Source of the DNA: Giardia intestinalis
Taxonomy: Eukaryota
Reading direction: 5' to 3' (one strand)
DNA length: 64,000 nt
NCBI GenBank assembly: GCA_000002435.2
Contig: CM018793.1
Shown here: piece after piece, positions 1-64,000 of the stretch
How positions within the stretch are numbered: the first letter of the stretch is position 1
Layout of the letters: each line of letters begins with the position of its first letter
Program-made: the position numbers and the translations under genes
Notes under the pieces: generated by a model
Told to the model about the DNA's origin: nothing
What the model saw: only the letters and a program-made list of their open reading frames with translations
The model's database searches: none

Positions 1-1
1 C

Positions 2-202
<201 letters not shown>

Positions 203-205
203 GTG

Positions 206-212
206 AGTAAAC
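206..212 (+). promoter_or_regulatory. AGTAAAC, a Giardia-type polyadenylation signal 4 nt after the tubulin stop
   Basis: Read directly from the sequence. AGTRAAY within about 10-30 nt of the stop is the established Giardia poly(A) motif. Confidence 0.6.
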
Positions 213-388
213 TCTCCGCGCATTCTAAGCAGGCCTGCACCTCCGTTTGCCGCTGTGAGTGGTCGTTTGTGACAAGCGCCGGGCCGGGTGTGCACTCCTA
301 GGTTGCCCTGCCTGCTCTGAAGCGGCCTTCCTGATGAACGGGCTGCTACACAACGGAGCACTATCCGGGAAGCACTATCTGTGGTAAG

Positions 389-1165
389 CAGTCAAACGGA
401 AAGTGTGAGAAGACCAAGGAGGGGTACGGGATATCGCCCGATGGAAAGCTGCTGGAGTGCGACCCGACATGTCTGGGGTGCACTGCCCCTGGCCCCGGCC
501 GCTGCACCAGGTGCCCCTCTGACAAGCTCCTGAAGAAGGCCTCGGGTGCCGCCACCGGGAGCTGCGTCGACCCCGGCGCCTGTGTGGACGGGTACTACGC
601 ATACGGAGACGCGTGCCTGCCCTGCGCCACTCCGGGGTGCAAGACCTGCGGGCATACATCCTTCTGCACAGAGTGCGCGGAGGAGCTTTTCGTGAGCCTG
701 GACGGGCAGTCGTGCCTGGAGGAGTGCACCGGGGACAAGGTGGTGGGAGAGGTGTCCGGCGGCGTGCGGAGGTGCTGGTGCGAGCGGGGCTTCCTGCCGG
801 CGCTGGATAGATCCGGGTGTGTGTCCGCAGTCGAGTGTTCCTCTGGCATGCCGTTGTGTGCTGCCTGCGATGAGTCGGGTAGGTGCCTCTCGTGTGTCAC
901 TTCGGGCCACAACGTCCAAGTAGACCAGCGGACGTGTGCAGAAGGGTGCGGCGCCAGGGCCTCATCGAACCAGGGGGTGTGCATGTGTGAGATCGACGCA
1001 GTCCTCAGAAGGGCGTCTGCGTTCCAGCCAAGGAGCTGGTCAGGAAGAGGGCAGCGATCGCAGGGGGCAGCGGCCGGCTTTCTCGTTGTTGCTGCTTTGG
1101 CCGGCTTCCGCCGCTGGTGGCTCCTTTGTAGAGGAAAGGCGCATCAGTGCCCCATCAAACGCTAG
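389..1165 (+). pseudogene. VSP-like cysteine-rich surface protein, degenerate (likely pseudogene)
   Basis: The frame is open from the in-frame TAA at 386-388. It has many CXXC motifs (CLGCTAPGPGRCTRCPSDK, CLPCATPGCKTCGHTSFCTEC, GYYAYGDAC) and a TM-like AAAGFLVVAALAGF segment followed by CRGKA. There is no ATG or signal peptide; the first codon the ORF finder reports at 584 is GTG. CRGKA is followed by a 7-codon extension (HQCPIKR) instead of a stop. The TM segment is interrupted by RR. There is no AGTRAAY signal after the stop. Confidence 0.6.
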
Positions 1166-1477
1166 ATTCATTGTATTGAGTCTACGTGGCGGTGTGACAC
1201 CCTGTCCAGTGGTCTGCTTGCGCCGTATGGTAAAGAATCAGAGTAAAGTCATACAGGAGGCAGAAGGCGAAAAAGAACATAGCCTTCGTGTGCTATGTAG
1301 CACTGAAGATCTGCTAATCAACTCTGTTAAAACTTTCATATGTCTATTACCATCGACAAGATATAGCCGTCTGAAAATAGATACCAAAGAAGTGTCTATA
1401 CATTAGATAAAGCCAGCAGACATTTGATGTGAAATCTGCCAAATTTTGATAAAGAGAAACAAAAAGCAGAATCAAGG

Positions 1478-4400
1478 ATGACCTCCGAGAGTCTTTTAAG
1501 CCAGATGTATACTGGCGAGGAGCTCTTTCATTGCTATGATCGAACGTTTTACGCAAAGGGAGCAACGGTCTATGTTTTAAATGAGGACGGATCAACTATT
1601 CCGTTTTATACCAATGGCGCTGGAAAGATTGACGCCCTAGCCGTCACAGAAGGCGCACAGTATCTCTTTCTGGCGTACACAAAATTAGCCACGTCAAGCA
1701 TTGACGTGATAGCTCTGGAGACGAAAACCTTGATCCATACCTATCAGCTACCTTCTGACGTCACCTACATCTCTCGCATGGCTATTAGTCCTGATAGCCA
1801 GGTTCTTGCATTCATCACAGCACTTCCGAGAGAGGTTCTTTACGTGATGCGATTAAACCACATGAACACGGCATTAATCTCTGCGCAGCTCGATCTCTCT
1901 GGAAACCGGGCCTTGCTATCATTTTCTACAGATGAGGTGGCGCGGCCTGGGTCGCTAAGCTCCCCTCGACCATCTTCTTGGATTGGTTTGTCCTTTTGTC
2001 CAGAGGGCCATGCTCTAATGTGCATATCGCATAGGATCTCTCTACTTGTCACGTTTCATTTCACTGCACAGTTCTGTTACCTCGTTGCGCGTCAAGTAGG
2101 GCTAAACCTCCGTTCCTCCAAGAGAGCCTTAACTGCCACAGAGTTCATTTCTAACAACTACATACATTCTATTGATCCGCAGACTATCAGAGGCACCGAT
2201 GACTTCGCAGATTTTTCACTATCTGATCAGCAAGCGGAGTCATTGTCAGCAGGACAGTATATTGTTTCGCAACAATACGGGGGTTCAGGTCTTCCTATGG
2301 GAAAGAAAACCTCCCAGAAGCTTTCTTCACCTGACGGAGATTGGTCAGTTCACTCTGAAGACGAGGTAAGCACACTCTTGCAGAACGTTTATTCTCAATC
2401 AGTAGATACCAGCGACCGGCTGCACCACGATCCCCTTGAGCTACTTCCTCTCGTCTCTACTTACTGTAGTCTTGACAATAACGCGTCAACCAATCCAACG
2501 GACTTTGGTGCCATTTCTATCAGTACTACACTCTCCTCACATTTTTATTCTATAGACAAGGTGTTAGATGACGAGGCAGATGAACTTGAAGACTACTTTC
2601 TTTTTCCTAACGGCCTTAGAACCACTGATCCCTTAGCAACTCTCACAAATCTTATAAAAGTTCATAACTTTAACTTGATAGATATCAGGAAGGTCTTCCA
2701 CTTCACTGGATCTCACGTTTGGATCCCTAAGCAATCAGTTTGCTTAATTGTTTGCAGAAACATGGGAATACTGGCTGTGGCGGTCCCTGATTTTAAGTAT
2801 ATTTACTCATCTGAGAATAGGAAAGCCGTAGCAGCAGGCTCATTTATCTTTCCTCCCCCACCGAAGACTGCGTTTCTGATCACCGACTACGGAACAAACG
2901 ACCCGGCCTTTGACATGAAGACTTGGGTATCAGCCCCGGATAGTCTGTTGGGTCTTGGCGATGGCATTAGTAACCGCTATCTTTCCAAGTATAAGACGAT
3001 TCCAAATCTTCCCCTCAATACCTGGTATCTTGGAGATAGACGTCTCATGTCTATTTCGTCATCTGTATATTTGAAGGCGGATACTCAAGCCATGGGCTCA
3101 TACCCTCCCAATTACGATTTTGCACCTCCTCCAGAATCTGGTTCTAATATCACTGTGCATCCAGATGGAGAGCTACTGAATGAAGAAACGCAGAACTATA
3201 AATCTTACGTACTCATTCTCTGCGGGTTTGGGGATTCTACAGTCAAGTGGTTCAGCCTACCCTTGTCCGCTGAGACGACTCCGTTGAACATTAGTGACCC
3301 TGTGGCACCAATTTGCACCTATACCTATGCCTCCCTCGGGCCTGTTAGGTACATGACAATGGTACAATTAACTGATAGATCAACCTACTATCAGAAGGGA
3401 AACTCTTTCCATAACATCGTGTGTCTCTGTCTCTTTTCTGAAGTGTTTGCATACCTGCCTGCACACGCTCTTTTAGACAATTCCAGCCCCGCATCTAATA
3501 AGCCTCTTGTGAACCAGCAACCCGCTATTGATCAAGACCCTAAGGATGATGGTGATACCGCTCAGCAGCTTGACGCGCATTATCACAGTATAATGCTTCC
3601 CAGTAAGCCGGCACTCTTGTGCACCATTATTTCATCATTAGCATATAGGGGTGAGAACTTGAGGGCTACCCACTTCAGGTCGCTAATTAATATAAAAATA
3701 ATGGCTAACTTGGAGGTCAATCGAGGCATTCTTTCCCACAATGCATATCGGTTGATTATTTATGCCTTGTCCAAATACAATAGTGGCGTACTTATTGATC
3801 ATAGAAATAAGCGTTGTGCAAAGACCGATAATGGATCGCACAGATCTATTAAACCAACGGCATTAAAAGCAGACTTGAAGGAACCCAGTTGTTCGTCGAA
3901 TCCTTTTATCAGTGTTTCTGACTATGTTCCACTTGTTACCGTTTGTAAGCCGATATCTCCGTCTCCATTTGCATGCAACACCGTAAGAAATTCCGTTGCC
4001 TTTCTAAGTTTTCCCATGTCGGCTCTGACTCCTCAAAAAGCTGAAGTACTTCAAAAGAGCCAAAATACTTTGCAGAGCAGTTCGCCTAAGACAGGCAGAT
4101 CAATACACTGTGCATACATTGGGACGCTGGACTGCGGGCGCCTGTACATGTTATTTGCCGATGAGCAGCACCGTGTGTATACTCACTACTTCAGTTGCAG
4201 AATCCCCATGAGCATCATGGACAACACCTGGACAGTTCCGGACCCTATATGTTCCATGATATCTCTCCAAGAGTCAAAGTTTGTGATTACTGGCCATGTA
4301 AGTGGCTATATTCGCGTCTTCTCATCCGGCTTTTCGAATCTTGATTCTCTCCCTTTGAGCCACAGGATGATTATTAATCTGATATTCCGTGTCAAGGCGT

Positions 4401-7400
4401 CAGATTTGCCGATTGTGCACTTGGCAGCCTCTCCGTCTTCATCATACATTACTGCACTAGACAGCGCTGATAATCTATATCTTCTTGGTGGCCCACAGTA
4501 CGAATTTGCTCTTTACGGCTTTATGCAGCTTAAGACTCAACCACACCTGACCCCGCAATTTGTCTCCCAGCCAGAACAAGCCTTTAGTGGAGACAAACCG
4601 TTACAAGAGAGTGTCACTTTTGGATATTCCCACGCATCGTTAAACTTTCAATCATACATAGTAGAAAGGTTCACTAATTTCATCATAGACGGACCATCGA
4701 TTTCTTCTCTGTTACGCCGCATAACCGAACTTCACGACGTGACAACTCAGAAGTGCCTTCCAGAACAAAGCGACTATGGAGCAGATCTACTATTTACTGA
4801 AACGAGTGTCATGAAGGAGGTCGATGTGCTGAACCCTATCTTACCGTCGCCTGCTATGACACCTTCTATTGAAAGCCAAGATATAACAAAAGACACGCAT
4901 AAGGTGTCACAGTATTTTATGACTCTTTACGAGACGTCACAGATGTACACTGTTCCCGTACGTAAGCATAGCATGAGCTCAGATGTTCTGAGCCAAAACT
5001 CCCATGCTGGTGATGCCGACGACGAGGACAACGCTGCGCTACGCCAGGTTCTGCATACATTTTGTAACAACCTGAGGCCAACCTACAATCCATTCATCGA
5101 TGACTTCATTCCTTTATTGTTCAACAACACAACAGACCTTGTTTTAACTAATGATTGCATCTACATTTCTTTCTCGACCGGCGATATTTTGCGACTTAAT
5201 TATCCTCAACTAAATATTTCTTCACTGCGTTCGGAGCTGAATGCTATCGTTTTACAAAATGATTACGACGATGCTCTGAATTCTAATTCTGAACGCGACC
5301 TGGAGAATGCATATGCAAGGTACACGAAAGTTGTCACAGATAATTTGATTCTTCCCTATTCTGCCATGAAGCCGTACATTATTCGCACAGGATATGCTGT
5401 GAAGTGTATTGCAGTAGACCCCATGTGTATTCCGCCACCATGTTCGCTCAGTGACCTTGTTTATGTAGGTCTAGAAGATGGGCGGGTGTTCTGCTATATC
5501 AGCAAGCATGAGATCGATCAAACCATGATGTCACGCATATCTCAATATGTCCAAGACACGCCCTTGGTCGGGCTTCCAGGGTCTTCAGGGTTTAGTGGGA
5601 TATGCCAAATGCGCGGTCCGATAACGACTCTATCTGTACTGCACGATGGTGGTCTTCTTGCCGTCACAGATATGACGGGCCTCACTCTGGTTATGCAGCT
5701 TTGCCAAGTCACCACTGCGTTTTTGAAGCGAGTGATCAATCAGGCACGTGACTTGAACGACATGTCTGGACCGAATACAGCTCAATCATCTACTGTCATT
5801 CTTCCAACACAAAGCGATATGTACATACCAACCCCACACATCTACGGTATGCCCATCAGCATGACTCCTACAACATATTACTATATTGATAATGAGTCTG
5901 GTACATCCCTGACCACATTTTCTAGCTTGCACAGTAATTCGCTTCTTCGAGGCACCAACACATCCGTCGTTGATATGCATGGATCAACAATCTCTTACTT
6001 TTCTGAGCAATCTGACCATTACTGTATACTCCTTATTGGGACTTCAGTGGGCAGCGTTACTCTTCACTCTGTTGACAAGGCCCTGGTTACATCTGCAAAG
6101 CAATATGTTGCAGCTCTTGATTCGATGGTTACTCAGTTCCTTCAGGTGCAAACCACTCAGGAGAGCATGACAATCTCCGGTACAGGATCTAAAGCCTATA
6201 TTGGCTGGAAGCTTGCTATAGAGCAAAGGCAGCGTGCTAGGTCTGCTGTTCTTACAACCAATGACTACCAAGCGCTAACTAAGCTTTATGAAAACCTGCT
6301 AGTATCCGTATCAGACTCTGAGCGTATCGTAGATGGATGCCTTTGGAAGCACCAGACCTCCCTAGCACCCCCACTGTATACGCACCATCCTATGGTCATC
6401 ACCCTAGAATGCGATGAGATTTTGTCTGGGGTACGAGACTATGATACGCTTAACTGCTCTACAAAAGACCTTCTTGAGCAACAGGGAGAGCTTCGTCTTG
6501 ACTCAGCTCTTGAAACTGTTCAAGTGGCAATCAAGCAAATGCAAAGCCGCATGGAGCTTGTTGTAGCACCATCCTACCAGGATGTCTCACTTCGGTTTGC
6601 AGCCCAAGTGTGTGCACTTCGATTCAATAGTAGATCAAAGCAGAAAAAGCTGGCCCGTCTCATTGGGGAAACACAGAAACTTAGGGAATCATGTAGAGAG
6701 CTAGAAGCAGACAATGCTCGGATATTAGCCGATCACGATCTAGATGCCATTTATAATGGCTCAGATATTCGCTCCTTAGAGGGCCTTCTGCATGTAAAGC
6801 AGGATCTAAACCTTGTTCCTAGCGAAATCCCTGCACTTACGGCCATTCAAAGTCGGGTTATGAGTAGGGATATCGCTGGCTCCATTCTATCAAGAATCGA
6901 TTCAATTAAGAGCTTTAAGGCATCTATGAAAGAGTTAGAGACTGCTGCGGACTCTCTGGAAGTCGAGCAAGATCATCCAGAGTCTTCGATTGTTGATGTC
7001 AACAAGCTGTTACGTGCGACCGCACGAGTTTCTGAGAATGCATTTAGGATATCAGACGAAGTTACGCTACTGGTTAGGAGCTATCTCCTCAAGCACATGG
7101 TCAAAGTAGAACAGTACATGAAGGCCACTCTTCTCCGCTCTCTGTCCTATTTACACGTTTTAGAAGACCAGCTTATCCACAAAGCATCTTCAGATGAGAT
7201 AGGCTATGCCGTATGTGGCCTAGCAGACCCTTGCATTCACGTGGTCTCCTTCCCCATACCAAAAATCTCAGGGAACATTATGACTAAGGCCAGGAAGGTG
7301 TGCTTACTGCGCTCTGCGCAGATAGTCTCTGAGCGGTACAGTATTTATGCACCGCAAGTCACTTTGCAGCGCGCACCCCAAGGCAAAGACAACGATGATC

Positions 7401-10400
7401 ATTCTCACCGTTTTAAGGACAATCCTAACCAAATTGTCTTTGGGTCATCAACATTACCTCAGCCACACAAATCTATTTTCACACGTATCATGACAAATAA
7501 GGAGCTGCCATATGACGAAACAGGTACACTTCTAGACTTTTCTGCTGCCCTTCAATATTCGCCCAGAGTGTACCACTATAAACCAAAAGACCCCTTTTTC
7601 CTAGAGGACAATAAGGTTCACCTTTCCAATACTGATGACCAAGATCAGACAAAGGATTCTCAAGACGCCGCACAGACACATCTGGATTTGCCTGGATCCC
7701 AAACTCTTTATTCAATGTTGCAGCTCTCTACCCTTATATTTGACAGAGCCCCGCAGATACCTTTCGCTCAGGTTGCCGCTGGTGACTCCTTGGGGTTCGT
7801 TTATCCAAAGCTTCCTACAGCAGATGTCATTGGAAGTCATGAGTCTTTATCGCTCCGACGGGCCCTCTTTACTGAAGCAGAGTGTGCTTTTTCAATTCGT
7901 GCAAAGCAGCAGATTCTTCTCTTACAGGCCATTGGTCTGCTTTTGATGAAAGACTTTAACATAAAGCTTGCAGAAGAGCGCGATAAGAAGTATAAACTAC
8001 AGTCGCGAATTCATGATATAGCAGCTCAGATCAAAGATAATAGCAAAGAACTGGTGTACCTAGCAAAGGAGTCGGTGCTGATGGGACTTATTGAGCAAGA
8101 GCGCAAAAGAGTTTTTGCAGATCTTCAGAGTCAAGGAATAGGTGTCGAGGACGCAGCAAGCAAGGCAGCAAAGCAAGCCATCCTCGGCTTACCCAATGAA
8201 GACGTGATTGCGCAATTGGCAATTGAAAACGTTGATATAAAGCTTTTAGACATCAACACCATAACGGGCTACAGTCCAGGAGGCGGAGATGCTGGCATAG
8301 AAGCCTGCGAAAGCTTAGCCATCATGCTTGGATATAATCCGTATTTACAGCACAACCAGAGTGGAGACAGGAAGAGTTACATTGACACTTTGACGGATAG
8401 CTTGCGGACCTTAGCTAACCAGTGCACAATGGAAAAGACACTCCAAACCATAGTAGATTTTCTGGCATATATCAACGGCACCGGCCTTTCTGAAATAAGC
8501 AAGACTGGAGTAAGTGCGGCTGACATTCAGCAGGCACAGCTAGTGTCAGCAAACTTGTTAGGGTTCAGTCTTAAGTTTGCAAATTTGACAAACAACTCTG
8601 CGGTCAATGCGGCAATCCTCACGTTAACAGATGAAGGTCTTTTCAAAATTGACCATTTGAAGACGCTGATCCGTAGGATTAAAGAGCAAGAGAAGACAAA
8701 GAATAATGTAACTAACAAGGAGGTCCTGAGACTTTGGTATTCATATAAGCGAGCCCTCTACGATATGATGCGCGGAGCTATTGATGCAGCAAATCGCGTT
8801 ACTGTGCGAGACATTCCCATTCCAACTGTCTTCGGTTTGGACAAAATCCCTGGGATGAAACTAACAAAAGAGCAGGAGCAAGAGCTTGACATTTATAATA
8901 ACAAGATCAAGGAGCTTGTAGATAAACGTCTGAAGGAGAAGCGGCAGCTCGAAGCATCATGTGGTAGTCTCCGTGAGCAAGCGGAGAAATTGAGCATGCA
9001 ATTTGACAATGATAGGCTACATATATTACGTGCAATACGCTTCAATGCAGAACTAAAGCTACAAGCTATCCAGCTTGCCATAGGATCTTTGAACTTGCGG
9101 CTTTTAGATAGGGCTAAGACCCTTGGAACCACCAGTGATCTTACCCGCTATGAACGATATCTATCTTCCGAGACAGTCGCGCTAAATAACGCAGAGTTGG
9201 TGGCTTCATCAATCCTTAATAGGCTCCAGCAGCGATTAGTAATTCTTAGATCTGCTGAAAAATTCTATAACCTGGGAATTAAACGCGAATTACAGGATCC
9301 TCACTTCCTTAAATACCTTAAGCAGAAAAGTAATCCAAAGATCACTAGGAATGCTCTTCGGCAGTATTTCACCACAAAACCTGATTTAGATTCGGCTGTT
9401 CGGGACTTGCTTAACACCACCCCGGCAAAGCAACACAGTCTGACTGGAACTCTAGCAAGCAGTACGTTCAGCACTAGCGGTGTGAGTGCCGCCATAAGCG
9501 GAGTGGCCCCTGGATCCACGTCGTCCCAGAGCGGCAATATTTCATTTGACATGATACAGAACATCAACACTAGCGTTATGAACATTGCAGATCCACAAGC
9601 GGTTGCTGCCTCTCAGCAAAAACAGGCATTGCTAATAGAGTCAGAAGAAGAGGCCATAAAATGGCTGGCGCAGACACACAGTATTGTTGCTCACTACGAG
9701 GAGGGCGATTTTCGAGACCTAACTTTCGAAGTGGCTCTGGCAGAGGCTTTATACTTTGATTCCAATGACACCCCTGCTGAGATAGCCAACTTAATGTCGC
9801 TTCCGGCGCCAGAAAACCCCGTCATAGTGTCTCTCATACATAAGATCGTTCCTCTTCATGGCCTTCCAAATATAACCCAACTACTTTCCCAGGTACCTTC
9901 AAACAATCAAGAGCTGAAGATTTTTGATGTAATACGATGCACAAAACTTGCTCTAGAGCTTCAGATCTATGAAACAACAAAACTCCTTCAAGATGTCCAA
10001 ACTCACGTCGGAAAACTAAAGACGGAGGGATCATTCTTTGCTGGGAAACTAGAACGCCATCACAGCGACACTTTGGCACTATCTCGACAGCTTAATGCAG
10101 AATTCATCAACCTGCCGCTCCTTGTTCTTGTATCTGAAGGCCAAGTGGAGTCATCTCGTGCCTGGGACTTTGCAGTTGACAAAAAGCCCCTTGTCTTTGG
10201 TGGAATTAGAGTGGGAATAGACATTGAGAAGACGCAGACTAGATTCCTCAACAGGACAATAAACAAGTTCGACGAGGATTATACCAACATCGAACTGGAT
10301 GCAGATTGGGATCCTGAAAAGACAAATACTGTTGAAATGGACAACGAGGACGAAGGCGTTTTGCTCCAGGATAACTCCTCCTTTGTTATCCTCGGAAGCA

Positions 10401-11005
10401 GCTACATAGATGAGTTGAATGATCGTATACGGATCTTGGGCGAGCGCCGCAGCACGGTGCTGATGAACCTGGCTCGCTTCAGACAGCAAACGAAAATTGT
10501 ACAGTATAGAATCAACCTCATAGAGTGGCAGCGTAAGGATGCAATCGCACAAACAAAAGACTATCAGCTCATCCGCGTTAGTAAGGAAATGCATGATGTC
10601 TTGCGCGAAAGTTCATCTACAACAGAAAAACGCAGTAGAGAAGTCAGCACAGTCCAACGAAAGCTAGAACACACTCGAAAAGCAAACATTCTTGCCAATA
10701 ACCAACTGGAGAACAAGATCAATGCGGTGCCTTTAGAGATACAGGCCATTGAACAGCAAAATATCGCGATAGAGGCGCGCATAAATGAACTACGTGCAAA
10801 GAACATTCAGCGTCGACAGGCGATACCAGAAGCTGAGCTAAATGAAGCAGAAATAGATTCTAAAGCAGAAGCCGATAAAAAGTTCCGCAGAATTGCAGCG
10901 CTGCGTAAGATGAAGGAACTTAGCAAGGCCCAAGAGGAGGAGCTACAATTCCTTATGCGCGAGCTTGAGAAGCTGCGTCGCAGAACCTATCCTAGCTTTG
11001 ATTGA
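1478..11005 (+). CDS. giant hypothetical protein (3175 aa), beta-propeller-like N-terminus and long C-terminal coiled-coil
   Basis: This is an uninterrupted 9.5-kb ORF with an ATG at 1478 preceded by an AT-rich stretch. The C-terminal roughly 600 aa are heptad-rich (KEQEQELDIYNNKIKELVDKRLKEKRQLE ... LRKMKELSKAQEEELQFLMRELEKLRRR). I recognise no catalytic domain. Confidence 0.85.
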   Translation: MTSESLLSQMYTGEELFHCYDRTFYAKGATVYVLNEDGSTIPFYTNGAGKIDALAVTEGAQYLFLAYTKLATSSIDVIALETKTLIHTYQLPSDVTYISRMAISPDSQVLAFITALPREVLYVMRLNHMNTALISAQLDLSGNRALLSFSTDEVARPGSLSSPRPSSWIGLSFCPEGHALMCISHRISLLVTFHFTAQFCYLVARQVGLNLRSSKRALTATEFISNNYIHSIDPQTIRGTDDFADFSLSDQQAESLSAGQYIVSQQYGGSGLPMGKKTSQKLSSPDGDWSVHSEDEVSTLLQNVYSQSVDTSDRLHHDPLELLPLVSTYCSLDNNASTNPTDFGAISISTTLSSHFYSIDKVLDDEADELEDYFLFPNGLRTTDPLATLTNLIKVHNFNLIDIRKVFHFTGSHVWIPKQSVCLIVCRNMGILAVAVPDFKYIYSSENRKAVAAGSFIFPPPPKTAFLITDYGTNDPAFDMKTWVSAPDSLLGLGDGISNRYLSKYKTIPNLPLNTWYLGDRRLMSISSSVYLKADTQAMGSYPPNYDFAPPPESGSNITVHPDGELLNEETQNYKSYVLILCGFGDSTVKWFSLPLSAETTPLNISDPVAPICTYTYASLGPVRYMTMVQLTDRSTYYQKGNSFHNIVCLCLFSEVFAYLPAHALLDNSSPASNKPLVNQQPAIDQDPKDDGDTAQQLDAHYHSIMLPSKPALLCTIISSLAYRGENLRATHFRSLINIKIMANLEVNRGILSHNAYRLIIYALSKYNSGVLIDHRNKRCAKTDNGSHRSIKPTALKADLKEPSCSSNPFISVSDYVPLVTVCKPISPSPFACNTVRNSVAFLSFPMSALTPQKAEVLQKSQNTLQSSSPKTGRSIHCAYIGTLDCGRLYMLFADEQHRVYTHYFSCRIPMSIMDNTWTVPDPICSMISLQESKFVITGHVSGYIRVFSSGFSNLDSLPLSHRMIINLIFRVKASDLPIVHLAASPSSSYITALDSADNLYLLGGPQYEFALYGFMQLKTQPHLTPQFVSQPEQAFSGDKPLQESVTFGYSHASLNFQSYIVERFTNFIIDGPSISSLLRRITELHDVTTQKCLPEQSDYGADLLFTETSVMKEVDVLNPILPSPAMTPSIESQDITKDTHKVSQYFMTLYETSQMYTVPVRKHSMSSDVLSQNSHAGDADDEDNAALRQVLHTFCNNLRPTYNPFIDDFIPLLFNNTTDLVLTNDCIYISFSTGDILRLNYPQLNISSLRSELNAIVLQNDYDDALNSNSERDLENAYARYTKVVTDNLILPYSAMKPYIIRTGYAVKCIAVDPMCIPPPCSLSDLVYVGLEDGRVFCYISKHEIDQTMMSRISQYVQDTPLVGLPGSSGFSGICQMRGPITTLSVLHDGGLLAVTDMTGLTLVMQLCQVTTAFLKRVINQARDLNDMSGPNTAQSSTVILPTQSDMYIPTPHIYGMPISMTPTTYYYIDNESGTSLTTFSSLHSNSLLRGTNTSVVDMHGSTISYFSEQSDHYCILLIGTSVGSVTLHSVDKALVTSAKQYVAALDSMVTQFLQVQTTQESMTISGTGSKAYIGWKLAIEQRQRARSAVLTTNDYQALTKLYENLLVSVSDSERIVDGCLWKHQTSLAPPLYTHHPMVITLECDEILSGVRDYDTLNCSTKDLLEQQGELRLDSALETVQVAIKQMQSRMELVVAPSYQDVSLRFAAQVCALRFNSRSKQKKLARLIGETQKLRESCRELEADNARILADHDLDAIYNGSDIRSLEGLLHVKQDLNLVPSEIPALTAIQSRVMSRDIAGSILSRIDSIKSFKASMKELETAADSLEVEQDHPESSIVDVNKLLRATARVSENAFRISDEVTLLVRSYLLKHMVKVEQYMKATLLRSLSYLHVLEDQLIHKASSDEIGYAVCGLADPCIHVVSFPIPKISGNIMTKARKVCLLRSAQIVSERYSIYAPQVTLQRAPQGKDNDDHSHRFKDNPNQIVFGSSTLPQPHKSIFTRIMTNKELPYDETGTLLDFSAALQYSPRVYHYKPKDPFFLEDNKVHLSNTDDQDQTKDSQDAAQTHLDLPGSQTLYSMLQLSTLIFDRAPQIPFAQVAAGDSLGFVYPKLPTADVIGSHESLSLRRALFTEAECAFSIRAKQQILLLQAIGLLLMKDFNIKLAEERDKKYKLQSRIHDIAAQIKDNSKELVYLAKESVLMGLIEQERKRVFADLQSQGIGVEDAASKAAKQAILGLPNEDVIAQLAIENVDIKLLDINTITGYSPGGGDAGIEACESLAIMLGYNPYLQHNQSGDRKSYIDTLTDSLRTLANQCTMEKTLQTIVDFLAYINGTGLSEISKTGVSAADIQQAQLVSANLLGFSLKFANLTNNSAVNAAILTLTDEGLFKIDHLKTLIRRIKEQEKTKNNVTNKEVLRLWYSYKRALYDMMRGAIDAANRVTVRDIPIPTVFGLDKIPGMKLTKEQEQELDIYNNKIKELVDKRLKEKRQLEASCGSLREQAEKLSMQFDNDRLHILRAIRFNAELKLQAIQLAIGSLNLRLLDRAKTLGTTSDLTRYERYLSSETVALNNAELVASSILNRLQQRLVILRSAEKFYNLGIKRELQDPHFLKYLKQKSNPKITRNALRQYFTTKPDLDSAVRDLLNTTPAKQHSLTGTLASSTFSTSGVSAAISGVAPGSTSSQSGNISFDMIQNINTSVMNIADPQAVAASQQKQALLIESEEEAIKWLAQTHSIVAHYEEGDFRDLTFEVALAEALYFDSNDTPAEIANLMSLPAPENPVIVSLIHKIVPLHGLPNITQLLSQVPSNNQELKIFDVIRCTKLALELQIYETTKLLQDVQTHVGKLKTEGSFFAGKLERHHSDTLALSRQLNAEFINLPLLVLVSEGQVESSRAWDFAVDKKPLVFGGIRVGIDIEKTQTRFLNRTINKFDEDYTNIELDADWDPEKTNTVEMDNEDEGVLLQDNSSFVILGSSYIDELNDRIRILGERRSTVLMNLARFRQQTKIVQYRINLIEWQRKDAIAQTKDYQLIRVSKEMHDVLRESSSTTEKRSREVSTVQRKLEHTRKANILANNQLENKINAVPLEIQAIEQQNIAIEARINELRAKNIQRRQAIPEAELNEAEIDSKAEADKKFRRIAALRKMKELSKAQEEELQFLMRELEKLRRRTYPSFD

Positions 11006-12309
11006 TCCATTTTGGGATTTGTACGCGATGGTAGGGCACAAGCCACGTCGAGTGAACTCTTTACAAACCTTTCAACGCTAAGCTCACAAATCGTAGCAAG
11101 CATGCAGGCGACGTCATCTACCAAAGGTAGTTCAGCTGAGTTCTCATCTATAGCCCTTGACTGAGTACCACTCGATCCAATAAACTCTTCCAGTGAAAAC
11201 GAGTTGAAGGGTTTATATACTAAGAAATTGAGGCCTATGGCTTTGAAGAACTTAGTTGTTTCAGTTGACCACATGAAAGAGTTATGATAACGAACAGTCA
11301 AGTTCGACGGGAGCAAGCTTGGACTTGAATATTTCCAGAAATCATCCTGAGAACGAGCTAGCATGAGAGAAAGGTATGCTAGTAGCAAAAGAATGCAGAC
11401 ATATCGACAGGGAGACAGAAGATTCCTTGATATGCTGCTGTTAGAAGACGCTGCTGGTATAGGCATAAAGGCATGGAAGCCGCAGAGAGGTATTGGATAA
11501 AGGGTGGATAGGCGTGTAGATAACTCAATCCATGGAGTAATTAAAGGATGGTCCAACTTGTAGCCTTGGAAAACCAAACATAGTGATGCAATCTGGGTAA
11601 ATGCTGTCCTAACATCAAAGAGCAATCGTGCCCGTGTCATTGGAGAAAGGATGAGAATGGGGAGAATTCGGTAGCACCTGGAAACAAGTAGGAGAGACGG
11701 AGGCTTTTGGGCCGTGTCCCTACTTTCCAGGTACAAAGTGATACATGAAGGCATCACAAGTTCTCCCGCTAGCTCAGCTGCAAGGACATAGGTTGCAATA
11801 GCCATTGCCTTAGGACGAGATAACAAAGTTAAGATGCTGGATGATGAGATGTTTGGCTCTAGACCATTGGCTTGACACTCTAAAATCGCATTTGCTACAA
11901 AGTTGGCATGAATACTAGAGAAGGTGCCAGGGTCTTCAGCAATGACGGTCCGGAAATGTTGATATATCCCTAGGACTGACGAGCAAGCACGCTTCCAAAT
12001 AGCTGATAGAGTCTTGCTAGGCAGAGAAAATTGTCGGAGTCTTCGAGAGTACTTATTATATGACAATCTCAGTTCTTTGAGCCCTTCATCATCAAGCTGC
12101 ACTTTTCTGCGCGTGTGCTTCTTTATAGAACGACGTGGTTTCACTGTTTGCGTGGTTATCCACTTGTTCTTCAGTGTCTCTGTAAATTGCTCAGGAGTCA
12201 CGAACTGTGCGCTCTCGTTGTCTTGGATATATTTGCAGCGCCTGCACAAGTATATGGTCCCGTCGCCCTGCAATTCTAATGTGTCCAGATGACAGCGAGG
12301 ACATCGCAT
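10987..12309 (-). CDS. hypothetical protein with N-terminal C4 zinc ribbon (TFIIB/Brf/Rrn7-like ribbon?)
   Basis: This is a 440-aa ORF. The ATG (reverse complement of CAT at 12307-12309) was verified. The N-terminus reads MRCPRCHLDTLELQGDGTIYLCRRCKY, giving C-x2-C...C-x2-C spacing like the TFIIB-family zinc ribbon. Its 3' end overlaps the convergent giant gene by 19 nt. Confidence 0.55.
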   Translation of the reverse strand: MRCPRCHLDTLELQGDGTIYLCRRCKYIQDNESAQFVTPEQFTETLKNKWITTQTVKPRRSIKKHTRRKVQLDDEGLKELRLSYNKYSRRLRQFSLPSKTLSAIWKRACSSVLGIYQHFRTVIAEDPGTFSSIHANFVANAILECQANGLEPNISSSSILTLLSRPKAMAIATYVLAAELAGELVMPSCITLYLESRDTAQKPPSLLLVSRCYRILPILILSPMTRARLLFDVRTAFTQIASLCLVFQGYKLDHPLITPWIELSTRLSTLYPIPLCGFHAFMPIPAASSNSSISRNLLSPCRYVCILLLLAYLSLMLARSQDDFWKYSSPSLLPSNLTVRYHNSFMWSTETTKFFKAIGLNFLVYKPFNSFSLEEFIGSSGTQSRAIDENSAELPLVDDVACMLATICELSVERFVKSSLDVACALPSRTNPKMDQSKLG

Positions 12310-13208
12310 TAGTCTGCGGTATATTTATTTGATTCAGGCTCTTGTCTGTGGAGCGCTTGACGGAATCTACAAGCCATTGCAAATAGCGAACCCATTCCCT
12401 GTGACTCTAGAAATAGGGGCTCGTCGCGGAGGCGTCTTAAAGAAAGGTACTCAAGAGGCTTTTTGCGCCGTATTCCTAACAAGGCTGCACTATATGCGTC
12501 CATGTGCTTGAGAATACCCTGTATCAATGTGTGAAGGCGTGCACCCAGTGGTAAAAAGACGATCATCAGCCTGACGTCTGTGCAGTGACGGAGAACATGC
12601 GCTGCCCGCCGAACGGTCTGAACTGCCATGACGGAAGCACGCTCTAGCTTTTCAATAGCTGCTGCCACTGCAGAAAGAAGCTCGTAGTACGCTTTCGGTG
12701 TCATTCTGCCCCTTGGAACACACCTTTCGAGAGACCAGTCCTTGCGCAAGACCTGATTCGTCAACGAAGTGGCACGTTGCAGAAAATGGTGGACTGGCAG
12801 GCGCCTATAAGAGCTGAAAGATATCTTCAAATATGCATGTGTCTCTCTGACTACTTTGAGGGTTTCGGGGGCTGAAATTGCCTGTTTTAACGCTATAAAC
12901 GAGCTGTGTAAAAGACTCATATTGAGCTTTTCAGGTACAAAACTAGGGTAATCTTCTCCATTAACCATTCTCCAGAGAGAAAACGTGTCTGCAGACATGG
13001 CTCGGATTCTTTTGAATTGGTGGTAGTTTTCAAGAGTACTTGATGGCTCAGCTGGTAATGGAGAAACGTCGCACACTTTACGTGTACATCTTCCAGACTT
13101 TGCAGAAGCAGTATCAAAGCTCTGATGTTTTTCACAGAATGTCAGTCTGACCCTGTAATGAGAAATTGAGGGTTGGCCATGAATTGAGGCATGATTACAT
13201 ACACACAT
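12309..13208 (-). CDS. hypothetical protein; start uncertain
   Basis: The ORF runs 12309..13349, but the first codon at 13349 is GTG. In-frame ATGs lie at 13208 and 12998. The stop TAA (12311-12309) shares one base with the ATG of the downstream zinc-ribbon gene (TAATG). Confidence 0.4.
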   Translation of the reverse strand: MCVCNHASIHGQPSISHYRVRLTFCEKHQSFDTASAKSGRCTRKVCDVSPLPAEPSSTLENYHQFKRIRAMSADTFSLWRMVNGEDYPSFVPEKLNMSLLHSSFIALKQAISAPETLKVVRETHAYLKISFSSYRRLPVHHFLQRATSLTNQVLRKDWSLERCVPRGRMTPKAYYELLSAVAAAIEKLERASVMAVQTVRRAAHVLRHCTDVRLMIVFLPLGARLHTLIQGILKHMDAYSAALLGIRRKKPLEYLSLRRLRDEPLFLESQGMGSLFAMACRFRQALHRQEPESNKYTAD

Positions 13209-13731
13209 GTGTACCTTTATTAGCCTCCGCTTTGGGAAAAGAGCACTACAACAAGAGTGTAACTGTATAAGCTTTCGATCTAAGGAGCGCCTGCCCTCCA
13301 GAATACTTACAGAAATATTGCTAGAATACACGCTTATGTGATAGGCCACTGGATTGATAGCAATTCTAGACCGTTGATATAAAGGTTATGTTTACTATTT
13401 ATCTTCACAAAAGTACATTGCCTTGGGAGAGATAATAGCATAAATCAGAAAAATGCAGTGAGCACCGTATTCATTGTAATCACTACATGATTTATATAAC
13501 GTATCATCATCAATTCATATTGATAGCCTGCAATTGCATAGCGAGCAATATCAAGTTCTTTCAAATTAACTGCGTGAAGCTCAAAAACACAATATGCACT
13601 AGAGTAGTATTTACATATTACATGAAGACCACACAAACCTTTCTAAAAGGTCTCTCAGAGGGGTACAGCTATTATTTTGATAAATTATCCTGATAACTTG
13701 TACTGGGTCTCTGTCCTTTTATAGAGCACGG

Positions 13732-16700
13732 CTACCCTTTTGATGACTTGGCGTGTCGCTGATGATAACTCGCTACGACCACGTCATCAGTAAGAAGAGT
13801 GCGGTACAGTGGGCAATAGAGGTGCTCTAGCTGCCACATTGTAAGAAAGACAATAGAGTATATCTGGTGTTTGTGTAGGGTATTTCCATATACATGCAAT
13901 GTCGATACTTTTGTATACAGGTACCCGGCTGTCATGATGGAAAATCGGCGCCAGAAGCGATTAAAGAATTCGCGCGTGCTGGCGATAAGGTCCATAAGGG
14001 GAAGAAACACGCCATAAGTTGCTTCACGCGCACTTGTGCACGCATTGAGTAGCGCATTCTCGGTAGCGACCACTTGGCCGTACACCATACTGTTCTCTGG
14101 AATATAGAATTGCAAGCAGTCGACCACCAACTTGTATAGTGACCTTATCATGTAAAAGAATGCCTCCGTGGGGAGGTCTCCACGTAACTCCATTTGACTT
14201 ACTGTTGAGTATATGTCACAAACAAAGAGGGGGTTGTTTATATCCCTCATGAACCTAGCAAGGTCTCCTCGTCTGGAGCCTCTATCAAGAGACTGTGCGC
14301 AGCTAAACGCCTGAGCAATTCTCTGATTCTTCGGGTTACGGGACTCCTCGTCCAACAAATTATGAAGGAAGTTAAGCAGACAATCATAAGCGCATGCCTC
14401 TATTGACGATGTATATTGCAGTACATACAGAAGTTCCCGCTGTATTTCTGAAGTGGCGTGGTGGATATCGTCGCGAGTTAAGGCAGCGTCGGTTGCGTCC
14501 TTGAAAAGTTCAGTAGTGTAATAGATAGGGTTTGCTGCAGTGTATCTCCTATACGGATCTTGCGCAGTGCTGGATGAGACTGCCTCCAATAAAAGCGGAT
14601 CCTTGAAGATATATGTGTTAAATTTTGTCGTGGTGAGGGTGACCTCTATGGACTCACAATAGAACGCATTAGCAAGTTCTAAGAAGTCCTTATAAATGTC
14701 AGTGACAGAGCACTCTAAAAGGTGGAAGATTGGTTGGTCATCTAAATCGTAAAACTTGCGCTGGATGGAGCCGATAGGTCCTCTGTTGGCATCAAGTTGC
14801 AGATTGATTGACTGGCTCATCTTGGTCACTAATTCTATAACGCATAGCTGCCTTTTGTATTTAAGGTCTTTGCTTACGGTAATTTGGAAATAGGATTGTA
14901 GAGGTTTCAGTTGAAGTGCTTGTATAGAGTCACTGGGCGCAGCTAATATATCAATCCACCTACCTCTTACAGAAGCCTTTTTGTCAGAGGATTTATCGAA
15001 GAATGACGTCAGTGGGAAGAGATGAGTATGAGATTGGATTGACTCCCTGAGTGCATCAGCCAAAGCAAGATTCATGTTACCACGTGTGTAGTCGGCATAG
15101 TGTGCTGCAGTCATGCTGATATTGTGTACAACAACAATGCCGTCTTTAGATGTGCTGTAGTGATTGGGTGAAAGCTCAGGAAGTTGCGTAGGTGGATAGG
15201 TCTTGGATTCACGAGTAAGTTGTGTATGCTGTCGGTTGAAGAACCCATCTACCAGGTTTCCATACGCTAAAATCTGCCTCCTTCTAATCCAGAAGTCAAA
15301 TATCAGCTCTACTTGTGTTCTGTTCTCAACAGGGTAGCTCATTATATATTGAAATTTTGTTGCAGTAGAATCTTGGTCGGTACCAGGATTAGATTTAGTT
15401 GCTCTTTGTTTTGATAGCACATCTCTTGAGCGACCCATACCATTTAAAAAGGTTGCAGGGCTCAGCAGAAAAGCTAGTGAACGTATTCTTTTAGAGCTTG
15501 TATGCGGAAAGACTAAAATGCTTCCTGTCCTATTTGTAGAGGTTAGTTGGACCATGGGAAGAGAAAGCTGAAGAAAGGCTCTATTCTGCGCTGGTGTCCA
15601 GATGTTTTTATAGCGCTCTATGCGACTAATAAGCTCTACATTTGTGTAGTACTTTTTCTCCTGGGTGATAGAGTAGAGGACATGGTACGGGTATGCAGGC
15701 AAGGAAGTTGAAGGAGTGGAGACATGGCTATTTAGAAGAGGTGTATCTTGACTTGCTGATGTGTGCATAACAAGGCTACGTTGGAAGTCCCCACCTAACT
15801 CCTTGTACTTATCATTCAGTGGTAGGTCAGCTTGAGGAGCATTAAACACATCTTCATTATTTGTGACACCTATCTTCTCGCCGCTTGGGTCTGCCAAATA
15901 CTTCTGCAAATAGTCTATCTCGTAAGTCAGGGCATTAAACGATCCCGAGTAGCGGCAAATATTCAAATCTGGAATACACTTACACCCATTGGCTTTATTC
16001 CTAACTAAACCATTGAGGTAGTTCCCCCGTATCTCTCCACCTATTACACTGTGTCCCAGAGCCTGGATGGACATGAATGGAGAATCGGTATACAAGTAAC
16101 AAGGTATTTCACCTAAAGCAATCCTATGCCTTTCTATGGTCCGCATTTGCCCATCTCCAAAGACAGACGCTACCAAAACACGTCCAGAGGGCTCCTTTAG
16201 GACCTTCAGAATGTCGTCATCTATTATTCCATTGTGGCGTCCCTCCAAGAAATCGATATGTTTGTGCATTTTGACTTCTAGAAACAAATCTCTTTCGCGA
16301 TATTGTCTATCTATGTGGTTGAGTTGATAGGCATTCATTGCATACATCTGTTCCACTGTGAGAAACTGGGTGATGCAGCTACGACTGAGTAGCTCTATCA
16401 TGTGAAATACATACTTTATTAGGGTAAGCCTACTATTCGCAGGATCTGCTTTAGACGGGTTGATGTTTTGAGCACAACTTTTCTGGAATTCTATACAAAA
16501 AGTATACACATCAAATGGATGTATATGTATCGCTAGCTTTTTCCGTAGCACTGGATCTAGAATGGTTACGTCATCCTGGCCCTCAGAAGGATCTATTTTG
16601 GCGTACACGCGAGACCCTTCTTCTGTTCTAAGATAATAGTTATATTTTTGCACCAGTGTATCGATTGCTGTTTCGAAGAATTCCTTATAAAGAAGCAGAT

Positions 16701-19700
16701 CCATTGCAAGGTCACGCTTTGCTGGTGTCAAGGACGCGCTTGCTGGCCTCTTCACTCTCGACTGTTCGGTGATCTCTTCAAAGTCATTTTCTGTGGTTAG
16801 ATATCCGTACAGTTGGGTAGAGTCTGTCAAGGAAGCTGGAAAATGCGCAGTAACGGGAATATATGAAGCTGTTGGATAAACACTTAGCTCTTTTGTCTCA
16901 TCATCCGCACCATCTGCTATATCCTGTGCAACGTTAACCGTGGATACATCCAAATCAGCATTCTTATTATTGTGAGAGTGCCTCCGTCTTCTTCTTCGCC
17001 GTCTAGTCTTTATTTCTTGCTTCTTCTCAGTGTCTGACTTTTCTAAGTCTGCAGAAGCGAAGGTATCCTGTGTTTCGGCATGCAATTCATGACTTTTCTT
17101 TCTTCTTACTTTCCTATGCTTTCTGATGGATACTTCCCCTATAGAAGGCATCTCTTTCTTTTCTTTCTCAGATTGTAGTTGCATGGTGGATCTGCTTCTT
17201 TCCCTTTTAACTTTTGGTTGTGGACTTTCAGCATTGTGTTCTTCAGTTCCTGACAAGTTTGCTTTCTTGCTCTTGGTCTTTGATACCTTCTTCAGTTCAG
17301 GTTCTGCGCCATCTACATTCTTACGCTTAATCCCTTTGGTGCGCTTTAAGTCTTTCTGATCTGATCTTTGTACATCTTGTAAGCCTTGTTTATTATCAAG
17401 CCGTTCCTTAGTCTTTCCAGAAAGCTTTTTATTTTGCTTCATATGGTCTTTTGCAATCACAAAAAGCCTATAACGAAAAAGAAACTCACTGGGGTAACCT
17501 GTCTCTAGGACAGAAAACATGTACCTATCGAGTGTGAGCAAGTTTTTTGTTTTAGAAATGATATCAATAAATCCTAGTAATTCGTGGATTGCAATCCCAA
17601 ACACTCGAAGCGTTTGAAAAATAGTAGTGTCCTTTTTGGGAGCTTGGTCCTTATCTAGCATGGCCATCTTTGCGTGGCAAACCACGTTAGGAAGCCTCAT
17701 TGGTGGCTCAAGAGTGCTTAGCTCATCAATATACTCCTTTAGCTTTTCATCTGAGACTCGGAGTTTTGCTGTTTCTTCTGAGAAAGAGCTCTCCCCTAAC
17801 TTGATAAAGCGCGCATACAAACCAATGGTTGAGTATGGGGAAATGTACACCTTTTCCATAGGATAAAACGTCGATCCTTCTAACGACGAAGCTATTACGC
17901 TGTATATGTTATTAAGCATACTGGCGATCCCTGCCTTTTGGTTTGTAGCATATGGGAAGACGTGCATGCGATTTTTGAAGAGCAAATCACGACTACCGCA
18001 AGGCTCTCTAAATAGATCTTCAACTCCTGCAGTATCTGCCCCATACTTAAGCTGGCGCGAACCAAAGCTCCGGATTCCCGCCACATCAGCATGACTGTAT
18101 GTAAGCAAGAACCGCATATCACGCAAAGCCTGCAGGTATGAAGCTCTATAATCAGTGTAGAAAGAAATTACTAGCCGAGACCAGCCAATGAAGCGGTCGA
18201 GCAGAAATGAACCTGGTCGTTCGTCGTTAATAACAGCCTGTAATAGATAAGTTTCTGAGCTTGTTTTGCGCAGAAAATTGTCTACAAATCCTCCAGTTGA
18301 AAGAACATTTTCAAACATGAGTATCTCGATAGGGTCACTATAGGATTTGAGGGGTAGCTTTTTAATATTCGCCTCCTTTGCGTTAACGGCATAATATCGC
18401 GAGTTGAAGACGATATTCTTATAAACATCCTTCATAAAATTCACCTTAAAGAGCTTCTTACTGAGCTCTGAGGTTAGTTCGCTAAACGTGATTCTATTGC
18501 ATGTGTCCGTTGGTGTCTCATCAATAAGTCTGTCCAACATATAAAGAAGCCGCCTCCTAATAAAGTTCTCTATGTTCCACACAGATAGGACATGAGGAAT
18601 GGTATCGCATTGGTACTGTGCTCCTTTTTTGTATACACCAACAGATAGGCTTGTCTCAGTGGCTGACTCCTTTCCAGTTTGCTTCTTTTGAAGCCGCGAT
18701 GATGCTGTCACACGTTCTGTGTTCATACTACTGTCACTGTTATCTATATCTTGTAACTCGAATTGATCTTCTGCATCCAACTGGCTGATCTCTTCACCTT
18801 TTTCTGAGACAGAATTCCGAGATGCTGATGACGTGCTTCTCTCATCACTTTCACTAACATCTAGAACGCGTTTTAGAAGGTTTTTATCTACATGCCTAAC
18901 CGCCTCTGAGTCATCAAAGTCGCCTCGTATGGCAGCTATTTTGCTTCGATAATCGGCGAACTTGACGGCCTGAACGCGTCTTATATGTTTTTTCGTCGGA
19001 AGCTGCATCGAAAAGGATGGGAGAGGATGCATTTGACCGAGGAGTGCAACGGTTGGGAGTTCTCTAAGCACCCAGTATGTTTTAAAAAGAGGCGCCTGCT
19101 GTGTGTCTTGAATATCTAGTGGTGCAGAGCTATTACTCACTTTTTGGGCAGTATCTTTTTTAATAGCAGAAGACTTCGGATCGTTGTTCTTCAAAGGATT
19201 GATCGGAGTAGGGGTGATGGTGGGATCGGCAGCATACGGGGTTGAAAGTAACGGATGCGAAATGGCACGTTGTCTTTGTTGCTGCTTAATGAATTGCTTG
19301 AAGTTTTCATTATCAGAGTCGCTTTGCTCACGTGTGTAGATCTTCTCTCGGTTCTTAACTAGAAGAAATCTGTTGCGCTGACCGTAAAAGCAGCACGGAG
19401 TATGTCCGTGGGGTCCAACTAAGAAAATTGCTGCTCGCTTGGCGGGACTGTATCTGCCCGTTAAACATTGAGTTAACAAATGCACATTAGGAATAGTATC
19501 TGTCTTATATATTTGTGTTTTCAGAATTGGTGGGGTTAGGTACATGCTTTTTTCCTCCAATTCATTAGCGAGCATATCATCATACAGCTCCTTCTGTGCT
19601 TCAGCAACTCTTTGCATGTTCTTAGTATAGAATTCTGTAAAGCCAGGGTTCTTAGTTAAGTCATCAATGGAGTCTCTGTAGGCAGATAAGAATTGCAGAT

Positions 19701-21753
19701 TATGGAGGTTTAAATCTCTAGATAAGGGAACACTGATGCTAGACAAGCTACAAGAATAGCGGTCCGAGTCATAAGACTCCGATAGAACAGATTGCTGACA
19801 CTCTGAAGCATTGCAGAAGTAGTTTGTATCTCCTAAAAAGGATGTTTCCTGATGTTGCTTGTTGTCATTACACAAGGTAGGGTGAATGTCATAATTATCA
19901 CAAAGGTCCCCAAGACAATCCATGTTTCCTAGTATACAATTAGAATCTTCACATAGCTCTGGATTATCAAAATTGAAGGAATCGTTGGACGTGTTGCTTA
20001 GACTAAAGCTACAAGCTTCCAAAGCATTATCCATGTGTTCTTCTACATCATATGCCGCTTCTAATAGCACATCTTCTAGTGCCACCTGAGCACTAGTGTG
20101 AGTTGTTTTTTTAGTACTTGAATGGGTGGGACTTGCTCGCTGAGGGAGACTATAAGCAGTAGTGGAGGGCTCTATATAGTCATCTATCCATGCAGTGGGG
20201 AAGAGGAACAGCTCAGGTTTTTCGGAATAAAATCTGTGGAGAGCATACTTCTCTATTGCCTTCTTCTGATATTCAGGGAAGCCGTGAAAAATAGCAAGTC
20301 GATAGGCCATTCCTGGAAGACAGCACGCAAGAGAGAATGAATCCATGTGCTCTGCCACGAACATCCGTCCAGAGTATGCATACAAGTTACTACTGGAGAT
20401 CATGGATACACCCTTAATGATACCCAACCCAACAAGAACAGAAGAAACAGATGTAGTGCCAGACTTTCCACAATGAAGCCTTAGGCCAGGGACATCAAGA
20501 GTATAAAGAGGATTATCTGTTGTGGCATAGAAGCCGTTATGTGCGAGTACTTGAAGAGTCTTAGAGGTCATATTTCCCGTAGCAATAAGTGGACTAAGAT
20601 ACTCAGAAGGTATGATCTGAAGACTAGAGAGAATATCACGATATGAGTATACGGTGGTATTCATCTCTTCCTCTTTTAGAATGGCCAATTGAGAAAAAAT
20701 AGGGTCTTCTACGCTATTATCCACTTTTGACAATGGGCTACTTAAGTAAAATTGCTGATACACTGAAAATTGGAGAGGATCGCAAAGAACTGTGTTAGGA
20801 CCTCCCAATGTTACACTAAAGACAGCAAGAGAGTTGTTAAACATAGGCTTGTGATATGTATAGAGTGAGGGGCCTATTGTGGACAGGGTAAAAGCTCCCA
20901 GAGAAGGGCTTTTGCTAGTGCACCAAATGTAATCTAAGAGTTTTTGGGAATAGAAGAGATTGGTGTCTGTGTAGGTTGAAGAATATTCCATAATCAAATT
21001 GCGAGACAAGAGCGTCATATCTATTGAAAGGCCATGCTCATTATAGTGGCCTGGGGATTTAAGTCCGAACTGTTGTTGCCACATGGAAAGTGATGATTGC
21101 TCCGAAAGAAATGAAGCGTACGCAAGCTTGATAGATAATTGAATAGCTGAAAGGTCAGTATTGAGAAGCTGTTGTAAAAAAGCTATGAGTAGAAATCGTT
21201 GTGAAGAAGGAAAACCATCATGATTAGTCGGGTAAAAACGAATTACTGCTAGTATAGTAGCTAGGGATATTTTCCTAGAAGATACTGCGCCTTGAACAAG
21301 TTGAAGCAGCATTTTTTCTGCTTGTAAAATAGATGAATTGCCATAGGAGTTCAACACTGCATATAGTAGAGCTCTGAGAAAAGGCATAAATTGGTTGGGT
21401 AAAAAAAGATCTGAATAGTGCGATAGAGTTGCTTGAGATGGCGACCTAGATACAGCCTTAAGATATTTGCAAGTAGTCTCTGTAGAGGTTGAGTGCCAGC
21501 GAGTATTATTACAAGGAATTAATCCAGTGCTCTGAATAAGTCCATCTTCTGTAAGTAGTAGCTGAGTATCGACAAAAGTAAGACCGTAGTTAGTAAGAAA
21601 TGGCTCTAGATGGGCCTCTCTATGATTGTTCTTCTTGACAGACAAAATGTCAAAGGGTTGAAAACCGCATATATGCTTAACAGAACCCACAAATTTGCTT
21701 GAGGCCACATTTGGCCATGATTCTAGTGAGTTCTCCGTTTTTTGATTTTGCAT
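13732..21753 (-). CDS. giant hypothetical protein (2673 aa) with internal K/R-rich region
   Basis: This is an uninterrupted 8-kb ORF. The ATG (reverse complement of CAT at 21751-21753) and the stop (CTA at 13732-13734) were verified. A basic stretch reads ...KRTKGIKRKNVDG...RKHRKVRRKK...KTRRRRRRRRHSHNN, which is NLS-like. I recognise no catalytic motif. Confidence 0.85.
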   Translation of the reverse strand: MQNQKTENSLESWPNVASSKFVGSVKHICGFQPFDILSVKKNNHREAHLEPFLTNYGLTFVDTQLLLTEDGLIQSTGLIPCNNTRWHSTSTETTCKYLKAVSRSPSQATLSHYSDLFLPNQFMPFLRALLYAVLNSYGNSSILQAEKMLLQLVQGAVSSRKISLATILAVIRFYPTNHDGFPSSQRFLLIAFLQQLLNTDLSAIQLSIKLAYASFLSEQSSLSMWQQQFGLKSPGHYNEHGLSIDMTLLSRNLIMEYSSTYTDTNLFYSQKLLDYIWCTSKSPSLGAFTLSTIGPSLYTYHKPMFNNSLAVFSVTLGGPNTVLCDPLQFSVYQQFYLSSPLSKVDNSVEDPIFSQLAILKEEEMNTTVYSYRDILSSLQIIPSEYLSPLIATGNMTSKTLQVLAHNGFYATTDNPLYTLDVPGLRLHCGKSGTTSVSSVLVGLGIIKGVSMISSSNLYAYSGRMFVAEHMDSFSLACCLPGMAYRLAIFHGFPEYQKKAIEKYALHRFYSEKPELFLFPTAWIDDYIEPSTTAYSLPQRASPTHSSTKKTTHTSAQVALEDVLLEAAYDVEEHMDNALEACSFSLSNTSNDSFNFDNPELCEDSNCILGNMDCLGDLCDNYDIHPTLCNDNKQHQETSFLGDTNYFCNASECQQSVLSESYDSDRYSCSLSSISVPLSRDLNLHNLQFLSAYRDSIDDLTKNPGFTEFYTKNMQRVAEAQKELYDDMLANELEEKSMYLTPPILKTQIYKTDTIPNVHLLTQCLTGRYSPAKRAAIFLVGPHGHTPCCFYGQRNRFLLVKNREKIYTREQSDSDNENFKQFIKQQQRQRAISHPLLSTPYAADPTITPTPINPLKNNDPKSSAIKKDTAQKVSNSSAPLDIQDTQQAPLFKTYWVLRELPTVALLGQMHPLPSFSMQLPTKKHIRRVQAVKFADYRSKIAAIRGDFDDSEAVRHVDKNLLKRVLDVSESDERSTSSASRNSVSEKGEEISQLDAEDQFELQDIDNSDSSMNTERVTASSRLQKKQTGKESATETSLSVGVYKKGAQYQCDTIPHVLSVWNIENFIRRRLLYMLDRLIDETPTDTCNRITFSELTSELSKKLFKVNFMKDVYKNIVFNSRYYAVNAKEANIKKLPLKSYSDPIEILMFENVLSTGGFVDNFLRKTSSETYLLQAVINDERPGSFLLDRFIGWSRLVISFYTDYRASYLQALRDMRFLLTYSHADVAGIRSFGSRQLKYGADTAGVEDLFREPCGSRDLLFKNRMHVFPYATNQKAGIASMLNNIYSVIASSLEGSTFYPMEKVYISPYSTIGLYARFIKLGESSFSEETAKLRVSDEKLKEYIDELSTLEPPMRLPNVVCHAKMAMLDKDQAPKKDTTIFQTLRVFGIAIHELLGFIDIISKTKNLLTLDRYMFSVLETGYPSEFLFRYRLFVIAKDHMKQNKKLSGKTKERLDNKQGLQDVQRSDQKDLKRTKGIKRKNVDGAEPELKKVSKTKSKKANLSGTEEHNAESPQPKVKRERSRSTMQLQSEKEKKEMPSIGEVSIRKHRKVRRKKSHELHAETQDTFASADLEKSDTEKKQEIKTRRRRRRRRHSHNNKNADLDVSTVNVAQDIADGADDETKELSVYPTASYIPVTAHFPASLTDSTQLYGYLTTENDFEEITEQSRVKRPASASLTPAKRDLAMDLLLYKEFFETAIDTLVQKYNYYLRTEEGSRVYAKIDPSEGQDDVTILDPVLRKKLAIHIHPFDVYTFCIEFQKSCAQNINPSKADPANSRLTLIKYVFHMIELLSRSCITQFLTVEQMYAMNAYQLNHIDRQYRERDLFLEVKMHKHIDFLEGRHNGIIDDDILKVLKEPSGRVLVASVFGDGQMRTIERHRIALGEIPCYLYTDSPFMSIQALGHSVIGGEIRGNYLNGLVRNKANGCKCIPDLNICRYSGSFNALTYEIDYLQKYLADPSGEKIGVTNNEDVFNAPQADLPLNDKYKELGGDFQRSLVMHTSASQDTPLLNSHVSTPSTSLPAYPYHVLYSITQEKKYYTNVELISRIERYKNIWTPAQNRAFLQLSLPMVQLTSTNRTGSILVFPHTSSKRIRSLAFLLSPATFLNGMGRSRDVLSKQRATKSNPGTDQDSTATKFQYIMSYPVENRTQVELIFDFWIRRRQILAYGNLVDGFFNRQHTQLTRESKTYPPTQLPELSPNHYSTSKDGIVVVHNISMTAAHYADYTRGNMNLALADALRESIQSHTHLFPLTSFFDKSSDKKASVRGRWIDILAAPSDSIQALQLKPLQSYFQITVSKDLKYKRQLCVIELVTKMSQSINLQLDANRGPIGSIQRKFYDLDDQPIFHLLECSVTDIYKDFLELANAFYCESIEVTLTTTKFNTYIFKDPLLLEAVSSSTAQDPYRRYTAANPIYYTTELFKDATDAALTRDDIHHATSEIQRELLYVLQYTSSIEACAYDCLLNFLHNLLDEESRNPKNQRIAQAFSCAQSLDRGSRRGDLARFMRDINNPLFVCDIYSTVSQMELRGDLPTEAFFYMIRSLYKLVVDCLQFYIPENSMVYGQVVATENALLNACTSAREATYGVFLPLMDLIASTREFFNRFWRRFSIMTAGYLYTKVSTLHVYGNTLHKHQIYSIVFLTMWQLEHLYCPLYRTLLTDDVVVASYHQRHAKSSKG

Positions 21754-21781
21754 TTACTTTGCTCTTAGGTCAGTTCAGCTT

Positions 21782-24700
21782 TTACTCATCGGCCCCCGGG
21801 CGGCGCTCGGCCCGCATGCCGCTGTGACTCGGGACCGGGCAGCGACCAGGGAAAGCCTGGGGCCGACCGGGCGCCCCGAAGGCTCTGCTCTCCTGGCTTC
21901 CCCTTACCTGGAAGACAAGGAGTTAGTTTAGCACCTTTTCTGCTGCTAAGCTGCTCTGCCTCCTGCTAGAAGGAAGCGAGTGAGCCCTTGGGTATCCGGT
22001 AAGACTTCTGAGTAAACGAGGTAATGCTTCGGTGAGTGTACGTTAGTCGCATCGGCACAGAGCGCGTACTAATCAGACGAAGTCACATGTCTGCTAACTT
22101 CTATATAATATTCTAAAGCTATCCGGTCTCTGGGTGGCACCGCCAGGTATGTAGCGGGGCCCGTGGCCATTAAGACCCAGAAGGGCCTCCTCTCCTACTT
22201 GGCTCCGGAGTCAGTCCCAGTAGAGCATTGTTATGAGGCTGTTGTGCAGAGAGACACCGAATAGTTTGTACCGGTACACACCCCTTGTCCCCAGACGGCA
22301 CTCACCAGGGGTAGGCATTCGTAGAACCGCAGCATCGTGGGCTTGTGCACCGCTCACTGCCCACACACGTGTAGCTGCAGGCACACAAGCCAGTCGAGAG
22401 GCGCTCGCTTGCCAGAGATCCCTCACCACTGTTCAGAACACCGAACCGACGCTCCTGCCAGCGCGCCGCTCTTTGTAAGATACTCCAGAGAAGCTCAGGC
22501 CGTCGCTCAACAGCGTGCATGCCCGAGGCCTCTGTTTAGAGAACACTGCGCTAGCCTCTGCATGCCTTGAAGGCGCAGAAAAGAGGGTCTACCGATAGAG
22601 CCCTACACCATGTCCAGACATCCATGTTTTCAGAATCTTCGCGCAAGGATAAGAGGTAGAATGGGCAGAGCTCCACTGGCCTCGCGTCATGCAGATAGCG
22701 ATGCTATGCGTACCACATGATTGCATGCCACCGCACGAAGACAAGAGCCTGTATCAGCAGCCGACGGCATTTTACCAGTAGACCGAGGGACATTCCCACA
22801 CTGTACTCAGTCTCTCGCGTAACTTTCAAGCATGTTCGGTCGTGCTGGACGCTGCCTTTAGTTATATCTTGCTGAATAGCCAACGCAGTTGGCAGTGACC
22901 CCAAATATAGTGCGCCTTGCCTAATTCAGACTTCGGGATAGGCGTGTGGAAGACAAGCAGACGCATAGTATGGAGTACAGAGAGCCGTAGAGGCAGTTCT
23001 AAGTGCAGCATAGAGAAGCAGAGTGGGCTGTGGCCTCATGTGGTTAGAGGTATATGAGCGTATAGTCTTCTGTTCAGGACACATATCTTGGGAACCACTG
23101 CGTTGAGTCCTCTAGACCATCACTTGGAGGACGAACCGTCATGCAATGCAGGGCTGCATGCCAAAAGACACATGTCTGTCAGGAGAAGGTCGAAGGACAG
23201 ATCCACAGGCATTGCATGACTTGCTGGCATTCTTCTGTACAGAGCGTAATGCCTCGTGACAGGGAAGTCGTAGTTTTGTCACCAACCCTAATAGGGCTAA
23301 GGCATGGTCAGCGCGGAACTATGCATTCCTGCTGTGGTGCCCACAGAAGTGCTTGTCGAAGAAGATGCTTGCGCTCTCTGAGGGCACACACGAGGAGGAG
23401 CTGTGTAATGCGAAGAGCCTGGCACAGACCTTAAAGGGCTCAGGCTCGTGGTCATAAAAAGTCGCTCCTGCCCGTCTCCGCGGGTACTGCAGTTCTCGAT
23501 GGCGGATCATCGCGTCTTCTCCTTAACCGGCACGTTGGCAACCTGGTCTCTGGCGTAGGCACGCAGAGCATCGGGCCAGAAGCGCCGACTCGTTACCTCC
23601 TTTGCTCGGCCAAGTCCCGTGTTGGCCACAGAACACGCGTGTCTGCCCCCAGTGCGTAGCCGCTGAATCCTCAACAGAGGGACGTGTTCAGAAGTCTACG
23701 CTAACGCAGCCCACTGCAAGCAAAGTTCATCTGTCTCTCAGAGAAGAGGCGGCTGGGCCGTGTGTTGCGCATCAGGAGGCCTTTATGAAGGGCGCCCGCA
23801 CGTCTCGTCACACATGTGCGTCCGAGTGACAAGTAGCAGCCGGCGATACGGCCGCCCTCAGCTTCGCAGACACAGCGGGTGTGCTTACTGGTGTTCAAAG
23901 CAGTATGCCGTTGATCGTGGCATGCCTTTTCTCCAGGAGGGCTGGACGCCACTCGAATTGTGACTGTGTCCCATAGACGGGTGCTCTCCTTGTTACTCTG
24001 TAACACTCGTGCGCATCGGGACCGGCGATTCGCATCTGTGATCCAGACAGGAGCAGCGTCTTGTACTTCCGAGTAAGATGCAGCCGGCCCGCGAGCCTAC
24101 GTGCCGATCTATAGTCTATAACAAGCAAGCGGCAACCACTTGGCGTGCTACTCACGTGGACATTGCAGACTCTGCATCTGAATCGAGAGGCTTGACAGCG
24201 TACCGATTCCACGCTTGGCCGTCATAGGAGCCGGTTCCTTCTGCTTAGTAGCAAGCAGTCAGGCTTTACCGGTAGGAATGATTCGGTATAGTTGAGCGGC
24301 CCGAATAGACCCTAGCGACACCACGGCTTTCTGTTTATATTAAACGCCTTCGCTGTACTGGGGTCTCAGTGAGAAGACAAGCACAGATCCAGGCATGCAA
24401 GCCTTTAGAGATGCGTACTGCACGCAATTCCGGTGTGCTCGCCTGACGAGTCCTACTGCTCTAGCCGGCATACCGTTAGATCCTTCTGTACAGATTGAGC
24501 GAGCAGATATTAGCATACGGGTCACGTTAAGTATCTATGTTCAAGGCAGCTGCTGCTGAACGGGCACACCCAGAGCCACTGTCGCGTAAGATGCCAGCAA
24601 GATTCGCGGCCGCAGAGCACACTGTAATCTGGCGACTGATTTGGTCATGCCGCTCCTTTGTCCGCTGGAAACTCGGCTGGGCGCGGTAGAGAGCGCGTCG

Positions 24701-27700
24701 GGAGAACTCGATGGGAGAGGACTGGCAGGGCTTCCTGCGCCACGAGGGGAGCCACCGCAGGAGGACGCGCAGACACGCACGCCAGGCCACAGTAGACACG
24801 CGGACGCCCCTGTAGACTGGGCTGGCAGCAGGCGTCCGCAGAATCCGCGCCAGAGCCAGCTGCTCAAAAAACTGGGCAGCCTCTGGTCGTGTGCAGGCCT
24901 TGCAGAGCGCTGCGGCTCCCGACACTCGGCGACCCCTCTCAGAGCGGAAGACCCCGCGGGCCGCAGGCAGCAGCTCGTCGTCGGCGATGTCCCGAACGAA
25001 GGGGACGGCCCCAGCCTGCCCGCCTCCGTAGAGCTCTGGGCATCTGCAGACAAACCGGGGCTGCGCAGAGTGCGGCTCTCCCTGGCGGCCGAGGGCGGGG
25101 GTCCTCAGCAATACCAAAAAACTCCGATCAATACATCAGCCCCAGCGCCGCCGTGTGCAAAGCGGTCTGTTCTGTGTGGCGGCCTAAGCCAGCTCGTACT
25201 GCGGCGATGGCCCGGGTGAGGGCGCCCTGCTCGCCCGACGGACCGGGGCAGGCAGGCAACAAACACCCGCTAAAGCTTTTGTGCAAGGCCTGTACATATT
25301 TAATTTCACATTATTCGTTGGTCTGTTTTTAGTTTTATCGCCGCTTCTATCGGATGGGCTCTGGGGCAATGACGGCGGAGACGCGCGCCTCCGTTCTGCT
25401 CGAGCTCGCGAAGCAGGTCGTCGCTGCCCGGCGGCTGGGGGAGACGGCCGAGAGCCTCGCGCGGCGGCCGCTGCTCCTCCACCGGCACGTGCTCCGGACG
25501 GCCATCGACTGGAAGAAGATCGCCCGCGCCCTGTCCGAGGACCGGAGCAGGATCTATCACTGGTACCGCGAGACGCACTCGCGGAGCATCCTCAACGTGA
25601 AGATGACCGGCGAGGACCGCAGGGCCATCAAGGCGATGATCATCGCCGGGGTCAGGGACCGGAGCATCCTGGGCCCGGACTTCTACCGCAGGGTCCACGA
25701 GCGCTTCGGGGCGAAGTATCCGCGCCAGGAGCTGCGGATGACGTACAACAACGCGCTCCGCACCCAGGACGTCCGCGCCGCCCTGGAGGAGCACGGGGTG
25801 GTGCTGCCGCGCCGCACATACGGCCCGAGGGCGGCCAAGCAGGAGGAGGAGGTATCTCCTGTGACGGCCTCTCCCCCGCCCCCCTGCGTTCTTGGTTGCG
25901 CCGCGCCTCCGCTGGTGCCGCCCGTCGGGGGGCCGGTCTTTGTGGCCCCGGGCGCGGTCTCTGCGCTTCTGCCCCCGCACGCGCCGGGGTGCCTCGTCCT
26001 CGCCCTCCCGCCCGGGGTCGTTCCTGGGCCTGGCGTCCTCCCGCTCCAGACGGGCCAGGGTCTCCTCGGGTCGCCCGTTGCATTCGCATGCGTGCCATGC
26101 TTCCCCCCTGCGAGCTACGGAGGCGTGCCTGGGTGCGCTGATGCGAGCCCCAGTAAGGGTTGAGGACTGGAGACCCCGGCTTGCTTGGTGGTTGGCGAAG
26201 AGTGGTCGGTAGGAGCAGCTAATGGCCGGAGCCTGGTCAGTGACGAGACCGTCATGTCTAGAGCGTGCAGCATGCTCAACCACGGCACAGCGCAGGGCCC
26301 ACCAGACGCAGGCTACGACGGTCTGGATGTCGCGCAACCCGCATTCTGCGCATTGCTGAAGAGACCACATACAGCAGACGAAGGCAGGGCTCTTCCATGT
26401 GCCCAGACGACTCGAACACCGCGGTCTGGGCCAACGATCTACCAGACAGGCCCGTCCGGTAACAGGCGACTGAATGCTCTCTGGGCCGTGAGCTAGGACT
26501 GATGTGCAGCTGGCCGGCCACGACATTCACCCTGGCTGGCCCTCTGTCTTCACGCGCCGACACGCCAAGGAGCTGCAGGCCGGCTCTCGACACAGACTGA
26601 TGCTTGTCTCCTTGTTGGCAGGTCGTGAGTGGAAGAGTGGACGCGCTCTGTAAACGGCATACTCGATCCGCTCGTTCGGTGAAGCTTTTATCAAGAAGAG
26701 ATGCGATGATTGTCTCACCAGGCATACTATTGTCTGCGCACCTGTGCCTCAGATGCGGCCACCACGGCGCAGCTGCATCTCCGATCATCCTGGGCACACC
26801 TCCTGGCACGAGCAGGTGCGCCGGAAGGGATGCACTGCCCACCGCCGAGAAATGGATGAACTTCCTTACCCAGGAGCCGGCTGACCACTAGCCGTGCCCA
26901 GCAAACCCCAATAAGCAGGCCTGCTGAGCCAACCCATCCAAGAAGCTGTGTATCCGGAAGAGCTTCGCGTCGAATGGCTCCTTGATTAAAGAAGCTGGCA
27001 TCCAGCGCGGCATGACGACTATCCGCCTGGTGCTGATCTGTCTGCTGGGGAACACGCAGACGCCCTAAGCTCCGTGTGAGCCTATGTTCAAAGCGTCCTT
27101 CACTGGCAGGAGATTCAAGGAACTAGGCGTAGATAGGAAGAGCATTCCCCACTGGTGCCACGAAGTACCGGTATGCTACCTGGCTACACTAATGGCAGCG
27201 AAGAGCACGAGAAGGTCCCAGGGCCTCATCGAGCGGGTCTGCCCCTAGCAGGCCCAAGTAGACGCTCTCTCCAGCAGTGTACAAGAAGCCCGGGAGGGAA
27301 CGCTCGGGTCGGAGCTGGGGTGTTGCTGGTACAGGCTGTCCTTACTGAGTGCATCCCTCAGCGTCCAATAAGTGGAAAAGTGACCGGAGCTAGGTGTGCC
27401 TGCTTCTTCTCTGCCGCCTGCATGTTGTTGCATCTCTAGCTCTTCCTCATTTGTCGAGCGACTGCTCCTTCTGGCTTCTTGCTGGTCCTCGTTCGTCGTG
27501 TAGTCTCTTTTGGAGCTGCTCCCTGGAGGCCGAGCTGACCAGCAACATAGAGGAGCCTCATTCTTAGCTTCACACTCCACAACTGGCCCAGCGACATGTT
27601 GACCATTTTACAAGCAGTTCTGGGTCGCCCAGTCTGGGGCCGGCTGCTGTGCATTCTCTGCTTGACTGCCAGGGTCAGCGTCTGGCCCAGACACTAGATG

Positions 27701-29406
27701 GACAGGAGGCACGGACAAACGCCATTTGCTTGTTGCTTTCATGATCCACGAAGCTGCTGTCTTTATGTGAATCTCGACCCAGGTCGGTCTCCGTTGTAAG
27801 TGCAACGGTCTTGCGCATGCAATCTGGAGGATCTACGTTAGAGAATCGAGCCGAGCAATCCTTGTTAGCGCCTGCCATCCGACGTCTCTGTTGTTGAACT
27901 GGCCTGTAGAAGTCCGCTATAGGCCCTCAGACTCTTTGTCTGTGAGGTCCTTCATACTGGCCGGCCTGTCCTCGCAGAGCGCACTAAGTGCCCACCTATA
28001 ACGCATGTCGGCGGCAGACTCCTCGGGAGCAATTTGCGGGGGTCTCGATGGGGTGGCCGACGCCCAGTGAACGACTCCAAGCCACCCTTTAGTGTCTGCG
28101 CTGTCGCTCCACGAGAGTGCGTAGTGGGATGCAGCCGGAATCCCCGTGTGCGGGGGCCGACAGTCAACGGCAGAAAGTTCGGCACCCCGTGTTCCCACGA
28201 CGTCTCCGATCGCAGTACTGGCGGGGCCTGACGGCGCTTCTCTTCTTAATTCGGAACGAGTTAAGGAGTTTCCGCCGTAGGATGGCCGAACTGGCGGCTG
28301 AGGGAGCTGTGCGATGCGTCAGAGACTGTTAGAGATTCATATTGTGTATTGTGCAATGACCGATATGCATGGGTGTCCCACCGAAGACCCGGTGAAGGAT
28401 GGCACCGGAGATGAGACAGGATGACCCCTGGTGGAGGAGACCACGGTGCGGGCTTGCCTGCAGATGCCGTGACTAAAATCTCAGCCCGTCCAGGAGTTTA
28501 ACGGAGGTCATGCGACCGAATACCGAGGCCTACCGGAGAGCCGCATCGCCCCTGCACGAGCCAGCAAGCACTGCCTTCGACCCGACCACAGTTGAGAGCG
28601 CCCATGTCCGTGGATGCCGTCGGTCAGGTCCCTGAAGACCACCCTGCTCACAGCCCCAGGGATCCTCTGCAGACTCTGATTTCTATATCCCTGGGGTAGA
28701 TGTTTGCAGATAGCGGCACAGGGCTCAGCAAAACCGCCAGAAGATCCGCAGCACACTGTCATTAACCATGACGTCCTGTGGTATTCATTCCATGGCTAAG
28801 CCACCAATAATGGCACTGGAACTGGAGTAAGACACTTCTAGGGTGCGACTACAGGACCGTGGAGGAGCTTCCTTCCCACGAAGGAGACCCTGCAGCTAGG
28901 GCGTGGTCCATCAACTCTTAGCACTGCACACCTTGGTAGAAGCAGAGCCAAGCCCACACTTAGAAATCGATGGCTGCTCTGTTGGACCCCGCACACGATG
29001 CTAGCTATAGAAAAGAGCCCGGGCAAGGAGATCACGCGGACCAGGTGTACCCGGACTGAGAAGCGTCTACTTTATCAAGTAACGGTAACCGGTCTATGCA
29101 CACAGATCATGTTTGGCGACAAGCTCCCCTGTAGCTCATGTATACACTGCGAACCGCTGCTTAGAAGCCTGCGTTGGAGATGCTGCAAGACACCAATGGC
29201 TGAAAGGTGTGACTAGCCGTTCTTCCAGCTATCATCTCTCTGGATGCGCCGGGTACTTAAGGTGATAGTCCAGCATTGCACGCCTTGACTGCCACGGGCC
29301 TTGTGCATAGCCGACCAGGTGCCCGACACACGCCGCTTAGGAGTGCCCAGACCCCACGGTGCTGTAGTTGGGCTGCTAGGATGCGAGAGGTGGTGCACAG
29401 AGGCGC
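21782..29406. repeat. left arm of about 7.6-kb near-perfect inverted repeat (palindrome centre 30291.5)
   Basis: The reverse complement of 31177..38801 matches this arm. Outer-boundary bases were checked (21782-21792 TTACTCATCGG pairs with 38791-38801). At the inner boundary the first mismatch is at 29407. Every six-frame ORF in this arm has an exact mirror on the opposite strand, with about 10 single amino-acid differences in total across the paired ORFs I compared (e.g. 23760.. Q vs R; 25306.. K vs E; 26276.. E vs G). Confidence 0.95.
25354..26163 (+). CDS. possible Myb/SANT-like DNA-binding protein inside GC-rich island (left-arm copy); 3' half proline-rich low complexity
   Basis: An ATG at 25354 is immediately preceded by an AT-rich stretch (25281-25353, ...ttaatttcacattattcgttggtctgtttttagttttatc...) in otherwise roughly 70% GC DNA. 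Two Myb-repeat-like units are present: ...DWKKIARALSEDRSRIYHWYRETH and TGEDRRAIKAMIIAGVRDRSILGPDFYRRVHERFGAKYPRQELRMTYNNAL. All other frames are also open here because of the GC richness, so ORF length alone is weak evidence. Confidence 0.35.
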   Translation: MGSGAMTAETRASVLLELAKQVVAARRLGETAESLARRPLLLHRHVLRTAIDWKKIARALSEDRSRIYHWYRETHSRSILNVKMTGEDRRAIKAMIIAGVRDRSILGPDFYRRVHERFGAKYPRQELRMTYNNALRTQDVRAALEEHGVVLPRRTYGPRAAKQEEEVSPVTASPPPPCVLGCAAPPLVPPVGGPVFVAPGAVSALLPPHAPGCLVLALPPGVVPGPGVLPLQTGQGLLGSPVAFACVPCFPPASYGGVPGCADASPSKG

Positions 29407-30131
29407 ATATTAGAGTCAAGATCCATGTATTTCGCCTGCCCAGGTGGGCAGAAATGTTAGAGCGTCTAGACGGACTTAGTGCGTATCGCCCGAAAGTGAA
29501 GAAGCTGTTCGTGTAGGATCTGCATCGAACAGTCGCGTCACTGAGAGAGGAGGCTCATGTCTTCTTATGACCAAGGAGCCTAGCAACAACATTTACACAG
29601 CAATGCATACTATCGCAATGGACTTTCCTTGTGGGCAGTGTTAAAATGTTCATGTGCCATGTCGTGAGGCCATGTCACATTCTGCATCTCCTGCGCCAAC
29701 GTCATCGCTGCCTATTAGTGCAGAACCTGGCTATCTTGGAAGGCTTCCTCAAGTTCGTCTATACCTTTCTCGAAGAGGGTCCTTGGTAGTGGAGCCAGCT
29801 TTATGAGTGCTGTCCACCTCCTAGCAGAGCAAATTGACGGATGATGCACATGCGGGCTATACACTTTTCCGAAGCTTGTAGGGTACGGTGTTATGGTGGC
29901 TTTAACGATACACAAGCCATGCCCACCTGCAATAGATAGCCTCGATAGGATGCTCTTGAGTAGGGCACCAGTCAGCTGTCAGTCCTTGGGTACCGCAGAA
30001 AAGCACCAGTGCCTTCTTGTTCTGCACTGCAGCGTGCTCACAGCGACACGCTGAAGGATGCATGCGACCCGGTGGAGGCGGCTTCCACTGCTATCTGATC
30101 GCCCCTTAGTGTGAGCGTGATTCGGCGGGCA

Positions 30132-30947
30132 ATGTTGTACTTGGCAGGTTTAGCATTCGCTTACTTGGCGCTTGCCGATCCAAAATCGTGCACCAACTCT
30201 CAAAATTGTGCATCTGGAACTAACTGTCTAGATGTCAATATAAATGGCCAGCAAAAAGAGATTTGCACAAAATGCGAGGCCACCCACGTCCCGGTCGAGG
30301 GGGCGTGCCAGGCGAAGGACGGGCAGGACAAGTGCACGCCGCAGGACGCCCCCGACGGGACCTGCAAGGCGTGCCAGGGGAGCACCTACCTCTACAGCGG
30401 AGGATGCTACGCCGCGTGCCCCGACGGATTCTACGGAAAGGGCGACAACACATGTGCCAGCTGTGATAGCTCCTGTGACAAGTGCGAGGCCAAGACTCCC
30501 ACGAGCTCACGCTGTACGAAGTGCGCTGTCACCCACGTCCCGATCGACGGGGCCTGCGAGACCATAGCCGCCGCAGGGGCCAAGTGCACGGCCAAGAGCA
30601 CCCCCGACGGCACGTGCCAGTCGTGCAAGGGAGAGAACTATCTATACAGAGGCGGCTGTTATGTCTCGTGCCCTCAGGGAACACCAAACTCTGAGACTAA
30701 CACATGCGATGGAGTCCCCGCCCCTGATTGCAATCTTCCTAACTGCAAGTCATGTCCTGGCGGCACGTGCACAGAGTGTAACGACGGATTTGTTCTAGGT
30801 GATGATAAAAATTGCGTGCCTTCTAGCGTCAACAAGAGCGGGCTCTCCACTGGCGCCATAGCGGGCATCGCCGTGGCCGCTATTATTGTCGTCGGGGGTC
30901 TCGTCGGTTTCCTCTGCTGGTGGTTTATCTGCAGGGGGAAGGCATAA
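30132..30947 (+). CDS. variant-specific surface protein (VSP), small, complete
   Basis: The ATG at 30132 gives the signal peptide MLYLAGLAFAYLALA. The ORF's nominal start at 30111 is GTG. The protein has many CXXC/CxC motifs (KCEATHVPVEGAC, CKACQGSTYLYSGGCY, GGCYVSCPQG). The C-terminus is the canonical TM plus tail, GAIAGIAVAAIIVVGGLVGFLCWWFICRGKA, followed by a stop. AGTAAAC lies at 30956-30962. Confidence 0.9.
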   Translation: MLYLAGLAFAYLALADPKSCTNSQNCASGTNCLDVNINGQQKEICTKCEATHVPVEGACQAKDGQDKCTPQDAPDGTCKACQGSTYLYSGGCYAACPDGFYGKGDNTCASCDSSCDKCEAKTPTSSRCTKCAVTHVPIDGACETIAAAGAKCTAKSTPDGTCQSCKGENYLYRGGCYVSCPQGTPNSETNTCDGVPAPDCNLPNCKSCPGGTCTECNDGFVLGDDKNCVPSSVNKSGLSTGAIAGIAVAAIIVVGGLVGFLCWWFICRGKA

Positions 30948-30955
30948 ATTTAGGT

Positions 30956-30962
30956 AGTAAAC
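30956..30962 (+). promoter_or_regulatory. AGTAAAC polyadenylation signal 9 nt after the VSP stop
   Basis: Read directly from the sequence. Confidence 0.6.
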
Positions 30963-31176
30963 GTGTCTCCTATTACACCCACTTACTCCATAGTTTCGAC
31001 GCCGCTATTCTACGAGGTCGCTGAGTTACCTGTCTCCGAGCATCCACTGGATTCTGTGGCAGGACCGCGCCTCCATGTTTTGCCGTGCCCGCTTCTGTAT
31101 GGCAATGAGCACCCCCTACTATTGTACAACTATTCCACCCAGAGGCAGGCGACACACAGACCCTTGGCTCTGATAG

Positions 31177-34100
31177 GCGCCTCTGTGCACCACCTCTCGC
31201 ATCCTAGCAGCCCAACTACAGCACCGTGGGGTCTGGGCACTCCTAAGCGGCGTGTGTCGGGCACCTGGTCGGCTATGCACAAGGCCCGTGGCAGTCAAGG
31301 CGTGCAATGCTGGACTATCACCTTAAGTACCCGGCGCATCCAGAGAGATGATAGCTGGAAGAACGGCTAGTCACACCTTTCAGCCATTGGTGTCTTGCAG
31401 CATCTCCAACGCAGGCTTCTAAGCAGCGGTTCGCAGTGTATACATGAGCTACAGGGGAGCTTGTCGCCAAACATGATCTGTGTGCATAGACCGGTTACCG
31501 TTACTTGATAAAGTAGACGCTTCTCAGTCCGGGTACACCTGGTCCGCGTGATCTCCTTGCCCGGGCTCTTTTCTATAGCTAGCATCGTGTGCGGGGTCCA
31601 ACAGAGCAGCCATCGATTTCTAAGTGTGGGCTTGGCTCTGCTTCTACCAAGGTGTGCAGTGCTAAGAGTTGATGGACCACGCCCTAGCTGCAGGGTCTCC
31701 TTCGTGGGAAGGAAGCTCCTCCACGGTCCTGTAGTCGCACCCTAGAAGTGTCTTACTCCAGTTCCAGTGCCATTATTGGTGGCTTAGCCATGGAATGAAT
31801 ACCACAGGACGTCATGGTTAATGACAGTGTGCTGCGGATCTTCTGGCGGTTTTGCTGAGCCCTGTGCCGCTATCTGCAAACATCTACCCCAGGGATATAG
31901 AAATCAGAGTCTGCAGAGGATCCCTGGGGCTGTGAGCAGGGTGGTCTTCAGGGACCTGACCGACGGCATCCACGGACATGGGCGCTCTCAACTGTGGTCG
32001 GGTCGAAGGCAGTGCTTGCTGGCTCGTGCAGGGGCGATGCGGCTCTCCGGTAGGCCTCGGTATTCGGTCGCATGACCTCCGTTAAACTCCTGGACGGGCT
32101 GAGATTTTAGTCACGGCATCTGCAGGCAAGCCCGCACCGTGGTCTCCTCCACCAGGGGTCATCCTGTCTCATCTCCGGTGCCATCCTTCACCGGGTCTTC
32201 GGTGGGACACCCATGCATATCGGTCATTGCACAATACACAATATGAATCTCTAACAGTCTCTGACGCATCGCACAGCTCCCTCAGCCGCCAGTTCGGCCA
32301 TCCTACGGCGGAAACTCCTTAACTCGTTCCGAATTAAGAAGAGAAGCGCCGTCAGGCCCCGCCAGTACTGCGATCGGAGACGTCGTGGGAACACGGGGTG
32401 CCGAACTTTCTGCCGTTGACTGTCGGCCCCCGCACACGGGGATTCCGGCTGCATCCCACTACGCACTCTCGTGGAGCGACAGCGCAGACACTAAAGGGTG
32501 GCTTGGAGTCGTTCACTGGGCGTCGGCCACCCCATCGAGACCCCCGCAAATTGCTCCCGAGGAGTCTGCCGCCGACATGCGTTATAGGTGGGCACTTAGT
32601 GCGCTCTGCGAGGACAGGCCGGCCAGTATGAAGGACCTCACAGACAAAGAGTCTGAGGGCCTATAGCGGACTTCTACAGGCCAGTTCAACAACAGAGACG
32701 TCGGATGGCAGGCGCTAACAAGGATTGCTCGGCTCGATTCTCTAACGTAGATCCTCCAGATTGCATGCGCAAGACCGTTGCACTTACAACGGAGACCGAC
32801 CTGGGTCGAGATTCACATAAAGACAGCAGCTTCGTGGATCATGAAAGCAACAAGCAAATGGCGTTTGTCCGTGCCTCCTGTCCATCTAGTGTCTGGGCCA
32901 GACGCTGACCCTGGCAGTCAAGCAGAGAATGCACAGCAGCCGGCCCCAGACTGGGCGACCCAGAACTGCTTGTAAAATGGTCAACATGTCGCTGGGCCAG
33001 TTGTGGAGTGTGAAGCTAAGAATGAGGCTCCTCTATGTTGCTGGTCAGCTCGGCCTCCAGGGAGCAGCTCCAAAAGAGACTACACGACGAACGAGGACCA
33101 GCAAGAAGCCAGAAGGAGCAGTCGCTCGACAAATGAGGAAGAGCTAGAGATGCAACAACATGCAGGCGGCAGAGAAGAAGCAGGCACACCTAGCTCCGGT
33201 CACTTTTCCACTTATTGGACGCTGAGGGATGCACTCAGTAAGGACAGCCTGTACCAGCAACACCCCAGCTCCGACCCGAGCGTTCCCTCCCGGGCTTCTT
33301 GTACACTGCTGGAGAGAGCGTCTACTTGGGCCTGCTAGGGGCAGACCCGCTCGATGAGGCCCTGGGACCTTCTCGTGCTCTTCGCTGCCATTAGTGTAGC
33401 CAGGTAGCATACCGGTACTTCGTGGCACCAGTGGGGAATGCTCTTCCTATCTACGCCTAGTTCCTTGAATCTCCTGCCAGTGAAGGACGCTTTGAACATA
33501 GGCTCACACGGAGCTTAGGGCGTCTGCGTGTTCCCCAGCAGACAGATCAGCACCAGGCGGATAGTCGTCATGCCGCGCTGGATGCCAGCTTCTTTAATCA
33601 AGGAGCCATTCGACGCGAAGCTCTTCCGGATACACAGCTTCTTGGATGGGTTGGCTCAGCAGGCCTGCTTATTGGGGTTTGCTGGGCACGGCTAGTGGTC
33701 AGCCGGCTCCTGGGTAAGGAAGTTCATCCATTTCTCGGCGGTGGGCAGTGCATCCCTTCCGGCGCACCTGCTCGTGCCAGGAGGTGTGCCCAGGATGATC
33801 GGAGATGCAGCTGCGCCGTGGTGGCCGCATCTGAGGCACAGGTGCGCAGACAATAGTATGCCTGGTGAGACAATCATCGCATCTCTTCTTGATAAAAGCT
33901 TCACCGAACGAGCGGATCGAGTATGCCGTTTACAGAGCGCGTCCACTCTTCCACTCACGACCTGCCAACAAGGAGACAAGCATCAGTCTGTGTCGAGAGC
34001 CGGCCTGCAGCTCCTTGGCGTGTCGGCGCGTGAAGACAGAGGGCCAGCCAGGGTGAATGTCGTGGCCGGCCAGCTGCACATCAGTCCTAGCTCACGGCCC

Positions 34101-37100
34101 AGAGAGCATTCAGTCGCCTGTTACCGGACGGGCCTGTCTGGTAGATCGTTGGCCCAGACCGCGGTGTTCGAGTCGTCTGGGCACATGGGAGAGCCCTGCC
34201 TTCGTCTGCTGTATGTGGTCTCTTCAGCAATGCGCAGAATGCGGGTTGCGCGACATCCAGACCGTCGTAGCCTGCGTCTGGTGGGCCCTGCGCTGTGCCG
34301 TGGTTGAGCATGCTGCACGCTCTAGACATGACGGTCTCGTCACTGACCAGGCTCCGGCCATTAGCTGCTCCTACCGACCACTCTTCGCCAACCACCAAGC
34401 AAGCCGGGGTCTCCAGTCCTCAACCCTTACTGGGGCTCGCATCAGCGCACCCAGGCACGCCTCCGTAGCTCGCAGGGGGGAAGCATGGCACGCATGCGAA
34501 TGCAACGGGCGACCCGAGGAGACCCTGGCCCGTCTGGAGCGGGAGGACGCCAGGCCCAGGAACGACCCCGGGCGGGAGGGCGAGGACGAGGCACCCCGGC
34601 GCGTGCGGGGGCAGAAGCGCAGAGACCGCGCCCGGGGCCACAAAGACCGGCCCCCCGACGGGCGGCACCAGCGGAGGCGCGGCGCAACCAAGAACGCAGG
34701 GGGGCGGGGGAGAGGCCGTCACAGGAGATACCTCCTCCTCCTGCTTGGCCGCCCTCGGGCCGTATGTGCGGCGCGGCAGCACCACCCCGTGCTCCTCCAG
34801 GGCGGCGCGGACGTCCTGGGTGCGGAGCGCGTTGTTGTACGTCATCCGCAGCTCCTGGCGCGGATACTTCGCCCCGAAGCGCTCGTGGACCCTGCGGTAG
34901 AAGTCCGGGCCCAGGATGCTCCGGTCCCTGACCCCGGCGATGATCATCGCCTTGATGGCCCTGCGGTCCTCGCCGGTCATCTTCACGTTGAGGATGCTCC
35001 GCGAGTGCGTCTCGCGGTACCAGTGATAGATCCTGCTCCGGTCCTCGGACAGGGCGCGGGCGATCTTCTTCCAGTCGATGGCCGTCCGGAGCACGTGCCG
35101 GTGGAGGAGCAGCGGCCGCCGCGCGAGGCTCTCGGCCGTCTCCCCCAGCCGCCGGGCAGCGACGACCTGCTTCGCGAGCTCGAGCAGAACGGAGGCGCGC
35201 GTCTCCGCCGTCATTGCCCCAGAGCCCATCCGATAGAAGCGGCGATAAAACTAAAAACAGACCAACGAATAATGTGAAATTAAATATGTACAGGCCTTGC
35301 ACAAAAGCTTTAGCGGGTGTTTGTTGCCTGCCTGCCCCGGTCCGTCGGGCGAGCAGGGCGCCCTCACCCGGGCCATCGCCGCAGTACGAGCTGGCTTAGG
35401 CCGCCACACAGAACAGACCGCTTTGCACACGGCGGCGCTGGGGCTGATGTATTGATCGGAGTTTTTTGGTATTGCTGAGGACCCCCGCCCTCGGCCGCCA
35501 GGGAGAGCCGCACTCTGCGCAGCCCCGGTTTGTCTGCAGATGCCCAGAGCTCTACGGAGGCGGGCAGGCTGGGGCCGTCCCCTTCGTTCGGGACATCGCC
35601 GACGACGAGCTGCTGCCTGCGGCCCGCGGGGTCTTCCGCTCTGAGAGGGGTCGCCGAGTGTCGGGAGCCGCAGCGCTCTGCAAGGCCTGCACACGACCAG
35701 AGGCTGCCCAGTTTTTTGAGCAGCTGGCTCTGGCGCGGATTCTGCGGACGCCTGCTGCCAGCCCAGTCTACAGGGGCGTCCGCGTGTCTACTGTGGCCTG
35801 GCGTGCGTGTCTGCGCGTCCTCCTGCGGTGGCTCCCCTCGTGGCGCAGGAAGCCCTGCCAGTCCTCTCCCATCGAGTTCTCCCGACGCGCTCTCTACCGC
35901 GCCCAGCCGAGTTTCCAGCGGACAAAGGAGCGGCATGACCAAATCAGTCGCCAGATTACAGTGTGCTCTGCGGCCGCGAATCTTGCTGGCATCTTACGCG
36001 ACAGTGGCTCTGGGTGTGCCCGTTCAGCAGCAGCTGCCTTGAACATAGATACTTAACGTGACCCGTATGCTAATATCTGCTCGCTCAATCTGTACAGAAG
36101 GATCTAACGGTATGCCGGCTAGAGCAGTAGGACTCGTCAGGCGAGCACACCGGAATTGCGTGCAGTACGCATCTCTAAAGGCTTGCATGCCTGGATCTGT
36201 GCTTGTCTTCTCACTGAGACCCCAGTACAGCGAAGGCGTTTAATATAAACAGAAAGCCGTGGTGTCGCTAGGGTCTATTCGGGCCGCTCAACTATACCGA
36301 ATCATTCCTACCGGTAAAGCCTGACTGCTTGCTACTAAGCAGAAGGAACCGGCTCCTATGACGGCCAAGCGTGGAATCGGTACGCTGTCAAGCCTCTCGA
36401 TTCAGATGCAGAGTCTGCAATGTCCACGTGAGTAGCACGCCAAGTGGTTGCCGCTTGCTTGTTATAGACTATAGATCGGCACGTAGGCTCGCGGGCCGGC
36501 TGCATCTTACTCGGAAGTACAAGACGCTGCTCCTGTCTGGATCACAGATGCGAATCGCCGGTCCCGATGCGCACGAGTGTTACAGAGTAACAAGGAGAGC
36601 ACCCGTCTATGGGACACAGTCACAATTCGAGTGGCGTCCAGCCCTCCTGGAGAAAAGGCATGCCACGATCAACGGCATACTGCTTTGAACACCAGTAAGC
36701 ACACCCGCTGTGTCTGCGAAGCCGAGGGCGGCCGTATCGCCGGCTGCTACTTGTCACTCGGACGCACATGTGTGACGAGACGTGCGGGCGCCCTTCATAA
36801 AGGCCTCCTGATGCGCAACACACGGCCCAGCCGCCTCTTCTCTGAGAGACAGATGAACTTTGCTTGCAGTGGGCTGCGTTAGCGTAGACTTCTGAACACG
36901 TCCCTCTGTTGAGGATTCAGCGGCTACGCACTGGGGGCAGACACGCGTGTTCTGTGGCCAACACGGGACTTGGCCGAGCAAAGGAGGTAACGAGTCGGCG
37001 CTTCTGGCCCGATGCTCTGCGTGCCTACGCCAGAGACCAGGTTGCCAACGTGCCGGTTAAGGAGAAGACGCGATGATCCGCCATCGAGAACTGCAGTACC

Positions 37101-38801
37101 CGCGGAGACGGGCAGGAGCGACTTTTTATGACCACGAGCCTGAGCCCTTTAAGGTCTGTGCCAGGCTCTTCGCATTACACAGCTCCTCCTCGTGTGTGCC
37201 CTCAGAGAGCGCAAGCATCTTCTTCGACAAGCACTTCTGTGGGCACCACAGCAGGAATGCATAGTTCCGCGCTGACCATGCCTTAGCCCTATTAGGGTTG
37301 GTGACAAAACTACGACTTCCCTGTCACGAGGCATTACGCTCTGTACAGAAGAATGCCAGCAAGTCATGCAATGCCTGTGGATCTGTCCTTCGACCTTCTC
37401 CTGACAGACATGTGTCTTTTGGCATGCAGCCCTGCATTGCATGACGGTTCGTCCTCCAAGTGATGGTCTAGAGGACTCAACGCAGTGGTTCCCAAGATAT
37501 GTGTCCTGAACAGAAGACTATACGCTCATATACCTCTAACCACATGAGGCCACAGCCCACTCTGCTTCTCTATGCTGCACTTAGAACTGCCTCTACGGCT
37601 CTCTGTACTCCATACTATGCGTCTGCTTGTCTTCCACACGCCTATCCCGAAGTCTGAATTAGGCAAGGCGCACTATATTTGGGGTCACTGCCAACTGCGT
37701 TGGCTATTCAGCAAGATATAACTAAAGGCAGCGTCCAGCACGACCGAACATGCTTGAAAGTTACGCGAGAGACTGAGTACAGTGTGGGAATGTCCCTCGG
37801 TCTACTGGTAAAATGCCGTCGGCTGCTGATACAGGCTCTTGTCTTCGTGCGGTGGCATGCAATCATGTGGTACGCATAGCATCGCTATCTGCATGACGCG
37901 AGGCCAGTGGAGCTCTGCCCATTCTACCTCTTATCCTTGCGCGAAGATTCTGAAAACATGGATGTCTGGACATGGTGTAGGGCTCTATCGGTAGACCCTC
38001 TTTTCTGCGCCTTCAAGGCATGCAGAGGCTAGCGCAGTGTTCTCTAAACAGAGGCCTCGGGCATGCACGCTGTTGAGCGACGGCCTGAGCTTCTCTGGAG
38101 TATCTTACAAAGAGCGGCGCGCTGGCAGGAGCGTCGGTTCGGTGTTCTGAACAGTGGTGAGGGATCTCTGGCAAGCGAGCGCCTCTCGACTGGCTTGTGT
38201 GCCTGCAGCTACACGTGTGTGGGCAGTGAGCGGTGCACAAGCCCACGATGCTGCGGTTCTACGAATGCCTACCCCTGGTGAGTGCCGTCTGGGGACAAGG
38301 GGTGTGTACCGGTACAAACTATTCGGTGTCTCTCTGCACAACAGCCTCATAACAATGCTCTACTGGGACTGACTCCGGAGCCAAGTAGGAGAGGAGGCCC
38401 TTCTGGGTCTTAATGGCCACGGGCCCCGCTACATACCTGGCGGTGCCACCCAGAGACCGGATAGCTTTAGAATATTATATAGAAGTTAGCAGACATGTGA
38501 CTTCGTCTGATTAGTACGCGCTCTGTGCCGATGCGACTAACGTACACTCACCGAAGCATTACCTCGTTTACTCAGAAGTCTTACCGGATACCCAAGGGCT
38601 CACTCGCTTCCTTCTAGCAGGAGGCAGAGCAGCTTAGCAGCAGAAAAGGTGCTAAACTAACTCCTTGTCTTCCAGGTAAGGGGAAGCCAGGAGAGCAGAG
38701 CCTTCGGGGCGCCCGGTCGGCCCCAGGCTTTCCCTGGTCGCTGCCCGGTCCCGAGTCACAGCGGCATGCGGGCCGAGCGCCGCCCGGGGGCCGATGAGTA
38801 A
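31177..38801. repeat. right arm of the inverted repeat
   Basis: Same evidence as the left arm. An example single-nucleotide mismatch between arms is 23860 (A) versus 36723 (C, where G was expected). Confidence 0.95.
34420..35229 (-). CDS. right-arm mirror copy of the possible Myb/SANT-like ORF
   Basis: Its 269-aa translation is identical to that of 25354..26163. Confidence 0.35.
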   Translation of the reverse strand: MGSGAMTAETRASVLLELAKQVVAARRLGETAESLARRPLLLHRHVLRTAIDWKKIARALSEDRSRIYHWYRETHSRSILNVKMTGEDRRAIKAMIIAGVRDRSILGPDFYRRVHERFGAKYPRQELRMTYNNALRTQDVRAALEEHGVVLPRRTYGPRAAKQEEEVSPVTASPPPPCVLGCAAPPLVPPVGGPVFVAPGAVSALLPPHAPGCLVLALPPGVVPGPGVLPLQTGQGLLGSPVAFACVPCFPPASYGGVPGCADASPSKG

Positions 38802-38962
38802 GTATTTTCTTTTATATTTTTAATAGAAAATCACATAACCAAACATCCACAGAAACGAGAATGGATAAATAATCAAACCTATTATGTAAGAAAAGCGACT
38901 ACTCTATACTTTTATCTATGCTTGACAAAAGGATAGGAGAGTCAACAAAGGTTTAAATCTTA

Positions 38963-40036
38963 ATGTGTAAATTCCACGGTATTGGTCGGTGCTGTGGCAA
39001 AAGGGGCATTCGAGGGCAAGACTTCGGCTGTTTTCTTGGAACAGTGGTGGTGTATATCCTTTATTGTATTCTAACTTGCGTTGTCCTCGCTAGAGAGAGT
39101 CAACGTGTTCTTACCCCCTACGTTTCGTATGGAGTTACAATAGCTACATGTATTCTTTGTGTAACACTTTATTTACTTGCTGGAATCACAGATCCAGGAT
39201 ATATGCCTGTCTGTTCAAATGATAGGTTCAACGCGAGGTCTGAAGTGGGGATCATAAGCCCCTATACAGTGGGAAATTTGGCAGGAACCGCTGTTTATTG
39301 TACTACTTGTAACATATTCAGGCCTCCAGGCACCTCCCATTGTGATGATTGTGGCCACTGCATAGTGTATTTTGACCACCATTGTCCGTGGGTTGGAACA
39401 GACGTAGGACTTCGTAATTATGGGTACTTTGTTTGCTCCATGCTCGGAATCCTGATCTATTGCGGTTGGGTTCTTACACATGCAGTTGTTTGTTTCGTTG
39501 CTATTGAACCAACAGTCCCCACTATAGTGGTGTGTCTCCTCTGTGCTATAGGAAGTCTCTTTGGGATATGTTTCAGCGTAGGAATGGGCTGCGCAAACCT
39601 TCGCTTGATACTAAAAGATACCTCTACTCGAGCATACAAGCGAGGACGGTCTAGTGCAACTGAGCAAGTAAAACAGATGCATACAGTGGATGCTCCAGAC
39701 AATGATTCACAAGATGGCACAGAGCCAGCTAATCTATATGACTCGATGTCAGCGCAAGGTAATAAGGACACTCTTGTGCTTTCTTCATCGGAAGCAAAGT
39801 CAAAGATGGAATCGGAGAATCTTCCTAGCTCCTATGGAGTTTCCCAAAATAGGGTCGTGGAGATCCTCACAACTATACAGAACACATGGACGTACAAGCA
39901 CATCCGTCATTTAGGGTGGCGGCGTGTCTTTTTAGGTAGATATATGCCTCAACTTATAGACCTGTCGGCCCAGGAAGCTGAGGAAATTGCATGGGTATGG
40001 ACAGTTGTGCTATGCTCCAGTGACCCGCTTGTGTAG
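38963..40036 (+). CDS. DHHC-type protein S-acyltransferase (palmitoyltransferase)
   Basis: The DHHC cysteine-rich domain reads CTTCNIFRPPGTSHCDDCGHCIVYFDHHCPWVGTDVGLRNYGYF. There are four hydrophobic TM segments, two before and two after the DHHC domain. The ATG at 38963 was verified and is preceded by a 160-nt AT-rich region. Confidence 0.9.
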   Translation: MCKFHGIGRCCGKRGIRGQDFGCFLGTVVVYILYCILTCVVLARESQRVLTPYVSYGVTIATCILCVTLYLLAGITDPGYMPVCSNDRFNARSEVGIISPYTVGNLAGTAVYCTTCNIFRPPGTSHCDDCGHCIVYFDHHCPWVGTDVGLRNYGYFVCSMLGILIYCGWVLTHAVVCFVAIEPTVPTIVVCLLCAIGSLFGICFSVGMGCANLRLILKDTSTRAYKRGRSSATEQVKQMHTVDAPDNDSQDGTEPANLYDSMSAQGNKDTLVLSSSEAKSKMESENLPSSYGVSQNRVVEILTTIQNTWTYKHIRHLGWRRVFLGRYMPQLIDLSAQEAEEIAWVWTVVLCSSDPLV

Positions 40037-40075
40037 AACTTATTAGATCAGCTAAGTAAAGGCTTTAATTCAAAA

Positions 40076-40741
40076 ATGGCTCGAATTTTCTTCGATATTG
40101 GCTCTGAAGATGGAGAGTTGAGGGAGCGGCTTACGTTTTCTATCTACAGGAATGTTAGCGCCCAGACACGTGACTTTCTTTTCAAATTCATTCGCGAAGC
40201 GGGACCGAACGCCTTCAGTTACCGGGGCTCGGCGGTCTATGCTTTTACAAGCACATTCTTTGCATTCGGTAACTTGGCCCGGCGAGGAATAGTGACAAAG
40301 AGCCACTCGTCAGATCCTTTTTACTCTTTTAGAACCCCTAAACTTGGCGCAGGAAGACGTATTGCACAGGAGGGCCATCTCTGCCTAATCTCCGCAAGCG
40401 CCACTTCATCCTCTCAAGAGCTGCTGGTCACCCTTAAGGATTGTGCCAACTACGAAAAGGACCTAGTCTGCGTGGGCGAGTTGGACGGAGACACGTCTGC
40501 ATTGGCCAGAATTGCATCCTATGCAAACGTGCAAATGCTTCGAACTAAGGGCGTCATTTATATTATTAATTGTGGTGTCGAAGGAGATCCTTCAGTACCT
40601 GATTCTCCTTTAGTGGACCTAGTCATTCAAGGCGAAAGAGATAGACAGGCAGCAGAAAAAGAACGCGAAGATCACTGGCATCGCGAGTTCTCTCTTAAGC
40701 TGGGAAAGCCCGCGATTGATATGGCAAAAGTGCATATTTAA
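40076..40741 (+). CDS. cyclophilin-like domain protein (divergent, probably non-catalytic)
   Basis: The N-terminus reads RIFFDIGSEDGELRERLTFSIYRNVSAQTRDF...YRGS...F..G. This tracks cyclophilin A ([31 protein letters not shown]...YKGSCFHRII...), but the catalytic Arg position reads Ala/Tyr (CFHRII aligns to AVYAFT). Confidence 0.65.
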   Translation: MARIFFDIGSEDGELRERLTFSIYRNVSAQTRDFLFKFIREAGPNAFSYRGSAVYAFTSTFFAFGNLARRGIVTKSHSSDPFYSFRTPKLGAGRRIAQEGHLCLISASATSSSQELLVTLKDCANYEKDLVCVGELDGDTSALARIASYANVQMLRTKGVIYIINCGVEGDPSVPDSPLVDLVIQGERDRQAAEKEREDHWHREFSLKLGKPAIDMAKVHI

Positions 40742-40957
40742 CACACAACCCGACGTTAGGCCCTACTCACTCATCTGTGTGTTACAAAAAATGAACGAGC
40801 AGACATACTCGGGGATACTGAATCTATTTACAGCCGTAACAGTTTGCATAATTCTTATGTACATCATCGTGTGGGTCATCACATACTATCAAGGAGCCGA
40901 GCTGGAAGACGGTGTGTCTCCCCGTTGTGTGGACGGCGGCATAAGTAAATGAACAGA

Positions 40958-41338
40958 TCACTCGTAAGGTCTGTCAACTCTCTGCACTCCTTGCCAGATC
41001 CCTCCGTAACCGCACACAGTGACGTCTTCGTACTCTGTATTGTCCACCAAAGCATTTGTGCCACCCAGTCTGAGATTTGGACCAATAAGCTGGGTATAGC
41101 CTTCTTCTGGCGAGTTAGAGATGCCACTATATGTCAGCTCCAATTGTACCTTGCTTTCGGATTGCTTTATGGCTTTAAGAAGCGAGGCCTTCAAAAGCCC
41201 CTCGATACTCTCTCGAGCCGCAGACAACCTAGTGAAGTAGTCTGAAACTAGCTCACTGTCCATTGCTCGTTGGAGAGCCATCCATATATCTGCATGTGGA
41301 ACCAATCCAGGCCACTCAAACATCGGAGGAGCCGTCAT
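40958..41338 (-). CDS. possible small hypothetical protein (126 aa)
   Basis: The ORF lies between two plus-strand genes and has an internal ATG at 41338. Its composition is non-repetitive. It competes with an overlapping plus-strand ORF at 40949..41245. No homology was recognised. Confidence 0.25.
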   Translation of the reverse strand: MTAPPMFEWPGLVPHADIWMALQRAMDSELVSDYFTRLSAARESIEGLLKASLLKAIKQSESKVQLELTYSGISNSPEEGYTQLIGPNLRLGGTNALVDNTEYEDVTVCGYGGIWQGVQRVDRPYE

Positions 41339-41379
41339 TGTTCCGTTCACAACTCAAATTTAATAAAAGCAGTCGAGGC

Positions 41380-42381
41380 ATGGGTGATGTTGACATCCCT
41401 GCAGCAGCAGACCTCCTGGATGAGATGATGGCCATGATCAATCGTAATAACGATGAAATTGCCGAAAAGACGGCTAGAGCCATGCAGTTGGTGTCGACAA
41501 CGAAGGAGCTAAAACCGGCCCCACCATCTATCAACGAGGAAACAGATGCACATCCCGCCGGACCGCAGAGAAATATGCTTTCCTCAGAAATAGACAAAAT
41601 AGATCATACAGACAGAGTTGAGAAGACTAAGATTCAAAAGCCAAAGCAAAAGCGACTCACAGTCGAGGAGTCAAAGTACCAAAGGCGAATTCAGTCATTA
41701 GCTGAGCAACTTGCAGCGGGAGAGCATGGAGGGTCTGGAGAAGATGTTGGGGCTAAAGATATCGTGACAAAGCTTGGCGAAGAGGCAGAACTGGCCTATT
41801 TACGAGCGCGAGTTGACACGCTGACAAGGATGGTTAACGAAGTCAGTGCAGACGCATCTAATGCCGTAAAGCGAGAGAAAGAGGCTAGGGAAGAACTCGC
41901 CATCCTGAGGGCAGAGCGAGATAGGTTGCACAAGACGGTCAAGGAAATGAATACGGCATCCGATAAGCTCAAGTCCCAATTGGATAGTGCAAAGAGTAGG
42001 CTACAAGATGAGCAGGCTGCGAAGGCTGCTCTTCAGGACGAAGTGGATAAGGCAGAACGGGCAGTAAGGGCAGGTCGCACGGCAGCAGGAAGCAAAGACA
42101 AGGACTTAGTTAGGGCGCTAGAAACTATAGACAAGTACAAGCAGCAAATAAAGGAGAGTCTAGATAGGGAGACATCGCTGCGTGAAGAGCTGGAGAGCCT
42201 GAAGAATGCACAAGGCTCTGAGAGCAAAAAGGCCGCCAGGGAGAAGGAGGAGCTCCTATTAATAGTCAGGAAGCAACAACAACTGATCGATGTACTCCAG
42301 CGCCAAAAACTCCACTTACAGGGTGCCTTGCATTTGGGGCTGACAGAGGCTCAATTCAATAAGCTACTCGAAGTACAGTGA
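41380..42381 (+). CDS. coiled-coil protein
   Basis: The ORF begins at 41263 with TTG; the first ATG is at 41380 (MGDVDIPAAADLLDEMMAMINRNNDEIAEK...). The C-terminal 200 aa are heptad-rich (LRAERDRLHKTVKEMNTASDKLKSQLDSAKSRLQDEQAAKAALQDEVDKAERAV...). Confidence 0.6.
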   Translation: MGDVDIPAAADLLDEMMAMINRNNDEIAEKTARAMQLVSTTKELKPAPPSINEETDAHPAGPQRNMLSSEIDKIDHTDRVEKTKIQKPKQKRLTVEESKYQRRIQSLAEQLAAGEHGGSGEDVGAKDIVTKLGEEAELAYLRARVDTLTRMVNEVSADASNAVKREKEAREELAILRAERDRLHKTVKEMNTASDKLKSQLDSAKSRLQDEQAAKAALQDEVDKAERAVRAGRTAAGSKDKDLVRALETIDKYKQQIKESLDRETSLREELESLKNAQGSESKKAAREKEELLLIVRKQQQLIDVLQRQKLHLQGALHLGLTEAQFNKLLEVQ

Positions 42382-42396
42382 AAATCTAGTGGACAC

Positions 42397-43023
42397 TTAG
42401 GCCTCATTGGTACCTGACACTGCTGGCATGTATTCTAACTTATAGAGGTAAAACGTGGGCATTGTTTGAAGAGATATCTCTAGTGCAGGGGGGATAACCT
42501 TGTATGGTTTGCTGACGACAAACGTTTTGGATGTGCAATACTCTAGCATTTCTTGGCGATCAAGACCGTCAAAGGAAAGAGTGAACCACACTGAATTCGG
42601 ATTCATGAGCCGGTACACTGTCTCGATAGCTTGTTTCATTGCAGTCAGGGGTTCAAAGGAATTAGTAAGCAGGCAGTCCAGAAGACCCTTATCTATCACT
42701 ATGTCAAATAGCTTGTTGAACAGAGACTTATTAAGTTCTGCCACATCCTTTACGAGATATTCTATCTCCGGCCTTCTTCGAAGCTCTCCTTCCATATTCC
42801 TTTTGGCTCCAGCTGAGAAGTCAATGCATGTGATGTTTTTATATCCAAGATCATATAGCTGATAGGGAAGTCTGGAGACTCCTGCTCCAAGGACGAGGAT
42901 ATGCTTGTCTGGGTGGAAGTACTTCTGGATGTGTGGAAAGAAGATAGGAAGTTGCACATACCAATCGAAGAGTTCGGTGTGGCTTTCATACCAATCGTCC
43001 CAGTACTTCAGCTCATAGAACAT
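42397..43023 (-). CDS. EEF1A lysine methyltransferase 4 (EFM4/ECE2-type) class I SAM methyltransferase
   Basis: The protein reads YWDDWYESHTELFDWY ... HILVLGAGVSRLPYQLYDLGY (motif I) ... FDIVIDKGLLDCLL. This parallels human EEF1AKMT4 (YWDQRY...YDWF...ILVLGCGNSALSYEL...FDVVLEKGTLDALL). The ATG at 43023 was verified. Confidence 0.75.
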   Translation of the reverse strand: MFYELKYWDDWYESHTELFDWYVQLPIFFPHIQKYFHPDKHILVLGAGVSRLPYQLYDLGYKNITCIDFSAGAKRNMEGELRRRPEIEYLVKDVAELNKSLFNKLFDIVIDKGLLDCLLTNSFEPLTAMKQAIETVYRLMNPNSVWFTLSFDGLDRQEMLEYCTSKTFVVSKPYKVIPPALEISLQTMPTFYLYKLEYMPAVSGTNEA

Positions 43024-43226
43024 GGACTTGCTTTGTTAAATTTTAGGAATGATGCGGAGATCACCAGCAACGTGCAGGAGTGCAGGATAGCCTTTATTGA
43101 TTGCTTGCTAGTGTTCAGAGGCAGTACTTGGAAGCTACGCTACTCAATACCTCGCTGCAACAAAGGTAAGCATAAAATGGAGTTCACTCAACACAGCCTA
43201 CACCTTCTAATCCATAAAATTATAAG

Positions 43227-44363
43227 ATGTCTCTCAGAGCAGGAGCATCCACTAAGTCCAAGGTCGACCCATTGGACAAAAAGCTGCCAGCAAACCCTAA
43301 GTATGCAAACGTCACCTCGACAATTAACTCTGGTCCAACAATAGATAAGTTTTATGCTAAGCACGGGCAGGAGGCTACAAATGCACGCTTCAAACGTAAT
43401 ACAAGCCAAAAGTACAAGAGAATTCGCTTGGCAACCCTTCAGAAATGGATAGAGACGGCCATGACCGTTCTTGCACAGCCGGATTTCCTAGATTCTGGAG
43501 AATCAATTTATTCCCTAGACGATGGAAATGGACCCATTCAAAGGCCCGGAAGTGTTTGCTCTGCAATTACCTCAGTATCTATGGCAGATACTGAGGCCAG
43601 TGTCTGCGGAGACGAGCCGGGTGTGCCGCCAATGTTCATGGGGGGTCCAGATATTAAGGAACTCCTAAATCGCCTCAGCATTTGCAGGCCCACAACATCT
43701 GAAGCAAATGGAGCATACATTCGCGACACAACGGCCATGCCAGTCGTCACAGACTACGTCAGGAATTCCAAGATGAATCAAGCCGTTGCAGACAGATATC
43801 AATTGGCCAGCAATACCGAAGACCAAGATACACTGCGTAACGCCGTTCGCGAAAAGAACACTCGCTCGCATCTAGAGGGGCTGGGAGATCCCTCCAGTGC
43901 ACCCACGTCTCTAAATGAGGTCCAGGAACTCACCACCAGAAAGCGCCATAACAAGATTCTGGAAAGAATACACCTTATTCCAGGGCTCAAGCTTGAGATG
44001 CTGCGGTCGGATACGGAACCCAAGCGCCAGATTTACTTGCCTATACCGACCGTTACCAAGCAATTTTGCGTTCTGGATATGCGTCCAGACGAATCTGAGT
44101 ACAACAGATCGCATATCTGGGGAGCCGTTTGGCTGCCCACGGCGCGACTCCACAGGGCGACAAACAAGATGCCCCCAGATCTGCACTACTTCGTTAAGTT
44201 CGATGAGTCCATCGTTATCGTGACAGGGCTGGAAGGAAATAATGCAGAAGAGGCAGCAAATCTCCTTATGGAATATGGAATTGCCCAGCGAAACATTGTT
44301 CTTCTGATACAAACGATCGCAGAAGTAGAGCAAACTGCCAGAGGGATCATTGTTACCGCGTGA
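43227..44363 (+). CDS. rhodanese-like domain protein (C-terminal domain; active-site Cys apparently absent)
   Basis: The C-terminus reads FCVLDMRPDESEYNRSHIWGAVWLP ... IVIVTGLEGNNAEEAANLLMEYGI, which fits the rhodanese/Cdc25 fold pattern. The expected CxxGxxR loop reads TGLEGNN. The ATG at 43227 was verified. Confidence 0.6.
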   Translation: MSLRAGASTKSKVDPLDKKLPANPKYANVTSTINSGPTIDKFYAKHGQEATNARFKRNTSQKYKRIRLATLQKWIETAMTVLAQPDFLDSGESIYSLDDGNGPIQRPGSVCSAITSVSMADTEASVCGDEPGVPPMFMGGPDIKELLNRLSICRPTTSEANGAYIRDTTAMPVVTDYVRNSKMNQAVADRYQLASNTEDQDTLRNAVREKNTRSHLEGLGDPSSAPTSLNEVQELTTRKRHNKILERIHLIPGLKLEMLRSDTEPKRQIYLPIPTVTKQFCVLDMRPDESEYNRSHIWGAVWLPTARLHRATNKMPPDLHYFVKFDESIVIVTGLEGNNAEEAANLLMEYGIAQRNIVLLIQTIAEVEQTARGIIVTA

Positions 44364-44486
44364 CCAGCTGTGGCTATCGCATCCAGCAGTGAACCACCCC
44401 TTTGTTCTGATAGACAGGTACCATTCCAGCGCGTGTAAATGACCCTAGCATGCTGCGTTCATCTACCTATTAACCACCGGGCGTGT

Positions 44487-44648
44487 TCACTTCTTCGACG
44501 CCTGGAGCTGTGCAGCGGCCGCCCTTGTCTTCTCCGCTGCCTCTCGTTGCTTTCGCTTGAACTCTCGGTCGTCCTCGTCCTCATACTCTTCCTTCTTACC
44601 CTGCTTTTTGTGCTGAGCCTTTCCAGATTGCTTTCCTGCAATGGGCAT
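44487..44648 (-). CDS. TMA7 (translation machinery-associated protein 7) homologue, 53 aa
   Basis: The protein reads [53 protein letters not shown]. This parallels TMA7 ([51 protein letters not shown]...). The ATG (reverse complement of CAT at 44646-44648) was verified. It sits inside a longer, spurious 130-aa ORF. Confidence 0.65.
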
Positions 44649-44757
44649 CAAGTCTTGCCTTCTTGCTTTTTTCGTACTGCGCTCACTCGAATCTGGAAAA
44701 ATAGCACAAAATTTGGTACTTTTAGCATTTTTGATTTTCATGTTTTTAAAAGCAACA

Positions 44758-45675
44758 ATGGCCAAAGTCGACATCGATGAGTTTATTGAGCGTCTATACC
44801 GCGGAGAATTGCTTGTCGAGGAGGAGATTCGAGAAATATGCGAAAGGGTGAAGCATATATTCATCGAGGAACCCAACATTCAACCAATTCTGGCCCCTGT
44901 TACGGTTGTCGGTGACATCCATGGGCAGTACCACGATCTCATTGAAATGTTCCGTATTTGTGGACGTTCACCATACACAAATTACCTCTTCATGGGCGAT
45001 TATGTCGATCGCGGATACTACTCAGTTGAGTGTATAACTCTCTTGGTCTTGCTAAAGATTAAGTACCGTAATAGGGTTACTATGCTTCGCGGAAATCACG
45101 AGTCTAGGCAGGTCACGCAGGTGTACGGCTTCCACGAAGAGGTTGTAAGAAAGTATGGGACGTCTGCTGTTTGGAAGATCTTCACTGAGGTGTTTGATTA
45201 TCTCCCCATTGGCTGTTTGATAGACAAATCCATATTTTGCATTCATGGTGGTTTGTCGCCCTCGATTGATACCCTCGATCAGATCAGACAGCTCGAAAGG
45301 GTAACGGAGATACCTCATGATGGTGCCATAGCAGACTGTCTTTGGTCAGATCCAGACATAAAATCAGGTTGGGGAAGGTCACCCCGAGGAGCAGGGTATA
45401 CCTTTGGTCAGGATGTGACGGAGACCTTCATAAAGAACAACGGGCTTCTCATGATTGCGCGTGCCCACCAGCTTACCATGGAGGGCTACCAGTGGCACCA
45501 TGACAAGCAGTGCGTGACCATCTTCTCTGCGCCAAACTACTGCTTCCGCAGTGGAAACCGCGGGGCAATCATGGAACTGGACGAGAATATCCAATACACC
45601 TTCATACAATTCAACTTTGCTCCTCGCAGAGGCCAGCCACATATATCTAGGCGCGTTCCGGATTACTTCCTTTAG
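44758..45675 (+). CDS. PP2A-family (PP2A/PP4/PP6) serine/threonine phosphatase catalytic subunit
   Basis: The catalytic motifs [17 protein letters not shown] and RGNHE are present, and the C-terminus reads RRVPDYFL (compare PP2Ac TPDYFL). An upstream ATG at 44641 would add a 39-aa hydrophobic non-homologous extension and overlap the TMA7 start. I therefore prefer the start at 44758 ([13 protein letters not shown]...). Confidence 0.9.
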
Positions 45676-45708
45676 TCGCTTGAGAGCAATGGATAAGTAA
45701 ATCCCCGG

Positions 45709-48700
45709 CTACCGCGGTTTCTTTCTAAGGAAGCGTGCAATCCGCATGTGTCCCTGTGAGCGGGCCATGGCTTCGACGGTCTCCCCGAACCCTGTAGGTA
45801 TGTGTGCTTCGTTGACGAGGAGCTTGACACAGTTGAGTTGTTCTGCTTGAACAGAGTGGGCGAGTGCAGTGTACCCACTAAAGTCTACGATGCCTTGCTC
45901 ATACCGCATGAGTAAGCTGACACAGCTGGCATGTCCTTGCCGCGCAGCATACATCAGCGCAGTTCGGCCCAGAGCGTCCCGCTTAGATGCCTCTCCAATA
46001 TAGAGCTCTGCGGTCTCTACATCACCTGAGGCCGCTGCGATCATTAAAGATGTAACATTACTGATCTTCTGCTCTGAGGCTAAAAGAATCGTTGCGCAGC
46101 CCATGTAGCCGTTAAGCAGAGTCCGTAATAGAGCGGTACTTTTGTCAACATCTGACATGCCAGCCTCTGTGCGAAGATACTGCACACACTTAATGTGCCC
46201 TTCTTCGGCAGCATACATCAGAGCTGTCTCTCCTAAGTTGTTGGCTATGCACATCTCCTGTCGCAGCTGCTTGAGCACCTCGGTGTGCCCACACCTTGCC
46301 GCATAATGCAAGGCTGTGTTTCCGTTATTGTCCGTGGCGCCACATTCGAAGTCACGTAGCAGTGACACTACGCCTAAGTGTCCCTCGTGGGCCGCAGTCA
46401 TTAGTGCAGTACACCCACCCTTTGTTTTCAGACCAACCTCTCCCAGAAGCAGCTCAACACATCCCAAGTGTCCCTGTTGTGCAGCCATCATAAGGGCGGT
46501 GAAACCCTCGCCCACTTGCAGACCAAGTTCACCGAGAAGCAGTTTGACTGCCTCCTCATGACCATAATAGGCGGCTATCTTGAGAGATGACAACCCGTTG
46601 TATACCGTGCCAATGAGATTTAAGTTAGCCTTTATGTCGTCCAAGTTATTACTCTCCGCTGCCAAATATAAGGGACTCTTCTTTGTAGATACAGTTGCTG
46701 CAACGCGGGGCTTTAAAGGAACCGAAGTACGTTCCATAAGAATATGATTAGTTATGCATTGTATATACTTTACCTTGTTTTCTATTACAGCATAGTCTAA
46801 AATGGTGTAACCGTCAGGCATCTTTATAGATGCCTCCCCTTTTAATAAGGCCTTAAACATATCCTTTTTGTTCAAGTCTAGTGCTATCTTCAGTGCCGTT
46901 TTACCGTATCTATTTAGAAGACCCTCTGCTGACGCCAGATATGGCTGATATTTAATTTTCCCGTTCTTCACTGCCCAGATGAGCGCGGTGTCGCCCTCAT
47001 TGTCCCTACAGGAAGCTTCATACGGACCCAAGAGTTCGACAATTTTACTAAGTCCGCGCTCCATTGCGATGATCAGTGCCGTCTTCCCGTTGGCCTGTAT
47101 ATATGTAGCCTCTCCGACACAGAGCTGTACCAGTTCAACATCCCCTGTGAATACGGCGCGAATGAGAGCTGTTCTACCGTCACTATCGACATGGCCCTGT
47201 TCATACTTTGCCAGGAGCTCACAACACTTCCGTTGCTCGCGGTCTGTGGCGAGCATTAGAGCTGTTCTGTGCTGGCTGTTGAGTATACGAGACTCCTTAT
47301 TGACCAGAAGAGACACTATTGCATCGTGGCCATGCTCTGCCGCATACATAAGTGCTGTATTTCCTTCTCCGTCCTGCATGCCATGTTCATGTTCTGCGAG
47401 AACCGTGGCTGCACTTACATCCCCAATCCTAGAGGCATGCATCAGAGCAGTTCGCCCTTGAGAATCAACGCTCCTTAAAGACTCTGGGAGTAGCCATTTA
47501 ATGTAGTTACTCTTTCCATTAAGAATGCACCACATCAAAGTTGTGAGGCCTGGCCCAATTCGAGCGCTGATTTCCTGGGGCATAAGTGCTAGTCTTTGAA
47601 TGCATGAGATGTTATCTGAAACTATAGCAATTAGTAATGCAGTTTCGCCACTATGCGTTTGGATGCCGGCTTCTACTTTCAGAACATCCAAGCATTCCAC
47701 ATGGTTAAGTTTCACAGCTAGTACAAGGGCTGTGATGCCCTCAACGTTAGACAGTCGCGCTTCCTTCCCAATGAGTAAGTGAATCATTTCAACCTGATTA
47801 AGGCGCACGGCCCACATAAGGGCTGTCTCGCCATATTTGTCTATTAGTCCAGATTCCCTCTCAAGTAAAAACGATACGCATTCTTTGCTGCCATTTATGG
47901 CCGCATACATAAGCGCTGTCTTGCTCGTGAGATCGTGACACCGTTCTTCATAAGGAGCGAGAAGCTTTGCACATATGTGATGGTTATTTCTTGCTGCGTG
48001 CATCAAAGCCGTCATTCCATCTTTGTCCCTAATTCCTTCTTCTACGGCAAGAAGGCGCTCCACAGATTCTCTGCTGCCGGCGGAAGCAGCATGCATAAGT
48101 GCGGTCATGCCCTTGTTGTCTTGCAACTTACTTTCCTTCAGTATGAGAGACGACGCCTCAGCAATCGTATTCTTTCTGGCCGCGTGCATCAAAGCTGTCA
48201 TCTTGTTATTGTCATACATCTGTCCCTCATGCTCAAGAAGAATATCTATGCAATCAGAGTGTCCAGCCATAGCTGCTAGCATAAGAGCAGTACGTCCGTT
48301 ATGGGAACGCATCCGGACTTCGTGCAAATTATTTCTTACGCTATCTACATCCCCAGACAACGCAGCGTCCATAAGAGCCGTCTGGAGTCCGAAGCCACTG
48401 GGTCTAGGGGATACTGGTGACTGTGCTCCGAGCCTTAGCCCAGACGGCGAGGAGGCCCGAATAGGGCTAGGAGACCACACAAGTGCATTATGCATGGTTT
48501 GATACCTTTGAAACTCCATTCTTCGAAGGACTTCTTGAATGTCAGGAACAAGGAGGAGATCTGCGCTGCTTATTCGTGCATACGGTATTCGTTCTAGACA
48601 CCGCCTGATGACGAGTTTTATAGTATTACTGTAGCCTGAAAGCTGCTGCAAGTAAGGCTCAATAGGAGTGTCGGCTATAGAGGTGGGAATTTCAAGAGTG

Positions 48701-49350
48701 CATAATTCTAGTATAATGCAGCCCAAAGACCAAATATCGACCTTCTGCGTGCAGGATTGTCCATTGAGTATCTCTGGTGCCAGATAAGCAGGGGTCCCGA
48801 GCACCTTCTGCACACTCGCAGATCCGGTAATAGAAACAAGCTCCAGGGGGCGACAAAAACCAAAATCAGCAATCTTAACGTCGTCATCCAGGAATAAAAT
48901 GTTTGCCGGCTTTATGTCTCTGTGCACAACAACCGATAAAGAGCCTGTCTTGATCTGGGAGTGAAGATAGGCAAGACCAGCGGCAATTTGAGCCAGTATC
49001 TCCCATATCTGCAGCTCAGGTATAGGCTCTTGTCGGCGGCGATGCTGCATGATGAATTCCTCGAGCGTTCCCCCATTGCAGTACTCCATCTCGAGATACA
49101 CATGTTCAATCTCTGGATCGCGCAGCACACGCGTACAATTAACAATATATCGTGACTGAAGCTGTGGATAGATATCTAACTCTCCCGTGAGGGACATGCT
49201 ACTAGCGAGGCAAAGGCTTTCATCAATTTCCTTCAAAGCAAAGATCTCACCAGAATCGGTTTTCGAGACCTTGTATACTTTCCCAAAGGCTCCCACGCCA
49301 AGTACCTCTTCACAGATGTACGATTTAGCGATGGTTGTGGACACAAGCAT
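45709..49350 (-). CDS. NEK-family serine/threonine kinase with a long ankyrin-repeat array (1213 aa)
   Basis: The N-terminus carries GVGAFGKVYKV, ALKEI, HRDIKPANILF and DFG, so the catalytic residues are intact. The remaining roughly 900 aa are tandem 33-aa ankyrin repeats (...TALMHAA..GH...V..LL...). The ATG at 49350 was verified. Confidence 0.9.
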   Translation of the reverse strand: MLVSTTIAKSYICEEVLGVGAFGKVYKVSKTDSGEIFALKEIDESLCLASSMSLTGELDIYPQLQSRYIVNCTRVLRDPEIEHVYLEMEYCNGGTLEEFIMQHRRRQEPIPELQIWEILAQIAAGLAYLHSQIKTGSLSVVVHRDIKPANILFLDDDVKIADFGFCRPLELVSITGSASVQKVLGTPAYLAPEILNGQSCTQKVDIWSLGCIILELCTLEIPTSIADTPIEPYLQQLSGYSNTIKLVIRRCLERIPYARISSADLLLVPDIQEVLRRMEFQRYQTMHNALVWSPSPIRASSPSGLRLGAQSPVSPRPSGFGLQTALMDAALSGDVDSVRNNLHEVRMRSHNGRTALMLAAMAGHSDCIDILLEHEGQMYDNNKMTALMHAARKNTIAEASSLILKESKLQDNKGMTALMHAASAGSRESVERLLAVEEGIRDKDGMTALMHAARNNHHICAKLLAPYEERCHDLTSKTALMYAAINGSKECVSFLLERESGLIDKYGETALMWAVRLNQVEMIHLLIGKEARLSNVEGITALVLAVKLNHVECLDVLKVEAGIQTHSGETALLIAIVSDNISCIQRLALMPQEISARIGPGLTTLMWCILNGKSNYIKWLLPESLRSVDSQGRTALMHASRIGDVSAATVLAEHEHGMQDGEGNTALMYAAEHGHDAIVSLLVNKESRILNSQHRTALMLATDREQRKCCELLAKYEQGHVDSDGRTALIRAVFTGDVELVQLCVGEATYIQANGKTALIIAMERGLSKIVELLGPYEASCRDNEGDTALIWAVKNGKIKYQPYLASAEGLLNRYGKTALKIALDLNKKDMFKALLKGEASIKMPDGYTILDYAVIENKVKYIQCITNHILMERTSVPLKPRVAATVSTKKSPLYLAAESNNLDDIKANLNLIGTVYNGLSSLKIAAYYGHEEAVKLLLGELGLQVGEGFTALMMAAQQGHLGCVELLLGEVGLKTKGGCTALMTAAHEGHLGVVSLLRDFECGATDNNGNTALHYAARCGHTEVLKQLRQEMCIANNLGETALMYAAEEGHIKCVQYLRTEAGMSDVDKSTALLRTLLNGYMGCATILLASEQKISNVTSLMIAAASGDVETAELYIGEASKRDALGRTALMYAARQGHASCVSLLMRYEQGIVDFSGYTALAHSVQAEQLNCVKLLVNEAHIPTGFGETVEAMARSQGHMRIARFLRKKPR

Positions 49351-49511
49351 GGGGCGGGGAGCAGGGGAGGAATAAATTAAATCTCACTCAAAAGGATGAA
49401 GGACCTCTCGGGCATCTACCGTATTTACCTCTATTAGCTTAGTTTAGTTAACTGTTTGATATAGCCGGCAAGCAAAACACTTCACTATATCACCTAGGGT
49501 AGAAGGGAAGA

Positions 49512-51278
49512 CTAGACTGCACTACGGCTGTGCATCTGCGGCTGCCCACGCATCCCAGACAGCCGAATAGATGCCGGCTGAGATGCCCTGAGCTCCTCCT
49601 CAAAGCCTGCATTTATGGCAGAACCGCTAACAGATGCAAGAGATGCCTCAAGTGCACTCACTCTCGCACTTGCGCGCCTAAATTCTTCTTCGCGGAGGTG
49701 CAGGTTTGCTTTTAGATTGATTATCTCTTCGTTGAGCCTCAGCTTTTCATCTTTGAGATTCGTGATTGTCTCATCCCTACGTTTGATTTCTTCACGTCTG
49801 CTCTGCTCAAGTTCTTGGTATCTCTGATCGTTTCGCATGTTCGTAGCATCGACAGTCGCAAATATATGTGCATAGTTCCGTTCTTTGGCGCGAAGCCTCT
49901 CTATTTCTATCTTGATGGGCTCAAAGCGCTCCTTCATATACTCATAAAGGCGCTTAGCCTCGTAGAGCTTGCTCACCTCGGCTGCTTGATCGTCTTTAAG
50001 GCGCTGCAGCCTTTCGTTCTCCTCCACTATCTTGCTCATCTGATCATCTGCAATGAGCAGCTTTGCCTTCTGAGACTCTACCTCCAGGCGCAGAGCGCGA
50101 GCCTCGTCCTCGACTTCCTTCAAACTCGACACCGTTGTCATCGACTTGGTGTACTCGTCAACAAGCTTGCTCTGCTGTTCCTCCAGCTCTCGTATACGCA
50201 GAACAGCGTCCTCAGCCGCTAGCTCTGTATTCCTGAGACGAGAGAGCTCTTCCTGCAAGGTTCTTATCTGCTCCTCAGCTCCAGCAAGACGCAAGGAGGT
50301 GCCATCTAGGTCTGCGGTGACCTGTGCCAGGGACACTCTGGCTTCTTCTGCCTCGCGGGCTTTATCTCCGGCCAGCTCACTTATCGCTTGATACTTCAAG
50401 TTCTCCTTCTCCATTGAGCTGTAGCGTTGAGTTAGCTCGTCGTACTTCCTCTTAAAGCTTTCTGCTTCGGAAAGAAGAACCTCTAACTCCGTGATACGAG
50501 ACTCTGCTTTGCACAGGTTCTCCTCCCATGTGTTAGACTTCTCCTGCACAGACCGAAGGGACTCGATGGTACTTTCAAGACGAGAGATCTTTTCGGTAAG
50601 GGCGATGATCTGTGCTGTCTTTGTCTCCGCATTGGCCTCGTCATCTTGATAGATAGCAAGCTGTGCAGCAACATCCTCGTACTGCTCATATGGAACAAAC
50701 CTCGGTTTTGCGCCAGCTTGTATCTGAGGATTAGGAGCAAGCACGGGTTGCACCCCCTGGGCTGCCGGCACCACTGTTCCTAGTCCTGATATGGCAGGGC
50801 CAGACTGCGAAAGCTGGATGGGCACGGGTCCCTGTGACTGTGCCAGCGCAGAGGGTGCCAATGCAGCAGAGACTGTCGCCTGAAGGGCATTAGTGTTAAG
50901 GACAGATACGGGAGCATCTGCTGCAGAGAACCCTGTAAGCTCATTGATCGTATCTGTGAGCTCCATTACATCTTTAGAAAGTATGCCGTTATCTGTCTGA
51001 AGTAACGCAATTTGCTCTCTAAAGGCTAGATGCTCCTCCTCAGCTTTGTCAAGTTTCTCCCGGAGTTCATCGCACGATTGGCGAAGCTGAGCGTTCTCAG
51101 CCTCGAGGGTCCCCACGCGAGGTGCGTCGAGTTTACTGGCCGTCTGGGCCGAGAGCAGACGTGAATTTGCGTCTTCGAGACGAACTATCTCGAACTTAGC
51201 CGCCCGGAGACTCTCCTCGAGGATCGCAACGCGCTTCCTGCTGTCTTTTAGCTCATTGGTCAGTCGCTGAAGATCCAT
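49512..51278 (-). CDS. coiled-coil protein (588 aa)
   Basis: The protein is heptad-rich throughout (LEEQQSKLVDEYTKSMTTVSSLKEVEDEARALRLEVESQKAKLL...). The ATG at 51278 was verified. Confidence 0.75.
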   Translation of the reverse strand: MDLQRLTNELKDSRKRVAILEESLRAAKFEIVRLEDANSRLLSAQTASKLDAPRVGTLEAENAQLRQSCDELREKLDKAEEEHLAFREQIALLQTDNGILSKDVMELTDTINELTGFSAADAPVSVLNTNALQATVSAALAPSALAQSQGPVPIQLSQSGPAISGLGTVVPAAQGVQPVLAPNPQIQAGAKPRFVPYEQYEDVAAQLAIYQDDEANAETKTAQIIALTEKISRLESTIESLRSVQEKSNTWEENLCKAESRITELEVLLSEAESFKRKYDELTQRYSSMEKENLKYQAISELAGDKAREAEEARVSLAQVTADLDGTSLRLAGAEEQIRTLQEELSRLRNTELAAEDAVLRIRELEEQQSKLVDEYTKSMTTVSSLKEVEDEARALRLEVESQKAKLLIADDQMSKIVEENERLQRLKDDQAAEVSKLYEAKRLYEYMKERFEPIKIEIERLRAKERNYAHIFATVDATNMRNDQRYQELEQSRREEIKRRDETITNLKDEKLRLNEEIINLKANLHLREEEFRRASARVSALEASLASVSGSAINAGFEEELRASQPASIRLSGMRGQPQMHSRSAV

Positions 51279-51324
51279 TCGGAAAAGACAACCCCTCTAA
51301 ATTTTGTTTAACAAATTTAAATGA

Positions 51325-51978
51325 ATGGGTGACCGGAATGACCGAAGTGACGTTGCTCCACTGCCCGGCGGGGCTGCTGTTCCTGTGCGCACAGTGAATT
51401 GCCAGTCAGCACTTGAATTGCTAATAGACCTGCGGAGCCAGGAAGGCTTACCACCTTATGATTCTGCTAAGGTGGCAGCCGCCATTAAATCCTTGACGGA
51501 TATCTACCCGCATTTGTCCTACTATCTGGATCTTCTCTCGCAGGACTTATCGAAGATCGATACTACTGCTGTACTTCGCCACTTTTACCCCTTTTATATG
51601 ATCTACAATGAGTTTATTCATCTTTTGGTCGTCTATCATATGACGCGATTTCGGCGTCTACTCTCCACAATCAATAACTCAGTAGATCTACCCTCAGACT
51701 GTGCGGCTGCTCTCTCCCCCTACGAGCAGGAGCTGCTCAAGCAGGTGCAGGATATCAGGATCAACTTTTACTTGCGAGAAGGCGTCTTACCAACCCCAAA
51801 AGTGGCGCCTCCGACCTCTGCGTACATAGACGTCATGGTTGTGGACAACTCTGTTGGTGAGGTTCTGCTTCAGAGCGGCGAAACTGTTTTCTTGAACTAT
51901 GGGTCGTTCCATCATCTTCTTCGCTCCGATGCCGCCGAGTTTTTAGCTCGTGGACAATTGGTTATTCTTAGCGAGTAG
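51325..51978 (+). CDS. GINS complex subunit Psf1
   Basis: The C-terminus reads PTSAYIDVMVVDNSVGEVLLQSGETVFLNYGSFHHLLRSDAAEFLARGQLVIL. This parallels human PSF1 ([52 protein letters not shown]). The N-terminal helical region fits the GINS A-domain. The ATG at 51325 was verified. Confidence 0.65.
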   Translation: MGDRNDRSDVAPLPGGAAVPVRTVNCQSALELLIDLRSQEGLPPYDSAKVAAAIKSLTDIYPHLSYYLDLLSQDLSKIDTTAVLRHFYPFYMIYNEFIHLLVVYHMTRFRRLLSTINNSVDLPSDCAAALSPYEQELLKQVQDIRINFYLREGVLPTPKVAPPTSAYIDVMVVDNSVGEVLLQSGETVFLNYGSFHHLLRSDAAEFLARGQLVILSE

Positions 51979-52114
51979 TGTTCACGGCAACTTTATTCCT
52001 TTTTAGAAGTATATCGGGTAAATCCTTGCCAACTTGCAGTTAGATCAGCTATTAAAATTAGTTAAAAGTAGTTCATCTACACTTCTATAGATTGAGCATT
52101 TGGTCGTTGAGATC

Positions 52115-54823
52115 ATGAACTTGAGTAAGGTATGGTCTCCGTACGATGCCAAGCAACTGGGTGAGGAAGTTGGCTGTCCTCCAAAGCAACTGCTTCCAAC
52201 TGGAGAAGACCCCCTTAAAACCTCTATCGATAGCCTGATATTTCCCGTTGTTTATACTCCCATCTCCTCAGTCAAGCCACAGCCTGGTTCGACCATCCAG
52301 AGCCAGGGTGTGGAGGCCATTTACTCTCTTTTGTCTATCGTTGATGATTTGGCTGAATCCCTTGTAGGAAGAGACAAGTGGCAACTTATCTATGAAGATG
52401 AACAAGGAAAACTTAGCGCTAACACTCAAGTGCCCAATAAAACGCTGCCGATACTGGTGCCAGCATCGAGGATAACGAACAAAGAGCTTAGCACCGGTGT
52501 AGCCACATTCTTTCGTCAGGTAGATGCAGTAACCAATACCATAAGTCGAACACAGCTCAACTTACAGCAAACTACACCTATTGACCATGGGGTAGAGAAG
52601 GAAGCAGAATACAAAAGATTCGCCACTAATTCGGGGGCAGACTTCTTAAGCACTTTCTTACGCTTGGCGCTCCAGACTATCGACAGTCTGCCCTGGTTTC
52701 AGGCGGGTTCTTCAGAGGATCCTTGCTGTGTGCTTTGTATTTCAGATGACCAGTTGGTATACGACAAGTCCCAGGACATCTATAAGCTCACTGTCCGTGA
52801 TGCTGCTGCCCTTAACAGCCTCCTGATACCTGGCGACATCGTCAGCATACAGGGACAGTATTATGTGCTATCACTTTCTCCCCGCGCTCACGGGCTGTTT
52901 GAGCATGTTACGGAACAAGTATTTACGGTTACGCCCTGTCTGATTGCTAATTTCAATAGTGTGTACGCAGGTGCATCGATGAAACTCGAAAGACAGATGC
53001 GGGGGTCCCGGTGGAGAAATGAGCCCCTGTTTAAAGAGTTAGATACTTGCCCCACATTCTGTTGTTTCACACAATGCATATCTATGTGGTCTGCCGTAAG
53101 CCTCAAACAGGACTTCTGTGTTATTGCGGCCTTCTTCAAAGGACACCCATACGAATTGGGGCACTTTCCTCTGACTGCTTTGCAGATAGTTAAGTACTTG
53201 GCCTTCTATGATCCCAAGGATGCTGTTCTTCGCTTCTTTATTCTTGACAACTCGTGCGGAGCGCCATCTGGGATAGGAGTCAAAAGCGTGACTTTAGAGA
53301 AACAAAGTGAGGTTATCAGGGAGCTCACAGATAGCAGGAGTGATATCGATACTGCAGGTGTCGACGGCTCAGCTTCTAGTGGCATAGAGGTATCTACTCC
53401 TTCCTCGATAACGTCAGATTACGTACTAGAGGCAGATTTGGGGTGTTGTGGGCGCGAAGCCGATGAGTTCTTCTCTAAGTACGACATCGATGATTATGGA
53501 TTTCTGAAAGACCCTGGATTATTTCCCCCCACCTGCTCCCTCAATTCCCTTGAATTACTTGAGGTTCTGAAGTCGAGCCAGGACCCCACCGATTCACTCA
53601 GTCCTGCTACCTCGCAACAAACGTTCCTTTCAAACTTTCACGCTGCCATCCAATCGATTAGCTATGGCGTCTCGCTGATGTATGAAGTCCCTATGGCTAT
53701 TTCTAGAGAGTACTTTGCTTGGGTAGACGTTGTAAGCGAGTCCTCAACCGAATTGCTTTACCTATATGATCGATCTACCACTACTACCATAACTCTCAAG
53801 CGACCACTTCTTGTCCTTAATTTGCGCAAGCTCCTTTCTCACTATCTCAAGAAAAATAACGGAAAAGTTGAAGAGCATTTGAATGGGATCAGTTGCATGC
53901 CTGCTGTGCAAAGTATTTACGCTCTGGGTTTGGCCTATAACCACGTTCTTCTAATTATGATACCATACATGTCTGGCTCCTTCTTCTTTTGTTCATTTAG
54001 GAAGGACGAAGTGCCCTCTTCTGCAGATATATGTATTGTTGCGCAAAAGAGCGTTATTGATGTTGTTAATATTGATTTGCTTCAAACTCACGGATTGATC
54101 TTCGTATCAACGCGGACATTTGCATCTGATCCCCACAGCAAAACTAAATCGAGCACACATCTGCATATTTTCACCATGGTCTATAACTACAAAGAGACAG
54201 ATCAGATAGATTTCTCCACACGAGACGGCACGCTCAGAGAAATCAGATTTACTGTACTTTTTAGACCTGTTCACACGCTTTTCCTTATGGATGCTGGATA
54301 CCCCGCTAAGGGCATTGTGCTCTTGAACTCAATGCGCTTGGCCATCCACTTTGAGAGCTTATCATACTTTTATATGATAGACTGCGAGTTTTTACAAGGC
54401 CACAAAAGCCGAGACTCCAACGATACCTCATGCTGCATCTCAGCCACACCTATCTACACTGCATGTCGGTCAATAACCACCCTCTTGTATGCTCATGATG
54501 GAGAGCATATAGTATTATTCGAGCACGGAGAAAACCAAGCATTGGTATACTCGCTAATTAATCTAAAGGAGCTAAAGTATTCCATTGTCCTTCCAGGAGG
54601 AGACAGAATAAACCATGCGGCACCAGGCGGAGACAGTGGCTTACTTGCACTTTCCGGAGACCACACAATCTCAATTTATCAGCTAGGCGCTTCGGAGATC
54701 TTTCTGAAACACTATGTGACACGGGGAAAAGCCATAGGCATAGCGTGGTCTACACCAACCAGTTTACTGGTCGCAACAGAACAGGCTCTTTATACAATCA
54801 CACTGCGTGCAGAAGGTGCTTAG
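52115..54823 (+). CDS. hypothetical protein (902 aa)
   Basis: The long ORF begins at 52100 with TTG; the first ATG is at 52115. I recognise no domain. Confidence 0.7.
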   Translation: MNLSKVWSPYDAKQLGEEVGCPPKQLLPTGEDPLKTSIDSLIFPVVYTPISSVKPQPGSTIQSQGVEAIYSLLSIVDDLAESLVGRDKWQLIYEDEQGKLSANTQVPNKTLPILVPASRITNKELSTGVATFFRQVDAVTNTISRTQLNLQQTTPIDHGVEKEAEYKRFATNSGADFLSTFLRLALQTIDSLPWFQAGSSEDPCCVLCISDDQLVYDKSQDIYKLTVRDAAALNSLLIPGDIVSIQGQYYVLSLSPRAHGLFEHVTEQVFTVTPCLIANFNSVYAGASMKLERQMRGSRWRNEPLFKELDTCPTFCCFTQCISMWSAVSLKQDFCVIAAFFKGHPYELGHFPLTALQIVKYLAFYDPKDAVLRFFILDNSCGAPSGIGVKSVTLEKQSEVIRELTDSRSDIDTAGVDGSASSGIEVSTPSSITSDYVLEADLGCCGREADEFFSKYDIDDYGFLKDPGLFPPTCSLNSLELLEVLKSSQDPTDSLSPATSQQTFLSNFHAAIQSISYGVSLMYEVPMAISREYFAWVDVVSESSTELLYLYDRSTTTTITLKRPLLVLNLRKLLSHYLKKNNGKVEEHLNGISCMPAVQSIYALGLAYNHVLLIMIPYMSGSFFFCSFRKDEVPSSADICIVAQKSVIDVVNIDLLQTHGLIFVSTRTFASDPHSKTKSSTHLHIFTMVYNYKETDQIDFSTRDGTLREIRFTVLFRPVHTLFLMDAGYPAKGIVLLNSMRLAIHFESLSYFYMIDCEFLQGHKSRDSNDTSCCISATPIYTACRSITTLLYAHDGEHIVLFEHGENQALVYSLINLKELKYSIVLPGGDRINHAAPGGDSGLLALSGDHTISIYQLGASEIFLKHYVTRGKAIGIAWSTPTSLLVATEQALYTITLRAEGA

Positions 54824-54834
54824 TATAGTAATTA

Positions 54835-55578
54835 TTATCTGTAGTAGGGCGGCTGTATCTTGGAGGCAGTAGAGTTGCGTAGATAGTAGCGACATCCACC
54901 TACATCTAGAAATGCAGCGCATGTGGTCTTTTTGACGCAGGTGCTGCAGTGATTTAGTCCGCACGCATAGTACCCTGTATGGTTAACAACATAGTCTTCT
55001 CCTCCACAATTGATAGTAGGATTACACTGCAAATCAACATAATCTACCACCGCGAGATCCAAGTGGCTAAAGCTGTATTGCAGTCTGTTGCATCGTGCTG
55101 TAAAAAGCTTAAGGCCAAGTTGCTGGGAGTCTCCCAAACACGGGGGAACATCCCCTATGAGCGAATTATTGTCCAAGTGTAGGCTATGGAGTTTAGACAG
55201 TGCACATATGCATTCTGGGATGTTTCCATCAAGACTAGTATCTGTCATGTCCAGAACTCGCAGGTAAGAAAGACCCCCGAGCAGACAAAGGTCGGAGTCT
55301 TTGAGATTATTGCCAGATAGATATAAGCTGGATAGGTATGTGAGGTTTGTTAGGTCAGAAAGTTGACCATTGAGCCCCATGTGCTGCACATTTAGTGACA
55401 CCACATTATCATTGTCGTCACAGCTGACTCCGATCCAGTCGCAGTAAACATCCGACTGTAGCCAATTGTTTGGCATCCAATTTGCCCCGTCTGTGCTGTC
55501 ATAAAACTGAACGAGTGCATCATATTGCATGTCTACTAAACCATATCCAACCTCAAGGAGAAGAAGCAGAGAAAACAT
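54835..55578 (-). CDS. secreted leucine-rich-repeat protein (cysteine-flanked LRRs)
   Basis: The signal-like N-terminus MFSLLLLLEVGYG is followed by an LRR N-terminal cap (W..NNWL...CDWIGVSCD) and LRRs (LTYLSSLYLSGNNL, LSYLRVLDMTDTSLDGNIP, LSKLHSLHLDNNSLIGDVP). The ATG at 55578 was verified. Confidence 0.7.
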   Translation of the reverse strand: MFSLLLLLEVGYGLVDMQYDALVQFYDSTDGANWMPNNWLQSDVYCDWIGVSCDDNDNVVSLNVQHMGLNGQLSDLTNLTYLSSLYLSGNNLKDSDLCLLGGLSYLRVLDMTDTSLDGNIPECICALSKLHSLHLDNNSLIGDVPPCLGDSQQLGLKLFTARCNRLQYSFSHLDLAVVDYVDLQCNPTINCGGEDYVVNHTGYYACGLNHCSTCVKKTTCAAFLDVGGCRYYLRNSTASKIQPPYYR

Positions 55579-55590
55579 ATCAGTAGTAAC

Positions 55591-56805
55591 TTATTTTTTG
55601 GGAAAGACAACTGTAGAGCTAAGTAACTCAAAGTCTACAGGACGGAACGATGCAGTGATACCATCAAAATTATTTTTCTTTGATGAAATGGTCTTTAACA
55701 GCCCTATAGCCGCCGGAGTGGTATGCATGTCTATTTGCAGGTAGTATTCTCCTATCTCCCCCAGACCCTCCCGAACTGATTTGACTGCCTCCTTCTTCGT
55801 GATGAGACCTGTTCCAAAGAAATTAATTCCGTGATACTGGTCGGGAATGTTGCTAACAAGAACACACTTCGTGTCTCTCTTCTCCTGTGTCCTCTCCTGC
55901 GATGGTTGAAATTGAGTAGATGAAGGATCGTTTGCCATAATTTTTGGTTTAGGAGAGGACTCCAAGCCTAGCTTTGCAGCTTGAACATACTCACGGAGAG
56001 ATGCAGAGTCTCGTAAAGTGCCGTCCTGCACAAGCATAGAGGTCAGAGCGGCATCAGCGTCAGGAGGCGGGTCACTCTTGGCTTGCTGGTCCATTTGCAA
56101 GCGGTTTACAAAAGTGACCATCTCGATGCCCTTAAACTTACTATTATCTGATGCACTGTCTTTGTAGTATCTAATGCACATAATGACTGCCAGAGCCTGC
56201 GAAAAGTAAATCTCGGCCTTGTTGAAGTCTTGGTCTGTGGAAATGCGGACCAGGTCTCCGAATCGATTGAATTCTTGGCTTATTTCGTAGACATTATTTA
56301 GCGTCCGAGGGATATTAGCAAGTTTGAGGATTGGGAGCAGCCCCTTCTGAAAGAAGTGAACAGGCCCCAGCGGGATTTCGAAGGGCAGCCTATCCTTTGG
56401 GTCGGGGAAACGACAAACTCGGCGGGGCCGCTCATACTTTGTAGATATCTCATTCTCCATTTCGATAATCTCTGCGAAATTATCTGGGAAAGTTCCGCTC
56501 TGCTTGTGCTTGTCATAGATGTTCCGCAGATAGAAGATTTCTTTAGCAAAGCTCTCGGATTTCGCAGAATTAGTATTAAGGTACTGTGTGACGAAGTTCT
56601 TGTAAAAAATTACGTCATTAGGCACGGTCTTGCGCATGAGCAATGACACAAAAAAGCAGGCAGCGTCATAGGAAATAACTATATGGAGGGTCCTATAGAT
56701 GAAGGAGATGGTTTGGAGGCGTAGCCACATGCGCAGCTTAACCGGGTGATCTGCAGGGATGTCCGTCGTGGCCACCACTTCCATCTTGATCGGCGCGGCG
56801 GACAT
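55591..56805 (-). CDS. hypothetical protein (404 aa)
   Basis: The ORF's first codon (56808) is TTG; the ATG is at 56805. No domain was recognised. Confidence 0.65.
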   Translation of the reverse strand: MSAAPIKMEVVATTDIPADHPVKLRMWLRLQTISFIYRTLHIVISYDAACFFVSLLMRKTVPNDVIFYKNFVTQYLNTNSAKSESFAKEIFYLRNIYDKHKQSGTFPDNFAEIIEMENEISTKYERPRRVCRFPDPKDRLPFEIPLGPVHFFQKGLLPILKLANIPRTLNNVYEISQEFNRFGDLVRISTDQDFNKAEIYFSQALAVIMCIRYYKDSASDNSKFKGIEMVTFVNRLQMDQQAKSDPPPDADAALTSMLVQDGTLRDSASLREYVQAAKLGLESSPKPKIMANDPSSTQFQPSQERTQEKRDTKCVLVSNIPDQYHGINFFGTGLITKKEAVKSVREGLGEIGEYYLQIDMHTTPAAIGLLKTISSKKNNFDGITASFRPVDFELLSSTVVFPKK

Positions 56806-56973
56806 CAATTAAAATGTTTTTTGATCGATCTTTCCTATCTTTTGGAACTTAAGTAAGACCTCACTGCGATAAACTGACTAATTCAGCAAGCTTTTAATGG
56901 ACATCCTTTATGTCATGTGCAGTATGTTCTTTTATGTCCCATAAAGACTTTACCTAAAAAGTGAACCTTCCTT

Positions 56974-57837
56974 ATGCGGCTCTTTGTCCTTACAGGTGCC
57001 ATCGGCTGTGGGAAGAGCACCTTTGCATCATTCCTTAATAAGAACGGGGTTGCAATTATCGATACAGATGTGCTATCTCATCAAGTTGTCGAGCCGGGGA
57101 TGCCGGGGCATGCAGCTATTCTGGCTCAGTTTGGCCCATCCTTCTTTTCTGAGAATGTCCTGGACAGGAAAAAGCTTGCAGATCACGTATTTTCTGATGC
57201 TACTGGTGACCTGAGACGTAAGCTGGAGCAATGCACGCATCCCTACATCAACTCCATGGTCAGTCAGCAGCTCAGGCGTATATTTTTGAGACAGAAGCAA
57301 ACAAAAGGAGTCCCTACTGATTGCGTGGTGCATGCCTCACCAAAGGCTGTCTGTGTAGTCATTCCACTCTACTTTGAGGTAGGTCTAGATAAGCGTGGTC
57401 TTCTATCAGCAGCCCCCGTGGTTGCCTGTGTATTGAAAAGTGTGGATGTGCAGATCGCTCGCCTCAAGAGTCGGAGCTGCCTTTCTCTAGACGAGCAGGA
57501 GGCTCTTGCTCGCATTTCTCACCAAATGTCCATGGAAGAAAAGGCTAGCAGGGCATCGTATGTTGTTGAAAATGACGGACCAATAGAAGAACTAGAAGAG
57601 CATGCTGGTTACTTTGTTACCAGCGTCATGCCAAAGCTAAAAAGTAGGCGCATCGCTTTACCAACCATTATACACCGTTATTTCGAGGAGGGATTCTGGA
57701 ATCTAGTGCTGGAGGTAGTTCTCCTACTCATTATTATTGCAAGGCTGGTATACAAAGCTAGATATGGAGGAAAAAGCCCCCTCATGTACGTCCTCGATAA
57801 AATAAGAAAACCGTCAGATGGCGACAAACGTGAGTAA
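56974..57837 (+). CDS. dephospho-CoA kinase (CoaE) with C-terminal hydrophobic extension
   Basis: The P-loop reads LTGAIGCGKST, and the CoaE pattern ...IDTDVLSHQVVEPG...ILAQFG...LDRKKLADHVFSD...HPYI... is present. The C-terminus carries a predicted TM helix, NLVLEVVLLLIIIARLVY. The ATG at 56974 was verified. Confidence 0.8.
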   Translation: MRLFVLTGAIGCGKSTFASFLNKNGVAIIDTDVLSHQVVEPGMPGHAAILAQFGPSFFSENVLDRKKLADHVFSDATGDLRRKLEQCTHPYINSMVSQQLRRIFLRQKQTKGVPTDCVVHASPKAVCVVIPLYFEVGLDKRGLLSAAPVVACVLKSVDVQIARLKSRSCLSLDEQEALARISHQMSMEEKASRASYVVENDGPIEELEEHAGYFVTSVMPKLKSRRIALPTIIHRYFEEGFWNLVLEVVLLLIIIARLVYKARYGGKSPLMYVLDKIRKPSDGDKRE

Positions 57838-58141
57838 CTCCCAGCCAACTCTGGCATTCCCCAGTGTTGATAGTAAACTATCCGCTCTGGAAAATGTCAT
57901 AACGCCTGGGAGATTCTTAGCGGAAAACATTGGAAAAGAAGTCGTCGTCAGGCTTAAAGACGGCCGGGAATATACCGGGACGCTCATATCGTATGACAGC
58001 TATTACAATTTGAGGCTCAAAAACTGCATAGAGAAGTCCAGAGAGGGCAAGTGCGCTTTGTCGTCGTTAAAGGACATGTTTATACGGTGCACCAGCGTGC
58101 ACCTGGTTTATACAACCTCTCCAAGGACGAATAGTGTGTAG
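57818..58141 (+). CDS. Sm-like (Sm/LSm) protein
   Basis: The Sm1-like motif reads IGKEVVVRLKDGREYTGTLISYDSYYNLRLKNCIE. The Sm2-like motif reads LKDMFIRCTSVHLV. The ATG at 57818 overlaps the last 20 nt of the dephospho-CoA kinase gene in another frame. Confidence 0.65.
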   Translation: MATNVSNSQPTLAFPSVDSKLSALENVITPGRFLAENIGKEVVVRLKDGREYTGTLISYDSYYNLRLKNCIEKSREGKCALSSLKDMFIRCTSVHLVYTTSPRTNSV

Positions 58142-58223
58142 AAATGCCGGTACACTTGCTTATAGGTGCTCTGTGCAATGCAATTTCAGCCCATGCATCA
58201 CAGGCAGGTCACATCCAAAAAAG

Positions 58224-59432
58224 ATGTTCAATGGCGGCCTCACCAATGATTTTCTAACTCACATTACAATCTATTGCCCGCTAACCGATACGCGGCCATT
58301 TCGATACAAGGAATCTACATCGTATGACATCCGCCTTTTCGAAGAGGACTTTGTAACCCTTCAGGGATTTAAGAATGCAATTAAAGAACGCACACGCGCT
58401 GGCTTCCTCAAGTCGCAGTTTTTTCGTGTGACATTTGACAGGAACATTACAGATGACACCCATACCTTCATTAGTGACGATGACGACATCCTGCAGGCCT
58501 TTGATTCCAATCGTGAGCTTCCGTGGCAGTTGATCATAGTTCGATATACAAAAGTGCAAGCCAGCAGACTCCGTGATAAGCTCAAGTGTGGCGAGCAGAC
58601 CGAGCTAGATCTCCTTACAAGACAAAAGCGTCGCTACACCCGGTCCTTGGCTCCAAGGGATGCCGGGCAAGACATGAATGTTTCCACGGCATCTGTCGCT
58701 ACAGGCGACATATATGGGCACACTGACTACGTAACGGATGCCGTGGGCGCTTCCGTTACTTCCGAGCTACTACTGTCACAGAGCTTAGATTGCAGTGCAG
58801 ACATGCGTGGACACCAACCCTCCTTTATGCATTCAAATGCTCATATGCTTGAATACGGGGCTGGGTTTAGCAATCTTCCAAGGTCCTCTGGTCTGACTTC
58901 TTCCCAAGATCCCACTTTCACTCATCGATCCTCGGAGGATGGTTGTCTTTTAGCTACCGACTCAATGATTCATGAACAAGACCGTGATATCATGACCTGG
59001 AGCACCAAGAGTCCGTCCACTGGCCCACTTACCATAAACGAGGCAGTCACTAGGATCTGTGATGAAACTCCACTTGGGCGGCTCTTTAGCAACCGCGCCC
59101 TGAAGATCTGGGCATTAGAAATCATTCTAGAAAGGCACAACTCCTTTTCCATTCCCCCCTCGTTCTTTCCTATCCCTGATATGTACCTCAGGCATTGCTG
59201 GCGTAGCGTGGCAGTCCCCATAGAGCTTCAGCCCATTTCTATGCTTTATGCCAAGTATCTCGCTGACAAGACATTAGAGCACGCCATTGCCTCCGCAGAA
59301 GATGGCACAGACGATGACGTTAGTACCTATAGCGCGGAGGAAGGAAATGGCAATACTGACACTAATAAGTGTAGCCACGAAGGCAGGATCGATAATTTAT
59401 CTGACGACGACGAGCAGATTAACCTGATCTAG
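58224..59432 (+). CDS. hypothetical protein (402 aa)
   Basis: The ORF begins with GTG at 58134; the first ATG is at 58224 (MFNGGLTNDF...). No domain was recognised. Confidence 0.55.
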   Translation: MFNGGLTNDFLTHITIYCPLTDTRPFRYKESTSYDIRLFEEDFVTLQGFKNAIKERTRAGFLKSQFFRVTFDRNITDDTHTFISDDDDILQAFDSNRELPWQLIIVRYTKVQASRLRDKLKCGEQTELDLLTRQKRRYTRSLAPRDAGQDMNVSTASVATGDIYGHTDYVTDAVGASVTSELLLSQSLDCSADMRGHQPSFMHSNAHMLEYGAGFSNLPRSSGLTSSQDPTFTHRSSEDGCLLATDSMIHEQDRDIMTWSTKSPSTGPLTINEAVTRICDETPLGRLFSNRALKIWALEIILERHNSFSIPPSFFPIPDMYLRHCWRSVAVPIELQPISMLYAKYLADKTLEHAIASAEDGTDDDVSTYSAEEGNGNTDTNKCSHEGRIDNLSDDDEQINLI

Positions 59433-59547
59433 AAGATACATTTTTTCTGAGTACCTATGGATTACTCTCTTCCCTGCGCCGGGACCAACGCAGGATATTC
59501 GGACTGCAGAAAAAAATATTCCGCCCTCAGTCGAGTGAACCAACTAC

Positions 59548-62500
59548 ATGTCTGAATTGGAGGCGTTAGCAGCAGGGTATTTTGCGACCAGCAGCGCTGA
59601 TAGGATGGCTGCTAGTCTCAAGTTCGATCAGTTTTTAGAAGAGGATCCTCAATCCATCTTTAACTTGGCCCAGGTTACCTTTACCGATTCCCAGCAGTCC
59701 CAGGCAATAATATTAGCAGCCCTCCTGATTAAGCGGTACCTTTCGTCCAAATACTTTGATCTCGCTAAGGCTAGCATTCTTGCTGGTCACACACCCCTAT
59801 CTTTAGAGTCATATGGCATGTACTCCAATCAGCCAAGGTTCGGTTCCTTGTCTTGTGAAGATATTGTTTCTATGGTCCAAGTCTTGCTTAGCATTTACCA
59901 AAACGCAGTCTACCAGTGCGACCATATTCGGATGAATCTGTCCATAGACACTGCCCTCCTCATAATGGATGCAACTAGGGACTTCATTTCTTATGCACTT
60001 GTTCTTCAGAAGTATTATCAGAGCTCTATTTCCCAGACCAGCTTTTCCGGGTTATCTATTTTGTTCAATCACCAGAACATTTTCCGCATATCAACCCGTG
60101 ATGACGTATATTTGTGTGCGGAGCAATGCGTTCTCTTTTTGCGAAATCAAGCCATCTCCTCTTCCTTTGGATCTGCTACATCTGCTCAAAGTGACTTCAT
60201 GAGCTGGGTTCAAACGAGAACAGACTGCAGTACTGCACTATTCAATGCCGTCACACGGTATTCTGGCGTTGACTTTTCAAAAACAACTAGCGTGATAAAT
60301 GTTACGTCTTATAATCCCTATCGGAAACTCTTTTATGCTTACTGTGCTCCTACAACGCAAGGCCCCAGCATGACAAAAGCACCGTATGACTTCTCGTTTG
60401 TAGAACGCTTGTATGAGGCGCTTGCTTATATGCTTTCTCTTACTGACACTACTGCAACAGGCTACTCTGGACCCATGCTGGACAAGCTTGTTGAAGGAAT
60501 ACTATCCACTCTGAATCTTCTTTATGTCGTAATCTCTATGGAAGAGATCTATGATATCCAAGAAAGCAATGAAAGAGGGCTTATGGAGATTCATATGGGA
60601 CGGATCACAGATATCCTTACCTCCCAATTCTTTTATCCCTTTATTTCTACCTTCTCCAACACAGCATCCTTCTTTGCAAAGGTCCTCTTCGCACTACGGA
60701 GGTCCTCTCGTCCAATCGCCTTCTTCTCCATGGAACCTATATTTTATAGGTATATTGAAGCAGCTCGCAGATTGACTCTCTTTCTTCATGGATACGAAGA
60801 TATAATATCTTACCCAGAAGCGTCTTCTATGTTAAAGTGGGATGCCCTTCAAGGTATGCTGTTAGACACAGGACAGTTGCAGCTATCTCTCTCCGCTGAC
60901 TATGTGGAGGCAGGAGGCATTATGATGAAGTTGTGGCATAAGTTTGGGCTTAATCTTTCGTATCTTAGTCCAGCCTCGGACAAGGTCAGAGACATTGTTA
61001 AATATACACAAGAACTATGCACAGAGATGTTTTATGCATACTTGCTTGCTTTTCTCTATCAGTGCAGTAACTTTTACAACGAAGAGTCATCCCACATGGA
61101 ACAGCTTGTTCGAAACCTGAACGAAGCATACTCTAAGGTCGATACAGAAACAAGGGCAAAAGCAGTATATCAGCCAGGTGCAGATAAGGATCTAGACAGG
61201 GTGGAAACCCCAAAGAATGCTGATAGTGAGTATTGCGAAGCAGGTCAGCCATCCAGCACGCTAGCAGATTCGTACTTGGGCAGATTTAGATCCTTCATTT
61301 CGGCAATTGCTGGGAACGCATCGTTCGATTTGCTCGACTTTAGTGTTCACACTAAGAACATGACGTCAACGTATGAGATATCGGTAGCAGCTATTGATTC
61401 AGATATGTGTGACACGTTTCTTAATACGTCGCATCCACTTTTGCTGCTGAGGATTCGGGGGCTTATCTATGCGTTTTCTCAAGCACTTACTAAAATCCAG
61501 GAAAACATAAATCAGGGATGTTTCACACCAGCCGATATTACTACTCTACAAGCGTCCGAATCCTGCTTTTCTGTATCTGCTTCCTACTTCCTATTTTTCT
61601 TTAAGGTTCTTAGGGCGTCTTCTTTAGATGATAAGGATTTTGTTGTGACACTTGCTCAGACATCTGTCGCACTCTTTCAGTTTATAGGCTCTTGGCTTCA
61701 GTTCAACTTTTCCCTTTATGGGCAAGACAGCCCTGTTACACCATACCTAATTAATAGGCCATCATATCACCTTTTTTCTGTCATGGCAGTGGAGTTCATT
61801 GACTCCATGGTGGACATCACATCTCGCTCCACCAACAGAGTTGTGTTTAGAGATGTAGCCGCTGCTCTTATGAATCAGGGCACTCTGCGCATGTCCTCAT
61901 CATATGCCCTAGCGACAAGTTTGACTGAAGCATCGGTCACCGAAGATCCTCTGAGTCTTTCTCCAAGCGACTTTATTGCGCCCTTTCTGTTTGATCTACA
62001 ATTCCAACTCAATCTTTTGTACAGCTCCATAATAGTTTCTAGCCAAATGCATGTCCAGCTGGAGCAGGCCAGGGAACAAGCTAGACCGGGACAATCACCC
62101 AATAAGCTTACCGAGATATTGGGCATCGTGTTTTATCTGGACCAAGATCAGCCGTATTACATTATAGCGTCAACCTTAATTAGAACAAAGTTTTCCAGAA
62201 TAAGTGAGCATTATTGCACTTCTCAGCTATTTCAGCAGCTTGTCAAAGGTAACCTAGCGCAATCGTCTTTTAATTTAGCCCCTCTCATTTACAGCCTCTT
62301 TATCGGCATACATAACATAGCCCGCAATTACACTACAATCCGCATGTACTACAATGCGCTTATGTCAATGATCTTGCGCGATCCTATTAACAAAACAGGA
62401 CAGACAGCTCTCCTCATTGTCACCCTCTGTAACCTAGTCAACCTGATGGGTGCACCCTCCAGTCCGTGTGAGCTGATCAACTTTCACATCAATGTTTTAC

Positions 62501-64000
62501 AGCAAAATCTCACAGGGTCCCTGGCCAGTTCCCCCATAATAAAAATAGTTGGCCCTTCTAATGAAACAGGACCCGCCGGGTCTATGCCAACCATGCCTAT
62601 CACCACGCAACTGACACAGAGCGAAAGTATAGGGATCAATGCAGCACACCTCACATTTCTTGTTTCAAAGCTTAACACGCTAAGTCACAATAATCTTCAG
62701 ATTCCCATGGCAGAGCGTGAGTTCATCTTTGGGTACGTTCTTTCGGGGCTTCTAGGGGTCCTGCAAAGTGTCAAGGGAGACAATCCCAGTCTTATAAGCT
62801 TCGTTAATATCCTCAGTTCCCGTCTTGGCCACATAATCACGTGTAGCATTGCTATCGACTCGTTCACGGACATGTTGATTGAGCTACTGATAGAGACGAA
62901 CGCAGCTATCGACAACAAAAAGCTTGTTGGGGAGCTCCGCATCTCCGCATCGAACCTTCGCTTGATGACCAACGCATTTCTAGAGACGCTAACTACAAAC
63001 GTATATAAGCAGTATCACATCTTGCTGAAGTGCGTCAATGTCGTTGCAAATCTACAAAGGATGCTTACCAGCAGCTCAAGCAAGTCTGCGCAAACGTTGG
63101 GAACACAAGGCGAACGCTCTGCAGATATGCTTTCCCTGGAGCTGCTTCTTACGCAGGCTTCTGACAAGGATTTTCCCGACATTGTTCGCCAACTCTCGAG
63201 TGGATTGAGTAAGGCGGAGATTGACTTTGATCTTCCCTATATTCAGCTAGTGTATAAGGCACTCCTGGCTCTTAACATGCCAGATATCTCGAGCGAGCAG
63301 AAGCTGTCGTTTCTTGCTAAGTGCGAAAATCAGCTTCTGGAACACGTGTCCAGGCACCATCTTTTCCGCCTACTCTCTGCCATTGTCGAGCTGGGGACAT
63401 ATCTCTATACAGAAGCTACCACTGCTGCTAACACTCCTGCCTGTCAGAATATATTATCACTTATTGCGCTCATGAACAAAGACTGGATGCTTGATTACAG
63501 ACTCCATCACAATTGTAATCTTCTTCTTAACACAATAGACTTCCTCCACGTGGTTTTGGTTAAGAACCCTGAGATTATGGGCGCTCTTCCGAAGTATGCG
63601 GTTCGAACCATCATGGCACTGCTCTGCGAGGCTTCTACCTCAGACATAGTCACTGACACAAAGCAAAATAGAATACTGGTCTCACTGCAATCTGTTTACA
63701 TTTTCCTCGCAAAGGCCTTGATGAGCAATACCATCACAAACTCATTTAGCCAAATAAGTAATAGCGGCTCAAACACCATTAATTTAGAGTACACTAACAA
63801 CATCCTCGGGTGCCTAACGCTCTTCAGTGCCTCAACCATCTTCGATGAAGAGATCACAGCAGCAGCAATTAACATACACTCTTATATCATGGACTCAGAG
63901 CAGACATATGATTCTCTTAAGCTATACACGAATCTCTCAAATATTCCTCAGAATCTTGGAATCGGGTCTTCTCCATCTTTATTAGGCTCCATAACAAATT
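59548..64000 (+). CDS. large hypothetical helical-repeat protein, 3' truncated by window edge (at least 1484 aa)
   Basis: I translated every codon from the ATG at 59548 (with a TGA in-frame at 59536 upstream) to position 64000 and found no stop. The ORF is absent from the supplied track only because it lacks a stop. Its composition is Leu/Ser-rich alpha-helical, possibly HEAT/ARM-like. Confidence 0.8.
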   Translation, partial: MSELEALAAGYFATSSADRMAASLKFDQFLEEDPQSIFNLAQVTFTDSQQSQAIILAALLIKRYLSSKYFDLAKASILAGHTPLSLESYGMYSNQPRFGSLSCEDIVSMVQVLLSIYQNAVYQCDHIRMNLSIDTALLIMDATRDFISYALVLQKYYQSSISQTSFSGLSILFNHQNIFRISTRDDVYLCAEQCVLFLRNQAISSSFGSATSAQSDFMSWVQTRTDCSTALFNAVTRYSGVDFSKTTSVINVTSYNPYRKLFYAYCAPTTQGPSMTKAPYDFSFVERLYEALAYMLSLTDTTATGYSGPMLDKLVEGILSTLNLLYVVISMEEIYDIQESNERGLMEIHMGRITDILTSQFFYPFISTFSNTASFFAKVLFALRRSSRPIAFFSMEPIFYRYIEAARRLTLFLHGYEDIISYPEASSMLKWDALQGMLLDTGQLQLSLSADYVEAGGIMMKLWHKFGLNLSYLSPASDKVRDIVKYTQELCTEMFYAYLLAFLYQCSNFYNEESSHMEQLVRNLNEAYSKVDTETRAKAVYQPGADKDLDRVETPKNADSEYCEAGQPSSTLADSYLGRFRSFISAIAGNASFDLLDFSVHTKNMTSTYEISVAAIDSDMCDTFLNTSHPLLLLRIRGLIYAFSQALTKIQENINQGCFTPADITTLQASESCFSVSASYFLFFFKVLRASSLDDKDFVVTLAQTSVALFQFIGSWLQFNFSLYGQDSPVTPYLINRPSYHLFSVMAVEFIDSMVDITSRSTNRVVFRDVAAALMNQGTLRMSSSYALATSLTEASVTEDPLSLSPSDFIAPFLFDLQFQLNLLYSSIIVSSQMHVQLEQAREQARPGQSPNKLTEILGIVFYLDQDQPYYIIASTLIRTKFSRISEHYCTSQLFQQLVKGNLAQSSFNLAPLIYSLFIGIHNIARNYTTIRMYYNALMSMILRDPINKTGQTALLIVTLCNLVNLMGAPSSPCELINFHINVLQQNLTGSLASSPIIKIVGPSNETGPAGSMPTMPITTQLTQSESIGINAAHLTFLVSKLNTLSHNNLQIPMAEREFIFGYVLSGLLGVLQSVKGDNPSLISFVNILSSRLGHIITCSIAIDSFTDMLIELLIETNAAIDNKKLVGELRISASNLRLMTNAFLETLTTNVYKQYHILLKCVNVVANLQRMLTSSSSKSAQTLGTQGERSADMLSLELLLTQASDKDFPDIVRQLSSGLSKAEIDFDLPYIQLVYKALLALNMPDISSEQKLSFLAKCENQLLEHVSRHHLFRLLSAIVELGTYLYTEATTAANTPACQNILSLIALMNKDWMLDYRLHHNCNLLLNTIDFLHVVLVKNPEIMGALPKYAVRTIMALLCEASTSDIVTDTKQNRILVSLQSVYIFLAKALMSNTITNSFSQISNSGSNTINLEYTNNILGCLTLFSASTIFDEEITAAAINIHSYIMDSEQTYDSLKLYTNLSNIPQNLGIGSSPSLLGSITN

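Follow-up and report, generated by a model that had tools for sequence, protein, structure and literature searches.

Organization of the locus

The window, the whole stretch of 64,000 nucleotides analysed here, comes from Giardia intestinalis (contig CM018793.1 of assembly GCA_000002435.2) and contains a palindrome whose arms are 100% complementary in an arm-versus-arm comparison. A GC-rich island lies in each arm, and a VSP ORF (30111-30947) sits in the spacer. The main features outside the gene itself are the following:

21782-29420: left arm of the inverted repeat, carrying the island; perfect, 7,639 nt
31163-38801: right arm of the inverted repeat; perfect, 7,639 nt
24530-26600: GC-rich island, 66.3% GC
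33983-36053: mirror copy of the island, from composition and arm complementarity
24591-25283: upstream block of about 66% GC, co-duplicated with the gene and probably non-coding on ORF and Pfam evidence
26540-27040: downstream block, kept at other family loci, including 3' of a distant paralogue; looks non-coding
28174-28293 and 32290-32409: 5S rRNA, one per arm, outside the island (Rfam)

The island noticed in the first-pass annotation is real, 500-nt windows ranging from 63% to 72% GC. The surroundings of about 45% GC described there are those of the unique DNA flanking the palindrome (44.9% at 1-21781 and 46.9% at 38802-64000), whereas the adjoining arm sequence has 50-60% GC and the inverted repeat 58.9% overall. 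A possible second gene, the minus-strand ORF 24527-25117 upstream of the first, was discounted, since its frame is lost in assemblage E, it contains indels and it has no Pfam match. An association of the gene family with 5S rRNA was also discarded, no 5S being present at five other family loci. A search for VSP remnants in the palindrome arms found none.

A genuine gene inside the island

Inside the island, a 269-aa ORF is directly preceded by an AT-rich patch, and both recur in the opposite arm:

25284-25353, plus strand: AT-rich patch (37% GC), putative minimal promoter or initiator
35230-35299, minus strand: mirror copy of the patch, from arm complementarity (coordinate = 60583 minus x)
25354-26163, plus strand: 269-aa ORF, GL50803_00137682
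34420-35229, minus strand: mirror copy of the 269-aa gene, from arm complementarity

The encoded protein matches exactly GL50803_00137682, a "hypothetical protein" of Giardia duodenalis WB. Since the same GC-rich DNA carries long overlapping ORFs in other frames (286 aa on the plus strand and 406 aa on the minus strand), the length of the ORF is no proof of a gene, and the occurrence of several such frames of 150-400 aa could be taken to mean that it is a chance opening in GC-rich DNA, or else a pseudogene. The probability of this is, nevertheless, practically negligible. GC3 values of 0.85-0.98 are confined to the 269-aa frame, with 0.96 across the first 150 codons, residues are invariant in paralogues of 33-45% identity, homologues occur across the diplomonads and the structure prediction is confident. 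The frame is therefore validated by its in-frame GC3, by the conserved homologues and by the exact match to the annotated protein, and the ORF is a true, uncharacterised Giardia gene; judged on conservation, a chance frame or pseudogene is effectively refuted already. The 406-aa antisense ORF was discarded as a gene, since the GC-rich phase would land on its codon position 1.

Coding constraint is also seen between assemblages A and E, where 132 of the 150 codons are identical and the changes comprise 9 synonymous and 9 non-synonymous ones, the flanks of the gene being 61-81% identical. The 70-nt patch abutting the ATG at 25354 falls to 32% GC in its core (25290-25345), with 69% GC on either side; its sequence is about 95% conserved in assemblage E relative to A, in B it is conserved block-wise, and the 110 nt upstream of the ATG are conserved in all three. 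The earlier proposal of a discrete gene with its own AT-rich patch, and with a mirror copy in the other arm, is thus borne out by the frame-specific GC3, the homologues, the conservation of the patch and the complementarity of the arms. The promoter role of the patch is putative, and the gene would be transcribed from it as an initiator.

Gene family and copies

At E<=1e-3 the 269-aa protein has 79 cluster representatives as relatives, and where a name is attached it is that of G. duodenalis (assemblages A, B and E), G. muris, Spironucleus salmonicida, Hexamita inflata or Trepomonas. A marsupial entry that comes close to the threshold (E 5.7e-5) seems to be a false match. The core is invariant in an alignment of 20 homologues, and each genome holds several paralogue lineages of the family, all annotated "hypothetical". 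Judging from these sequence relationships, the gene family is diplomonad-wide, uncharacterised and vertically inherited.

One subfamily is amplified in G. duodenalis, with at least 7 annotated, near-identical genes on several chromosomes, and the island is one copy of a duplicated unit of about 2-2.4 kb around the genuine gene GL50803_00137682. In WB the copies are GL50803_0061066, 00137682, 00d60974/0060974, 00103981, 00114778 and 00112150, on contigs of 1.5, 2.0, 2.8 and 4.0 Mb; among the six distinct WB paralogue sequences, the domain has 4 variable sites and the tail about 20. A search of literature and supplements by gene ID yielded no expression data for GL50803_00137682 or its near-identical paralogues, and nothing on the amplified copies. 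Two other paralogues are transcribed according to RNA-seq tables, GL50803_38275 at about 52 FPKM (PMC3610916) and GL50803_10241 at about 0.4-3.5 (PMC4807828).

Predicted fold and candidate ligands of the protein

The protein falls into two parts:

25354-25818, plus strand: conserved basic N-terminal domain, residues 1-155, nine helices (conservation and predicted structure)
25819-26163, plus strand: disordered Pro/Gly/Ala-rich tail, residues 156-269, and stop codon (predicted structure and paralogue variation)

The tail differs between copies, with a short conserved motif (..A[YC]VP..) near the C-terminus. The N-terminal domain has a pI of 11.1, with 31 K+R against 17 D+E, and is confidently predicted to be an all-helical fold with two Myb/SANT-like (homeodomain-like) modules. 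These three-helix modules are predicted at residues 39-80 and 86-135, and the best structural matches of both are Myb/SANT domains; as expected of that fold, the model contains a helix-turn-helix within a three-helix bundle of about 50 residues, superimposable on solved Myb repeats. The two Myb-repeat-like units proposed from the sequence alone therefore survive in part, since the segments quoted for them fall on the two predicted modules, but no Pfam Myb/SANT model matches them.

In fact, the Myb/SANT HMM check suggested at that stage turned out negative, with no family at threshold for the 269-aa protein and 18 close relatives, and a Pfam scan of the protein itself returned nothing even at E<=1 to 10. 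Extending the scan to 46 sequences (the domain and more distant relatives) gave sub-threshold matches only: HTH_23 in 9 members (best 6.7e-4), Myb_DNA-bind_8 in 5 (best E 0.017) and Myb_DNA-bind_6 in 1. A PDB sequence search with two profiles yielded only insignificant matches (Oskar LOTUS, E 0.09; ASCC3), and Foldseek searches of the PDB with full-length and domain-only models gave nothing with E<1 for the whole domain. A comparison of module 1 with module 2 detected no internal sequence repeat.

Like the Myb/SANT repeats of c-Myb R2R3, the plant R2R3-MYB WER, Cdc5/Cef1, SNAPC4 and Trichomonas Myb3, the domain has two three-helix modules in succession, each of about 45-50 residues, and a basic surface. 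Helix 2 opens with a W-x2-IA motif and helix 3 carries the aromatic W70, which places them in register with the second and third tryptophans of Myb. W53 is invariant and W70 at least 90% conserved among relatives, and both align to those tryptophans in a weak hhalign comparison (P 0.004) with nine single Myb repeats; against a 4-sequence R2R3 alignment, the hhalign probability was 4.6%. The differences are, besides the silent Pfam HMMs, Leu42 at the position of the first tryptophan in module 1, a module 2 in which M84, Y111/F118 and Y131 take the place of the tryptophans, a W-to-W spacing of 17 instead of 18-19, and an extra N-terminal helix pair (8-36) and C-terminal helix (138-146), packed with the modules into one rigid domain of 150 residues. 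The characterised Giardia Myb proteins (such as the encystation factor gMyb2/Myb1-like) also have tandem Myb-type modules; these are generally matched by standard Myb HMMs and single-copy, whereas the present family is HMM-silent, annotated "hypothetical" and includes one amplified GC-rich subfamily.

The 269-aa protein would act in the nucleus and bind nucleic acid, in all likelihood DNA; its invariant third helices (RxRIYHWYRETHxR and ELRMTYNN) may serve as recognition helices, and its Pro-rich tail for interactions or as an effector. For SANT domains and Myb domains of the Cdc5 type, however, the ligands can be histones, other proteins or RNA instead of DNA. It is accordingly conceivable, although rather unlikely, that the fold is right and sequence-specific DNA binding is absent, the domain being a SANT/Cdc5-like module for chromatin proteins, histone tails or RNA; the replacement of the first canonical tryptophan by Leu42 and the lack of tryptophans in the second module speak for this. 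Nevertheless, the pI of the domain agrees with contact to nucleic acid, as do the Arg, His and Asn residues that are invariant on both third helices, and histone-binding SANT domains are typically acidic, the present one being basic.

Origin of the island and of its composition

The first-pass annotation had offered a mobile or foreign-derived element, or an rDNA-like block, as sources of the island. A foreign origin is contradicted by the presence of the family across diplomonads. The ribosomal reading fails as well, since the SSU, 5.8S and LSU rRNA models of Rfam match nothing in the stretch and the sole rRNA match is the separate 5S gene.

The idea of a mobile element deserves more attention, since it would explain the dispersal: the 2-2.4-kb unit could be the relic of a DNA transposon or an element of a new kind, and its helix-turn-helix protein could derive from, or work like, the bipartite DNA-binding domain of a Tc1/mariner-type transposase. 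The dispersed near-identical copies agree with it, as do a 1,990-bp block (24591-26579), with ends nearly those of the island, which has a completely different flank in another assemblage-A isolate, and the weak HTH_23 matches among the relatives. With Tc1/mariner transposases (Tc3, HTH_23-type) the protein also shares tandem N-terminal HTH modules; unlike them, it has a Pro-rich tail and lacks a catalytic domain. No terminal inverted or direct repeats surround the unit, and no DDE, RT or integrase domain was found in the 269-aa protein, its longer relatives or the rest of the arm. In this context, RVT was absent from the ten longest arm ORFs (two of them inside the island) on a Pfam search, and neither blastn nor tblastx matched the arm to the RT-bearing segment of another locus (L001). 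Moreover, the ends of the shared block vary, being 23046-26125 at a kinesin locus and 24591-26579 elsewhere; the copy beside the kinesin keeps its synteny from assemblage A2 to E, and is hence old and stable, and single-copy paralogues exist throughout the diplomonads. A mobile origin is thus improbable.

High GC is limited to the amplified subfamily, where it affects both coding sequence and non-coding flanks (63-69% GC). GC3 is 0.96, 0.95 and 0.87 in the amplified copies of assemblages A, E and B, against 0.67 in the single-copy distant paralogue, which is 40% identical and has an overall GC content of 47-53%. Similarity between paralogue loci is mosaic, consistent with sequence exchange. 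On these sequence data, the composition of gene and flanks agrees with GC-biased gene conversion between the scattered copies, which would account for it in place of foreign origin; codon selection could also be responsible for the extreme GC3. The presence of the gene in both arms would be due to the 17-kb VSP-centred palindrome, a segmental duplication that probably captured one copy. The whole explanation, namely a native, multicopy diplomonad gene for a Myb/SANT-like putative nucleic-acid-binding protein, made GC-rich by conversion, is given a probability of roughly 65%.

Relation to VSP genes and significance

At 3 of 4 independent loci, a VSP gene or fragment is no more than 4 kb away. 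Besides the VSP ORF in the palindrome spacer, a VSP is found 1.7 kb upstream of the assemblage-B copy and a VSP 3' end 3 kb downstream of another assemblage-A copy, an arrangement which might suggest that the gene, carried in VSP-bearing palindromes, serves specifically to regulate the neighbouring VSP or VSP switching. Such a role appears highly improbable, since no VSP is called less than 10 kb from the syntenic kinesin-locus copy (A2, E) and the family, with members in Spironucleus, Hexamita and Trepomonas, predates the VSP-bearing Giardia lineages. Moreover, VSPs in general are grouped in regions that are duplicated and plastic (PMC7000408), and their proximity may merely reflect co-duplication there.

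Very few transcription factors have been recognised in Giardia, and the control of VSP expression and of stage conversion is still debated. A broader speculation, which we regard as very doubtful, would make the diplomonad tandem-HTH family a major lineage-specific class of DNA-binding regulators; its amplified, GC-homogenised subfamily, set repeatedly beside VSP genes and within perfect palindromes, might help to control VSP loci or to promote the duplications and inversions by which these are reshuffled. A diplomonad-restricted family with a predicted tandem Myb/SANT-like domain would supply regulator candidates missed by standard domain searches. With regard to compositional islands in Giardia, the GC-rich island is read here as the result of repeat homogenisation, not as foreign DNA, and the amplified subfamily would offer a clean natural example of a multicopy Giardia sequence turning GC-rich.

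The Myb-like gene and its setting

The GC-rich island at 24530-26600 is the site of an uncharacterised, diplomonad-specific gene whose product is predicted to be a tandem Myb/SANT-like protein. It falls within a perfect inverted repeat, in the left of two arms of 7,639 nt each (21782-29420 and 31163-38801) that are 100% complementary and enclose a spacer of 1,742 nt (29421-31162) carrying a single variant-specific surface protein (VSP) gene. The 17-kb palindrome has a 2,673-aa gene on one side, with its start codon at 21753, and a DHHC palmitoyltransferase gene (38963) on the other; short-read assemblies of other isolates stop within the arm upstream of the latter, 40-230 nt from its edge.

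Features of the palindrome
25354-26163, +, Myb-like gene, 269 aa
28174-28293, -, 5S rRNA gene, left arm (Rfam, 88 bits)
30111-30947, +, VSP ORF, 278 aa (Pfam VSP, E 2.8e-28)
32290-32409, +, 5S rRNA gene, right arm (Rfam, 88 bits)
34420-35229, -, mirror copy of the Myb-like gene

Both the 269-aa ORF and its mirror copy, as described in the first-pass annotation, were confirmed, and the translation is identical to the hypothetical protein GL50803_00137682 of G. duodenalis WB (4.0-Mb contig). ORF length by itself is weak evidence, because ORFs of 286 and 406 aa overlap this one in other frames. The frame is established by its third-position GC, which reaches 0.85-0.98 in the 269-aa frame only (0.96 across the first 150 codons), by homologues conserved throughout the family, and by the pattern of the 406-aa antisense ORF, which was rejected as a gene since its GC-rich phase would fall on the first codon position. 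The DNA encoding the N-terminal domain (25316-25816, compared with the P15 locus) is 90-99% identical per 100 nt between assemblages A and E, while the flanks reach 61-81%; only 9 synonymous differences were found in 150 codons, indicating that synonymous sites are unusually constrained.

Giardia uses short AT-rich initiators as promoters. The AT-rich patch previously noted before the ATG was confirmed (25284-25353, 37% GC, with 69% GC on either side), and it fits a putative promoter of this type. Over the 110 nt preceding the ATG, this patch included, A and E are ~95% identical and B retains conserved blocks; the first Met is conserved among paralogues. The GC-rich block 24530-25283 is probably non-coding, because its ORFs, rejected as genes, lose frame in assemblage E and lack a Pfam match. 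Stretch 23046-25353 lacks ORFs, and its sequence is conserved ahead of the syntenic copy (95% in DH, ~74% in P15).

Coding density is very low for Giardia in the arms (21782-24530 and 26600-29420), where, beyond the Myb-like gene and the 5S gene, no Pfam-matching ORF, VSP remnant or other Rfam match was found. An rDNA-like block, as had been suggested for the island, is contradicted by the Rfam matches, which comprised 5S genes only, even at E<=1. WB has been reported to contain ten 5S genes (PMC7000408), two of which are the palindrome pair. A link between the family and 5S genes was discarded, a 5S gene being present at none of five other family loci.

Family and predicted fold

A word-indexed search gave 20 relatives, all annotated as hypothetical and all from Giardia where named, which share a conserved N-terminal region of ~150 residues; the tail behind it is poorly conserved and rich in indels. 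Invariant positions in the former number 35, including W53, RxRxxHWYRET (64-74), KMTxxDR (83-89) and ELRMTYNN (126-133). Searching 1.84 billion representatives with a profile extended the family to 79 proteins at E<=1e-3 (37 at E<=1e-10), with named members in G. duodenalis assemblages A, B and E, G. muris (GMRT_12412), Spironucleus salmonicida (SS50377_22962), Hexamita inflata and Trepomonas sp. PC1; a marsupial match near the cut-off looks spurious. This spread indicates an old family, vertically inherited in diplomonads, and contradicts the foreign-derived origin formerly proposed. The N-terminal domain is strongly basic (pI 11.1; 31 K+R against 17 D+E), and the tail is rich in Pro (23%), Gly (14%) and Ala (13%). 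Despite the variable tail, a short motif at residues ~243-252 (window ~26080-26110), ..[AT]Y[VIL]P followed by hydrophobics, is conserved across paralogue lineages; in the 25354-26163 copy it reads AFACVPCF. No additional Pfam domain was found in the longer members (up to 926 aa).

The Myb-like reading of the first-pass annotation is supported by the predicted fold and by the sequence register; family HMMs do not support it. A Pfam scan of the 269-aa protein gave no family at E<=1 to 10, and family profiles searched against PDB sequences gave nothing significant. Among 46 sequences (the domain of this protein plus more distant relatives), sub-threshold matches were obtained to HTH_23 in nine, Myb_DNA-bind_8 in five and Myb_DNA-bind_6 in one, falling on the first module in the members inspected individually. 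AlphaFold2 with the family alignment gave pLDDT >85 for residues 4-154, the tail being disordered from residue 155, and a domain-only model built on the 46 sequences reached a mean pLDDT of 94.1 and a pTM of 0.80.

Predicted helices, domain-only model (residues)
8-26, 32-36, 39-47, 53-60, 64-80, 86-102, 110-118, 124-135, 138-146

The tandem-Myb proteins SNAPC4 and T. vaginalis Myb3 align structurally over 102-104 residues of the predicted domain, followed lower in the list by TRF1, Reb1, the Bdp1 SANT domain, MTA1 and CoREST. Three-helix HTH folds other than Myb score just slightly lower (Tc3 transposase 6.8, homeodomains 6.1), and the safe statement is therefore that the modelled domain belongs to the homeodomain-like superfamily, with Myb/SANT nearest. 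Foldseek gave no significant match for the whole 150-residue domain, so that the nine-helix arrangement lacks a close solved counterpart, and no similarity was detected between the two modules. Aligned profile to profile with nine Myb repeats, residues 40-67 fell on Myb helices 1-2 (P 0.004), and in global mode, against the same repeats, W53 and W70 matched Myb tryptophans two and three, the register originally proposed.

Copies, duplication and base composition

At 90% identity the gene clusters with others on WB contigs of 1.5, 2.0, 2.8 and 4.0 Mb, making seven annotated genes with six distinct sequences (GL50803_0061066, 00137682, 00d60974/0060974, 00103981, 00114778 and 00112150), to which the palindrome mirror copy is an extra. 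Among the WB copies the domain has 4 variable sites and the tail ~20. The proteins of GL50803_00d60974 and GL50803_0060974 are identical and their accessions (KAE8302586.1 and KAE8302588.1) are two apart, so that a second copy-gene-copy layout resembling the palindrome may exist.

Copies at other loci
Other assemblage-A isolate: 1,990-bp block matching window 24591-26579, 94.6% identity, adjoining RING-finger and annexin genes, left DNA unrelated
DH (A2), kinesin-adjacent: shared block 23046-26125, 95% identity, syntenic in P15 (assemblage E)
GS (assemblage B): copy 1.7 kb downstream of a VSP

As these blocks show, the shared DNA does not end at the same points from one locus to the next. No terminal inverted or direct repeats were found flanking the shared unit, no transposase or reverse transcriptase encoded in the arm, and no similarity between the arm and the reverse transcriptase-bearing element of family locus L001, all of which speaks against the mobile element earlier envisaged. 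The pattern fits segmental duplication rather than transposition; such duplications make up 6.9% of the WB genome, often with gene families (PMC7000408).

A block of ~500 nt downstream of the gene (window 26540-27040; L001 11850-12310; L005 11240-11760; L004 11150-11520) recurs in conserved form at every family locus examined, that of the 40%-identical paralogue included, and is almost identical between the two DH loci. It looks non-coding, because its indels are not multiples of three; it may represent a conserved 3' element, an RNA or a gene-conversion mosaic.

The island had been described as standing in DNA of about 45% GC. Its high GC content holds (66.3%; 0.63-0.72 in 500-nt windows), but its surroundings do not match, since the arms average 58.9% and values of 45-47% are restricted to unique DNA outside the palindrome; the island is therefore a peak within an already GC-enriched repeat. 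Close copies are GC-rich in A, E and B (250-nt windows 0.62-0.80; GC3 0.96, 0.95 and 0.87, respectively), and the single-copy, 40%-identical paralogue DHA2_153000 = GL50803_10241 has 47-53% GC and a GC3 of 0.67. Since the non-coding flanks on either side of the Myb-like gene likewise have 63-66% GC, codon selection alone is disfavoured. Mosaic blocks are common to loci of different paralogues: 25864-27030 resembles DNA downstream of the distant paralogue, and the block is nearly identical between two DH loci although their genes are only ~40% identical. The proposed cause is GC-biased gene conversion between the repeated copies, through which the subfamily would have become GC-rich upon amplification to many copies, one of them presumably being caught in the VSP-centred palindrome.

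Expression and association with VSP genes

No mention of the amplified copies was found in the papers and supplements searched. Published tables show transcription of two paralogues, GL50803_38275 (~52 FPKM in WB; 99-145 in P15 and GS; PMC3610916) and GL50803_10241 (~0.4-3.5; PMC4807828).

Of four independent loci, three have a VSP or a fragment of one within 4 kb, with none near the syntenic kinesin locus. The family is also present in diplomonad genera other than Giardia, in which, to our knowledge, VSP-based antigenic variation has not been described. A role of the Myb-like protein as a VSP regulator is speculation. The palindrome VSP contains an internal direct repeat of ~145 nt (30281-30421 and 30530-30673, 75% identity), and window 578-1141 (+) shows a weak, cysteine-rich, VSP-like similarity to it (29% over 199 aa, E 3e-4). 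The main value of the locus is as the source of a candidate lineage-specific DNA-binding family.

What the first reader, a model, noticed from the sequence alone, without database searches (positions are those of the whole stretch)
29407..31176. Loop of the palindrome carries decayed symmetry plus an asymmetrically placed, intact VSP gene
Just inside the arm boundaries, residual inverted similarity persists (29401-29450 vs 31130-31176; for example TCGCCTGCC is retained while flanking bases differ). This implies the palindrome was once longer and its centre has diverged or been replaced. The intact VSP (signal peptide, CRGKA, AGTAAAC) is not centred on the symmetry axis at 30291.5, which falls inside the gene. 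This is consistent with the VSP being inserted or exchanged into a pre-existing palindrome. A cassette-like VSP exchange site would be noteworthy.
Basis: partly seen in the sequence, partly recalled or inferred. Interest (0 to 1): 0.55.

Follow-up and report, generated by a model that had tools for sequence, protein, structure and literature searches.

The report
Giardia palindrome with VSP spacer
A surface-antigen (VSP) gene of the gut parasite Giardia lies in the 1.8-kb unique centre of a real, conserved 7.6-kb inverted duplication. Recombination keeps the two arms almost identical, and the "decayed symmetry" is the ragged inner edge of that recombination, not proof of a cassette-exchange site.

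Summary
The arms are 21782-29406 and 31177-38801, with 2 mismatches in 7625 nt. Just inside them, 34 nt (29407-29440) resemble the reverse complement of 31144-31176 and end in TCGCCTGCC (0 of 1000 shuffles reach the anchored score). Nothing deeper in the loop is symmetric.

The window is Giardia intestinalis WB, on the 4.02-Mb chromosome. The loop VSP (30132-30947) is intact. Each arm carries a 5S rRNA gene and a 269-aa gene from a dispersed Giardia-only family.

The palindrome and a VSP at the same position also occur in sub-assemblage AII (isolate DH plus an independent assembly), so neither is an artefact or a recent insertion. WB and DH are about 98.8% identical in the flanks, 96.9% in the outer arms and 88-93% in the inner arms and loop. 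The WB arms are 99.97% identical to each other, which indicates concerted evolution.

The edge of arm identity lies 83 nt further out in AII. The two arm-end haplotypes are joined to opposite loop ends in WB and AII, switching at TCGCCTGCC. This points to recombination at the junction.

The VSP is a mosaic: one module is 95-100% identical to a paralogue at another locus. Homology to other VSP loci stops well inside the loop, and those loci have no palindrome. The cassette-exchange idea is only partly supported. Interest is moderate.

The parts
21782..29406 (.). Left arm of the palindrome (7625 nt). It starts 29 nt upstream of the start codon of GL50803_0021082 (13732-21753, minus strand).
   Evidence: reverse complement of 31177-38801 with 2 mismatches (23860, 26394). 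Short-read contigs from the left flank in several samples stop 30-235 nt inside it.
31177..38801 (.). Right arm of the palindrome. It ends 162 nt upstream of the DHHC palmitoyltransferase gene (38963-40036).
   Evidence: Contigs from the right flank in 20 or more samples stop 30-230 nt inside it, and that sequence is the reverse complement of the left-flank contig ends.
29407..29440 (.). Left 'decayed symmetry' zone, haplotype a (ATATTAGAGTCAAGATCCATGTATTTCGCCTGCC). The last 9 nt, TCGCCTGCC (29432-29440), are the switch point.
   Evidence: Anchored alignment, 0 of 1000 shuffles. Four- and six-way alignments with the AII sequences.
31144..31176 (.). Right 'decayed symmetry' zone, haplotype b (reverse complement CTATCAGAGCCAAGGGTCTGTGTGTCGCCTGCC). 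GGCAGGCGA lies at 31144-31152.
29324..29406 (.). Innermost 83 nt of the WB arms (mirror: 31177-31259). Identical on both arms in WB. In AII genomes the two arms differ at 16 sites within 29324-29363.
   Evidence: the WB state at these sites, relative to the two AII arms, reads aaababbbbbaaaaaa. Runs test P = 0.047.
29441..31143 (.). Spacer core (1703 nt), single copy with no internal symmetry. It has the opposite orientation, relative to arm-end haplotypes a and b, in WB and in AII genomes.
30132..30947 (+). Intact VSP gene (271 aa; KAE8305781.1 / XP_037902336.1), with two ~83-aa modules. The candidate initiator CAatgTT spans the start codon.
   Evidence: Module content compared with DH. Mosaic similarity to paralogues.
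30956..30962 (+). AGTAAAC, the Giardia-type polyadenylation signal, 8 nt after the stop codon. Homology to paralogous VSP loci ends at 30965-30966.
   Evidence: Read directly from the sequence. Homology end. That AGTAAAC is the polyadenylation signal comes from general knowledge, not from a test here.
29543..29690 (+). Upstream loop segment shared at 95% with the upstream region of a paralogous VSP at a different DH locus (L006).
28174..28293 (-). 5S rRNA gene in the left arm, transcribed away from the loop.
   Evidence: Rfam RF00001, 88.3 bits. Identical in DH although the surrounding DNA is about 91% identical.
32290..32409 (+). 5S rRNA gene in the right arm, transcribed away from the loop.
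25354..26163 (+). 269-aa gene in the left arm, not annotated in this copy and transcribed towards the loop. It belongs to a Giardia-only multicopy family. The N-terminal 150 aa are helical and the rest is Pro-rich and disordered.
34420..35229 (-). The same 269-aa gene in the right arm (GL50803_00137682, KAE8305782.1), transcribed towards the loop.
23046..27034 (.). Dispersed repeat unit of about 4 kb inside the arm (mirror: 33549-37537). It also occurs as a solo copy at another DH locus.
   Evidence: 95% over 3.08 kb; 86.8% over 4.1 kb, with an abrupt left boundary; no terminal repeats.

Best explanation
This is a long-lived inverted segmental duplication (a large palindrome) on the 4.02-Mb chromosome of Giardia intestinalis WB. 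Its 1.77-kb unique spacer holds one complete, apparently expressible VSP gene.

The arms are kept nearly identical by arm-to-arm gene conversion. The 34-nt 'decayed symmetry' is the frontier of that conversion. It is old arm sequence lying just beyond where conversion tracts now stop, so it has diverged into two haplotypes, a and b, that differ by about 30%.

The frontier is not fixed. In sub-assemblage AII the arms already differ 83 nt further out. The frontier has also been a crossover point. Relative to a and b, the spacer has the opposite orientation in WB and in AII, and the switch lies in the last shared 9 nt (TCGCCTGCC), where homology ends. The simplest history is one spacer inversion with breakpoints at the end of homology (or an equivalent reciprocal exchange of the arm ends), plus one extension of a conversion tract.

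The VSP has occupied the spacer since before the AI/AII split. It evolves as other VSPs do, through gain or loss of modules and segmental conversion from paralogues.

Shown: the anatomy, conservation in AII, concerted evolution of the arms, the haplotype swap and the mosaic VSP. Inferred: the recombination mechanisms and the order of events.
For: Identity and reality of the locus:
- The window is the WB reference.
- The palindrome is real. Contigs from both flanks in many independent short-read assemblies end 30 nt (k-1) to 235 nt inside the arm, with mutually reverse-complementary ends.
- The DH 454 contig runs left flank, arm, loop with VSP, then 509 nt of the opposite arm.

Concerted evolution:
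- WB arms differ at 2 of 7625 nt.
- WB against DH is 98.7-98.9% identical in the flanks, 96.9% in the outer arm, 91.3% in the inner arm and 88-93% in the loop.

The frontier:
- The anchored similarity is significant, while the deeper loop and the outer boundary show none.
- In DH and in an independent SPAdes contig (99.84% identical to DH), the arms differ in blocks at 29324-29363 and 29407-29434.

The swap:
- WB has a joined to loop-left and b to loop-right. DH and the ERZ19219916 contig have b joined to loop-left and a to loop-right. The switch falls within TCGCCTGCC.

The VSP:
- A VSP lies at the same position in DH, 74-100% identical at the protein level over the shared modules and lacking one module.
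- WB 30367-30726 is 95-100% identical to a DH paralogue at another locus.

Literature context:
- Inverted VSP duplications and recombination among vsp genes (PMC2996952).
- 6.9% of the WB genome is duplicated and 5S genes are internal (PMC7000408).
- Inversions enriched for VSPs (PMC7048089).
Against: - The WB linkage (a to loop-left) rests on one assembly, the window itself. I could not retrieve an independent AI contig across the junction.
- The orientation of the DH centre relative to the flanks cannot be determined from 454 reads across 7.6-kb arms. So it is open whether one inversion or a reciprocal exchange (two events) occurred.
- Recombination or branch migration through a zone that is 30% diverged, or at 9 bp of identity, is inefficient. 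The mechanism of the swap therefore remains uncertain.
- Without an outgroup, it is not resolved whether WB extended the arm identity inward or AII lost it. The mosaic pattern gives only P = 0.047.
- The high WB-DH divergence of the inner arms and loop could also reflect an old polymorphism or introgression, rather than fast local evolution.
Confidence: 0.72

Rival explanations
1. Cassette-exchange site. A pre-existing palindrome has a centre into which VSP cassettes are inserted or swapped, using the arm-end sequences as junctions.
For: - Loop content differs between isolates, and the arm-end haplotypes are re-associated with the loop ends exactly at a short inverted repeat.
- Part of the VSP is nearly identical to a paralogue elsewhere.
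- 29543-29690 and 29866-30966 behave as a VSP-linked unit found at other loci.
Against: - AII carries the same VSP lineage at the same place.
- Paralogue homology ends 100-180 nt inside the junctions, and TCGCCTGCC with its neighbours is not found at the paralogous loci.
- Those loci have no inverted repeats.
- The sequences on either side of the VSP unit are not symmetric, as they would be after insertion into a continuous palindrome.
Confidence: 0.12
2. Site-specific invertible element. The 1.7-kb spacer is flipped by a dedicated recombinase acting on the 9-bp inverted repeat TCGCCTGCC/GGCAGGCGA, as in bacterial phase-variation switches.
For: - A perfect 9-bp inverted repeat sits exactly at the point where linkage switches between lineages.
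- A conserved gene of unknown function with a helical, possibly DNA-binding domain lies in each arm.
Against: - No recombinase, integrase or transposase domain was found in the 269-aa protein or in any arm ORF.
- The VSP's own upstream region (690 nt, with the candidate initiator) lies inside the spacer, so flipping would not switch a promoter.
- Only one difference between lineages is documented, not switching.
- The 9-mer is simply the last conserved piece of the decayed arm.
Confidence: 0.06
3. Composite-transposon-like mobile unit. The arms are two inverted copies of a mobile element that captured a VSP.
For: - About 4 kb of each arm (23046-27034) is a dispersed repeat that carries a multicopy gene found on at least four WB chromosomes.
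- One pair of identical copies on the 1.97-Mb chromosome (GL50803_0060974 and d60974) flanks exactly one annotated gene.
Against: - The dispersed unit covers only about half of the arm and has no terminal repeats.
- There is no target-site duplication at the outer arm ends (...CAGCTT | arm ... arm | GTATTT...).
- No transposase-like domain was found.
- The solo DH copy lacks a 5S gene.
- In assemblage E the sequence next to DHHC is already arm-like and collinear, which suggests old local DNA.
Confidence: 0.04
4. Assembly artefact. The palindrome was created by chimeric or fold-back long reads in the PacBio assembly.
For: Near-perfect long palindromes are a known artefact class of long-read assemblies (general knowledge).
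Against: - A unique 1.77-kb spacer with a complete gene.
- Two arm mismatches.
- A decayed junction.
- The same structure in the DH 454 assembly and in a SPAdes assembly.
- Flank contigs from many samples share reverse-complementary arm ends.
Confidence: 0.02

Closest known systems
Identical inverted vsp gene pairs of Giardia WB (Adam et al. 2010, PMC2996952; Xu et al. 2020, PMC7000408)
   Same: - Same organism and the same genomic habit: inverted duplications around VSP genes with near-identical copies.
- Identity ends abruptly.
- The spacers are kilobases long.
- These structures broke the older assemblies. This VSP carries only an accession from the 2020 assembly.
   Different: - In the pairs the VSPs are the arms (two identical ORFs, 2-4 kb apart). 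Here no VSP-like sequence is in the arms and a single VSP is in the spacer.
- The arms here are much longer (7.6 kb) and carry a 5S rRNA gene and a 269-aa gene.
Large sex-chromosome palindromes of primates (human Y P1-P8 and X palindromes), maintained by arm-to-arm gene conversion
   Same: - Arms more than 99.9% identical within a genome but diverged between lineages (concerted evolution).
- A unique spacer.
- Structural change concentrated at the spacer and inner arms.
- Spacer inversions produced by recombination between the arms.
The comparison rests on general knowledge of that literature.
   Different: - Much smaller scale (7.6 kb against tens of kb to Mb).
- An asexual or rarely sexual tetraploid protist.
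- The gene of interest is in the spacer rather than the arms.
Expression-site or cassette systems of antigenic variation (Borrelia vlsE/vmp, trypanosome VSG)
   Same: A variant surface antigen gene bounded by repeats, with segmental conversion from paralogues producing a mosaic gene.
   Different: - No shared upstream or downstream homology blocks at the junctions.
- No evidence of a single expression site or of different cassettes at this site.
- Giardia VSP switching is reported to be epigenetic, not recombinational (PMC2996952).

Membership tests
Giardia variant-specific surface protein (VSP) | Conserved C-terminal region ending in CRGKA, preceded by a transmembrane segment | tested here: met
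   The protein ends ...GAIAGIAVAAIIVVGGLVGFLCWWFICRGKA*. Pfam PF03302, E = 2.9e-28.
Giardia variant-specific surface protein (VSP) | N-terminal signal peptide, Cys-rich ectodomain with CXXC and GGCY motifs | tested here: met
   The protein has a hydrophobic N-terminus (MLYLAGLAFAYLALA), 32 Cys, 8 CXXC and 2 GGCY. The signal peptide was judged by eye, not with a predictor.
Giardia variant-specific surface protein (VSP) | Candidate initiator PyAatgTT at the start codon and a long non-coding upstream region (features of expressed or first-in-array vsp genes, PMC2996952) | tested here: met
   GGGCAATGTTG at 30132, with 690 nt of spacer upstream.
Identical inverted vsp pair (Adam 2010; Xu 2020) | Two identical VSP ORFs, head-to-head or tail-to-tail, forming the repeated arms | tested here: not met
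   tblastn with about 180 VSPs finds VSP-like sequence only at 30015-30944 and 338-1156, and none in the arms.
Large palindrome maintained by arm-to-arm gene conversion | Arms far more similar within a genome than orthologous arms are between lineages | tested here: met
   99.97% between the WB arms, against 96.9% (outer arm) and 91.3% (inner arm) for WB versus DH. Flanks are 98.7-98.9%.
Large palindrome maintained by arm-to-arm gene conversion | The structure is shared by diverged lineages, so it is not a recent duplication that is identical simply because it is young | tested here: met
   DH contig L015 and ERZ19219916 contig L023 have inverted arm ends around the same spacer. Only the inner 170-509 nt of the second arm is seen in these assemblies.
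Cassette-exchange / expression site for antigen genes | Conserved junction (homology) blocks shared between the site and the donor loci | tested here: not met
   Homology to loci L006 and L007 is confined to 29543-29690 and 29866-30966, and none reaches 29407-29542 or 30967-31176. Only two donor-like loci could be examined.
Cassette-exchange / expression site for antigen genes | Different cassettes at the same site in different clones or isolates | tested here: not met
   DH and ERZ19219916 carry the same VSP lineage in the same spacer, differing in module number and by 7-12%. Only AI and AII were sampled.
Site-specific invertible switch | Dedicated recombinase encoded nearby | tested here: not met
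   No Pfam hit for any arm ORF. The 269-aa protein model has no significant PDB match; the best is E = 0.24.
Site-specific invertible switch | Both orientations present within a clonal population | not testable with these tools
   This needs raw long reads of WB that span the spacer and the arm ends.
Composite transposon | Terminal repeats of the element, a target-site duplication and a transposase | tested here: not met
   No terminal repeats in the dispersed unit, no direct repeat at the outer arm ends and no transposase domain.

The most novel reading that the evidence does not exclude
The spacer may be a recombinationally invertible VSP segment. Recombination at the inner ends of the arms would flip the VSP relative to its surroundings, between lineages and perhaps within populations. 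The 269-aa gene in each arm is transcribed towards the spacer. Read-through from one arm would then give sense VSP RNA and from the other antisense, and a transcript crossing both arms would fold into a 7.6-kb hairpin. Spacer orientation could therefore feed into RNA-based or chromatin-based control of this VSP, with the outward-facing 5S (Pol III) genes acting as boundaries. Other copies of the arm element, such as the GL50803_0060974/d60974 pair that flanks one gene, might form similar units.
Probability: 0.07. Interest if true: 0.7.

Novelty: new member of a known kind. Interest (0 to 1): 0.35.

Why it matters
Giardia VSP regions are gene-poor, repeat-rich and structurally unstable, and how the repertoire diversifies is still open. 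This locus gives a dated example between AI and AII. The arms evolve in concert. The edge of gene conversion has moved by 83 nt. The arm ends have changed partners with the spacer at the exact end of homology. The VSP in the spacer has gained or lost a module and shares a near-identical segment with a paralogue. This makes recombination around a single VSP directly checkable with existing long-read data. It does not show a new mechanism of antigenic variation.

Tried and rejected
- **Symmetry deeper in the loop.** An unanchored local alignment of the two loop halves was not significant. I rejected the idea that the whole loop is a decayed palindrome centre.
- **Tandem repeats in the loop.** TRF found none. 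The two VSP modules are too diverged for it and were found by BLAST and protein comparison instead.
- **Other RNA genes in the arm.** A permissive Rfam search found only the 5S gene.
- **VSP remnants in the arms.** None were found.
- **Pfam on arm ORFs.** No hits. The long GC-rich ORFs (406 aa and others) are not in the protein collection and look like composition artefacts. Only the 269-aa ORF is a real gene.
- **Structure of the 269-aa protein.** The N-terminal model is confident, but no significant fold match was found; the weak Reb1 and SNAPc Myb hits were not relied on.
- **Exact look-ups in the WB reference.** Look-ups of the WB VSP and of paralogues P0146 and P0149 failed, apparently because the 2020 WB assembly is not indexed there. 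So I could not inspect the 60974/d60974 pair or any other WB copy of the arm element.
- **Metagenome scan.** A search for the junction sequence gave 0 hits.
- **Literature.** Searches for the arm gene IDs, and for 5S + VSP + inverted, gave 0 papers.
- **Phasing the AII arms.** I tried using the ERZ19219916 right-arm contig against the DH left arm (98.3%). This was inconclusive because the two isolates also differ by 0.5% in the flanks.
Full report
**Where the window comes from**

The loop protein is identical to VSP KAE8305781.1 / XP_037902336.1 of Giardia intestinalis WB clone C6, on a 4,018,654-bp chromosome. The left neighbour is GL50803_0021082 (13732-21753, minus strand). The right neighbour is a DHHC palmitoyltransferase (38963-40036). 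The window is therefore part of the 2020 PacBio reference (PMC7000408).

**Checking the observation**

The repeat finder reports one inverted pair, 21782-29420 / 31163-38801. A base-by-base check shows the arms are 21782-29406 and 31177-38801, with two mismatches (23860, 26394). Mismatches then appear at 29407, 29411 and 29416, and the register is lost after 29420.

An alignment anchored at the arm ends and extended inward scores 23 over 41-42 nt. In 1000 shuffles the mean is 0.85 and the maximum 9.

The similarity stops there. The best unanchored alignment of the two loop halves is no better than shuffles. The outer arm boundary is abrupt.

The VSP (30132-30947) is intact:
- Pfam VSP, E = 2.9e-28.
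- 32 Cys, 8 CXXC, 2 GGCY and a CRGKA end.
- The candidate vsp initiator CAatgTT, and AGTAAAC 8 nt after the stop (motif definitions in PMC2996952).

**What the arms are**

The arms contain no VSP-like sequence. Each carries:
- A full-length 5S rRNA gene (28174-28293 minus strand, 32290-32409 plus strand, 88 bits), transcribed away from the loop.
- A 269-aa gene (25354-26163 plus strand, 34420-35229 minus strand), transcribed towards the loop.

The right-arm copy of the 269-aa gene is annotated as GL50803_00137682. The gene belongs to a 90%-identity cluster with members on at least four WB chromosomes. One identical pair, GL50803_0060974 and d60974, has accession numbers that leave room for exactly one gene between them.

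The family is Giardia-specific, with members in assemblages A, B and E and paralogues at 35-65% identity. It has no Pfam domain. An AlphaFold model gives a confident helical N-terminal 150 residues and a disordered Pro-rich tail, with no significant PDB match.

About 4 kb of the arm (23046-27034) recurs as a solo copy at another DH locus. That copy has no 5S gene and no inverted repeat, and the unit itself has no terminal repeats. The other long ORFs in the GC-rich part of the arm have no Pfam hit and no database counterpart.

**Is the palindrome real and conserved?**

Short-read assemblies (Logan) from many samples yield contigs from the right flank that stop 30-230 nt inside the arm. Contigs from the left flank stop 30-235 nt inside it. 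The two sets of ends are reverse complements of each other. Thirty nucleotides is k-1 for those assemblies, as expected at a repeat boundary.

The 454 assembly of isolate DH (sub-assemblage AII) has a contig (L015) that runs from the left flank through a whole arm and a loop with a VSP in the same place. It continues 509 nt into the opposite arm, around a 1522-nt spacer. An independent SPAdes contig (L023, sample ERZ19219916) is 99.84% identical to the DH centre and also ends in inverted arm sequence.

In assemblage E (P15), the DNA next to the DHHC gene is collinear with the outer end of the right arm at 74% identity.

The structure is therefore not an artefact, and it predates the AI/AII split.

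**Concerted evolution and fast divergence**

WB-DH identity by region:

| Region | Identity |
|---|---|
| Left flank | 98.7% |
| Right flank | 98.9% |
| Outer arm | 96.9% |
| Inner arm (from about 27951) | 91.3% |
| Loop | 88-93% |

The two WB arms are 99.97% identical to each other. Arms that diverge between lineages yet stay identical within a genome are the signature of arm-to-arm gene conversion.

The 5S gene is identical in WB and DH in the middle of the most diverged arm segment. The 269-aa ORF is intact in DH. Both therefore look functional.

**The junction**

Aligning the inner arm ends of WB, DH and L023 shows two things.

1. The edge of arm identity has moved. In AII the two arms already differ in a block at 29324-29363 (16 sites) as well as at 29407-29434. 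The boundary of perfect identity therefore lies 83 nt further out than in WB. In WB the first block is identical on both arms. Relative to the two AII arms it reads as a patchwork (aaababbbbbaaaaaa). This is weakly non-random (runs test P = 0.047), as patchy repair of heteroduplex DNA would give. Without an outgroup the direction of change is not settled.

2. The 34-nt zone exists as two haplotypes that differ by about 30%: a (ATATTAGAGTCAAGATCCATGTATTTCGCCTGCC) and b (CTATCAGAGCCAAGGGTCTGTGTGTCGCCTGCC). Both occur in both lineages with only 1-2 changes, so they are older than the split.
   - In WB, a adjoins the left loop end (CAGGTGGGCAGAAATG...) and b adjoins the right.
   - In DH and L023, b adjoins the left loop end and a adjoins the right.
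   - The change of partner falls within the shared TCGCCTGCC.

Each linkage lies within a single read length, so it does not depend on how an assembler crossed the arms. The orientation of the DH centre relative to the flanks does depend on that and is unknown.

Two histories fit:
- If the real AII centre is reversed relative to the flanks, one inversion of the 1.7-kb spacer with breakpoints at the end of homology explains everything, together with one extension of a conversion tract.
- If the DH contig is right, a reciprocal exchange of the arm ends is needed. This could be two inversions with different breakpoints, or a symmetric heteroduplex repaired towards the invading strand on both arms.

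Either way, the 'decayed' zone is the recombination frontier of the palindrome.

**The VSP itself**

DH has the positional counterpart (P0004 / L015). It is 190 aa from the same start and has one ~83-aa module where WB has two.

Window by window, WB 30367-30726 is 95-100% identical to a 362-aa DH VSP at a different, non-syntenic locus (L006), and that similarity is higher than to the positional counterpart. Upstream, 29543-29690 is also shared with L006 at 95%. A third locus (L007) shares 29866-30966 at about 82%.

The gene is thus a mosaic shaped by module gain or loss and by conversion among paralogues, as reported for vsp genes in general (PMC2996952). The shared unit runs from at least -266 (in patches to -589) to +19 relative to the coding region. 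It stops 100-180 nt short of the palindrome junctions. Neither paralogous locus has inverted repeats.

**Comparison with what is known**

Giardia WB is known to have 14-19 inverted pairs of identical VSP genes separated by 2-4 kb (PMC2996952; PMC7000408). It also has 6.9% duplicated sequence, ten internal 5S genes and many predicted inversions enriched for VSPs (PMC7048089).

The present locus is the reverse arrangement. The VSP is in the spacer, and the arms carry a 5S gene and a dispersed 269-aa gene. I found no paper describing it.

Mechanistically it behaves like the large palindromes of primate sex chromosomes: near-identical arms, a unique spacer and change concentrated at the spacer and inner arms. 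That comparison rests on general knowledge. It fails the tests for a VSP pair, a cassette-exchange site, a recombinase-driven switch and a composite transposon (see the membership table).

**Verdict**

The junction is a recombination site and the loop differs between isolates. There is no evidence that VSP cassettes are swapped in and out, or that the palindrome centre was once much longer.
- It is a new member of a known kind, of moderate interest. Its main value is as a well-defined locus where existing long-read data could show whether a VSP-bearing spacer flips.

**Limits**

- The 2020 WB assembly could not be queried beyond the window, so other copies of the arm element were not inspected.
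- The WB junction linkage rests on the window alone.
- No assemblage B centre or assemblage E centre was available.

Noticed in passing
window 25354-26163 (+) and 34420-35229 (-): A 269-aa gene (GL50803_00137682) belongs to a Giardia-only multicopy family with no Pfam domain. It has a strongly conserved helical N-terminal 150 aa (invariant HWYRET...ELRMTYNN) and a disordered Pro-rich tail. Only the right-arm copy appears to be annotated in the reference. Weak, non-significant fold hints point to Myb-like DNA binders (Reb1, SNAPc).
   Followed up: partly
not in the window: GL50803_0060974 / GL50803_00d60974 (KAE8302586.1, KAE8302588.1) on the 1,973,847-bp WB chromosome: Two identical copies of the arm gene have accession numbers that leave exactly one gene (KAE8302587) between them. 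This could be a second palindrome with a single gene in its spacer. The reference assembly could not be queried, so it was not checked.
   Followed up: no
window 23046-27034 (mirror 33549-37537); L022 7692-11731: A dispersed repeat of about 4 kb carries the 269-aa gene and is present as a solo copy at another DH locus (95% over 3.08 kb). Its left boundary is abrupt, it has no terminal repeats, and no 5S gene accompanies the solo copy.
   Followed up: partly
window 27951-27961 versus L015 3507-3625: DH has an insertion of about 110 nt relative to WB exactly where WB-DH identity of the arm drops from about 97% to about 91%. The inner 1.45 kb of each arm plus the loop therefore behaves as a separately evolving block of about 4.7 kb.
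   Followed up: partly
window 38963-40036 (+): A DHHC palmitoyltransferase gene starts 162 nt outside the right arm. VSP tails (CRGKA) are palmitoylated according to PMC2996952. The proximity is probably coincidental and was not examined.
   Followed up: no
window 1-200 and 341-1159 (+): The window begins with the C-terminus of a beta-tubulin gene (...[14 protein letters not shown]). This is followed by a Cys-rich VSP-like reading frame, interrupted upstream by stop codons, that ends ...WWLLCRGKAHQCPIKR*. CRGKA is therefore not terminal, so this is a pseudo-VSP or a high-cysteine membrane protein.
   Followed up: partly
window 30263-30421 versus 30513-30682: The WB VSP contains two diverged copies (about 70-82% nt identity) of a ~250-nt module (CTKCE.THVP..GAC...YLY.GGCY..CP). 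DH has a single hybrid copy, consistent with unequal recombination within YLY.GGCY. The DH paralogue P0001 (362 aa) appears to have three copies.
   Followed up: partly
L001, L016, L021 (ends at window 22011-22016 / 38567-38572): Several short-read contigs extend 230-235 nt into the arm instead of stopping 30 nt inside it. All end at the same point, which suggests a second repeat boundary or a polymorphic site about 230 nt inside the arm.
   Followed up: no
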